From positions 1-28,858 of the forward strand of contig JAJFMC010000212.1 in the NCBI GenBank assembly GCA_021772365.1: a stretch of 28,858 nt of DNA, written 5' to 3'. The stretch is from Chlamydiota bacterium. Lineage in GTDB: Bacteria; Chlamydiota; Chlamydiia; Chlamydiales; Criblamydiaceae. How positions within the stretch are numbered: the first letter of the stretch is position 1; each line of letters opens with the position of its first letter. The notes beneath the pieces were generated by a model. The model was not told the origin of the DNA. It searched no databases and worked only from the letters and a program-made list of their open reading frames with translations. Position numbers and translations under genes: made by a program. Positions 1-28,858 of the stretch are shown here, one piece after another.

Positions 1-117
1 GCGCTTAACATGCTGTCCAAAGAAAAGAGCGCTAAAGTTGGGATTGAACTTAAACGACAGAAAGCAAATAGGAAAGTTGAGTACTTGTTGAAAGTATTGA
101 ATGTAAATCTTTATTGA
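1..117 (+). mobile_element. 3' end of ISAs1-family transposase (partial, window edge)
   Basis: Frame 1 reads ALNMLSKEKSAKVGIELKRQKANRKVEYLLKVLNVNLY*, matching the ISAs1 C-terminal pattern as recalled (ALNLLxxEKTAKVGIxxKRxKAGWDxxYLLKVL). Not in the ORF track. Confidence 0.72.
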
Positions 118-120
118 TAA

Positions 121-130
121 AATCGCCCTG
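121..130 (-). repeat. Probable right terminal inverted repeat of the ISAs1-like element
   Basis: aatcgccctg lies just after the transposase stop. Its reverse complement begins CAGGGC, the typical ISAs1-family terminus. Confidence 0.55.
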
Positions 131-192
131 CGTTTAGTACAGCTGTTATTATGTTTGTATCTAATATATATTTATTCAAAATTATCTTAATC

Positions 193-519
193 CTATGAAG
201 ATAAGTTGATGTCTAAGTTAGAAAGTATTTGTTCAACATCTTTAAGTACTGTTTCTTCATAATTACATGGTTTGTTGTGTAACTTTTTTACTAAAGTATT
301 GAATTTATTTTTTTTGCTTATATCTATTGTGTTTTTTGATTCGAGCTCATCATACGGAATATTTAGACTTGAATTCGTCGAAGGCAATTCTATTATTTTG
401 TTTTCTGTTATAGAGCTCGATAGTGAATATACGGTACGGTACTCATCAGGAGATTGGGACTCTGTTGAGGAGAATGAGTATGAAGAATCAATAATGCTTT
501 TTGGGACAATGGTTATCAT
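193..519 (-). CDS. Hypothetical protein, Ser/Thr-rich N-terminal half
   Basis: 108-aa ORF whose ATG overlaps the stop of the upstream 259-aa gene (ATGA, 516-519), supporting real translational coupling. Confidence 0.6.
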   Translation of the reverse strand: MITIVPKSIIDSSYSFSSTESQSPDEYRTVYSLSSSITENKIIELPSTNSSLNIPYDELESKNTIDISKKNKFNTLVKKLHNKPCNYEETVLKDVEQILSNLDINLSS

Positions 520-1295
520 TTTTTTTCTTCGTTATTTGGTGAAATAGAGTTGTAATAATTTTTAGAGAGACTACTATCAAATTTGTCTCGGATAATATCA
601 TGTAATCTTTTAATTTCACTATTGATCTGAACCCAATCGCTTAAAGATTTTTTGAAACTAATAGCATCTAAATCGAACAGTATGGGAGAAGGGGAAGTCT
701 CCGAAAATTCTTCCGAAAGATTAATTTTCAGAAATAGATTAGAATTGACTTCCCTTTCAAATTTAAAGATAAAATTTTCTGATTGTTTCCTAAGTTCTTG
801 AGGTAGCCAATCCTCATTCAGTAGCCAGTGTTCTACATTTTTAGAGTTTTCGGATCTTGGTATTCTATTAATGTATCGTAATCCAACACGATTAACTTCA
901 ATATGGCCTAGCTTACTTAAATTCTCCCAACCTGTATTAATATATTGAAGAAAAGTTTCCCAGCCAGGGTAGTCGTTTATTATATTGACTGTAAGTATTT
1001 GAGGAGAAAGCTGAAACAAGTGGCTCTTGTCGTGGTGTTTATATATCATTCTATTTTCAGGTAAGGGAGTATGGACTTCTGAAATACTCATTTTTTGACC
1101 TGGTTCAGTATGTATACGCATCATTTTTCCTTGGGCGGGCTCAAGGTCATATTTACTACCAAGTTGCTGTAAGATTTTACCAAACCAACGAGGGTCCCAA
1201 TAAGGGTCTTTTTCCTGTGAACTTTTAACTGAAAAGTGTAATTCACAAAGAGCCTCAGCTATCATAGGTCGGTTTTTTAAGATTTTTTTCTGCAT
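516..1295 (-). CDS. TIGR04255-family-like protein (function unknown)
   Basis: Motifs PMIAEALCELHF, FQLSPQILTVN..YPGWETF, RVGLRYINRI, LFDLDA and LHDIIRDKF match the recalled family pattern. Length 259 aa. Confidence 0.75.
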   Translation of the reverse strand: MQKKILKNRPMIAEALCELHFSVKSSQEKDPYWDPRWFGKILQQLGSKYDLEPAQGKMMRIHTEPGQKMSISEVHTPLPENRMIYKHHDKSHLFQLSPQILTVNIINDYPGWETFLQYINTGWENLSKLGHIEVNRVGLRYINRIPRSENSKNVEHWLLNEDWLPQELRKQSENFIFKFEREVNSNLFLKINLSEEFSETSPSPILFDLDAISFKKSLSDWVQINSEIKRLHDIIRDKFDSSLSKNYYNSISPNNEEKK

Positions 1296-1591
1296 TTATT
1301 TCCTTTTTTAAATATAGACATTTTCTGACTGGCAGCAATTTAGTAATATTCTTGCAAATGATAAATTTGCATGAACTTGATAAATTCAACATTACTACAG
1401 CACATCAATAATGTACAGAATTCAACAAATATTCAAGATTGTGTGCACTCTTGGGGTGCTAATATATCGTAACCAATATTATTTTTATATAAATAAAGTT
1501 AAGGATGTTTTTCAAACATTTCGTAAACCTCTACAAGTAACGCATTGTCTTTTTTCCATTCATAATCCCAATAGCGTGTTTTAATTATTTC

Positions 1592-1711
1592 AAAAGTCTT
1601 ACCTATCTAGAAAACCTGCCTAATCCAGATGTTTTGACCAGTGAAATAATTGAAAACTTAGAGGCGGCTTTAGAAAATTCCAAAAATGTTTTCGCTGCTC
1701 TTGAGTGTTAG
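1592..1711 (+). pseudogene. hsdM: C-terminal remnant of type I R-M methyltransferase HsdM
   Basis: Reads KSLTYLENLPNPDVLTSEIIENLEAALENSKNVFAALEC*, resembling the HsdM tail (KSLxDxxNLPxPDVLAxEIIENLEAAL). No catalytic body lies upstream. Confidence 0.6.
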
Positions 1712-1891
1712 CCTTTCTATTAATCAGGCATCAAATCCTGTAGAGAGTATTTTAGGGGTTTAGCTAAGATTTGATAAAAAAATAAAACGGTTCCTAAGAA
1801 CACAAACTTGAAGAAGATTTTTTGCGAAAAAGAGCAAAGAAAAGTCTTGAAGAACTTAATGTTCCAGTATGAAAATTTAAGCATTTCCCCT

Positions 1892-2275
1892 TTATTTTTT
1901 GAGAAGATTGTTAACTTTCTCTCCCTCTTCTTCGAGTTGATCCATGATAGCTTCTAGAATCCATTTTGTCTTAGAATAGGAACCTTTATATTTTTTCAGA
2001 ATGGTTACTTGTTCTGTGATTTTTTCGAGGGTGTTGGGATCTATTTTCACAGTAATTGTTTTTTTTTGAGGGATCTCATTTTGGAGCATTTTTTCATTTT
2101 TTTCGATTTTTTTCTTGATCGCGTTCATGATCCATGTTTGATTTGTTGTGCTTCTGTCCTCAAGGCTTTTTAGTATGCGAATATGATTTGAGAGTTTGGA
2201 GTGTATTGAATTGGAAATATTGAGATTGTGAGATTTTCGGTTATCGTGATTCAATGTATCGTCATTTAGCTTCAT
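1892..2275 (-). CDS. Tandem ribbon-helix-helix DNA-binding protein (TraY-like architecture)
   Basis: 127 aa with two internal repeats: SHNLNIS..ILK..S...WIMNAI and TITVKID..ILK..S...WILEAI. Divergent from traA. Confidence 0.6.
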   Translation of the reverse strand: MKLNDDTLNHDNRKSHNLNISNSIHSKLSNHIRILKSLEDRSTTNQTWIMNAIKKKIEKNEKMLQNEIPQKKTITVKIDPNTLEKITEQVTILKKYKGSYSKTKWILEAIMDQLEEEGEKVNNLLKK

Positions 2276-2487
2276 TATATAATCCCTTTTTAGAAGAATA
2301 ATTGGATTTTGTATTTATAAACAACTTTTTTGATTCGTGTTTGGGTCTGACTCCCCCTTATTCTACCTCGAGATTTTGTGTAAGAGGGTAGAGTTTATCA
2401 AATATTTTCAATAAATAAAATATATTATATATCTATATGTATCGCTGGAATTTCCTCATATGTGTAGAAAAAAAGTATATAAATATA

Positions 2488-2516
2488 TTGACTGTAAAAG
2501 AAATGGTTGATAAAAA
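2488..2516 (+). promoter_or_regulatory. Candidate sigma70/66 promoter for the tra operon
   Basis: TTGACT (2488-2493), 17-bp spacer, then a weak -10 (TGA-TAAAAA), upstream of the traA RBS. Confidence 0.3.
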
Positions 2517-2547
2517 CAAGCCAAATTACAAAATCCATGAGGTGGAT

Positions 2548-2847
2548 ATGAATCGACAAATTGTTTTTTTTACAGGCTTGATTGCGACAGCGATCTTACT
2601 TCCAGAGTTAGGATTTGCAGAGGATTCAAGCAAAGACCTACTGGAAGGTAAATTGGGAAATGAGATGAAACAGTTAGTTGATACACTTTTCGGCTATCCC
2701 GTTAAAATTGCTGGAGTGTTGGCGGGATCTTACGGATTGCTTCAATCATATGTTGCAGCATCTCCAAAGCCTTTGATGATGTGGGGGGGAGTTTGTCTTC
2801 TGACATTTTTTATGCCGAAAGTATTAAAAGCGTTTTTTGCTCTATGA
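2548..2847 (+). CDS. traA: F-type conjugative pilin precursor (TraA-like)
   Basis: RBS GAGGTG precedes ATG 2548 (preferred over the track's 2437 start). 99 aa with signal peptide (ELGFA|ED) and two hydrophobic segments. First gene before traL. Confidence 0.7.
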   Translation: MNRQIVFFTGLIATAILLPELGFAEDSSKDLLEGKLGNEMKQLVDTLFGYPVKIAGVLAGSYGLLQSYVAASPKPLMMWGGVCLLTFFMPKVLKAFFAL

Positions 2848-3149
2848 ACAACTCAGAGTATCGAATCATTAAAACGCTGGATAATCCCAGTCGGTTTTTG
2901 TTTTGGGATGTGGGGGAATGTATAACTCTCGCCGCATTAATCTTATTAGGGGGAGCTCTTGAGAGTTTGGTCATCATGCTCTCAGGGGTTGCTTTTTGGT
3001 TTTTTTTCAGAAAATTTAAGAAGTCTAACAAAGATAGGGGAATTACACCCTTCCATTACTTTTACTGGAACTTTCCAACGCGAGCTTTGAGACGTTCCGG
3101 AAAATTTCAAAATATACCCTGTTCTCACAAGAGGGACATCATTCTGTGA
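2844..3149 (+). CDS. traL: F-type pilus assembly protein TraL
   Basis: ATG overlaps the traA stop. IIKTLDNPSRFLFWD motif, TM segment, FHYFYW; 101 aa. Confidence 0.85.
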   Translation: MNNSEYRIIKTLDNPSRFLFWDVGECITLAALILLGGALESLVIMLSGVAFWFFFRKFKKSNKDRGITPFHYFYWNFPTRALRRSGKFQNIPCSHKRDIIL

Positions 3150-3706
3150 TAGAGAAAATTTATAGGTTAAATATGCAACATCTTGTATTTCAAAGAAACG
3201 CGTTCCTTTCACTATCATTTTTATTGGTGATAGCCGTTTCTGTTTTAGCTGTAATGCTCTCGTTTAAGAATGAAAAAATTATCATTGTCCCTCACTCGTT
3301 AAATGAAAAAGTTTGGGCACATGGAAATCAGGTATCCGGATCTTATTTGAAGCAACAGGCAAATGTTGTAACGATGTTACTACTAAGTAAAACGTTGTCA
3401 TCATCAAAAGAGCAGGCCGCTTCTCTTTTGGAAATAACAGATCCTTCATTGTACGGAAAGCTCAAGAAAAAACTTTCTGAGGAACAGAATGTTCTTTCTA
3501 AAGAAGGGGTTTCCTATATTTTCGTACCGTCAAAGGTTACAGTTGATGAGCTTTCTATGTCAGTTGAAACAACTGGGGATCGATCGACATATCTACTGGG
3601 GAAAATGCTATCCACAGTCAGAGAAAAATATGTCTATCAATTTACATTTAACGGAAAAATGTTGCGTCTATCGGAGATTAATAGAGAGGAGCTGAAAAAT
3701 GAATAA
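3146..3706 (+). CDS. traE: TraE (VirB8-like)
   Basis: GTG overlaps the traL stop. QRN + TM + KIIIVP + VSGSYL pattern; synteny. Confidence 0.85.
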   Translation: MIEKIYRLNMQHLVFQRNAFLSLSFLLVIAVSVLAVMLSFKNEKIIIVPHSLNEKVWAHGNQVSGSYLKQQANVVTMLLLSKTLSSSKEQAASLLEITDPSLYGKLKKKLSEEQNVLSKEGVSYIFVPSKVTVDELSMSVETTGDRSTYLLGKMLSTVREKYVYQFTFNGKMLRLSEINREELKNE

Positions 3707-4415
3707 GGGGATGATTTTTCTTTTGTTTTTAGTGTTATGTATTGATCAGACGTATGCGACCATTTATACCCCCATTGATTCAACGGTCGTAAAAAGGGTT
3801 GAGCTATCGAGTAGATTTCAGAACCGAATAGCTGTTAATGAGGGGAGGATTAATCAACTTGTTTATCCTGGATGTAATATAGATATCAATCTCGATGAGG
3901 AAACAGGACAAGTTTTCATCTATGCTCTCTCTGACTTTCCAGAGCCCTCTTCTTTATCTGTCATTATCGAGGGTGGAAAGGTGCAGGACTTTGAGTTGGT
4001 ATTCATCGAAAAGCCAGGAGAAATTGTCATTTTAGAAGAGGCTATTTACGAAGATATCGACTTTGCTTCCGAAAACATGCTTTTAATTCCGGGAAGCCCT
4101 GAAGATAAGGTCGATATCATCAGAAAAATAATGAGTGGCGACATCCTAGAAGATTTTGTCTCCTGCGATATAATGGCTGAGAGAGTATTGATCAGAAATA
4201 GAGTCCGAGCGGTTTTAATTTCAAAATTCGTATCTCTCTACGAAACCCTCTATGTATGGCGTGTTGAAAACGTCTCTAAAAAACTTCAGGTCATCAAAGA
4301 AATCGATATGAATTTCCAGTGCGGAAATTGGGTTTACCTAGATCAACATCATTTAAGCAGGGGAATGAAAACTTTGGCAATTGTTGGAGTGAGAAATGAT
4401 GAAACAGTCAGATAA
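3699..4415 (+). CDS. traK: TraK (VirB9-like outer membrane core protein)
   Basis: Signal peptide; LSSRFQNRIAVNEGRI, GQVFI, YVWRVEN motifs; lies between traE and traB. Confidence 0.8.
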   Translation: MNKGMIFLLFLVLCIDQTYATIYTPIDSTVVKRVELSSRFQNRIAVNEGRINQLVYPGCNIDINLDEETGQVFIYALSDFPEPSSLSVIIEGGKVQDFELVFIEKPGEIVILEEAIYEDIDFASENMLLIPGSPEDKVDIIRKIMSGDILEDFVSCDIMAERVLIRNRVRAVLISKFVSLYETLYVWRVENVSKKLQVIKEIDMNFQCGNWVYLDQHHLSRGMKTLAIVGVRNDETVR

Positions 4416-5622
4416 GATCAAGAAAAAGCAAAATATCTTATACGGATTGGTGTTTTTTTCCGCTGCGATTGTGATTGGCGGATTCACCTATATACTGGTT
4501 GAAAATGAGCAAGAGGTTCAACAAACTGCAAGGCCTCAAGTTAATGTTGATATTCCAACAGACTCTATAAATCCACAAGCGATATTGAATGATCAAGTTG
4601 AAGGGCAAATGGATCTCCTGAAAAATAGGTTTAGTGTTTTAGAGGGGTTTCTTTTAGATGCAAAAGAAAGAGAAGATATCTCTCGAAAAGAGAATATGGA
4701 GCTTAGAGACGAGATACAAAAATTAAGACTGCAGATTGAAAATAAAGAAAAAATTTCCTCGCTTGAAAATAAAATGAATAAAAATCTTGTAGATAGAGAT
4801 GATTCTGTTTCTCCATTTTCGGAATATCTTTACTCTCCAATGTCTTCGTGCGAGCCAAAACAGGGGATCATTGTCAAGGTCATAGAGTCCAAGAGAAACA
4901 TGATTAAAAATGTCGAAACAACCATTCCTTCAGGGACTACAGTTAAAGCTGTTTTAGTTTCGAGTGTAGATGCTCCCTGCGGAGTATATTCAAGTAACGA
5001 TCCTCAACCGGTGAAATTGCAGATTTTGGACGATGGTCATCTTCCCAAAAAAGTAAGAGCTAAATTGAAAGGAGGAGTGATCATTGCATCAGCTTATGGA
5101 GACCTTTCATCTGAGCGTCTTTATATCAGGGTTGAACGTTTAACCCAGATAAAACCTACTGGCGACTTTATCGATACCACCATTACAGGATTTGTCACGG
5201 GTGAAGATGGGAAGTATGGTGTTAGAGGGACCATTGTAGACAAATCTTTCAAGATGATAAGCAATGCCACAATCGTGGGAGCCTTGTCAGGAGTGAACAG
5301 TTTTTTCCAAGCTTACGCATCAAGGTATACGAATTGTTGCGTGGGGGGAGGATCCTTTTACGGAGATGGGTGTTGTAACGACGATATTTCTGGTAGGGAA
5401 TTTTCCCGTGGGCTTGCTATTCAAGGAGGGACCTCCGGAATGGACAACGCTTTTAACACCCTAACGGATTTTTACATCAAAAGAGCGGACCTAATCAAGC
5501 CTGTTCTCCAGGTTAATGCGGGAAGAATTGTCGATCTTACATTTTCAATGAGCACGGATATCGGCGACATACACGCTCAAGACAAGGTCGAAAAAGTTCG
5601 AAAGGAGTCCAGAAAAGGATGA
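4396..5622 (+). CDS. traB: TraB (VirB10-like)
   Basis: N-terminal TM, coiled coil, IPSGTTVKAVLVSSVDAP, AYGDLSSERLYIR, GEDGKYGVRG, PVLQVNAGR. Start may be 4399. Confidence 0.9.
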   Translation: MMKQSDKIKKKQNILYGLVFFSAAIVIGGFTYILVENEQEVQQTARPQVNVDIPTDSINPQAILNDQVEGQMDLLKNRFSVLEGFLLDAKEREDISRKENMELRDEIQKLRLQIENKEKISSLENKMNKNLVDRDDSVSPFSEYLYSPMSSCEPKQGIIVKVIESKRNMIKNVETTIPSGTTVKAVLVSSVDAPCGVYSSNDPQPVKLQILDDGHLPKKVRAKLKGGVIIASAYGDLSSERLYIRVERLTQIKPTGDFIDTTITGFVTGEDGKYGVRGTIVDKSFKMISNATIVGALSGVNSFFQAYASRYTNCCVGGGSFYGDGCCNDDISGREFSRGLAIQGGTSGMDNAFNTLTDFYIKRADLIKPVLQVNAGRIVDLTFSMSTDIGDIHAQDKVEKVRKESRKG

Positions 5623-6218
5623 TTAAAAGGTTATTGCTTGTAATGACATTGGCAACTTCCAGTTTATTCTCACTTGAGAAACTCCCTTCGGAGTATTTAG
5701 TGACTTTTGGTGATCCCAATACCCAAGTAGAATTTACTCAGTATTTTTCGCTTTCCTGCGCTCATTGCGTGCAAATTTTCAGAAACGATTTCGGAAAAAT
5801 TCAGGAAGAATACATAGAAAATGGACAACTGCGCTATGTGTTTCATCCCGTGCCGATGGATCTTACAACCGTTCAGTTTATGTGTTGTCTTGAGAAGCTA
5901 GATCAAAATGAGAAGAGGCTGTTATTGACCGTTCTTCTTGAAGAACTATCTTTGGATAATCCGGAATTCAATGTTCTTTTGATGAAAAAGGCTATGGAAA
6001 TTTTTAAGAAAAATCTAGATGAGATTGAAGATGAGACATTTATAAAATTATCAGGCGGTTTTAATGCTGCAAGAGATTTTATCACTCAAGAGGAGAGCGT
6101 GATGGTTGTTCCATCCCTTCAGATAGGGGAGAAGATGATTGAAAAAGAACCAGATTACAACTTCATCTCTTTGATAATGAATAAACTATTTATAAAGGAG
6201 TCTGATTATGAATTTTAG
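5619..6218 (+). CDS. DsbA-like thioredoxin-fold protein
   Basis: Signal peptide; GDPN..VEFTQYFSLSCAHC (CxxC) and RYVFHPVP. ATGA-coupled to traB. Confidence 0.75.
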   Translation: MIKRLLLVMTLATSSLFSLEKLPSEYLVTFGDPNTQVEFTQYFSLSCAHCVQIFRNDFGKIQEEYIENGQLRYVFHPVPMDLTTVQFMCCLEKLDQNEKRLLLTVLLEELSLDNPEFNVLLMKKAMEIFKKNLDEIEDETFIKLSGGFNAARDFITQEESVMVVPSLQIGEKMIEKEPDYNFISLIMNKLFIKESDYEF

Positions 6219-6561
6219 ATTTATTGGGGTGTTCATTCTTAGTTTTTTGACCTCATGTCAAGTCTACAAATCAGATTTCGATTGCCCGCCTTGTAAAGGA
6301 GTTCCCTGTACCTCTGTTTCTGATATTCAAAAAATGATCGTCGAAACGCCAGATGGAGGACCAGACATTTTTTTGGATGTTCTCCCGTCCGAGTTTGCCT
6401 CCTTTTGTCCAGGTAAAAACTGCCAAAAACCCGGTCGTTGTTCAAATTCTAAACCTATGAGAAAAAGAATTTGGGTTAATGAAGACAGGAGCGATAAAAC
6501 AACTACTCAAGGGTACTTCATTTACTTTAATGACTCTTGTAAAGAGGATTGCTGTCAATGA
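6208..6561 (+). CDS. traV: TraV lipoprotein (VirB7-like)
   Basis: Lipobox LTSC, FDCPPCKGVPCTSVS, RIWV; immediately upstream of traC. Confidence 0.85.
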   Translation: MNFRFIGVFILSFLTSCQVYKSDFDCPPCKGVPCTSVSDIQKMIVETPDGGPDIFLDVLPSEFASFCPGKNCQKPGRCSNSKPMRKRIWVNEDRSDKTTTQGYFIYFNDSCKEDCCQ

Positions 6562-9041
6562 TCGATCTACTCAGTAAAATGGGTCAAAAAATCTCTCATT
6601 TTATGGGGAGCCCTGAAATGGGGGCTCGAGAAAAGTTGAGGTATGATGACTCTCTCCACGACCAAATATTCAATTTCGATAATTTATCCTCTATGTTGGG
6701 GTATGAGTATGTAGAGACATGCGAAAAAAAGGGAAAAGATCACACCTTTATTGTCAGCAGGGAAAGTGTAGGGTTTGTCATCGAAGCCATTCCTGTAGTA
6801 GGGGGAGGTCTCGATATGCATAAAACCATTTCGGAGCTTGTCGATGAACTTCTTGAAGAGGGAGTTTCAATTCAGTGTCTCTTGCTTGCAGACCATAAGG
6901 TTAACGACATCTTGAAATCGCACGCTAAAAAGCGAGCGCCCGGTGGAGAGCTTTTTTTTGAACTAATTAAGCAAAGATCACTTAACTTCAAGAATCTAAA
7001 AACAAATAATCTCAGAGATTTTCGATTTATCTTTTCTGTAAGCATGCACAGTAAACCTTCAGTTGAGCTTTATGAAAAATTGATCGATAAACAGAAGCGC
7101 TCGCTGAAGACATTAAATGACCTATCTCAATCCTTTTGTTGGGAAGCCAATGATTACCTGTCGAATATAAGCGCCCTCATCAACTTTAGTGAGTCAACGA
7201 TACCAGAAAAAAGAAAATTTAATGAATTTCAATCTTTAGCTTCACAAATTCCCAATGGAGGAAAAATCTCCGTTAAAGAAGATGGATTGATTTGGGATAA
7301 GAAAAATCCGATCAGGTACAAAAGCTTCAGGGCTGTAGACTTCCCTAATTACTGGAGCCTCTCAAACATGAATCGGTTGATTGGTGATTTCGAAAAAAAC
7401 AACTTTAGAATCAATACACCTTTCTATATTCACTACGGAATCCATTGTCCAGAGCAATCCTCGATCGAAAAATCCTATAGCTTGCGTAGCAGCATCGTAG
7501 AAAAGCAAGGGAGATCCGCTTTCTTAACGCGGATGATACCCGAGTTAATTGATGAAGTGAGGGATGTTGATCACGTTAGGGGAGCTAGAAAAAGGGGAGA
7601 CAAATTTGTCTATTCTCAGCTTTCAACCGGTTTTTGGGCTATGGAGGATCAGGTTGAATCTGCAGAACAAACCATGAAAAGTTTGTGGAAGCTAAATGAT
7701 TTCAAGCTTCAGGAAAACAGATATATTCACCTTCCCTCTTTCCTCTCAATCTTACCAATGAGTTGGGGGAAATTTGCTAATGACCTGAAGGATTTAGGTG
7801 TTTTAAGAACAACGCTTTCAAGTGAAGCCGCCAACTTCATCCCTATTCAGGGAGAGTGGAGGGGAACCGCTCATTCAGGGATGTTGCTTATGGGGCGACG
7901 GGGTCAACTTTGTAACTTCAATGTATTCGATGGGGGAACCAATTACAATGCCATTGTTGTTGGGGAGAGTGGATCGGGTAAATCCGTATTTATGCAAGAA
8001 TTATTGCTGAATAATCTCGGTACAGGAGGGCGGGTTTATGTAATCGATGTTGGGGGTAGTTTTGAAAAAATGTGTGAGGTTTTAGAGGGACAAAAAATCG
8101 AATTCGATAAAACGGAAAAACTTTGCCTAAACCCCTTTTCAAACATTCCGACAAACGATAAGGAAGAGCTATCAGCCTATTTTGGTGCTCTTAAATCAAT
8201 TATATCGACGATGGCTCACCCGAATGAGGGAACATCGGATTTAGAAAATGCCCTACTTGAAAAAGCCATTCTATCAGTTTGGAAGGAAAAAAAGAATCAG
8301 GCGACGATTACAGATGTGTCTCAATATTTGGCGAACCAGAAGGAACTGGAAGCGAAGAATTTGTCGACGATGTTGGGACCCTTTACTAAATCGGGGAATT
8401 ACTCCGAATATTTTGAGGGAAAAGCCAACATTAACTTTCACAATAAAATGGTTTTGATCGAGCTTGAGCAACTCAAAAGCATGCCGGAGCTACAATCTGT
8501 GATCATGCAAATCTTTATACTCGAGATAAATAGACAAATATTTTTGGGAGATAGAAAAACCCCGACGATCATCTGCATTGATGAGGCGTGGGATCTTCTC
8601 AGGGCAAAGCAGACGGGTCCCTTTATTGAAACGTTGGCTAGAAGACTTCGAAAATACAACGGCTCATTAGTTGTGGGAACGCAATCAGTAGAGGATTTTT
8701 ATCAGAGCCAAGGAGCCATGGCCGCCTACGATAACTCAAGCTGGACATGCCTTCTATCCCAAAAACAAGAATCGATAATCGCCTACGCTAAAAAAAGTAA
8801 CTGCTCAGACGGGCAGATTGAAGTATTAAAATCTGTAAGAAAGAAAGAAGGGGAGTATTCCGAGGTGATGATTAGCTCTGAAAATGGTTATTCAGTATCT
8901 CGTCTTGTATTGGATCCTTTTTCTCAGCTTCTTTACAGCACAAATGCCGACGATAGAAAAAAGATCGATCCTTACCGAAAACAGGGATTGTCAATTACTG
9001 AAGCGATTAACAAAGTTTTAGAGGAAGAGAGGGGAGTGTGA
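6558..9041 (+). CDS. traC: TraC (VirB4-family ATPase)
   Basis: Walker A GESGSGKS, Walker B IICIDEAW, ARRLRKYNGS, RLVLDPFS. ATG 6558 overlaps the traV stop (preferred over TTG 6549). Confidence 0.95.
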   Translation: MIDLLSKMGQKISHFMGSPEMGAREKLRYDDSLHDQIFNFDNLSSMLGYEYVETCEKKGKDHTFIVSRESVGFVIEAIPVVGGGLDMHKTISELVDELLEEGVSIQCLLLADHKVNDILKSHAKKRAPGGELFFELIKQRSLNFKNLKTNNLRDFRFIFSVSMHSKPSVELYEKLIDKQKRSLKTLNDLSQSFCWEANDYLSNISALINFSESTIPEKRKFNEFQSLASQIPNGGKISVKEDGLIWDKKNPIRYKSFRAVDFPNYWSLSNMNRLIGDFEKNNFRINTPFYIHYGIHCPEQSSIEKSYSLRSSIVEKQGRSAFLTRMIPELIDEVRDVDHVRGARKRGDKFVYSQLSTGFWAMEDQVESAEQTMKSLWKLNDFKLQENRYIHLPSFLSILPMSWGKFANDLKDLGVLRTTLSSEAANFIPIQGEWRGTAHSGMLLMGRRGQLCNFNVFDGGTNYNAIVVGESGSGKSVFMQELLLNNLGTGGRVYVIDVGGSFEKMCEVLEGQKIEFDKTEKLCLNPFSNIPTNDKEELSAYFGALKSIISTMAHPNEGTSDLENALLEKAILSVWKEKKNQATITDVSQYLANQKELEAKNLSTMLGPFTKSGNYSEYFEGKANINFHNKMVLIELEQLKSMPELQSVIMQIFILEINRQIFLGDRKTPTIICIDEAWDLLRAKQTGPFIETLARRLRKYNGSLVVGTQSVEDFYQSQGAMAAYDNSSWTCLLSQKQESIIAYAKKSNCSDGQIEVLKSVRKKEGEYSEVMISSENGYSVSRLVLDPFSQLLYSTNADDRKKIDPYRKQGLSITEAINKVLEEERGV

Positions 9042-9637
9042 AGAGGTTGATTCTCTTTTTTATCTTTACCTTCTCTGTAGCTAACGCTAAGGATTTTGGT
9101 ATCGTTGGTCACGTCATTCCAATAAAAGAAAACAATATCATTGATGTTATCAGAGAAAGGGCAGAGGCAGTTACAGACTGTGAAAAAGATGCTCTTCAAA
9201 AAAAAATCAGATCTCATTATGAGAAAAAACTCAGAAATCCGAAGCCTGTCGACATAGCAGAGACAAGGGTCTATACGATACATTATTTCGATCCCACGAT
9301 TATAGTAAACGAAGATATCAAGGATCACGAAGGGAAAACTATTATTGAAAAAGGGACAAAGCATAATCCGCTAATCATGAGTCGGCTCAACAACGATTTA
9401 CTTCTCTTTAACGGTGATGATGCCGAACAGGTAGAGTGGGCAAAGAGTCACTCTGGTGTTTGGATCTTAGTGAGGGGAAAGCCGTTAGAACTGGAAGAGT
9501 CAGAAAAAAGACCCGTATTTTTTGACCAACAAGGAATCCTTTGCAAAAAGTTCAAGGTGAAATCAGTACCCGCCAAAATTTCACAACATGATTTACTCCT
9601 AAAGGTAGAGTCAATGCCGAAAGGGGCTAGATTGTGA
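9038..9637 (+). CDS. traW: TraW pilus assembly protein
   Basis: AKDFGIVGHVIPIKE, YFDPT, VFFDQQGILCKKF..VPAKISQ. Confidence 0.88.
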   Translation: MKRLILFFIFTFSVANAKDFGIVGHVIPIKENNIIDVIRERAEAVTDCEKDALQKKIRSHYEKKLRNPKPVDIAETRVYTIHYFDPTIIVNEDIKDHEGKTIIEKGTKHNPLIMSRLNNDLLLFNGDDAEQVEWAKSHSGVWILVRGKPLELEESEKRPVFFDQQGILCKKFKVKSVPAKISQHDLLLKVESMPKGARL

Positions 9638-10257
9638 AACAGCTGTTTTTTTTGATAATTCTTCTGTCAAACTCTCTCTCTGCATCCGATACTTGGATTG
9701 AGGAAAATATCTATAAAAAACAAGATGATGGGAAAAATCGCGCCGAAGAAGAGACTTGGTTTAAAGAGAATCTCAAAAAGATACTGTCTGAGTCAAAGAA
9801 ATACGATTTAACCGAGATTAAGGCTAATACAGATAAAATTTTGGCTAGGTCTGTCCCTTGCAAGACTTCGGTGGGTGTTTACGAGGACTACACGATTTAT
9901 ATTCTAATGACTTTCGATCTTCCTGAAGCTCTCTGGAGTGAATATTCCCCCATTTTGGAAAAGATAGGCGGGGCTTTTGTCGTCAGAGGATTGCCAAATG
10001 ATAGTTTTATTGAGTTTTCCAAAAAAATAAAAATTTTTAGGGAAAAAGGAATAACCGCACCCGTTCAGCTAAACCCTAAGCTTTTTGAAAAATATCAAGT
10101 GGAACTATCCCCATCAATTCTTTTACTTGAAGGGGACAGATATGACAAGATTACAGGCACTGTTTCGATTACCTACGCTCTCGAGCAATTTGAAAAATTT
10201 GGAGATACAAATACCGCGGCCGGTCTCCAAGCTAAACTTTTTGGGGGTATCCATTGA
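9634..10257 (+). CDS. trbC: TrbC (F-type) pilus assembly protein
   Basis: LMTFDLP..VVRGLPNDSF..VQLNPKLFEKYQV..PSILL. Confidence 0.85.
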   Translation: MKQLFFLIILLSNSLSASDTWIEENIYKKQDDGKNRAEEETWFKENLKKILSESKKYDLTEIKANTDKILARSVPCKTSVGVYEDYTIYILMTFDLPEALWSEYSPILEKIGGAFVVRGLPNDSFIEFSKKIKIFREKGITAPVQLNPKLFEKYQVELSPSILLLEGDRYDKITGTVSITYALEQFEKFGDTNTAAGLQAKLFGGIH

Positions 10258-11249
10258 AACAGAGGTTTCTATGCATATTTCTCTTTGCCCAATTTTCGTT
10301 ATTTGCCGATGGAGGATCCATTGTCAATCCTCTCACGACAATTTGTTGGGAGTGTGTATTCCCCATGACAGTTTCCGGCGCTAACATTACACCTGGGCAC
10401 AAGGATTTCCAAAGTCATAGTGATATCTTCTGTTATTGCCATGGAGTACCTCCAAAGGCCGGTGTCCCATTGACTTTTTGGGAGCCAACCAAATTAATTG
10501 ACGTCACGAAAGAGGCGTATAAACTCGTCGGATTGGGAGGTGTATCAATAGGAAAAGCGACGATAAAAAACAGGGGGGTTCTCAGTAAAAGTGGTTCGGG
10601 ATCTCAAACAAGCTTTGCCCATATTCACATCTATGATTATCCCGTATTTGCCATACTCGGACTTTTGACAGATTTTGCCTGTATTGAGGACAGCGAATGC
10701 GATCTTTGTTATTTCTCGGAGTTGGACCCTAGTTGGTATGATGATAGCCTCGCAAACATTCTTAACGCCGATGGTACCCTCTTTGCTGACCCTCTTGCTC
10801 AAATCGCATGTGTGGCAGACTGTACGAGTTCTTCCCTATCCAAACCATTGGATAAGCTATTCTGGTGTGCTGGATGTCACGGCTCCCTTTATCCATTTTC
10901 AGGGACAGTAGGAGCACATGTTGGTGATATTCAGGCGAGCCTTCTTTTGATGCAAAGGGGAATTGCTAAACTGCACAGGTCGGGATTCATTAAGGGGTAT
11001 AAAGAGGGAAACTATTGTGAGCAAAGCTATATGCCCGTCTGGAAAAAGACCCTATACAAATCGCAGATTGTCTATCCAGTTCCACAGACTAAGGGGGAGT
11101 GCCCCTCATTGGGAGGTACTGAAGTTATTTGGGGATCGGGAAAGTCATATCCCTACAAAGGAGAAGAATTTGTTTATGTTCTTTGGACAAAGAGACAGTG
11201 CTGCCTAGATGCTTCCAAGGTTGCGGCGTCGGAGGGGAGGCTATGGTAA
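10254..11249 (+). CDS. traU: TraU
   Basis: NPLTTICWECVFP, FWEP, YFSELDPSW, FWCAGC.GSLYP, KTLYK.Q; Cys-rich. Confidence 0.92.
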   Translation: MKQRFLCIFLFAQFSLFADGGSIVNPLTTICWECVFPMTVSGANITPGHKDFQSHSDIFCYCHGVPPKAGVPLTFWEPTKLIDVTKEAYKLVGLGGVSIGKATIKNRGVLSKSGSGSQTSFAHIHIYDYPVFAILGLLTDFACIEDSECDLCYFSELDPSWYDDSLANILNADGTLFADPLAQIACVADCTSSSLSKPLDKLFWCAGCHGSLYPFSGTVGAHVGDIQASLLLMQRGIAKLHRSGFIKGYKEGNYCEQSYMPVWKKTLYKSQIVYPVPQTKGECPSLGGTEVIWGSGKSYPYKGEEFVYVLWTKRQCCLDASKVAASEGRLW

Positions 11250-12886
11250 GGATTCTCTTTATATTAATTTTCTCATCTTTCACCACTTTTGCAAATGGAG
11301 AATCACTTTCCAAAGGGGAAAAGAAGCGAATACAGGTGGAGGCTAAAAACCTCGGTAAAAACTCGATAAACGATGTCTTTAAAAGCTTAGAAGGTTTTTG
11401 TTTATCGGATGACCTCTTACCCGAGAAGGACAAGGGGAAAGAGTTTGATGGTAAAAAGGCTAAAGAGGATGTTTTAACCGGCAAGGTGAAGTCTAATCCT
11501 GTTGTCGAATTTCTCGAGGAAAATTCTATTGTAAATAGCTACCTGTCTGAAAACGAAATGCTCTTTTCTGATGAGCTTAACGAGGTAGGTTCTGAAGAGG
11601 GAGAGTATCTAGAGGTTTGCAAAGAGTCGGCTGACCCCGTCACCTTCCATTTTACAAGGACTCTAAATTACGATTTGGAAAAAGAGCTTGAAAAAGTGAT
11701 GGTATTAAAGTGCTTAGGACATAATGAAAGTAGAAAGGTAACTAGGGGGAAGGGAGAATCAAAAGCCAAGAAGAAAAGTAAAACGTTTGAGTCAGACCAA
11801 AATATTAAATGGTTTAAGGTGAAAAATTATAAAAAGGGATCTGATCATCACGACGTCGTTGAATCAAACTGGAGACATGTTGATGACTGTTTGTCATGTT
11901 CTCACAATGAAAAAGTAGTCGAATTTAGGGAAACCGGTTCATGGAGAATCATCAATGAAAAATGGGAGTACAGTAATTCATCAATCAAGAAGATCGCTTA
12001 TGACTCTAAATCTAGGTTGGTTTCTAAAAAATGCTTAGATAATGTTGCGAGAGATATTAATGGAACAAAACTTTCTCAGTGCTGGGTAGAGAGATTTGAG
12101 TTCATCTATACCCCAGAAAAAGTTTCTGGATGTGATTTTCTAAAAAGTCAATTCTGCAAGCTTAAATTAAGCGAATGCTTAAAAAATGGCCCATTTGGGT
12201 GTGATCTGTGGAAGAGAACCTTCAGTTGTTACAAAGCACTTAACCGTAAAAAACAATACGAATTAGATAGTGAAGATCTTGGGTTGGCAGATTTTATAGT
12301 GGAAGGGGTGTACGAACCAAACGAAAGTTTATCAGACGTTACAACGAAGCTCCAAATATTCAATGAAATGGATAAGGATCTACAGAACACAGATATGATA
12401 GATACCCAAAATTTTGAGTTTTTCTCAGGTAAGAAACACCGTTGCTACGTAAATTTTTTAGGAGATCTAGTTTATGATTGCTGCAATAAAATGGGGGGGC
12501 TAGCTGTCGATGCAGTAATGTCAAAATGTGATGAAGAAGAGTTAGCCTTATTGGATCTAAATAATCGAGGACAGTGCCACTATGTTGGGAAAAAAAATCA
12601 TTCTGAGCTTGGTGTGAAAGTGTCTAAGAAGAAGATTTTCTGCTGTTTTTCTTCGAAATTAGCAAGAATATTTGTTGAAGAAGCGAAAGACCAACTGGGT
12701 TTAACTTGGGGAACAGCAGAAAAACCTGATTGTGGGGGATTATCTCAATCTCAAATTCAAGAGGTAGATTTTGATAAAATCAATCTATCTTCGGCATTTG
12801 AAGTCCCGGCAGCTGACTTCAATGAACGTATCAATAGACTCCAACAAAAGATATCAGATGGGTTGAAACAAGGAGAGAAGAATTGA
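11243..12886 (+). CDS. traN: TraN mating-pair stabilisation protein
   Basis: Start reassigned to ATG 11243 (signal peptide MVRILFILIF). C-terminal FFSG..C...DCC, CHYVG, FCCFSSKLARI, WG.AEKPDCGGL, DFDKINLS. Confidence 0.9.
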   Translation: MVRILFILIFSSFTTFANGESLSKGEKKRIQVEAKNLGKNSINDVFKSLEGFCLSDDLLPEKDKGKEFDGKKAKEDVLTGKVKSNPVVEFLEENSIVNSYLSENEMLFSDELNEVGSEEGEYLEVCKESADPVTFHFTRTLNYDLEKELEKVMVLKCLGHNESRKVTRGKGESKAKKKSKTFESDQNIKWFKVKNYKKGSDHHDVVESNWRHVDDCLSCSHNEKVVEFRETGSWRIINEKWEYSNSSIKKIAYDSKSRLVSKKCLDNVARDINGTKLSQCWVERFEFIYTPEKVSGCDFLKSQFCKLKLSECLKNGPFGCDLWKRTFSCYKALNRKKQYELDSEDLGLADFIVEGVYEPNESLSDVTTKLQIFNEMDKDLQNTDMIDTQNFEFFSGKKHRCYVNFLGDLVYDCCNKMGGLAVDAVMSKCDEEELALLDLNNRGQCHYVGKKNHSELGVKVSKKKIFCCFSSKLARIFVEEAKDQLGLTWGTAEKPDCGGLSQSQIQEVDFDKINLSSAFEVPAADFNERINRLQQKISDGLKQGEKN

Positions 12887-12912
12887 CTATTCACTATTAA
12901 CCACATAGTCAA
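12883..12912. promoter_or_regulatory. Perfect 8-bp inverted repeat TTGACTAT-N14-ATAGTCAA
   Basis: Arms at 12883-12890 and 12905-12912; the left arm overlaps the traN stop. Confidence 0.55.
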
Positions 12913-12936
12913 AGAATAGGAGGGTTAAGAAAAAAG

Positions 12937-12991
12937 TTGACTTGTAATTATGTGTATGGATAATTCCTTTATATGGAAGAATATATACACA
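12937..12991 (+). promoter_or_regulatory. abiE promoter with overlapping inverted-repeat operator
   Basis: TTGACT (12937-42), 16 bp, GATAAT (12959-64). 17-bp arms at 12951-67 and 12975-91 match at 13/17 positions and cover the -10. Confidence 0.6.
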
Positions 12992-13002
12992 GGATTGTTT
13001 AA

Positions 13003-13764
13003 ATGAATAAGGTGAAATTACTTAGAGAATTGGTTAACAGTGGTTTAAAGATATTTTCTTTAAAGGATGCAAGAGAAATGGCCATAAAAATTGGTTTAAA
13101 CGAAAAATCGGTTACAAAAATCCTTTATCATCTAAAAAAAGATGGATGGATAGAACCCATAAAAAATGGGGTATATTCTATCACCTCCGAGTCGGGTTTC
13201 GGACCACATCCTCATGATTTTGAGGTTGCCATGGCTATAGTTAATCCGTGCGCGATTAGCCACTGGACCGCTCTTCACTATCATCATCTCACCCAGCAAA
13301 CACCTAATATTATTTATGCAATCACCCCGATAGGGAGTACAATTCCCAATAAAAAGAAATCGATTTTTCACTTTGTTCGATTAAAAAAAGATCGCTATTT
13401 TGGGATTCAAAATGTCTGGATGGGAGAGGCGAAGGTTCAAATAACAGATCCGGAGCGAACGCTATTGGACGGCTTATTACATCCGCAATATTGCGGAGAT
13501 TTCAACGAGGTACTTCATGCGTTCAAGGTATGTGGAAGTGGTCTTGATCTAGATAAAATTGTTACATACTCTAAAAAATTAGGGGTCGCAACCGTGAAAA
13601 GGTTGGGATTTATATTAGAATCCCTCGGGGTAGATAATAAGTGGTTAAAAACCTTGGAAGAAGTGCCTGTTAACGGAATAAGAAAACTAGACCCAAGTGG
13701 TTCAACAAAGGGGACTAAAAGTAAAAGATGGAAAATTATTGAAAATATTGGAGGCGAATCATGA
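13003..13764 (+). CDS. abiEi: Type IV TA antitoxin, AbiEi family (wHTH + C-terminal domain)
   Basis: LKKDGWIEPIKNGVY wHTH, AISHWTALHYHHLTQQ, ITDPERTLLD. Confidence 0.88.
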   Translation: MNKVKLLRELVNSGLKIFSLKDAREMAIKIGLNEKSVTKILYHLKKDGWIEPIKNGVYSITSESGFGPHPHDFEVAMAIVNPCAISHWTALHYHHLTQQTPNIIYAITPIGSTIPNKKKSIFHFVRLKKDRYFGIQNVWMGEAKVQITDPERTLLDGLLHPQYCGDFNEVLHAFKVCGSGLDLDKIVTYSKKLGVATVKRLGFILESLGVDNKWLKTLEEVPVNGIRKLDPSGSTKGTKSKRWKIIENIGGES

Positions 13765-14639
13765 CTTTAAGTCCTCTTAGAAAAAGGTTAGATTCTGCAT
13801 CAAAAAAATCAGGCATCCGTCTTGACGTCATTCAGCAAGATTACTTACTGTCTTGGATTTTAGCGGGAATTTCACAGACTCCTTCTTTAAGTAGCTACTG
13901 TATTTTTAAAGGAGGAACAGCTCTAAAAAAGTGCTACTTCGGGGAATATCGGTTTTCTGAGGATATAGATTTTACTGCATTGAATGAGCTTCCATGTGGT
14001 GATGAATTAGAGGGTGAAATCAAAAAAGCTGTGAATATCGCCTCGGAAATGATCAATGAGTTCGCACCCGTTAAACTAAGATTTAGTAGATACAGTGAAA
14101 AATACCCTCATCCAGATGGCCAAGAAGCCTTTTCTATTTATGCTCAATACCAGTGGCAAAATCACCCACTAACGAAAGTCATGATTGAGATTACTAGAAA
14201 CGAGGATATGGTTTTAGAAAGCACAAAAAGAAGGATGATCCATTTATATGGTGAAGATATTGAAATTGATCTTCTTTCTTATTCATTAGAGGAGATTGTT
14301 CTTGAGAAGCACAGAGCGATCCTTCAGCACACCAAAAAATTGTACGAAAGAGATTGGGGGCGCTCCAGAGCCAGAGATTATTATGATCTTTGGAGGATAT
14401 TTAAGACGTACAAAGAATCACTTCAATTAGATGATTTTAAAAAAAATCTTATCCAAAAATGCAGCAAAAAAGAAGTGTTCTTCAAGGACTCGAATGATTT
14501 TTTTCAACCGATCACTTTAAATAATGTGAGGAAAACATGGAATCAGTGGCTAGGTCCTCTGGTTAAGGATCTTCCTAATGTAAATATCGTAATCGAAGAT
14601 CTTCAAGATATTGTGAGAGACCTTTTGGAGGAACAATGA
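13761..14639 (+). CDS. abiEii: Type IV TA toxin, AbiEii-family nucleotidyltransferase
   Basis: QDYLLSWIL, FKGGTALKKCYF..YRFSEDIDF, EK.RA, RARDYYDL. Confidence 0.92.
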   Translation: MTLSPLRKRLDSASKKSGIRLDVIQQDYLLSWILAGISQTPSLSSYCIFKGGTALKKCYFGEYRFSEDIDFTALNELPCGDELEGEIKKAVNIASEMINEFAPVKLRFSRYSEKYPHPDGQEAFSIYAQYQWQNHPLTKVMIEITRNEDMVLESTKRRMIHLYGEDIEIDLLSYSLEEIVLEKHRAILQHTKKLYERDWGRSRARDYYDLWRIFKTYKESLQLDDFKKNLIQKCSKKEVFFKDSNDFFQPITLNNVRKTWNQWLGPLVKDLPNVNIVIEDLQDIVRDLLEEQ

Positions 14640-15418
14640 ACCGAAAGTTCCACTTAAACAAGCTCCTGTTAGTGTGTTTTATTCTTCCTCATTTGCTACA
14701 AGCAGGTTGGCATGATCGAAGGTGCGAAGGATGGGCTTATTATGAAGAGAAATCTGTTCCAAAAGAAGACAATGAAAAGCCCATTCAAGTTACAAAAAAA
14801 CCATCGGAAGAACTTCAGGAGCGTAAAAATGAGATGGAAGATACTCTTGCAAAAGCCATTTTGGAGCCCACAGAAGAAAATATACAGAAGTACATTGAAT
14901 TACAAAATATGTGGCTTATTAGAGCTGGTGACGTGTCTAAAGTATGGGCTAAAGTGGTGTTAAAGAATCCCTCTTTGGATAATTCGATTTCCGGAACCCC
15001 AGTATCGAGCTATGGGTCAAAATTTTATCATAAACAAAAATCCCTATTGCAAAAGGATATTGTGAAATCGCTCGCTGAAAGTCACGGATTAATCTGCTTT
15101 TATGAGGGAAGGGACGAAGCTTCAAAAGAGTTTGCTAAGATGATTTCCCTGTTTTCCAAGAGATACGACTGGATAGTGCAGCCGATCTCTGTAGATGGAG
15201 TCATACTAGAAGAACTTCCAGGGAGTATTCTGGACAAGGGTTTAAAAGAACAATTTGGGATCACACATTTCCCTGCTGTATATGTGATTGAGCCAAACGA
15301 AACTGAAGCGATACCTGTAGGATTTGGTCTTGTATCTGTAGATATGATTGAAACAAATATAACCCTTCAATTTCGTGAGAATTTTGAAAAAGGGAAAATT
15401 CATAAACAATTGAAGTAG
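14636..15418 (+). CDS. traF: TraF
   Basis: Signal peptide, GW(A)YYE motif, LEPTEENI..Y, thioredoxin-like C-terminus without CxxC (FY...ISVDG..FPA). Confidence 0.88.
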   Translation: MNRKFHLNKLLLVCFILPHLLQAGWHDRRCEGWAYYEEKSVPKEDNEKPIQVTKKPSEELQERKNEMEDTLAKAILEPTEENIQKYIELQNMWLIRAGDVSKVWAKVVLKNPSLDNSISGTPVSSYGSKFYHKQKSLLQKDIVKSLAESHGLICFYEGRDEASKEFAKMISLFSKRYDWIVQPISVDGVILEELPGSILDKGLKEQFGITHFPAVYVIEPNETEAIPVGFGLVSVDMIETNITLQFRENFEKGKIHKQLK

Positions 15419-15427
15419 GAGAAAAAC

Positions 15428-16054
15428 ATGAGAAAATTGAGTATATTTGGGATTTTAATAGTGATGTTGGGTATAACAACTCTTTCATCAAGAGTTCATT
15501 ATGATTTTTTTGGGAAAAATACAGCTAAAAATTTAGCGTTTTCTAACCAAGTGATCGAGGAGATTTTGACTCCTGATGAATGGAATGGGAAAATACGTAC
15601 TGAAGAGTTGATTCAGGGTTCTGGAGACTTTATTGCTATTAATGACATTATCTCTGGAACTAAAGACTCATTCAACGAACAAATCGCATATTATTTAAAT
15701 GAAGAATTTCATGAAATAGAACACGGAAAATTATTGAATATTTGTCGGGGACTCGCCTGTAAGAACATGAAAAATGAATTTCAGAATAGGGGATGGGAAA
15801 CGGGTAAATTAGACTATGAGATTGTTTCTGAAAAACCTCAGGATATTATTCATGTATCGGAGGGGAGAACAAAGAATCCTGAAGTGGACTTTGGGGTACT
15901 TTATATCAGAAGAGAAGTTCAAATAAAGACATGGAGACTTGTTTTAAGTTATGAAAAAATAATATCCAAGGACAACCCCGGAAACAAAACTGAATGGATT
16001 GAGAGGATCAAAAATAGCTCAATGATCAACGATTGGATTTCTAGAAATCGATAA
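15428..16054 (+). CDS. Hypothetical exported or membrane-anchored protein
   Basis: 208 aa, co-oriented, with short gaps on both sides. N-terminal hydrophobic segment; no motif recognised. Confidence 0.65.
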   Translation: MRKLSIFGILIVMLGITTLSSRVHYDFFGKNTAKNLAFSNQVIEEILTPDEWNGKIRTEELIQGSGDFIAINDIISGTKDSFNEQIAYYLNEEFHEIEHGKLLNICRGLACKNMKNEFQNRGWETGKLDYEIVSEKPQDIIHVSEGRTKNPEVDFGVLYIRREVQIKTWRLVLSYEKIISKDNPGNKTEWIERIKNSSMINDWISRNR

Positions 16055-16067
16055 GAGGAGAACACCT

Positions 16068-17438
16068 GTGTGTTTATATCTATTCATATTTTTAATAATT
16101 TCCCTACCTGTTTTTTCTTCGCCTCAACAAGTTAGAAAAGACTTAGATAAATTTTTAAGTGAGTATAATTCAGGATCATCTCTTGAATCTCCAAAAATTT
16201 ATAAAGGTCAAATGGCGGGTTATGGTACAGCGGGAAGTTTAACAACACGCAACCGCGTATTTAACCGAAAGCCTTTAACAGTCACACCCCCTAGTTATTC
16301 TGCTGGTTGTGCGGGAATTGATGCTCATCTAGGAAGCTTTTCGTATATCTCAAAAGAGGAGTTAATAGATGCAATGAAAAACACAGCGTCTAATGCTGCA
16401 ACCTACGCCTTTTTGCTAACAGTAAAATCTGTGAGCCCTCAGGCAGAAGATACCATGTGCTGGCTTCAAGAAATGTCTAATCAAATTAATTCGATGAATA
16501 TTAATTCGTGTGAGTTGGCAGAACAGGCTGTAGGGGCTTCTTGGCCCAATGCTGTTGGGGCAAGGCAACATATTTGTCGTTCAATGAGTAGACAAAATGG
16601 ACTTTTGAGTGACATGGCCATCGCAAGGCATAAGTGTGCTGAAGATAATACCCGTTTAGGAAAAGATCCTGAATTGGGCGATTCTTTTGCGGGTTCTTAC
16701 AATTTAGCATGGGATATAATCAGTAAAGATCCATTTTTGACAACACAACCACAGTTTGCCGAACTTTTTATGTCGATTACTGGAACAATTGTTATAGGGG
16801 ATGATGGTGTTCCGAAGCATTACCCATCGATGGTTAATGATTCTTCATTCATGAAAAGTCTATTCGAGGGAGGGGAGTTAGAATGCTATTTATGCTCAGC
16901 ACTTGGGACAAAAGATCAGTCATTGCTGGATAATCTTTTTAAGAATTCAAAAGGATGTCTGGATATTGTAATGGGAAAAAAGAAGTTTTCTGGAACAAAC
17001 TCCTTTCACGCTGAAACGAAAAAGAAGCTTGAAAATATTCAAATTTCATTATCGGAAAACACTGAGCTACATGAGTCTGATAAAGAAATTTTAATGAAAA
17101 CAAGGCTTCCCGTTGGAAGAATTATTTGTGCTCTTACTGCATATCATAGAGGAAGATGCCCTGTAGAGATTGCGACCATTTCCGAGGTCGTAACAATGGA
17201 TATTATTTGCCAATATCTAAAAGACGTTGTTAGGAGTGCACGTGCAACAGCTTTACAACTCAAAGATATTCAGTTTGATGGGAAACCGATTGAGAACTTT
17301 ATTGATAATTTACGTGATGTAGAAAGGGTAATCTTAGAATACGAGACCAACTCCAGAAACGTGTTCGAGGAGCAGTTTCAGTTTATGAAGATGCTTGAAA
17401 TGATTGAAAACAACTTACAAAAAAATATTGCTCTGTAG
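16068..17438 (+). CDS. traH: TraH
   Basis: RBS AGAGGAG + GTG. GYGTAGSL..R, PPSYSAGCAGID...GSFSYI, INSCELA. Confidence 0.92.
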   Translation: MCLYLFIFLIISLPVFSSPQQVRKDLDKFLSEYNSGSSLESPKIYKGQMAGYGTAGSLTTRNRVFNRKPLTVTPPSYSAGCAGIDAHLGSFSYISKEELIDAMKNTASNAATYAFLLTVKSVSPQAEDTMCWLQEMSNQINSMNINSCELAEQAVGASWPNAVGARQHICRSMSRQNGLLSDMAIARHKCAEDNTRLGKDPELGDSFAGSYNLAWDIISKDPFLTTQPQFAELFMSITGTIVIGDDGVPKHYPSMVNDSSFMKSLFEGGELECYLCSALGTKDQSLLDNLFKNSKGCLDIVMGKKKFSGTNSFHAETKKKLENIQISLSENTELHESDKEILMKTRLPVGRIICALTAYHRGRCPVEIATISEVVTMDIICQYLKDVVRSARATALQLKDIQFDGKPIENFIDNLRDVERVILEYETNSRNVFEEQFQFMKMLEMIENNLQKNIAL

Positions 17439-17447
17439 GAATTAAAG

Positions 17448-20147
17448 ATGACCAATGAAATGACAATCATCACATATGGAGGCGGAGAGATCTTATTCAA
17501 GTTATTTACTGGAATAAAGATGGTCTTCGATAGTGGATTCATTAAATGGATGTCATATTGCATGGCATCGATTACGGCTGTATATGTGATTTATTTGTCA
17601 TACTTTAAGCCACATCCTGATCATCTAACGAAGAATTTTCTTTTTCCCGTATTAGCTCTTGTTATTTTATGTTTCAATGTAAAAACCACGGTTTATATTG
17701 AAGATTGTCTCCCTCTTTCCCAAGGGGGAATCAATTGGACTTCAGGTAATCGCAGTCAAAATACGGAACATGTAGCTCAACCTTCCAGAAGTGTTGATGG
17801 GGTTCCCTTTATCATTGGTTTCCTCTCGAAAACAATAAGTTCTTTGGGTTATCAAATGACTCTTGCTGTCGAAAGCGTTTTTCACGAGGTTGATGATGAA
17901 AAGTACTCGAAAACTGGGATGATTTTTGGCGCAGAAACCGCCCTAGATATGAATGAAATTGTGATCAATGATGGAAATTTGGACAGTAATCTACGCACTT
18001 TTTGTAGAAACTGTATGCTTTACGACTTGGCGTTAAATCTCTATACCCTAAAAGACTTGAAAAACGAAACAAATCTACTAGATTTTCTAAAGGAAAGAAC
18101 AGCAAAAAGCCGTTATATGAATTACATTGATAATTCTTCAGAACAAACTAAATTGATTTCATGCAAAGAGGCTATCGAGAATATCTCAAAAAAACTCGAA
18201 AAGGGTGGCCCTGAAGTAGCACATCAACAAAACAAGCAAATCTTCAGAAATTTACCTATAGCCTATCAAGCATTGACTAAAGTGTCTGGAGATAGCGAAG
18301 AGATCATCAAACAGCTTCTTGTGATGAGTGTTGTAACCGAAGAGATGTCTTCTCAAGCCTTCGCCTCCAAAAGAGCAGCTCTTCAACAAAAAACTACATG
18401 GAAAACTATGGGCGGTATCGCTGATGGATTGGTTATTACAACTCGTTGTGTAATAGAGTCCTTGATTTATGGAGCTGTTCTCTTCGTGATCCCTTTGTTG
18501 TTCCTTCCATCAGGGTTTACTTATTTGAAAACATGGGTTTGGCTTTTGGTGTGGATTCAACTATGGCCTCCATTTTATGCGATTTTAGATTATATAAGTT
18601 TGATAGCTGCTAGGGGACAATCCGATGGACTGTTTGATTCCAGTAGGGCTAATACTTGCTGTCTTTCGATATATAATACGATTGGCCTTTCCAATGTTTA
18701 TGGAAATATCTCGGCTTACGCAAAATCCATGAAAATTCTAATTCCCCCACTATCTTATGCCATATTACAGGGGGGAGTTGGATCCTTTGTCCATCTCACA
18801 AGCTCAATGATGGGAGCTTCTCAGCAGGCTGTTTCTCAGGCATCATCTGACGAGATGTCGGGGAATTACAGCTTTGCTAACGCAAGCATGGACACCAAAA
18901 ATTTTTCCAATGCTACTTACGGACAACAAAATTATGCCTCCTCAACTAAATCAGGTTTTGTTAGCAGAGAGTCAATAGGGGAAAAAGTTGATTTTTCCTC
19001 TGATGCAAGCGTCATGCAAGAGAAACGTACAGATTTGTCTCATGGTTTTTCCGTTGATGAATCATTTAGAAGTAGCTTAGCAGAAAACCTTACAACTTCA
19101 CAAACAGCGCATGAATCTTCAGCAAGAAGTCTAAATGAGAGTATCTCAAATACAGGAAGAGATGCTAAGGATTTCACTTCCCATGTAGCTCATGACTTAA
19201 GTTATAGCACCTCTGATTCCACAAGTGAATCTTTTGAAGCATCAAAGGCCGCACAATTCATGGAAAATAAAGCGGATACATTTGCAAAAGACCATCGATT
19301 AAGTTCAGATGCCTCCTGGGAAATTTTTGGATCAGTTGGAGCGGGTATCCCCGGTACAGATGTTAGAATGGGAATTAGCGCAAAACACGGGATTACTTCA
19401 AGCGACACATGGAACGACGCCTTATCCGTCAGTGAATCTACTGAATATCGAGAGGCATTCAATAAAGTAGAAAACTTTGCAAAGAATTTCTCACAGAATT
19501 CTACTGATGGGGAGGGGGAGAGAATGGCGACATCATTTACTCAATCAGTTGATCAGATGAGATCGGACTCTATGCAATATTCAACAACACTTGATAATAT
19601 GAACCAATCTTCGCATGCATCCAGCTTCTATAACGATTGTTCTCTATCTGAAAGACAGGATTTAACGCAAAAATTTCTGGATTTTGCAATTGATGAGAAA
19701 GGATATAGCATTAATCAATTTCCCAATAAAATTATGGAAGATTCAGTGGCCTCCAAGGAATTAGTTCAAGACTTTACTTCTGCTCTAATTCCTAAGATAG
19801 AGGCCCCTCAGGATTATATCGATCCGGAAAATTTTTACAGGGGATCAGTTGAAAGTATCGAAAATCAATCGACTATAACGACTTCTGTAAGTTCAGAGCG
19901 GTTTGGAAGCATGAATATGGGGGGATCTGTGAAAAATGATGTTGCGGAGAAGCTGTTGGTAAAACAGAACCATAACAATAAGTTTGAAGATACAAGAGAT
20001 CTGATTAGTGAGGCAAAAGATTTGGTTCATACAAAAACGGTTGATAAACAACCAGTTAGTTTAAGGGAATTAGACCTTGAGATCAATTGGAATCAGTCAT
20101 TTGATGATGATGTTGCACCTAACTATAGTTACTGGTGGGGAAAATAA
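17448..20147 (+). CDS. traG: TraG (F-type, VirB6-like N-terminus)
   Basis: IITYGGGE, VDGVPF, WIQLWPP.YAIL, multiple TMs, Ser/Thr-rich C-terminal half. Confidence 0.92.
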   Translation: MTNEMTIITYGGGEILFKLFTGIKMVFDSGFIKWMSYCMASITAVYVIYLSYFKPHPDHLTKNFLFPVLALVILCFNVKTTVYIEDCLPLSQGGINWTSGNRSQNTEHVAQPSRSVDGVPFIIGFLSKTISSLGYQMTLAVESVFHEVDDEKYSKTGMIFGAETALDMNEIVINDGNLDSNLRTFCRNCMLYDLALNLYTLKDLKNETNLLDFLKERTAKSRYMNYIDNSSEQTKLISCKEAIENISKKLEKGGPEVAHQQNKQIFRNLPIAYQALTKVSGDSEEIIKQLLVMSVVTEEMSSQAFASKRAALQQKTTWKTMGGIADGLVITTRCVIESLIYGAVLFVIPLLFLPSGFTYLKTWVWLLVWIQLWPPFYAILDYISLIAARGQSDGLFDSSRANTCCLSIYNTIGLSNVYGNISAYAKSMKILIPPLSYAILQGGVGSFVHLTSSMMGASQQAVSQASSDEMSGNYSFANASMDTKNFSNATYGQQNYASSTKSGFVSRESIGEKVDFSSDASVMQEKRTDLSHGFSVDESFRSSLAENLTTSQTAHESSARSLNESISNTGRDAKDFTSHVAHDLSYSTSDSTSESFEASKAAQFMENKADTFAKDHRLSSDASWEIFGSVGAGIPGTDVRMGISAKHGITSSDTWNDALSVSESTEYREAFNKVENFAKNFSQNSTDGEGERMATSFTQSVDQMRSDSMQYSTTLDNMNQSSHASSFYNDCSLSERQDLTQKFLDFAIDEKGYSINQFPNKIMEDSVASKELVQDFTSALIPKIEAPQDYIDPENFYRGSVESIENQSTITTSVSSERFGSMNMGGSVKNDVAEKLLVKQNHNNKFEDTRDLISEAKDLVHTKTVDKQPVSLRELDLEINWNQSFDDDVAPNYSYWWGK

Positions 20148-21820
20148 TGACTGATGTGATGAAATCCATAGCGGAAGGAGGGCAAACTTGGGCGCACAGG
20201 ATGCGCATGATCCGTCAGGTTCTTAAGATTATAGTATTAACCTCTCTATTTATCCTTTTGGCAACGGTTGTTTCTTCTATGCTGTGGAATAACAGCTCTT
20301 TGCTCATAGCACTTTATTACAACGTAAAAGCATCGCTCGTCTCTGTGTTTGATAATCAGATATTAATAGATCCTCATCTTTGGAAAAAGGTGACTGGGAT
20401 TTCACATGGAAATAGAGAACTTACCATGTCTGTCAGTAGAGTATTAAAGATAACAAATCCTCAAGTGGATAAACTTTATGCCGAATTTTTGAAAAGCATG
20501 TTCTTGGGATTGAAGATCTTTTCTGTTAGCACGCTAATGATGCTCTCATATTTTTTACTCCGTGGACTTAGCTCGAAAAGGAAAAAGCATCTTTCAGGAT
20601 CAAAAATTGCAAATTCCATGATTCTCATATTAAGGCTTTACCTTTTCAGAAAAGCATCAAATATAAAAATTGGATCGCTTCCATACGTGATAAATACAGA
20701 AACGAAACACACCCTTATAACTGGTGGAACGGGAAGCGGAAAAACAAATTGCCTTCATCACATTCTGTCATCAATTAGAGAATCTAAAGCAAAAACAATT
20801 GTGATTGACACAACCGGAACATTTGTCTCACGTTATTATCGAGAAGGAAAAGACATCATTCTTAATCCCTTTGACGAAAGGGGAGTTGCATGGAGTCCAT
20901 GGGCAGACTGTGAAGATAGATTTGATTATGAAGAAATGGCCGAGAGTTTTATTCCTATATCTAATAGAGAAAGTGAGGGATACTGGAGAACAGCAGCCAA
21001 GTCTCTATTTTCTTCCCTATTGCAAAAACTAGATGAGACTAAAAGAATATCCGATCTTGTGCGATGGGTTCTTTTTTCTTCCCTTCAAGATTTAAGCGCC
21101 TTTGTAGAGGGGACAAAAGCCGCTTCTCACATAGATATCAACTCCGAAAAAACCGCAGGTTCCGTCCGTTCTGTAGCCTCTTCCTTTCTAGAATGCCTAG
21201 AATATCTAAAAGATACAGAGAATCCCTTTTCCATCAAACAGTGGATCAAAAAAGAGGATGACTCTTGGCTCTTTATTAGCTGTAAACCATCGCAACGTGC
21301 TTCCATAGCCCCTCTTATCACCAGCTGGATCTCCATTGCCGTTAGGGGAGTCCTCTGTCTAGAGCCATCAAGAACACGCCGTATTTGGTTTGTCCTAGAC
21401 GAGCTTCCAACCCTAAACAAGGTCAAAGGTTTGGAAACACTTCTGACAGAGGGCCGTAAATACGGGGCATGCTCACTTTTAGCCCTACAAAGCCCCTCTC
21501 AACTAGATTCAATCTATGGCAGAGATATTTCTCATATAATCGCGGGTAATTGTTCTACAAAGATCGTTTTTTCAGAGTACGATCCTGAAATCGCAGAGCG
21601 TATCTCAAAAGTTTTTGGTAAAAGCGAAATAGAGGAGTATCAAGAAGGCATCTCCTACGGAGCTCATGAGATGAGAGACGGAGTTAACATTTCCCGTCAA
21701 AAGAAAAACCAAGCAACTGTTTCAGCTACTGACATCCAAAATTTACGTCCAAATCAGGCGTATGTAAGGTTATCAGGGAAGATTCCTATTACTAAGCTGA
21801 AATTGAAGATTGTTCGGTAA
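20147..21820 (+). CDS. traD: TraD type IV coupling protein
   Basis: ATG 20147 overlaps the traG TAA. Walker A GGTGSGKT, LNPFDER..WSPW, Walker B WFVLDELPTL, GRKYG, EGISYGA. Confidence 0.93.
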   Translation: MTDVMKSIAEGGQTWAHRMRMIRQVLKIIVLTSLFILLATVVSSMLWNNSSLLIALYYNVKASLVSVFDNQILIDPHLWKKVTGISHGNRELTMSVSRVLKITNPQVDKLYAEFLKSMFLGLKIFSVSTLMMLSYFLLRGLSSKRKKHLSGSKIANSMILILRLYLFRKASNIKIGSLPYVINTETKHTLITGGTGSGKTNCLHHILSSIRESKAKTIVIDTTGTFVSRYYREGKDIILNPFDERGVAWSPWADCEDRFDYEEMAESFIPISNRESEGYWRTAAKSLFSSLLQKLDETKRISDLVRWVLFSSLQDLSAFVEGTKAASHIDINSEKTAGSVRSVASSFLECLEYLKDTENPFSIKQWIKKEDDSWLFISCKPSQRASIAPLITSWISIAVRGVLCLEPSRTRRIWFVLDELPTLNKVKGLETLLTEGRKYGACSLLALQSPSQLDSIYGRDISHIIAGNCSTKIVFSEYDPEIAERISKVFGKSEIEEYQEGISYGAHEMRDGVNISRQKKNQATVSATDIQNLRPNQAYVRLSGKIPITKLKLKIVR

Positions 21821-21917
21821 CGGGGATAGGGGTGAGATTGTCGCACACCGACCGAATCCGACCCCTCAATAAATGGATATCTAATGATAGGCAGAAATCA
21901 GAAAAAAGGTCCATTTT

Positions 21918-22036
21918 TACGTATAGTAAATCCAAGGCACTTTTTTTTAATGTAGATTGATTTCCAGTATCTTATGAAATGAGCTGTTTTGTTGAAGTTT
22001 GAATTGGAAAAAACGTCTAATTTTTGTTGGGCGCTG
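21918..22036. repeat. 119-bp direct repeat, copy 1 (IS-end-like)
   Basis: tacgtatagtaaa...tttttgttgggcgctg; three mismatches to 25445-25563. Confidence 0.95.
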
Positions 22037-22040
22037 ACTG

Positions 22041-22826
22041 AATTTTGGGCGTCAAGCGGATAGGCATGGTTTGCAACATTAGCAGCTTGTGGTGGAAAGT
22101 CGACTAAAGATGAACACAATCATGAAGCGGGTGAAAAGCCTAATGCACACGAGGAACACTCAGGGGAAGAAGGTGGACACGGCGGTCAGGAAGAGGCAGG
22201 TATTAGGGAAGTTCATCTTTCTGATTTCAAATTTAAGAGTCTTGGAATACGTGTCGATTCGTTGCCAAATAGAAAACTATCTGGGGTAGTTTATGCAAAT
22301 GGTCAGCTGGAAGCGCCTCCACAGCACGAAGCAACGGTTACTGTAATATTGGGAGTGAATATTCAATCAATAAAAGTAATTGAAGGAGATCAAGTCAGAA
22401 AAGGACAAACTTTAGCCTATTTAGCGCATCCTGATTTGAGTAACCTTCAGGCTTCATACCTTAAAGCCTATAATCAAAGTTTATATCTCGAAAAAGAGTA
22501 CAAACGCCAAAAACGATTGTATGAAGAAGAGGTCGGTTCAGGTAAGCAGTTTCAGGAAGTGGAATCGAAATACCAATCTGTAAAAGCTGAAATGATGGCG
22601 TATGAATCGCAATTAAAGCAGCTCAGTCTGAGCGTAACAAATATCCGTGAAAGGAAAATTTATGATCAAATTTCAATTGTCAGTCCAATTGATGGATACA
22701 TTGAAAAATGTGTTGATTCAAATTGGACAATATGTTTCTCTGTCAACTACATTTTTTAAGGTTGTAAACCTTACAGTAAGTGGAATATGCGACAAATACA
22801 CTAAATTAACCCCCTTAGGAAAATGA
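22041..22826 (+). pseudogene. Degraded Bacteroidetes-type RND periplasmic adaptor (CzcB/CusB-like lipoprotein)
   Basis: Frame open from 22064: ..ATLAAC-GGKSTKDEHNHE..EVHLSD..GQLEAPPQHEATVT..SPIDGYIEK. No start codon, an apparent +1 frameshift in the signal region, a +1 frameshift at about 22709 (continues VLIQIGQYV) and C-terminal loss. Confidence 0.8.
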
Positions 22827-25324
22827 AAAAACTACAAATACAAATACCCCTCATTCTGCCTGAAGTACCTGATGAAAAAGATGAATGTGTACATAAACTG
22901 ATTAGTCTCATTCATGATGTCGAAGGCCTGCAAAAAGTACATGTGGCAGATGAAACTGACAATGGAGTGCCACAGCTTTGTTTTCATTACGATCCTGAGA
23001 AGATTTCCCTTGATCATATTCTAAAGTTAGCTAAACGTACAGGGGCTTCCATTATTGATAAATACGGTCATCAATTGATTGAGGTAGAAGGGATTCGTCA
23101 TACTCGTCATGCCAGAATAATTGAAGAAGCACTCAAGAGATTAGATGGAGTTTTAGAGTGTGTAGTGTCTGCTTCGGGTATGATCCGATTAGAATTTGAA
23201 ACGGCAAAAATTGAAAAAACGGAAATCCTTAAATTACTGCGTAAGGAAGGTTTAGACATTATTACTACAGAAGTACAAGTCGAACGGTATATAAGAAAGA
23301 CTGCCGATAACGATGTAGAGGTCAGACAAAATGAAGAAAAAGACCGCAATGACCATGAGGAAGGCGAAGGACATAATCATTCCCACGAGGGAGTTTTTGG
23401 TAAAAATACGGAGCTAATTTTCTCCATTATTTGTGGAGTACTATTGGGTATTGGGTTCGGACTTTCCTTTGTGGAAACGATTCCTTCTTGGGTAATCCTG
23501 TCACTCTACATTGGGGCGTATTTCTTCGGAGGGTATTTTACTGCCAAAGAAGCAATTCAAACAGTTGCAAAAGGGGGCTTTGAGATTGATTTTCTCATGC
23601 TGGTGGCTGCTATTGGAGCAGCTATTTTGGGTGAATGGGCAGAAGGTGCCTTGTTGCTGTTCCTGTTCAGCATGGGACATGCCTTGGAACACTACGCCAT
23701 GAACAAAGCCCGTAAATCCATTGCCGCTTTAGCAGAACTGGCTCCTAAAACGGCCTTGCTTAAGAAAAATGGGAAAATAGAAGAAATAGATATAAAAGAA
23801 CTGAGCCTTGGAGACATCATTGTAGTGAAGCCCAATAGCAAAATTTCAGCTGATGGGGTGGTCGTCAGAGGTACAAGTAGCGTTAACCAGGCTCCTATAA
23901 CCGGGGAAAGTGTACCTGTAGACAAAGAACCTGTGGATGATCCCGATAAAGACTGGTCGCAGGAAAAAGACATCAAGGATGAGAACCGTGCTTTTTCAGG
24001 TACGATCAATGGTAACAATACACTGGAAATCAAAGTGATAAAAGTAGCGAAGGACTCTACACTCTCTCGCCTGGTGAAATTGGTCAATGAAGCCCAGACC
24101 CAGAAATCACCTACCCAGCGGCTCACCGATAAATTTGAGAAGTATTTTGTGCCTGCTGTTTTGGTACTGGTGGTCTTGCTCAATTTCGCTTTTCTGGTCA
24201 TTGATGAAAGCTTTAGCGAAAGCTTCTACCGCGCCATGGCAGTACTGGTTGCTGCCAGCCCTTGCGCTTTGGCCATAGCCACCCCGAGTGCCGTGCTAAG
24301 TGGAGTAGCCCGAGCAGCCAAAAGTGGGGTGCTTATAAAAGGCGGGCGTCCATTGGAAGATTTAGGAGTACTTACTGCCCTGGCTTTTGATAAAACCGGA
24401 ACACTAACAGAAGGTAAGCCTAAGTTAACGGAGGTGGTACCCCTGAGTGATGTGAAAGAAGATGAACTACTGAAAATAGCAGTGGCTGTAGAGAGTCTCA
24501 GTGATCACCCTCTGGCAAAGGCCGTAGTGCGTGATGGGAAAGAGCGACTGAATGATGCTGACATACCAGTAGCGAAGGACCTTGAAGCCGTGCTTGGCAA
24601 GGGGATCAAAGCCACACTGGGTAGTGACAAAGTTTACATTGGCAACCTGGATCTGTTTGAGTCGCTGGATGACAAGAAGCCATCAAAGGAAACAGAAGAA
24701 AAAGTAAAGTCTTTAGAGTCTGATGGCAATACCACCATGCTCATCCGACAGAATGACGATTACATAGGCATCATAGCCTTGATGGATACGCCAAGAAAAG
24801 AAGCCAAAAACACCCTGGAAAAACTGAAAAAGATGGGTATCAAGCGCATGATCATGCTTACTGGAGACAATCAGAAAGTGGCCGATGCGGTAGCCAAAGA
24901 AATAGGGCTTACAGATGCCTGGGGAAGTCTCTTGCCCGAAGAAAAAGTGGATGTAATCAAAAAATTGAAAGAGCAAGAATCCAAAGTAGCCATGGTGGGC
25001 GATGGCGTAAATGATGCCCCGGCCATGGCCAACAGTACAGTAGGTATCGCTATGGGGGCAGCAGGAAGTGATGTAGCTCTGGAAACTGCGGACATTGCCC
25101 TGATGGCTGACAAGCTGGAAACCTTACCTTTTGCAATCGGTTTAAGTAGAAAGGCCAAAGGCATTATCAAACAAAATCTCTGGGTGAGTTTAGGAATAGT
25201 GGGTATTTTAATTCCACTTACTATCTCCGGCATTGCAACCATCGGGCCTGCTGTTTTAATACACGAAGGCTCAACCTTGGTTGTAGTATTCAACGCATTG
25301 CGATTGTTGGCTTATAAAAATTGA
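22823..25324 (+). CDS. cadA: Heavy-metal-translocating P-type ATPase (P1B; SPC/HEGST, CadA/CzcP-like)
   Basis: TGES, SPC, DKTGTLT, SDHP, GDGVNDAP, HEGST. N-terminal HMA-like domains and a His-rich linker. Confidence 0.95.
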   Translation: MKKLQIQIPLILPEVPDEKDECVHKLISLIHDVEGLQKVHVADETDNGVPQLCFHYDPEKISLDHILKLAKRTGASIIDKYGHQLIEVEGIRHTRHARIIEEALKRLDGVLECVVSASGMIRLEFETAKIEKTEILKLLRKEGLDIITTEVQVERYIRKTADNDVEVRQNEEKDRNDHEEGEGHNHSHEGVFGKNTELIFSIICGVLLGIGFGLSFVETIPSWVILSLYIGAYFFGGYFTAKEAIQTVAKGGFEIDFLMLVAAIGAAILGEWAEGALLLFLFSMGHALEHYAMNKARKSIAALAELAPKTALLKKNGKIEEIDIKELSLGDIIVVKPNSKISADGVVVRGTSSVNQAPITGESVPVDKEPVDDPDKDWSQEKDIKDENRAFSGTINGNNTLEIKVIKVAKDSTLSRLVKLVNEAQTQKSPTQRLTDKFEKYFVPAVLVLVVLLNFAFLVIDESFSESFYRAMAVLVAASPCALAIATPSAVLSGVARAAKSGVLIKGGRPLEDLGVLTALAFDKTGTLTEGKPKLTEVVPLSDVKEDELLKIAVAVESLSDHPLAKAVVRDGKERLNDADIPVAKDLEAVLGKGIKATLGSDKVYIGNLDLFESLDDKKPSKETEEKVKSLESDGNTTMLIRQNDDYIGIIALMDTPRKEAKNTLEKLKKMGIKRMIMLTGDNQKVADAVAKEIGLTDAWGSLLPEEKVDVIKKLKEQESKVAMVGDGVNDAPAMANSTVGIAMGAAGSDVALETADIALMADKLETLPFAIGLSRKAKGIIKQNLWVSLGIVGILIPLTISGIATIGPAVLIHEGSTLVVVFNALRLLAYKN

Positions 25325-25444
25325 AAAAAAGCACATTCAAAATAACCAAAATGGACTGCGCCTCCGAGGAGCAAATGATCCGTATCAAGCTGGAAGGCTT
25401 TAGTCAGGTAAAGCAGTTAGGGTTTGATATTCCAAACCGGAAAC
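25321..25444 (+). pseudogene. 5' fragment of HMA-domain cation transporter (CDF-type), truncated by the repeat
   Basis: TTG overlapping the ATPase stop reads MKKSTFKITKMDCASEEQMIRIKLEGFSQVKQLGFDIPNRKL, then enters repeat copy 2. Resembles the recalled Bacteroidetes MDCxSEEQMIR N-terminus. Confidence 0.65.
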
Positions 25445-25563
25445 TACGTATAGTAAATTCAAGGCACTTTTTTTTAATGTAGCTTGATTTCCAGTATCTT
25501 ATGAAATGAGCTGTTTTGTTGAAGTTTGAAATGGAAAAAACGTCTAATTTTTGTTGGGCGCTG
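25445..25563. repeat. 119-bp direct repeat, copy 2
   Basis: Same orientation as 21918-22036; 116/119 identical. Confidence 0.95.
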
Positions 25564-26072
25564 GAAGCCATAAATATATGGGTTTTTCTTTAGAAATTTC
25601 TTGTTTCTGACAAAAATTGGCTATTTCAAAATAGAGGGGAGCCTTCGACTTCTAGTCATGCCTTATCAACGAAGGAGGTTTCATAGGCAATTATCTCCCA
25701 GATCCACATACTCAGTTTCTTCAAAAAAAGGGTGGGATTGTGGAACTCAAATGTTGTGAAAGCTTGATAACTGGCTATCAGTTGGATTACTAGTGAATTT
25801 TTTCCGCAGGAAACTCGAATGGAAAAGACAACAAAGTAACGAAGAATATTTAGATTCACAGTGAACTGTAGAATCTGTACAGTCTTGATTTTTCATGTCG
25901 TTGTATCGTTGAAAAAGGCTGGGCTTAAACGGATTATTTCTACCTAGTCAGTCAAGCACTTAAATAATTTTAGAATAACATTTGTAAAAAATGAGGATAT
26001 TCACGATGATCCAATCAGTAATATAGAAAGGTGAATTATTAAATATTAAATAAATCGGATTGGTTCTATTGA

Positions 26073-27350
26073 ATGTGTAACTATAGAATGAGTAGTGTTA
26101 TTTTAACTATCTGTATAACAGTCTTTTATCACTTCCATTTACCTGCAGATACAATTCAATCCCATTCGGCTATTACACTTAGAGATGCTCTATCTTTAAC
26201 TCTAATGCATAATCCTGAACTTAAAGGCTCCATTTATCAGATACGATCCAAAAAGGGAGAGGTAATCCAATCGAGTTTAATACCGAACCCTGAAATTGAA
26301 GGAGAGATCGAGGATTTTGGAGGAGGGGGTGTTTTTTCTGGTTTTGATTCTGCTGAGTCAAAAATACGACTCAGTCAGCTTATTGAATTGGGGGGAAAGA
26401 GGCATAAAAGACGTAGAGCAGCCTGTTATGACAAATCTCTAAGTTATTGGGATTATGAAACAATAAAATTAAATGTCTTGGAAGGAACAACGAAGGCGTT
26501 TCTGAAGGTTCTTTTTTCTCAAGAGAGAATAAAATTGGTATCTGTCATCCATGATTTAGCTGAAGAAGTTTATGAAACGGTGAAACAAAGAGTTCAAGCT
26601 GGAAAAGACTCACCTCTCGAAGAATCGAAAGCTAGCATAGCTTTATCGACAACGCAGATTGAAAAAGAAAAGGCAGAGAGAAAATTATTATCAGCAAAAA
26701 AACAGTTAGCTTCCTTTTGGGGTAACGACCATTTTGCCATTAGCGAAGTAAATGGTTATATTGACCAGCTTGTTACTATCCCTGAGTTCGAAAAATTACT
26801 GCCATGTATCATAAGAAATCCCGACCTTATTAGATATAACGATGAGTTTAAATATCGCAAAGCAGTCGTTGAGTTAGAAAGGTCTAGAGGGATACCCGAT
26901 ATTACAGTGAGTGGTGGGGTAAAAAATTACCAAGAGACAGATGATTATGCTTTTATTGTGAGTTTCTCAATACCCATTCCAATATTTGACTGGAATCAGG
27001 GGCGAGTTTACAGTTCACGATCTCAGTTACACAAAACCCAAGAAAATTATATTTCTACAGAAGTGTTCATCAAAACAAGGCTATACGAAGTCTTTCAAAC
27101 TCTTTCTAATAGCCATTACGAAGCAGAAGTCTTAAGAAATCAAATCTTACCCAAAGCTCAATATGCATTTGAGGCTTCGAATATAGGGTATCGCGAGGGC
27201 AAATTTGATTATCTAGATGTTCTTGATGCCCAAAGAACGTATTTCAGTGCAAAAATTCAATATCTCGATATTTTACTGGGTTATCATTTGGAGCTTACAG
27301 AACTTGAACGCTTGATTGGTGGATCCCTCGAAAAAGTGGTGAGGTTATAA
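26073..27350 (+). CDS. czcC: TolC-family outer membrane factor (CzcC-like)
   Basis: PNPE, SQLIELGGKR, PDITVSGG, SIPIPIFDWNQG, GKFDYLDVLDAQRT. Start may be 26088. Confidence 0.88.
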   Translation: MCNYRMSSVILTICITVFYHFHLPADTIQSHSAITLRDALSLTLMHNPELKGSIYQIRSKKGEVIQSSLIPNPEIEGEIEDFGGGGVFSGFDSAESKIRLSQLIELGGKRHKRRRAACYDKSLSYWDYETIKLNVLEGTTKAFLKVLFSQERIKLVSVIHDLAEEVYETVKQRVQAGKDSPLEESKASIALSTTQIEKEKAERKLLSAKKQLASFWGNDHFAISEVNGYIDQLVTIPEFEKLLPCIIRNPDLIRYNDEFKYRKAVVELERSRGIPDITVSGGVKNYQETDDYAFIVSFSIPIPIFDWNQGRVYSSRSQLHKTQENYISTEVFIKTRLYEVFQTLSNSHYEAEVLRNQILPKAQYAFEASNIGYREGKFDYLDVLDAQRTYFSAKIQYLDILLGYHLELTELERLIGGSLEKVVRL

Positions 27351-27351
27351 A

Positions 27352-28542
27352 ATGAAAAATATGAAGGTTCTATTCATTGGATTGCTCTTTTGTATTGGAG
27401 CCATTGTTATAGCTGTATGGTGGACTTCTAGTGAATCCGGTTCCCCTAATAGCGAAAAACACCATGAGGAAGAAGATGGTGAAAGACATGTTCTTTTGTC
27501 AAATGATGAAGTTGAAGAATTTGAAATAGAAACCGAAGTGGCTAAACCTGGAACTATCGAAGCTATTGTCACCCTATCCGGTGAGGTTACATTCAATGAA
27601 AATCAGCTGGCTCATATTGTCCCTCGTGTGGACGGTGTCGTTAAAGATGTGACTATAGCCATTGGAGATCGTGTAGAGAAAGGACAACTCCTTGCAACAA
27701 TTGAAAGTAGGGAGCTTGCTGATCTAAAAGGGGATCTCCTACAGGCAAATGAAAGGTTGAAGTTGGCAAGGAGTCAGTTCGAAAGAGAAAAAGGACTATT
27801 CGAAAAGAAAATCACTGCTGAACAAGAATTTCTTGATGCGAAAAAAAACCTTGAAGAAGAAAAAATAAAATTGCTGTCGGCTGAAAATAAATTGCGTGTG
27901 ATTGGATTTGCTAATGAAGAAATTGAGGGTTTTAAATCCGGAAAAAAACACACCTCAACGTTCTATGATATGCGTTCACCTATTTCGGGTACAGTCGTTC
28001 AAAAACATCTAACCCTTGGAGAAAAAATTGATAGCAGTACCAACGCTTTCACCATAGCAAACCTTGGTAATGTATGGGTAAATTTAACTATTTATCAAAA
28101 AGATCTCGATAAAATCGAGCTTAATCAACCTGTAACAATTTTTTCTAAATCAAAAATTCTAAAAGCATCGGGAAAGATAGAGTACATTAGCTCTTTTTTG
28201 GACGAACAGACACGCACGGCAACGGGAAGAGTGGTATTAGGAAATGAGTCAAAAATCTGGAAACCAGGAATGTTTGTTTTAGGTAAAGTCTCAGTGGGTG
28301 AGAAAAATGTACCGACAAAAATACTTCGATCGGCAATCCAAATGATGAATGGACAAGAGGTTGTGTTTATCAAAAAAGGGAATTCTTTTCATCCGGAAGC
28401 GGTTACATTGGGACAAAAAGATGATAATTTTATAGAAGTACTTTCAGGATTGGAAAATTCCCAGGAGTATGTGAAAAAGAACGGATTCGTTTTGAAGGCT
28501 GAGCTTGAAAAGGAGTCATTTGGTGGTGGGCATAATCATTAA
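27352..28542 (+). CDS. czcB: RND membrane fusion protein (CzcB-like)
   Basis: N-terminal TM, His/Glu-rich segment, HIVPRVDG, MRSPISGTV, WKPGMFV, C-terminal GHNH. Confidence 0.88.
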   Translation: MKNMKVLFIGLLFCIGAIVIAVWWTSSESGSPNSEKHHEEEDGERHVLLSNDEVEEFEIETEVAKPGTIEAIVTLSGEVTFNENQLAHIVPRVDGVVKDVTIAIGDRVEKGQLLATIESRELADLKGDLLQANERLKLARSQFEREKGLFEKKITAEQEFLDAKKNLEEEKIKLLSAENKLRVIGFANEEIEGFKSGKKHTSTFYDMRSPISGTVVQKHLTLGEKIDSSTNAFTIANLGNVWVNLTIYQKDLDKIELNQPVTIFSKSKILKASGKIEYISSFLDEQTRTATGRVVLGNESKIWKPGMFVLGKVSVGEKNVPTKILRSAIQMMNGQEVVFIKKGNSFHPEAVTLGQKDDNFIEVLSGLENSQEYVKKNGFVLKAELEKESFGGGHNH

Positions 28543-28563
28543 TAATAGACTCCGGAGAGGTTT

Positions 28564-28858
28564 ATGTTAAAAAAACTTATCGATATAGGCTTACATAATC
28601 GTTTATTGATGACTATATTGATGGTAATAGTGATGGCTGCTGGGTACTGGTCTTATCGGAACATCCCTGTCGACGCCTTTCCAGATGTCTCTCCAAATTT
28701 GGTTCAAATTTATACAACGACAGAAGGTCTTGCTCCTGAAGAAGTAGAAAAGTACGTTACGTACCCTATCGAAGTTGCTATGACAGGGCTTCCCGAGATT
28801 GAAAAAATCCGGAGTGTTTCCAATTTTGGACTCTCTGTCGTCAATGTATACTTCAATG
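28564..28858 (+). CDS. czcA: CusA/CzcA heavy-metal RND pump, N-terminus (partial, window edge)
   Basis: MLKKLIDIGLHNRLL..IPVDAFPDVSPNLVQIYT...GLAPEEVEKYVTYPIEVAMTGLP..RSVSNFGLSVV. Not in the ORF track because it has no stop within the window. Confidence 0.92.
   Translation, partial: MLKKLIDIGLHNRLLMTILMVIVMAAGYWSYRNIPVDAFPDVSPNLVQIYTTTEGLAPEEVEKYVTYPIEVAMTGLPEIEKIRSVSNFGLSVVNVYFN

Follow-up and report, generated by a model that had tools for sequence, protein, structure and literature searches.

An AbiE toxin–antitoxin pair at a probable traN–traF cargo hotspot in a chlamydia-type F-like conjugative lineage

An AbiE pair between traN and traF

The interval between traN and traF in the stretch of DNA analyzed here (28,858 nucleotides from a Chlamydiota bacterium, hereafter the window) holds an intact AbiE pair, abiEi followed by abiEii. 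The pair is probably an accessory toxin–antitoxin or abortive-infection cassette, lodged where traN meets traF, a hotspot for cargo in a chlamydia-type F-like conjugative lineage. AbiE at this junction is swappable cargo, and cargo of this kind has been described before in conjugative elements. The genes and junctions concerned are as follows:

11129–12886, plus strand: traN (ORF; PF06986, 2e-45), the last gene 5′ of the hotspot
13003–13764, plus strand: abiEi, 253 aa, antitoxin and putative autorepressor (PADLOC AbiEi, 2.4e-63)
13761–14639, plus strand: abiEii, 292 aa, DUF1814 nucleotidyltransferase toxin (PF08843, 7e-32; PADLOC AbiEii, 2.9e-66)
14627–14639, plus strand: coupling junction, GGAGGA (14627–14632) within the last abiEii codons (Leu-Glu-Glu), then ATGA
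14636–15418, plus strand: traF (PF13728, 3.5e-54), the first gene 3′ of the hotspot
15428–21820, plus strand: orf208, traH, traG, and traD, the co-oriented genes further along, into which any transcript running out of the cassette would pass

An initial annotation of this DNA had placed abiEi–abiEii between traN and traF and had described a toxin stop codon overlapping the traF start, with a ribosome-binding site in the toxin's last codons; the ORFs and the Pfam and PADLOC matches bear out the former, and the ATGA at 14636–14639 behind GGAGGA confirms the latter. AbiEi is separated from traN by a spacer of 116 nt and matches PADLOC's AbiEi model from end to end (residues 2–252), while its Pfam scores fall just below threshold (AbiEi_1, 22.0 bits with a cut-off of 22.2; AbiEi_4, 18.9 with a cut-off of 25). 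An abiEi-type gene adjoins AbiEii in all 35 genome loci examined and in three more (38 in total), the partners sharing 30–63% identity; a sequence search of AbiEi against the PDB returned no match. The two cassette genes overlap by ATGA at 13761–13764, with GGAGG upstream.

AbiEii scores 111.7 bits against PF08843 (cut-off 22.5), and its C-terminus is complete, with no truncation. It aligns to PDB entries 9hlo_B (AbiGII) and 6y56_A (taken here as MenT4) and retains the GG..S.DIDF and RDYYD motifs. The segments FKGGTALKKCYFGEYRFSEDIDF, LEK, and SRARDYYD align with both structures (family pattern GG..S..D.D; E-K; R-D-x-Y-D) and represent the catalytic motifs of the nucleotidyltransferase family. 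At the downstream junction, Met1 of TraF at 14636 opens a signal peptide that ends ahead of a conserved GWHDRRCEGW motif, as it does in relatives, which indicates that this start, and hence the overlap with abiEii, is real. The F-type (MPF-F) signature genes traL, E, K, B, C, U, N, F, H, and G, trbC, and the gene for the coupling protein, traD, are all matched by Pfam and co-oriented. A blastn search of positions 11129–16054 against PLSDB plasmids gave no match.

Occupancy and turnover of the junction

An F-like tra unit is known from genomic island Pam100G of Protochlamydia amoebophila (PMC548262), and the window shares with it and with other chlamydial tra operons the same genes in the order traL, E, K, B, V, C, W, trbC, traU, N, F, H, G, D. 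The window differs from most of these operons in carrying cargo at the traN–traF junction: traN directly adjoins traF in 26 of 27 informative chlamydial species genomes, and one genome, G039, has a 486-aa PDC-S27 ATPase at this position. The window and its seven closest TraF relatives (55–64% identity) form a single TraF clade (SH-aLRT 98), in which cargo lies exactly at this junction in seven of the eight elements, the window counted. The relatives carry the following between traN and traF:

L140 and L142: a PDC-S27-type ATPase (candidate defence)
L141, L143, and L145: an AbiEi_2 plus NTP_transf_8 pair
L146: a distant AbiE pair (toxin identity 22%)
L149: an empty site, with traN and traF overlapping by ATGA

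The ATPases match the PADLOC PDC-S27 model (L140, 1.7e-79; L142, 5.3e-174; G039, 3.4e-180), and the AbiEi_2/NTP_transf_8 pair has no PADLOC match. Four unrelated cassette types, or nothing, are found at precisely this junction among related elements. The survey of traN–traF intervals that the initial annotation had proposed therefore shows a junction that is variable within the window's clade and mostly empty elsewhere; among the genomes sampled, it is occupied solely in this clade, in the L067 and L069 elements, and in G039. The cargo is enriched in defence and addiction functions as judged by annotation (two kinds of AbiE, AbiEi_2/NTP_transf_8, and PDC-S27). An AbiEi-like antitoxin with a nucleotidyltransferase is present in 7 of the 10 cargo-bearing loci, and two such lineages are exclusively linked to traF. 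This predominance could reflect a site-specific function rather than a neutral choice of cargo; simple abundance is an alternative, NTP_transf_8 homologues occurring in 103 of 401 chlamydial genomes.

Sister backbones give a direct view of cargo turnover. L140 and L141 share 84% DNA identity and L142 and L143 share 83%, and within each pair the cargo is unrelated. Homology between sisters ends no more than ~25 nt from the traN stop and resumes no more than ~35 nt from the annotated traF start in L142/L143 and 44–65 nt into traF in L140/L141; in both pairs the intervening sequences are unrelated. Neither a recombinase nor a defined recombination site for cassette exchange was found, and homologous recombination within the traN and traF genes on either side would swap the cassettes. 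The window's own backbone is mosaic, with TraN and TraG nearer L140/L141 and TraH nearer L142/L143. These identities place no break at the junction, and a recombination breakpoint of the window's backbone at the hotspot was dropped as a candidate.

The association of AbiE with traF is nevertheless an old one. In a search of 5.8 billion proteins, the three closest AbiEii (those of the window, L067, and L069; 60–63% identity) all lie directly upstream of traF, and they form one clade (SH-aLRT 98), which argues for an old insertion. Similarly, the traF-linked NTP_transf_8 proteins separate (SH-aLRT 92) from 12 other chlamydial copies, which have no Tra-protein match in flanks of ~1.5 kb. The initial annotation had taken the seamless overlap with traF as a sign of domestication rather than fresh insertion. 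That the insertion is not fresh agrees with the traF-linked clade, but the argument from the overlap finds no support. The toxin gene overlaps traF in the window, L141, L143, L145, and L146, and probably also in L067 if its traF starts at GTG 1814, and tight traF junctions (overlap or abutment) recur across unrelated cargo types. Because the empty site in L149 has the same ATGA, unrelated cargo is fitted just as tightly, and sisters differ in what they carry, the overlap is characteristic of the site itself, at which one cassette can replace another. L069 has a spacer of ~90 nt with its own Shine-Dalgarno sequence between abiEii and traF.

Promoter, repeat, and read-through into traF

Three further features lie between the end of traN and abiEi:

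12883–12919, no strand assigned: imperfect palindrome I3, directly 3′ of the traN stop, CTATTCACTAT ... ATAGTCAAAGAATAG, arms at 12883–12890 and 12905–12912
12937–12964, plus strand: sigma-70-type promoter-like site in the traN–abiEi spacer, TTGACT-16-GATAAT (10/12)
12946–12996, no strand assigned: inverted repeat, candidate AbiEi operator, with 22-nt arms (12946–12967 and 12975–12996) and a 7-nt spacer

The promoter-like site is the sole match above 9/12 within 11000–16200, a region in which the total count of promoter-like matches is no higher than chance, and its −10 element, GATAATT, is invariant across the window, L067, and L069. The candidate operator spans this −10 element and the expected transcript start. 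Its arms are complementary at 16 of 22 positions, a score attained in 16 of 1000 dinucleotide shuffles; the repeat at the aligned position in L067 reaches 17 of 22, attained in none of 300 shuffles. Both the promoter-like site and the repeat over its −10 are thus conserved in a sister cassette of 63% identity (L067). At the sequence level, these features support the earlier claim that the cassette has a promoter of its own, in the form of a promoter-like site, and we infer that AbiEi may bind the repeat and repress its own promoter. A search of the window for another copy of this operator-like repeat gave none.

No terminator-like site was detected in the traN–abiEi spacer, the only candidates being weak stem-loops inside traN and abiEi, and none is possible 3′ of abiEii because this gene overlaps traF. 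Since no terminator is predicted 3′ of traN, read-through from traN into the distal genes is likely. Transcription begun at either the upstream tra promoter or the cassette promoter would continue into traF–orf208–traH–traG–traD, and translation of traF would be coupled to that of abiEii; read-through of the cassette into traF is probable, and coupling is predicted, because no terminator intervenes and the traF start, preceded by a Shine-Dalgarno sequence, overlaps the stop codon of the toxin gene. Such coupling would restore the traN–traF coupling of the empty site and may simply follow from compaction of the operon, with no regulatory circuit dedicated to it. A search inside abiEii for an independent traF promoter, which the initial annotation had named as evidence that would count against its reading, gave only a 9/12, chance-level match. 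Control of traF–traD by AbiEi is possible.

A stronger version of this idea holds that the cassette has been domesticated for regulation: the AbiEi-governed promoter would be the main driver of traF–orf208–traH–traG–traD, mating competence would follow the toxin–antitoxin state, and nucleotidyltransferase cassettes would be retained for their controlled internal promoter. The region's best promoter-like site and an operator-like repeat precede the cassette, no terminator separates the cassette from traF, the toxin–traF overlap recurs across the elements listed above, and two cassette lineages are long-term residents of the site; elsewhere, AbiEi regulates ICE functions, binding oriT in ICESsuHN105 (PMC11062541). 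However, sisters manage with a single ATPase gene or an empty site, so distal tra expression needs no AbiEi-controlled promoter. Likely read-through from the main tra promoter, the single operator copy in the window, and the spaced traF start of L069 also speak against this reading, which we consider rather unlikely. Rather unlikely, too, is the proposal that two antitoxin–nucleotidyltransferase lineages have specialized to the junction, with the autorepressed promoter serving as the internal traF–traD promoter and the final codons of the toxin gene supplying the ribosome-binding site for traF, so that supply of outer mating-pair proteins would be tied to the toxin–antitoxin state and an element that lost its cassette would be severely impaired in transfer.

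That the junction is instead an anti-phage abortive-infection island, at which AbiE and PDC-S27 are kept for host protection and the link to tra is incidental, is quite unlikely. The cargo of L140, L142, and G039 matches PDC-S27, but this is, to our knowledge, only a candidate defence system, and the AbiEi_2/NTP_transf_8 pair finds no counterpart in PADLOC. AbiE was originally defined as an abortive-infection system (PMC3985639), and BREX, restriction-modification, and Abi genes occupy SXT/R391 hotspots (PMC6743048), yet ICE-borne AbiE acts in element stability (PMC11062541). A defence role overlaps with the preferred reading of an accessory cassette and does not exclude it. Highly improbable is an artefact of metagenomic mis-assembly or a decaying, functionless remnant. 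The window is a contig from a metagenome bin that is 61% complete and comprises 432 contigs. Logan contigs from the source study (four DNA runs, one biofilm study) are short and shallow, being 100% identical pieces of 150–625 nt at a depth of ~3–5, and the abiEii–traF junction is not visibly bridged among the pieces listed. Against an artefact, overlapping unitigs of 100% identity span traN, the spacer, and abiEi, the architecture recurs in other samples, on contigs independent of this one (L067, L069, L146/L147, L141, L143/L144, and L145), and both cassette ORFs are full length with motifs retained. One higher-depth contig, in X2, joins 12072 to 14698 with sides of only 21 nt, and was taken to come from another organism or a repeat.

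Relation to known cassettes

The accessory cassette favored here is best read, by analogy with the H3 and H4 cargo of SXT/R391, as an addiction or defence module that serves the element. SXT/R391 elements have hotspots at s073–traF (H3) and traN–s063 (H4) and carry AbiEi/AbiEii (ynd/ync) in H2 (Wozniak et al. 2009 via PMC6743048; PMC7251087). In both cases, variable cassettes (toxin–antitoxin, restriction, Abi, and BREX in SXT/R391) occupy fixed sites between conserved F-type transfer genes, the borders of traN and traF act as hotspots, AbiE is among the cargo, and cargo varies while backbones stay similar. The analogy implies no family membership. Phylum and element family differ, and an SXT/R391-type integrase or regulator (prfC integration, setR/setCD module) was not found among the window ORFs scanned with Pfam. 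Moreover, the empty chlamydial site has traN and traF directly adjacent, forming one hotspot inside an apparent single operon, with the final cargo gene joined to traF, in most cases through 4 overlapping nt, whereas SXT/R391 cargo lies between separate operons.

AbiE is a type IV toxin–antitoxin and abortive-infection system of Lactococcus and Streptococcus agalactiae (PMC3985639; further mechanism in PMC7450476, PMC11375011), and MenAT systems are nucleotidyltransferase systems of M. tuberculosis (PMC7450476, PMC10435456, PMC11375011). The window pair resembles these systems in its bicistronic, antitoxin-first arrangement with overlapping genes, its DUF1814 toxin motifs, its COG5340-type antitoxin, and its promoter inverted repeat. 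By analogy with Streptococcus AbiE and mycobacterial MenAT, AbiEii would be a growth-arresting nucleotidyltransferase restrained by AbiEi. In contrast to them, the window AbiEii reaches only 22–35 bits to solved homologues, one repeat pair is present rather than the two operator repeats described, and the 3′ end of the cassette is fused to a conjugation gene. Another precedent, also a conjugative element bearing an AbiE pair, is ICESsuHN105 (ICESa2603 family, Streptococcus suis), which AbiE stabilizes and in which AbiEi autoregulates via promoter palindromes, binds oriT, and has an effect on both the excision and the copy number of the element (PMC11062541). ICESsuHN105 is a Gram-positive ICE with a different transfer system; the window shows no second binding site, and in the link proposed here, transcription and translation would carry on from the cassette into traF. 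The cassette may benefit its element through post-segregational stabilization, competition with related elements carrying other alleles, and/or phage defence.

No paper mentioning AbiE and chlamydiae together was found in the literature searched. The findings suggest that obligate intracellular bacteria, for which few defence or addiction systems have been described, may exchange cassettes on conjugative elements as Vibrio ICEs do, and they make the traN–traF junction a concrete site to mine for more. Repeated re-creation of the 4-nt traF overlap is a clean natural example of selection that maintains translational coupling when a cassette enters an operon. Should the internal-promoter idea prove true, it would represent a new route by which an addiction module becomes indispensable to its element.

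A minor observation concerns the DNA directly 3′ of traN. The 22-bp and 36-bp palindromes that lie beside traN in related loci are absent from the window at up to three mismatches, and across 401 chlamydial genomes the matches to the 36-bp palindrome stay at control level, so that it does not qualify as a genome-wide repeat. The 22-bp palindrome is perfect in L140, L141, L143, and L067 at the position that I3 occupies in the window, and I3 may, from a comparison made by eye, be its diverged form.

The AbiE pair and its join to traF

The window is one entire contig of a metagenome bin (61% complete, 432 contigs) and contains an F-type transfer operon with its genes all in one orientation (traL, E, K, B, a thioredoxin gene, traC, trbC, traU, traN, traF, traH, traG and traD), with metal-efflux genes downstream. 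Open reading frames and profile matches bear out the initial annotation in placing an antitoxin–toxin pair, abiEi–abiEii, between traN, which ends at 12886, and traF, which begins at 14636, with an ATGA overlap between the toxin gene and traF:

12937-12964: promoter-like site TTGACT-16-GATAAT (10/12), in the 116-nt traN–abiEi spacer
12946-12967 and 12975-12996: inverted repeat with 22-nt arms, spanning the -10 and the expected transcript start
13003-13764: abiEi open reading frame
13761-14639: abiEii, AbiEii/DUF1814 nucleotidyltransferase, overlapping the abiEi frame
14636-14639: ATGA, shared by the end of abiEii and the start of traF; GGAGGA lies four bases upstream
15428-16054: orf208, between traF and traH (208 aa; no Pfam or PADLOC match)

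The toxin is recognized by Pfam (7e-32) and PADLOC (2.9e-66), has a C-terminus that is complete relative to its homologues, and aligns with 9hlo_B, a solved AbiGII chain, and with 6y56_A, which we take to be MenT4, retaining the FKGG...S.DIDF and RDYYD motifs. The abiEi product falls slightly below the Pfam AbiEi cut-offs and matches the PADLOC AbiEi model end to end (2.4e-63); in each of the 35 genome loci found by searching with the toxin, an AbiEi homologue lies immediately 5' of the toxin gene. The TraF start can be trusted: a signal peptide begins there and stops just short of the conserved GWHDRRCEGW motif.

The promoter-like site is the sole match above 9/12 in a 5.2-kb scan, in which the total count of promoter-like matches is not above chance. 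The arms of the repeat are complementary at 16/22 positions, a value equalled in 16 of 1000 dinucleotide shuffles. In L067, a contig whose cassette proteins are 63% identical to those of the window, the -10 is invariant and the repeat at the aligned position is stronger (17/22, a value that none of 300 shuffles attained); its inner arm positions differ from the window's on both sides. The layout in the two loci fits that of AbiEi operators (PMC3985639, PMC7319586, PMC11062541), and we infer that AbiEi binds the window repeat. A sequence scan detected no terminator-like site in the traN–abiEi spacer and, inside abiEii, which itself overlaps traF, just one promoter match, at the chance level of 9/12. 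At the level of sequence, the pair is intact, its promoter and repeat are conserved, and the toxin gene overlaps traF without a terminator; read-through into traF is plausible both from traN and from the cassette promoter.

Exchangeable cargo at the traN–traF junction

A TraF search of 400 other genomes of the phylum gave a match in 34 further genomes, and the junction was informative in 27 of the loci fetched. In 26 of these, no more than about 210 nt separate the TraN and TraF matches, too little to accommodate a cassette. The exception, the chlamydial species genome G039, has at this junction a gene for a 486-aa ATPase_2/DUF234 protein that matches the PADLOC candidate phage-defence system PDC-S27 (3.4e-180). 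None of the surveyed genomes is close to the window (best TraF identity 44%). The closest TraF proteins in a collection of 5.8 billion proteins are 55–64% identical, and gene context was read for seven of the closest relatives, which like all loci compared are on metagenome contigs.

Cargo between traN and traF in the seven relatives (functions assigned by annotation)
L140: 70-aa ORF and 480-aa PDC-S27-type ATPase
L142: 487-aa PDC-S27 ATPase
L141, L143/L144, L145: AbiEi_2 and NTP_transf_8 pair
L146/L147: different AbiE pair, toxin 22% identical to the window's
L149: none; ATGA overlap of traN with traF

The window and these relatives make up a single TraF clade of eight (SH-aLRT 98; all trees come from quick searches, with SH-aLRT as their sole support measure) that displays five states at one site. 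As read from these contigs, the junction is a site with exchangeable cargo.

Two pairs of sister elements delimit the exchange. DNA identity is 84% between L140 and L141 and 83% between L142 and L143; within each pair the cargo is unrelated, and the cassettes must therefore have been replaced more recently than the roughly 17% divergence of the backbones. In both pairs homology is lost at most about 25 nt from the traN stop and is regained no more than about 35 nt from the annotated traF start in L142/L143 and 44–65 nt into traF in L140/L141, which indicates a replaced block extending from the traN stop to the region of the traF start.

Tight packing against traF is found with every type of cargo. 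The overlap is 4 nt in the window, L141, L143, L145 and L146, and probably also in L067 if GTG 1814, from which a proper signal peptide follows, is its traF start; the cargo abuts traF in L140, the gene calls of L142 overlap by 20 nt, and a 10-nt gap is left in G039. Only L069, another AbiE-bearing contig, departs from this pattern: its abiEii and traF are about 90 nt apart, and the spacer has a Shine-Dalgarno sequence of its own. Given the ATGA at the empty site of L149 as well, the seamless junction is the habit of this compact operon at that position. These observations contradict the initial annotation where it took the seamless overlap as a mark of AbiE domestication. Its view that the cassette is not a fresh insertion is upheld on other grounds, since the closest AbiEii proteins are all traF-linked and form one clade.

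The top three AbiEii hits from the collection of 5.8 billion proteins, those of the window, L067 (63%) and L069 (60%), each lie directly upstream of traF and group together among the 54 best homologues (SH-aLRT 98). In the 35 genome loci mentioned above, which come from the species-genome scan, no toxin exceeds 53% identity over a full-length match, and no tra genes were found within 6 kb of any of these loci. The traF-linked NTP_transf_8 proteins likewise cluster together (SH-aLRT 92), apart from 12 other chlamydial copies whose flanks of about 1.5 kb held no Tra-protein match. The traF-linked clades imply that the AbiE cassette is an old resident of such sites. The L067 backbone is distant from that of the window (TraF 40–42%, TraH 27% identical); the cassette either moved between backbones or was repeatedly replaced. 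The NTP_transf_8 family is common in the phylum: of 401 chlamydial genomes, 103 contain homologues of the L143 toxin. Many of the copies are short fragments or interrupted by stop codons, which suggests widespread decay of this toxin–antitoxin family.

Palindromes recur beside traN:

L140:3278-3299, L141:3437-3458, L143:3451-3472, L067:62-83, and degenerate at L145:2435-2456: 22-bp palindrome CTTTTCAYTATATARTGAAAAG with a TATAAT core
L143:3380-3415, L142:3471-3541 (centre reads N), L069:49-85: longer palindrome ATTTGGCCATATATAAA.AATT...GCCAAAT, adjoining traN

The 22-bp palindrome, perfect in L143 and with 1–2 mismatches elsewhere, occurs once per locus and always between the traN stop and the cargo, for all three kinds of cargo (ATPase, AbiE pair, NTP_transf_8 pair). 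One possibility is that it is the operator and promoter of the NTP_transf_8 cassette, persisting once that cassette was replaced; another is that it is a site-specific hotspot element. The longer palindrome accompanies three different cargo types and is not a genome-wide repeat in the 401 chlamydial genomes. Separately, L067:11-30 and L069:1-20, on independent contigs from different samples, open with the same 20 bases (TCTTTGTCGAATATTTGGGT) upstream of their AbiE cassettes, as would be expected if assemblies break at the boundary between conserved flank and variable cargo.

Proposed regulation and function of the cassette

By analogy with the family, AbiEi would repress its own promoter, and AbiEii would be a nucleotidyltransferase toxin that acts on tRNA ends or uses GTP (PMC3985639, PMC7450476, PMC10435456) and is neutralized through AbiEi (PMC11375011; bioRxiv 10.64898/2026.01.19.700257). 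The genomic context suggests that the cassette serves the element through stabilization, competition among related elements with different alleles and possibly phage defence, that cassettes are exchanged via recombination in the traN and traF flanks, and that fusion to traF would keep the distal genes expressed. The initial annotation proposed that AbiEi could control traF–traD. Such a circuit is possible, but two observations weaken the case for it: at this site sister elements have either one ATPase gene or no cargo, and a search of the window found no further operator copy.

Sites of this kind are already known. SXT/R391 elements have hotspots at s073–traF and traN–s063, and hotspot 2 of some of them contains AbiEi/AbiEii (ynd/ync) (PMC6743048, PMC7251087). 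ICESsuHN105 is stabilized by AbiE, whose antitoxin binds oriT (PMC11062541), and chlamydial F-like tra units have been known since 2004 (PMC548262). Within the literature searched, no paper was found to mention both AbiE and chlamydiae. What sets this case apart is that the one hotspot lies within the operon and that cargo is repeatedly fused to traF at the translational level.

Further features of the window

Public contigs from the source study confirm the window sequence in short, shallow pieces only. One contig of higher depth (9.1) from X2, a DNA run of that biofilm study, joins a match of about 21 nt inside traN (12051-12072) to about 21 nt at the conserved traF start region (14698-14718), skipping the 2625 bases between them, with unrelated sequence past both matches; it may represent a related element or a chance match. 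Homologues of orf208 (31–45% identity) occupy the equivalent position in L140–L145, whereas traF is joined directly to traH in most other chlamydial tra operons. Compared with L140–L143, the window backbone (11129-20147) is a mosaic: TraN and TraG are 57% and 69% identical to L140/L141 versus 49% and 59% to L142, and TraH is 67% identical to L142/L143 versus 56–58% to L140/L141.

Follow-up and report, generated by a model that had tools for sequence, protein, structure and literature searches.

In CIME-like accretion, nonautonomous islands flanked by att repeats adjoin ICEs. Such att repeats are found again at the far end of the ICE and in relatives, and they usually include a tRNA or the 3′ end of a gene. 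Insertion with long target duplication was reportedly described by Nobusato et al. in Gene in 2000 (259:99). In documented cases of the class, the repeats are unique, measure 46 to 423 bp, and come without any other mobile element (Furuta, Abe and Kobayashi 2010, PMC2853133). Among chlamydia-related bacteria, Pam100G is described as an F-like tra genomic island of Protochlamydia amoebophila with 17-bp direct repeats at its ends (Greub et al. 2004, PMC548262).

The locus described here lies on a MAG contig assembled from a biofilm metagenome at about 4× depth. Within the window (the whole 28.8-kb stretch of DNA that was analyzed), a pair of 119-bp direct repeats is the sole repeat of at least 30 nt. 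The pair encloses a foreign metal-resistance fragment just downstream of a conjugation operon.

Structure of the 119-bp repeats

Two same-orientation copies of a 119-nt sequence, reported in a preliminary description of this DNA as differing by three mismatches and starting with TACGTA, were found again at the following positions.

21918..22036, + strand, repeat copy 1 (R1), 119 bp, 32% G+C; Logan contig X1 record 2 covers 21797-22036 with zero differences
25445..25563, + strand, repeat copy 2 (R2), 119 bp; Logan contig X2 record 15 covers 25400-26076 with zero differences

The copies start 3,527 nt apart, enclose an insert of 3,408 bp, and are identical at 116 of 119 positions. TACGTA opens and TTGGGCGCTG closes both, and sequence identity between them ends abruptly on all 4 of 4 sides. 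The mismatches lie at repeat positions 15, 39, and 87 (C/T, A/C, and T/A). These three mismatches are equally compatible with copies from different molecules. At its right end, the repeat carries a TTGAAG-18-TCTAAT motif, which might drive the ATPase gene.

The preliminary description had considered the repeats to be possible relic IS ends. The minus-strand terminal CAGCGCCC does loosely resemble an IS end, and minus-strand frames stay open through the repeat. However, no inverted repeats were found within or between the copies, and the start TACGTATAG does not match the reverse-complemented end CAGCGCCCA. No short target duplication lies outside the unit (21910-21917 versus 25564-25571). Pfam and NCBIfam searches of all ORFs crossing the repeat, at E values up to 10, returned no transposase family and no coding remnant. 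That two copies should decay independently to the same 119 bp is very unlikely, and further copies were absent from the MAG and from the other collections searched (see below). It is therefore extremely improbable that the copies are the termini of two independently degraded insertion sequences or of a composite transposon. The repeat did not fit an insertion sequence, composite transposon, or MITE for the lack of terminal inverted repeats, a transposase remnant, a target duplication, and extra copies, and the suggestion of relic IS ends was not supported. The companion observations, that the unit has no terminal inverted repeat pair, no flanking target duplication, and no recombinase inside, were borne out by the flank comparison and by Pfam analysis of all ORFs of the unit.

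Other identities were considered for the repeat. GTTGGGC is its only word fitting the integron GTTRRRY core. A hairpin or attC-like structure was absent, the single-strand fold energy being weaker than in 200/200 shuffles (z +2.2), and neither a reverse transcriptase nor an integron integrase was found among the window ORFs scanned. An integron cassette (attC) was rejected because there is no hairpin and no integrase among these ORFs. IS200/IS605-type ends and riboregulators were rejected because the repeat has no Rfam match at E values up to 1, no hairpin, and a fold weaker than those of the shuffles. A diversity-generating retroelement TR/VR pair was rejected because no reverse transcriptase was found among these ORFs and the three mismatches are not adenine specific on either strand. 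Pfam analysis of 20 large ORFs from across the window, every ORF of the unit among them, gave no recombinase, and no tRNA was found. These results, and the absence of repeats around cargo in relatives, speak against the att site of a site-specific integrative element; a recombinase acting in trans is possible, with seven tyrosine recombinases elsewhere in the MAG.

A BLAST search of the source MAG (61% complete) at word size 9 recovered the two copies and no third. Genomes of the order (60 relatives, then 400) gave just chance matches of 20 to 40 nt. No copy of the 119-mer was present in plasmid and phage collections, and the repeat was absent from 80 Bacteroidota ATPase loci taken with 10 kb of flank on each side. 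Exact 22-mer scans of 185,579 species genomes and exact 26-mer scans of JGI metagenomes, which are blind to copies below about 97% identity, detected no copy. The preliminary description had envisaged further copies leading into a transposase or flanking other cargo; none turned up in the MAG or in the collections searched.

The insert and its outer flanks

Sequence similarity marks the 3.4-kb insert as part of a metal island from marine Bacteroidota, comprising a czcB fragment, an intact P-type ATPase gene, and the start of a CDF gene.

22037..22063, no strand, 27 unassigned bases from R1 to the first recognizable czcB codon, with an in-frame TAG at the end
22064..22736, + strand, czcB′ pseudogene, RND periplasmic adaptor of Bacteroidota type (Pfam HlyD_D23); 65-71% nt identity to Bacteroidota czcB, ending at 22736
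22823..25324, + strand, intact heavy-metal P-type ATPase, 833 aa (Pfam E1-E2_ATPase and Hydrolase)
25321..25444, + strand, CDF transporter gene fragment with an HMA-like N terminus; first 42 codons, cut in frame at copy 2 base 1

As had been noted, the gene next to copy 1 has lost its start. This gene is czcB′, which opens inside the signal peptide at AWFATLAAC and is separated from the repeat by the 27 unassigned bases. These bases are either filler or the decayed 5′ end of czcB. They show no significant similarity to the rest of the window; their resemblance to the end of the repeat gave a p value of about 0.04, and a templated origin was without support. czcB′ carries a frameshift near 22710, and comparison with the donor gene order indicated that its C-terminal half was deleted together with the neighboring fur gene (about 1.4 kb). 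The ATPase retains the DKTGT, TGE, GDGxND, and HP motifs and is 85-90% identical in amino acid sequence (83% in nucleotide sequence) to proteins of Owenweeksia, Marivirga, Algoriphagus, Roseivirga, and others. In the Bacteroidota donor loci L067, L068, L044, and L081, the CDF gene directly follows the ATPase gene, the same order as in the insert. Its Bacteroidota homology stops exactly at 25444/25445, which confirmed that copy 2 cuts a gene midframe and identified that gene.

To judge from the sequence matches, both outer flanks are chlamydia-lineage DNA: traD on one side, and a decayed GxxExxY gene followed by czcCBA on the other.

20135..21820, + strand, traD, type IV coupling protein, last gene of the F-type tra operon (Pfam TrwB_AAD_bind, E 5.5e-132)
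21821..21917, no strand, spacer from traD to copy 1, 97 bp, 45% G+C, richer than its surroundings
25564..25979, no strand, noncoding stretch of chlamydia lineage, 416 bp
25656..25861, + strand, GxxExxY (PD-(D/E)XK_3) gene remnant; C-terminal half, with stops, a 40-bp deletion, and a frameshift
25980..28858, + strand, czcC-czcB-czcA efflux module (Pfam); leaves the contig end and continues on MAG contig C331

TraD shares 76-81% amino acid identity with metagenomic chlamydial TraD. Its relatives in genomes, JGI metagenomes, and a 5.8-billion-protein set reached at most 81%, and their DNA diverges completely past traD. In the related elements L121-L123, DNA homology ends at 21781-21811. Related elements lose homology at the traD stop codon and continue with unrelated cargo, so that this site is the cargo hotspot of the element family. 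No repeats flank the cargo in related elements, which carry a tyrosine recombinase about 4 kb past traD; seven tyrosine recombinases are encoded on other contigs of the MAG. The 97-bp spacer had no match in donor loci or related elements. No empty site with a single repeat copy was found in the collections searched, which hold no close relative of the element.

On the other side, neither the Bacteroidota donor loci nor L115, the czcCBA relative, matched the 416-bp stretch. The GxxExxY remnant within it has DNA matches in several genomes of the order and tblastn E values of 1e-11 to 1e-13 against full-length homologues. It matched the family HMM at E values of 2.4e-5 and 0.068, and its homologue L131 matches TIGR04256 at 7e-42. 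From 25980 on, czcCBA is 88.5% identical in nucleotide sequence to JGI contig L115 (89.5% on C331); for neighboring chromosomal genes the value is about 70%.

A MAFFT alignment gave rise to the idea that the repeat supplies the 5′ end of the GxxExxY gene, and the geometry fits (intact gene start near 25488, repeat ATG at 25501). If correct, this would have made copy 2 contiguous native sequence. The identification of the repeat as the promoter and first 21 codons of this pseudogene was rejected, since significance was not reached with an HMM of 110 family members, with a frameshift-aware alignment compared with shuffles, or with an alignment of the DNA (p values of 0.13 and 0.45).

Independent Logan contigs of two runs reproduced the traD flank with the whole of copy 1, and the CDF fragment with the whole of copy 2 and 513 nt downstream, each copy keeping its own variant letters. 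The preliminary description had raised the matter of an assembly artifact. The copy 2 junction recurs in an independent contig, but no Logan contig bridges 22036/22037, and the join of copy 1 to the cargo is seen in the MAG assembly only. In an assembly error, the tra operon with copy 1 and the cargo with copy 2 and czcCBA would come from different molecules or strains, joined via the 32 identical bases at the repeat end. The source, a biofilm MAG contig at about 4×, is consistent with such an error, as are the low depth of all four runs between about 21900 and 22400, the occurrence in no run of sampled words across 22036/22037, and a shared 32-mer longer than the Logan k of 31. In seawater run X5, one sampled 31-mer falls within 21985-22125. 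However, the truncation of the cargo genes exactly at the repeats, the internal deletion, and the frameshift indicate a resident insert and not a stray Bacteroidota contig. The join of the CDF fragment, copy 2, and downstream sequence was independently reproduced, and tra genes, cargo, and czc genes are similar in depth within each run. Even with a wrong join, the terminal bases of the repeat, at least, would precede the cargo. We consider an assembly error quite improbable.

Origin of the repeat pair

At this locus, the repeat encloses a foreign, broken-ended insert between flanks of native lineage; no IS, att, or attC features and no further copies were found in the window and the collections searched. 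The repeats look like duplicated local sequence, not insertion sequence ends. Our preference, held tentatively and at somewhat less than even confidence, is for insertion with long target duplication, in which backbone sequence was copied as a foreign fragment entered by illegitimate recombination. Since the outer flanks are native, a duplicated target sequence is the simpler reading. It is supported by the coincidence of the inner edges of the repeats with the ends of the foreign DNA (at 25444/25445 and within 27 nt of 22036), and both insert ends lie midgene, as expected of an arbitrary fragment. The G+C content of the repeat (32%), which is like that of the native noncoding flank (36%) and unlike that of the insert (43%), also counts in its favor.

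In the proposed course of events, the 119-bp repeat would have been ordinary local sequence of the variable region of the element, just downstream of traD. A marine Bacteroidota metal-resistance fragment, cut at arbitrary points within czcB and the CDF gene, would have entered by illegitimate, recombinase-independent recombination, and the event would have copied 119 bp of the target, leaving one copy on each side of the insert. Unselected parts may then have decayed: 1.4 kb and the reading frame of czcB would have been lost, and the repeats would have diverged by 3 bases, with the ATPase kept intact. We infer that the repeat was formerly single-copy target DNA, duplicated by staggered breaks with fill-in or by template switching in replication. 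If long target duplication holds, the repeat pair and insert are a rather unremarkable trace of an insertion route that is itself rare.

Alternatively, the repeat could be a portable recombination site. A circle carrying one repeat copy and the Bacteroidota fragment would have recombined with a copy already present, through homology (Campbell-type integration) or site specifically, with the recombinase supplied in trans. Single-crossover integration of a circle does give a direct-repeat bracket, the copies differ by 2.5%, as an origin from two molecules might give, and a recombinase could have come from the seven tyrosine recombinases of the MAG or from one like that past traD in related elements. 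This explanation, however, requires that the repeat lay beside Bacteroidota DNA on an earlier molecule, which means extra events, and no other copy was found. The repeat lacks a hairpin and a recombinase-type core of inverted half-sites, and the cargo of related elements has no flanking repeats. No circle, empty-site, or deletion joints were seen in the reads, at a depth of about 4×. We regard a portable site as unlikely. A translocatable-unit circle or dedicated recombination sites, as first proposed, likewise gained no support from the reads or from the repeat, which has no attC-like structure. A broader proposal is, in our estimate, very improbable. Under it, chlamydial F-type conjugative elements would have a capture system not described so far, with the repeat as its recognition site. 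The system would depend on a recombinase whose gene lies elsewhere, and it would load foreign segments of any kind into the hotspot directly past traD, as excisable units bounded by repeats.

The copies could also be all that is left of a much longer duplication, such as a cointegrate or a tandem copy of the element region, into which the foreign island was built. Deletions of the kind typical of a reductive genome would have trimmed it to 119 bp and taken away the outer parts of the cargo as well. The region is deletion prone (it has lost 1.4 kb in the cargo and 40 bp in the GxxExxY remnant and has several frameshifts and stops), and a special 119-bp staggered event would be unnecessary. Such trimming is nevertheless unlikely: two independent deletions must leave exactly coextensive copies, and the bases at the inner edges show no leftover similarity to the sequence neighboring the other copy.

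As for the nonautonomous capture unit of the preliminary description, a recombinase-less, repeat-bracketed foreign cargo with genes broken at both ends was indeed found, while the mechanisms proposed for it were not supported. Its loss or amplification by homologous recombination is possible in principle via the 97%-identical 119-bp direct repeats.

Significance and comparison with known systems

If the long-target-duplication reading is true, restriction-modification and toxin-antitoxin genes are not the only cargo of this little-understood insertion route, which can also fix arbitrary broken DNA from another phylum inside the conjugative element of an intracellular bacterium. The locus bears on gene uptake by chlamydia-related bacteria from neighbors such as marine Bacteroidota, and the repeats are such that homologous recombination could remove the acquired metal pump or raise its copy number. 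As a single orphan case known without an empty site, it represents a modest gain.

The insert shares the class features of long target duplication (PMC2853133). It is smaller than 20 kb, and the direct repeats around it exceed 30 bp and have no counterpart elsewhere in the genome (within the 61%-complete MAG). No transposase, integrase, or other mobile-element gene was found in or beside it among the ORFs scanned, and its G+C content differs from that of its surroundings. The published repeat lengths include 119 bp (PMC2853133). Unlike the published inserts, which are restriction-modification genes proven by an empty site in a sister genome (PMC2853133), the present one is broken metal-resistance cargo from another phylum, its target is a conjugative element, and it is known without an empty site.

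The arrangement is also like IS26-type translocatable units and pseudo-compound transposons, in that cargo lies between direct repeats, the unit has no target duplication, and gain or loss as a circle is possible. However, each IS26-type repeat is an entire insertion sequence of 820 bp that encodes a transposase and has 14-bp inverted ends, whereas the present repeat is 119 bp, noncoding by every test, without inverted ends, and restricted to a single locus. Like CIME-like islands, the locus is a recombinase-less block in direct repeats beside a conjugation module, but none of the recurrence, tRNA, or gene 3′ end of their att repeats was found. Finally, the setting of the repeats resembles Pam100G (PMC548262), in that their backbone is an F-type tra operon of a chlamydia-related bacterium; in contrast with the island-end repeats given there, the present repeats enclose just a 3.4-kb cargo inside the variable region.

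The repeat pair and the fragment it brackets

The two 119-nt copies of the repeat were reproduced in the same orientation, as in the preliminary description, by repeat search, MAFFT and direct comparison. They are the sole repeat of at least 30 nt within the window and lie in the following setting.

1-21820, F-type conjugation operon (TraE, K, B, C, U, N, H, G and TraD)
21918-22036, R1, left copy of the repeat
22037-25444, insert
25445-25563, R2, right copy of the repeat
25656-25861, plus strand, GxxExxY (PD-(D/E)XK_3) remnant, C-terminal half, between R2 and czcC

R1 and R2 differ at repeat positions 15, 39 and 87 (2.5% divergence), and their identity stops sharply at all four edges. It is quite unlikely that they are what deletions left of a larger duplication. 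The mismatch positions leave uninterrupted identity over 47 and 32 nt, which should permit RecA-dependent homologous recombination to delete or amplify the ATPase unit; neither outcome was seen in reads of the roughly 4x metagenome.

The insert carries one intact gene, a P-type ATPase of 833 amino acids with DKTGT, TGE, GDGxND and HP motifs. Its counterparts in marine Cytophagales and Flavobacteriales are 85 to 90% identical in protein and ~83% in DNA, and their genomes have the order czcA-czcB-(P-II)-fur-ATPase, followed by arsR-merT-(merA)-CDF or directly by CDF. In the window, czcB begins within the signal peptide and carries a frameshift, its C-terminal half and fur are missing (~1.4 kb lost), and the CDF gene is cut short after codon 42, similarity to CDF genes stopping precisely at the first base of R2. 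The 27 bases between R1 and the first recognizable czcB codon matched nothing. The truncated czcB, intact ATPase and CDF start together indicate that the insert is an arbitrary slice of a Bacteroidota island, since decayed save for one gene. A weak sigma-70-like motif (TTGAAG-18-TCTAAT) faces into the cargo from the repeat's right end and is absent from the promoter-scan listing; that it might act as a promoter reading into the cargo is speculation.

Flanking DNA of the chlamydial lineage

On either side of the repeat-insert-repeat unit, the DNA belongs to the chlamydial lineage. On the left, 34 of 300 genomes from the host's order encode a TraD homologue, and named matches in a large protein set include Protochlamydia and Rubidus. 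Identity to the nearest TraD proteins is 76 to 81%. In the elements with the nearest TraD, DNA homology to the window ends at the traD stop codon and unrelated genes follow, among them a tyrosine recombinase ~4 kb past traD; this loss of homology marks the spot directly after traD as the variable cargo region of the element family. The traN-traF interval (window 12883-14639; 390-2037 and 422-1994 in the related conjugative elements L121 and L123) is a second variable spot, with an AbiE-like pair in the window and L123 and an AAA-ATPase gene in L121 and the related L122. Directly after the traD stop, a G+C-rich stretch (21821-21880) with inverted GGGGT...ACCCC symmetry, not conserved in related elements, may be the tra operon terminator.

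On the right, the 416 bp past R2 are non-coding and include the GxxExxY remnant, which has lost 40 bp by deletion and carries a frameshift and several stops. It matches DNA in several genomes of the order and full-length homologues by tblastn (E values of 1e-11 to 1e-13), and of all peptides from a six-frame translation of the window it scored best against a 110-member family HMM; the homologue used clearly belongs to TIGR04256. Several genomes within the order encode full-length homologues, and two further remnants lie on other contigs of the MAG (C277 and C270). Beyond the remnant, czcCBA (25980-28858, continuing into contig C331:1-2852) shares 88.5 to 89.5% DNA identity with a JGI metagenome contig (L115:8629-14311), whereas other genes of L115 are only ~70% identical to the MAG, so czcCBA itself appears to have been exchanged recently, as a module, among chlamydia-related bacteria. 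A P-II-like gene follows czcCBA in the MAG and is absent from the L115 relative. L115:5587-5983 contains short dispersed repeats (~50 to 130 nt, 70 to 86% identical), unrelated to the 119-bp repeat, that are common to L115 and many MAG contigs (C44, C218, C424, C89, C86, C7, C225, C379, C420, C87, C277 and C113).

Nature of the repeat and support for its junctions

The repeat lacks both terminal inverted repeats and an internal palindrome, and as single-stranded DNA it folds worse than 200 of 200 shuffles (z +2.2), which excludes an attC site, IS200/IS605-type ends and an ordinary MITE. Nor do the three mismatches follow the pattern of a DGR. Neither an Rfam match nor a tRNA was found at the repeat, and the ORFs that cross it hit no Pfam or NCBIfam family even with E values of up to 10 allowed. 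A Pfam scan of 20 large ORFs from across the window detected no recombinase. Further copies were sought in the MAG, 400 genomes of the order, 80 donor loci, plasmids and phages, as well as by exact-word scans of genome and metagenome collections, and none appeared; because copies under roughly 97% identity escape the exact-word scans and the MAG is only 61% complete, other copies are not found rather than proven absent. With no inverted ends, no family on crossing ORFs and no further copy found, relic IS ends, as had been proposed, are hardly credible. Integration of a circle at a portable recombination site, also proposed earlier, is compatible with the direct-repeat bracket, the 2.5% divergence and tyrosine recombinases elsewhere in the MAG, but it requires extra steps and is unsupported by any second copy; we consider it unlikely.

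The window is the longest of 432 contigs in a MAG from a biofilm metagenome. Among Logan contigs, built with an independent assembler (k = 31), one from study run X1 spans 21797-22036 (the traD flank and all of R1, with R1 letters), and one from study run X2 spans 25400-26076 (the CDF fragment, the complete R2 in its own letters and a further 513 nt). None bridges 22036/22037, and none holds a circle- or deletion-type joint. Three of the four junctions thus have independent support, the exception being R1 to cargo. A second search, limited to 21985-22125, found no run holding the junction words. A misjoin at R1 in the assembly is very unlikely. At approximately 21900-22400, k-mer depth was low or zero in all four study runs, against 3.5 to 4.8x for the cargo's right half and the tra genes; possible causes are biased sequencing, polymorphism between strains in the czcB pseudogene and heterogeneity at the R1 junction. 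In X5, a seawater run from a different study, one of eight sampled 31-mers of 21985-22125 was present and may derive from the true marine czcB donor or mark another occurrence of the repeat.

Proposed insertion with long target duplication

The simplest account, which we favor tentatively, is a single event: illegitimate recombination would have placed a foreign fragment in native DNA downstream of traD and, in doing so, duplicated a 119-bp stretch of the target. Were the repeat shown to form the 5′ end of the neighboring GxxExxY pseudogene, it would be proven native. The geometry fits (an intact 143-amino-acid gene would be expected to begin around 25488, and an ATG lies within the repeat at 25501), and a MAFFT alignment looked suggestive. 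Family HMM, frameshift-aware alignment (p of 0.13 and 0.45 against shuffled DNA) and DNA alignment were all non-significant, leaving this relationship only a lead.

Such an event would fall into a published class, insertion with long target duplication (PMC2853133, which cites Nobusato et al. 2000). Its cases have unique repeats of 46 to 423 bp and inserts of <20 kb, and they lack any other mobile element. The R1-insert-R2 unit shares three of the four defining features; the fourth is an empty site in a relative, and none of the collections searched contains a close relative of this element. The locus would thus be a new, unproven case of a known, poorly understood insertion class, notable mainly for its cargo, which is a broken cross-phylum fragment and not a selfish gene pair.

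What the first reader, a model, noticed from the sequence alone, without database searches (positions are those of the whole stretch)
22037..25444. Probable cross-phylum transfer of a Bacteroidetes metal-resistance fragment, pruned to one working gene
Seen: the adaptor has lost its start, has two frameshifts and is truncated; the ATPase is intact; the transporter is cut after about 41 codons. By eye, the ATPase core uses more GC-ending codons (ctg, gcc, acc) than the tra genes. Knowledge (recall): the N-termini LQIQIPLILPEVPDEKDECV, GQLEAPPQHEATVT and MDCxSEEQMIR, and this gene order, are typical of Flavobacteriia clusters. Inference: horizontal transfer, perhaps in a shared protist host, with selection retaining only the self-sufficient ATPase.
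Basis: partly seen in the sequence, partly recalled or inferred. Interest (0 to 1): 0.68.

Follow-up and report, generated by a model that had tools for sequence, protein, structure and literature searches.

The report
Bacteroidota metal pump in chlamydial element
A 3.4-kb piece of a metal-resistance gene cluster from marine Bacteroidota, with only its zinc/cobalt/cadmium export pump still intact, sits between two 119-base direct repeats just after the DNA-transfer genes of an environmental chlamydia; it is a clear, recent case of a known kind of cross-phylum gene transfer.

Summary
The adaptor remnant has one premature stop and one frameshift, not two frameshifts.

**The segment.** Bases 22037-25444 lie exactly between two 119-nt direct repeats (97.5% identical). 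The segment carries:
- a decayed RND adaptor gene;
- an intact 833-aa P1B-4 ATPase with SPC, HEGST, DKTGT and TGES motifs, E = 7e-241 to sCoaT (7QBZ);
- the first 31-41 codons of a CDF transporter.

**Origin.** The ATPase is 84-90% identical in protein (76-83% in DNA) to Cytophagales and Flavobacteriales genes and nests inside them in a tree. In 400 genomes of the host's phylum the best match is 43%.

**Host.** The host bin is a chlamydial MAG: RpoB is 85-90% identical to Chlamydiota and the bin has at least five nucleotide transporter genes. The flanking tra and czcCBA genes match the bin's tetranucleotide composition and have chlamydial relatives. The insert matches Bacteroidota composition instead.

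**Assembly.** Independent contigs from a second sample bridge the right junction. The two repeat copies carry different variants with different flanks. A chimera is therefore unlikely.

**Not shown.** The donor order, a protist venue, post-transfer selection on the pump, and how the repeats arose.

The scan's sibling note on this same stretch (e1-5284568) had already flagged the repeats. Verdict: a new member of a known kind, of moderate interest.

The parts
20135..21820 (+). traD (coupling protein), last gene of the F-type tra operon; chlamydial backbone to the left of the insert
   Evidence: TrwB_AAD_bind E = 5.5e-132. Homologues in 34 of 300 genomes of the same order, up to 60% identity. 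Tetranucleotide r = 0.963 to the rest of the MAG.
21918..22036 (+). Left copy of the 119-nt direct repeat (R_L)
   Evidence: Found nowhere else in the MAG, in about 200 genomes of the same order or in viral contigs. No Rfam, tRNA, Pfam or fold signal. A Logan contig links traD to this copy and stops at its last base.
22037..22769 (+). Pseudogene of a CzcB/CusB-type RND periplasmic adaptor. It has no start codon, a TAG at 22061-22063 and a +1 frameshift near 22709. Its C-terminal ~165 codons are deleted.
   Evidence: HlyD_D23 E = 4e-11; RND_mfp and CzcB/NccB hits. tblastn gives 57-65% identity to Bacteroidota adaptors over residues ~5/16-242.
22770..22822 (+). Short spacer before the ATPase start, with no match in the sampled donor loci. 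A sigma-70-like promoter match (22724-22753) lies just upstream, in the adaptor remnant.
   Evidence: No short-blast hit. Promoter scan, which found no more matches than shuffled sequence, so this is weak.
22823..25324 (+). Intact P1B-4-type heavy-metal (Zn/Co/Cd-class) exporting P-type ATPase, 833 aa, of Bacteroidota origin
   Evidence: Motifs TGES 360, SPC 479, DKTGT 523, GDGVNDAP 726, HEGST 814. 7QBZ E = 6.7e-241. 90% identity to Marivirga atlantica and an Owenweeksia MAG. One change at 391 otherwise invariant columns.
25321..25444 (+). 5' stub of a CDF (CzcD-like) transporter gene with an N-terminal MDCxSEEQMIR motif. It is cut after 41 codons, or 31 from the MDC start.
   Evidence: tblastn 65-74% identity to residues 1-34/37 of Bacteroidota CDFs. 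DNA comparison of the breakpoint. CDF lies immediately downstream of the ATPase in 24 of 80 Bacteroidota loci.
25445..25563 (+). Right copy of the 119-nt direct repeat (R_R)
   Evidence: A Logan contig from run X2 spans 25400-26076 with no mismatch. It links the CDF stub, this copy and the chlamydial flank.
25564..25979 (.). Non-coding stretch of unknown origin between R_R and the czcCBA cassette
   Evidence: No Pfam hit for its small ORFs. No match in L132 or other loci.
25980..28858 (+). czcC-czcB-czcA (start) RND metal efflux cassette of chlamydial type, the likely functional partner of the pump (context)
   Evidence: OEP, HlyD_D23 and ACR_tran domains. CzcB homologues in 22 of 151 genomes of the order, up to 58% identity. 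88.5% nt identity to a 108-kb chlamydia-like metagenome contig, starting at 25980. Tetranucleotide r = 0.952 to the MAG.

Best explanation
A linear piece of a Bacteroidota metal-resistance cluster (RND adaptor, P1B-4 ATPase, CDF transporter) was inserted recently into the cargo zone of a chlamydial F-type conjugative element. The site lies between traD and a chlamydial czcCBA cassette.

The capture cut the donor DNA about 5 codons into the adaptor gene and 41 codons into the CDF gene. Only the ATPase arrived whole. The adaptor remnant has since picked up a stop, a frameshift and a 3' deletion, or arrived with them.

The insertion duplicated 119 nt of the target. The most likely route is illegitimate, microhomology-level joining or template switching, in which the return to the resident template landed 119 nt upstream of the point of departure. 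No transposase or integrase is needed for this.

The pump would export Zn/Co/Cd-class cations from the cytoplasm to the periplasm. The adjacent CzcCBA system could then expel them across the outer membrane.

Shown: the foreign origin, the chlamydial flanks, the integrated two-repeat structure, and the intactness of the pump. Inferred: the joining mechanism, expression (read-through from the tra operon or a chance promoter), substrate, and cooperation with CzcCBA.
For: **Origin**
- The 120 best of 8000 hits are 84-90% identical. Nearly all that carry a name are Bacteroidota; the few MAGs labelled otherwise look misbinned.
- Of 80 genome loci, almost all are titled Bacteroidota, with a few Balneolota and Ignavibacteriota and three MAGs labelled otherwise.
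- The window's protein nests in a clade of Cytophagales, Flavobacteriales and Marinilabiliales with SH-aLRT 96 and 100. It is separated from native chlamydial P1B ATPases by branches of 2.7 + 2.7 changes per site.
- In 400 genomes of the host phylum the best match is 42-43% identity. The MAG has its own native P1B ATPase on C188, at 36%.
- The gene order adaptor, ATPase, CDF is that of Bacteroidota loci, and L034 and L035 are exactly collinear.

**Host**
- RpoB is 85-90% identical to Chlamydiota.
- The MAG has at least five TLC nucleotide transporter genes.
- The best named TraC hit is Waddliaceae.
- TraD occurs in 34 of 300 genomes of the order and CzcB in 22 of 151.
- The tra and czc flanks have tetranucleotide r = 0.96 and 0.95 to the rest of the MAG. 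The insert has r = 0.82 to the MAG and 0.89 to Bacteroidota flanks, a difference reached by 0 of 400 MAG chunks.

**Integration is real**
- R_L and R_R differ at 3 sites. R_L is linked to traD in run X1.
- R_R is linked to both the CDF stub and the czc flank in run X2, from another sample.
- Depth of the insert is similar to the depth of the flanks.

**Recent event**
- There are no stops in the 215 adaptor codons after the TAG, with a stop target of 40 site-equivalents. This implies neutral divergence below about 0.075 per site.
- The repeats are 97.5% identical.
- The insert's composition is not ameliorated: ATPase GC3 is 0.41, against 0.44 +/- 0.04 in Bacteroidota.

**Pump intact**
- All motifs are present, and only one change (T319I) falls on 391 otherwise invariant columns.

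**Joining**
- No transposase, integrase, tRNA or inverted repeat is present.
- A 7-nt word is shared between the end of R and the first 20 nt of the insert, reached by 166 of 20000 shuffles.
- Only 1-5 nt are shared at the right junction.
Against: - No listed contig bridges the left junction 22036/22037. It rests on the deposited assembly and on elimination.
- No empty site or donor sequence was found, so the junction mechanism cannot be read directly.
- The nearest sampled donor is only 83% identical in DNA, with dS about 0.6-0.7 on the window's branch. The true donor lineage is unsampled, and an intermediate host cannot be excluded.
- A 119-nt target duplication is unusually long for illegitimate insertion.
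- The 7-nt shared word lies beside the left junction, not across it.
- Expression in the chlamydial host is untested. The promoter-like match is no better than chance.
- C127 is assigned to the chlamydial bin by composition and gene kinship only; coverage was not compared.
Confidence: 0.8

Rival explanations
1. Same origin, different mechanism. A circular unit made of one repeat plus the 3.4-kb cargo (3527 nt) integrated into a resident copy of the repeat. This happened by homologous (Campbell-type) recombination or by a site-specific recombinase or relaxase encoded elsewhere. The two repeats would then be attL/attR-like sites and the cargo a cis-mobilizable cassette.
For: - Exact flanking by direct repeats is the classic product of such integration.
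- The 3 mismatches could be pre-existing differences between two alleles of the site.
- The site lies in the cargo zone directly after traD, where chlamydial plasmids are reported to carry Ti-type traA/traD genes (PMC5010888).
- The neighbouring czcCBA also behaves as an exchangeable cassette.
Against: - The window has no integrase, relaxase or transposase.
- The repeat has no tRNA, inverted repeat or stable fold, z = 0.71.
- No third copy was found in the MAG, in about 200 genomes of the order, or in viral contigs.
- This model does not explain how a truncated Bacteroidota fragment came to lie next to the repeat in the first place.
- No circle junction was seen, although k = 31 contigs could not show one.
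Confidence: 0.2
2. Artefact. The Bacteroidota segment was joined to a chlamydial contig by misassembly, or the whole contig is misbinned and belongs to a non-chlamydial host.
For: - The MAG is fragmented: 432 contigs, 61% complete.
- The left junction is not bridged by a listed Logan contig.
- Some public MAGs labelled Rickettsiales or Phycisphaeraceae carry this Bacteroidota cluster, which shows that it does get misbinned.
Against: - A chimera would need two misjoins at truncated genes, each next to a slightly different copy of a repeat that is absent from every Bacteroidota locus examined.
- An independent assembly of another sample bridges the right junction without a mismatch.
- Insert and flanks have similar depth in X1 and X2.
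- No other Bacteroidota piece of the cluster is in the MAG.
- Contamination is 0.69%.
- The flanks match the MAG in composition and have chlamydial homologues.
Confidence: 0.06
3. Indirect route. The fragment did not come straight from a Bacteroidota cell. It was passed on, already truncated, from another plasmid or another intracellular bacterium.
For: - The nearest sampled Bacteroidota gene is only 83% identical in DNA.
- No donor above 95% identity is present in the same biofilm runs.
- The backbone is conjugative, and related tra elements occur in several metagenomes.
Against: - Tetranucleotide composition and GC3 are still Bacteroidota-like.
- The pseudogene carries very few disruptions.
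- The ATPase's 90% cluster has no other member among 15 billion proteins.
- No copy was found in 400 genomes of the phylum.
Confidence: 0.2

Closest known systems
sCoaT of Sulfitobacter sp. NAS14-1 (PDB 7QBZ/7QC0), the archetypal P1B-4 ATPase (PMC8880997); same subclass as CzcP, CtpD and PfeT by my own knowledge
   Same: Aligns over residues 171-832 at E = 6.7e-241. It has the SPC motif in M4, the HEGxT motif in M6 (here HEGST), and the DKTGT, TGES and GDGVNDAP motifs.
   Different: The window's protein, like its Bacteroidota relatives, has an extra N-terminal region of about 170-200 residues. This region has a His-rich linker and a weak cysteine-free CopZ-like hit. sCoaT is described as lacking classical metal-binding domains. 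The substrate was not tested.
Bacteroidota czcA, adaptor, P1B-4 ATPase, CDF clusters (e.g. Cryomorphaceae MAG L035, Marivirga atlantica L050, Owenweeksia MAG L002)
   Same: Same three genes in the same order and on the same strand. ATPase 85-90% identical in protein and 76-83% in DNA; adaptor 58-70%; CDF stub 65-74%.
   Different: Here only a 3.4-kb excerpt is present, in a chlamydial backbone. There is no czcA, no P-II or Fur genes, a broken adaptor and a 41-codon CDF stub.
F-type conjugative plasmids and islands of environmental chlamydiae (Pam100G, pPNK, pRm1, the Simkania plasmid; the Criblamydia sequanensis megaplasmid with cation efflux systems)
   Same: An F-type tra operon in a chlamydial genome. 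Chlamydial plasmids carry cation efflux systems. About 7% of the proteins of the C. sequanensis plasmid have best hits in Bacteroidetes (PMC4208316).
   Different: No relaxase or Ti-type traA/traD follows traD in this window. The cargo here is a dated, still unameliorated fragment bracketed by 119-nt direct repeats. I did not find this described in the papers read.
CzcP plus CzcCBA cooperation in Cupriavidus metallidurans (own knowledge; also raised in the scan's note e1-5284570)
   Same: A P1B-4 pump next to an RND czcCBA system, consistent with two-step export from cytoplasm to periplasm to outside.
   Different: The two parts here come from different phyla and are juxtaposed by insertion. 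Cooperation is inferred, not tested.

Membership tests
P1B-4 heavy-metal P-type ATPase | P-type core: DKTGT phosphorylation site, TGES actuator motif, GDGxNDxP hinge | tested here: met
   DKTGT at 523, TGES at 360, GDGVNDAP at 726. E1-E2_ATPase and Hydrolase domains. TIGR01525 scores 602 bits against a cut-off of 346.
P1B-4 heavy-metal P-type ATPase | SPC motif in M4 and HEGxT motif in M6 (PMC8880997) | tested here: met
   SPC at 479 and HEGST at 814. Both align to the same motifs of 7QBZ. Motif definition taken.
P1B-4 heavy-metal P-type ATPase | No classical CxxC heavy-metal-binding domain | tested here: inconclusive
   There is an N-terminal extension of about 200 residues. It has only a weak CopZ-like hit (E = 2.5e-4, below cut-off) and no CxxC motif that I noted when reading the printed translation. 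Its fold was not modelled.
P1B-4 heavy-metal P-type ATPase | ATP-driven export of Zn/Co/Cd-class cations | not testable with these tools
   Needs expression and a metal-tolerance or transport assay.
RND periplasmic adaptor (CzcB/CusB type) | Complete protein with signal peptide, barrel-sandwich, beta-barrel and C-terminal domains in one open frame | tested here: not met
   Only residues ~5-242 of ~409 remain. There is no start codon, one TAG and one frameshift. HlyD_D23 covers profile positions 3-121 of 214 only.
CDF (CzcD-like) cation diffusion facilitator | Cation_efflux transmembrane domain | tested here: not met
   Only 31-41 N-terminal codons remain. No family hit. Homology ends at 25444.
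Transposon or IS-bounded unit | Transposase gene, terminal inverted repeats, short target-site duplication | tested here: not met
   No transposase domain in the ORFs scanned. No inverted repeats at the ends. The flanking repeat is direct and 119 nt long.
Integrase-borne island or cis-mobilizable element (att-flanked) | Flanking direct repeats (attL/attR) | tested here: met
   119-nt direct repeats at both ends.
Integrase-borne island or cis-mobilizable element (att-flanked) | Cognate integrase in cis or in the host element; target usually a tRNA gene | tested here: not met
   No integrase domain found in the window and no tRNA. The rest of the element lies beyond the contig, and the MAG is 61% complete.
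F-type conjugative element of Chlamydiota (backbone) | F-type tra genes with chlamydial kin | tested here: met
   TraG_N and TrwB domains. Best named TraC hit is Waddliaceae, at 50%. TraD occurs in 34 of 300 genomes of the order. Collinear relatives L087, L109 and L111.
F-type conjugative element of Chlamydiota (backbone) | Relaxase and oriT | not tested
   I found no relaxase between traD and czcCBA in the ORFs I scanned. The window's other ORFs were not scanned, and the whole element is not on this contig.

The most novel reading that the evidence does not exclude
The 119-nt repeat is a recombination site at the end of the tra operon, recognised by a relaxase or by an integrase encoded elsewhere. 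Chlamydial conjugative elements would use it to capture and stack cargo cassettes. The foreign pump module would then be a cassette caught shortly after capture, and the czcCBA cassette next to it an older one.
Probability: 0.1. Interest if true: 0.65.

Novelty: new member of a known kind. Interest (0 to 1): 0.4.

Why it matters
Environmental chlamydiae are obligate intracellular bacteria, and how much foreign DNA still reaches them is debated. Here the transfer is unusually clear:
- both breakpoints are mapped to the base;
- the donor phylum is unambiguous;
- the host backbone is conjugative;
- the event is young enough that the broken neighbour genes are still readable.

It shows that DNA from free-living marine or aquatic Bacteroidota can enter a chlamydial mobile element. 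It also shows that a single self-contained pump can be placed beside a resident RND system.

It gives a concrete locus for PCR, long reads and expression tests, to ask whether chlamydial tra elements actively collect metal-resistance cargo. It does not reveal a new kind of system.

Tried and rejected
**Searches for the repeat that found nothing**
- The rest of the MAG.
- About 200 genomes of the order: only 26-43-nt chance matches.
- Viral contigs.
- Rfam and tRNA.
- Pfam on the small ORFs.
- DNA fold, z = 0.71.
- Loci of related tra elements and what follows traD in 10 chlamydial relatives.

**Search for an empty site**
- A metagenome scan with TraD returned only distant relatives, 33-41% identical.
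- The closest tra relatives (TraC 74-83%) are on contigs whose stored part ends before traD. Those records could not be searched further.
- No joint or loose end at the junctions appeared in 4 runs.

**Other attempts**
- The protein atlas gave no taxa for RpoB.
- dN/dS of the adaptor remnant: synonymous sites are saturated against every sampled relative, so there is no estimate.
- dN/dS of the ATPase branch is 0.05-0.06. With dS at 0.6-0.7 it mostly reflects time in Bacteroidota.

**Readings rejected**
- Transfer from chlamydiae to Bacteroidota.
- The repeat being part of the donor DNA.
- The repeat being a remnant of the ~170-aa gene that follows traD in relatives.
- A composite transposon.


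Full report
**What is in the sequence.** The window is one whole contig (C127, 28,858 nt) of a fragmented MAG: 432 contigs, 2.29 Mb, 61% complete, 0.69% contamination. An F-type tra operon runs on the + strand and ends with traD at 21820.

A 119-nt sequence at 21918-22036 recurs at 25445-25563 in direct orientation, with three mismatches. The finding's coordinates, 22037-25444, are exactly the DNA between the two copies. Downstream, from 26073, lie czcC, czcB and the start of czcA.

**The three pieces.** Tblastn with Bacteroidota adaptor proteins shows that the adaptor remnant reads in a single frame from the repeat boundary to 22708.
- It begins about five codons into the signal peptide, so the start codon is missing.
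- It has an in-frame TAG at 22061-22063 and keeps the lipobox.
- It shifts by +1 near 22709, and 23 more residues align up to 22769. That is about residue 242 of some 409.
- The last ~165 codons are gone. ORF 22089-22289 is out of frame and spurious.

The ATPase (22823-25324, 833 aa) is open and complete.

The transporter stub runs from TTG 25321 (MKKSTF...) or ATG 25351 (MDC...) to 25444. That is 41 or 31 codons. DNA homology to Bacteroidota genes stops at 25444/25445, the first base of the right repeat.

**What the ATPase is.**
- It passes the curated cut-offs for heavy-metal P-type ATPases.
- It aligns over residues 171-832 to sCoaT, the P1B-4 ATPase of Sulfitobacter (7QBZ), at E = 6.7e-241.
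- It carries TGES, SPC, DKTGT, GDGVNDAP and HEGST. SPC and HEGxT are the motifs assigned to the P1B-4 metal site (PMC8880997).
- Like its Bacteroidota relatives, it has an N-terminal extension of about 200 residues that sCoaT lacks.

**Where it comes from.**
- Among 5.8 billion proteins, the 120 best hits are 84-90% identical. Nearly all named ones are Bacteroidota, such as Algoriphagus, Roseivirga, Cyclobacterium, Fulvivirga, Marivirga, Thermophagus and Owenweeksia. A few MAGs labelled otherwise look misbinned.
- Eighty named genome loci say the same.
- In a maximum-likelihood tree the window's protein sits in a clade of Cytophagales, Flavobacteriales and Marinilabiliales, with SH-aLRT 96 and 100. 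Native chlamydial P1B ATPases lie across branches of 2.7 + 2.7 changes per site.
- The same tree shows identical proteins in different Bacteroidota orders. The gene is mobile within that phylum, so the donor order cannot be named.
- Adaptor upstream and CDF downstream on the same strand is the usual Bacteroidota arrangement (59 and 55 of 80 loci). Two loci, L034 and L035, are collinear with the window without intervening genes.
- In 400 genomes of the host's phylum the best match is 42-43% identical. The MAG has its own native pump on another contig, at 36%.

**Who the host is.**
- RpoB of the bin is 85-90% identical to Chlamydiota such as Estrella, Waddlia, Neochlamydia and Parachlamydia.
- The bin has at least five TLC nucleotide transporter genes, which none of 14 control genomes have.
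- The best named TraC relative is a Waddliaceae MAG.
- TraD occurs in 34 of 300 genomes of the same order, at up to 60% identity. CzcB occurs in 22 of 151, at up to 58%.
- F-type tra operons on chlamydial plasmids and islands, and chlamydial plasmids with cation efflux systems and some Bacteroidetes-like genes, are already described.

**Composition.**
- GC3 separates the insert only weakly.
- The ATPase's GC3 (0.41) lies within the Bacteroidota range of 0.44 +/- 0.04.
- Tetranucleotides are decisive. The tra and czc flanks correlate with the rest of the MAG at 0.96 and 0.95.
- The insert correlates at 0.82 with the MAG and 0.89 with Bacteroidota flanks. None of 400 random 3.4-kb MAG chunks shows such a reversal.

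**Is the junction real?** Logan contigs of four biofilm metagenome runs from one study hold the region at 100% identity.
- A 677-nt contig from run X2 spans 25400-26076 without a mismatch. It bridges the CDF stub, the right repeat and the chlamydial flank.
- A contig from run X1 links traD to the left repeat and stops at its last base. This is expected at k = 31, because the last 32 nt of the two copies are identical.
- The copy joined to traD and the copy joined to the czc flank carry different variants. A single chromosomal repeat plus a separate circle therefore does not fit.
- Depth of insert and flanks is similar (4.6 against 4.7 in X1; 4.8 against 3.5 in X2).
- No listed contig bridges the left junction itself, and no empty-site form was seen.
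- No other piece of the Bacteroidota cluster is in the MAG.
- I put an artefact at about 6%.

**Timing and selection.**
- On the window's terminal branch the ATPase has dN/dS 0.05-0.06, but dS is 0.6-0.7. Most of that branch must lie in an unsampled Bacteroidota lineage.
- The reason is that the adaptor remnant is barely damaged. It has no stop in the 215 codons after the TAG, despite a stop target of 40 site-equivalents. This bounds neutral decay at about 0.075 per site.
- The repeats differ by only 2.5%, and the composition is not ameliorated.
- Post-transfer selection on the pump is therefore only suggested. Both small disruptions fall in the 0.73-kb remnant and none in the 2.5-kb ATPase; by my own arithmetic the chance is about 0.05.
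- The pump has one change (T319I) at 391 columns that are otherwise invariant in 79 relatives.
- The outer limits of the fragment were set by the capture event. Only the stop, the frameshift and the internal deletion are pruning.

**How it got there.**
- The segment has no transposase, integrase, tRNA or inverted repeat.
- The repeat has no detectable function or kin.
- At the right junction the donor-type sequence and the repeat share only 1-5 nt.
- Beside the left junction a 7-nt word is shared between the end of the repeat and the start of the insert, reached by 166 of 20000 shuffles.
- I favour illegitimate joining or template switching, with a 119-nt target duplication.
- The rival is integration of a circular, repeat-bearing unit by homologous or site-specific recombination. 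I give it about 0.2.
- An empty site or a close donor would decide between them. Neither could be found.

**Context.** The czcCBA cassette from 25980 onward, continuing on contig C331, is 88.5-89.7% identical in DNA to a 108-kb metagenome contig. That contig's other genes match the MAG at only about 70%, and its upstream genes are unrelated to tra. The zone after traD therefore holds at least two stacked cargo modules of different origin.

In several chlamydial genomes a native P1B ATPase lies within a few kb of czcB. Pump plus RND system is thus a familiar pairing in this phylum. Here it has been re-created with a foreign pump.

**Verdict.** This is a real, well-delimited and recent Bacteroidota-to-Chlamydiota transfer onto a conjugative backbone, with one intact P1B-4 pump. 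It is a clean new example of a known process. The one unexplained feature is the pair of 119-nt direct repeats.

Noticed in passing
window 25980-28858 (and MAG contig C331 1-2843); L132 9908-15581: The czcCBA cassette is 88.5-89.7% identical in DNA to a 108-kb JGI metagenome contig. That contig's other genes match the MAG at only about 70%, and its upstream neighbours are PP2C, catalase and GH64 genes, not tra. The cassette looks horizontally exchanged among chlamydiae, with a sharp left boundary 93 nt before czcC.
   Followed up: partly
G121:C24, G044:C25, G076:C4, G056:C5, G100:C9: In several chlamydial genomes a native P1B ATPase (36-39% identical to the window's) lies within about 4-5 kb of a czcB homologue. 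A pump plus RND pairing therefore exists natively in the phylum.
   Followed up: no
window 13003-14639; L087 13523-15095; L109 11988-13635; L111 14586-16049: The slot between traN and traF is variable in related tra elements. The window and L087 carry AbiEi/AbiEii there. L109, L110 and L111 carry an AAA-type ATPase (PF01637) instead.
   Followed up: no
L034 (MAG labelled Rickettsiales NP5), L043 (MAG labelled Phycisphaeraceae NAT22): These contigs carry the Bacteroidota cluster. L043's ATPase is identical to one from a Cyclobacteriaceae MAG. They are probably misbinned Bacteroidota DNA rather than further cross-phylum transfers.
   Followed up: no
L070/L072, L013/L014/L015, L069/L073: Identical ATPase proteins occur in different Bacteroidota families and even orders, for example Gelidibacter with Albibacterium and Cyclobacterium with Algoriphagus. 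The cluster rides a very mobile element within that phylum.
   Followed up: no
L012, L018, L019 (about 6969-7042): These Cytophagales loci also carry a CDF stub downstream of the ATPase, cut after about 15 codons (MDCPSEEQMIRMKLES, then unrelated sequence). The start of this gene is a recurrent breakpoint.
   Followed up: no
L132 6866-7103; MAG contigs C44, C218, C424, C89, C86, C7, C225: A 70-130-nt sequence in the related metagenome contig matches seven MAG contigs at 72-85% identity. It is a dispersed short repeat family in these chlamydial genomes, unrelated to the 119-nt repeat.
   Followed up: no
window 21821-25979: No relaxase or Ti-type traA/traD follows traD here, although these are reported downstream of the F-type operon on chlamydial plasmids (PMC5010888). 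In four of ten relatives examined, a conserved gene of about 170 aa follows traD; it is absent here.
   Followed up: partly
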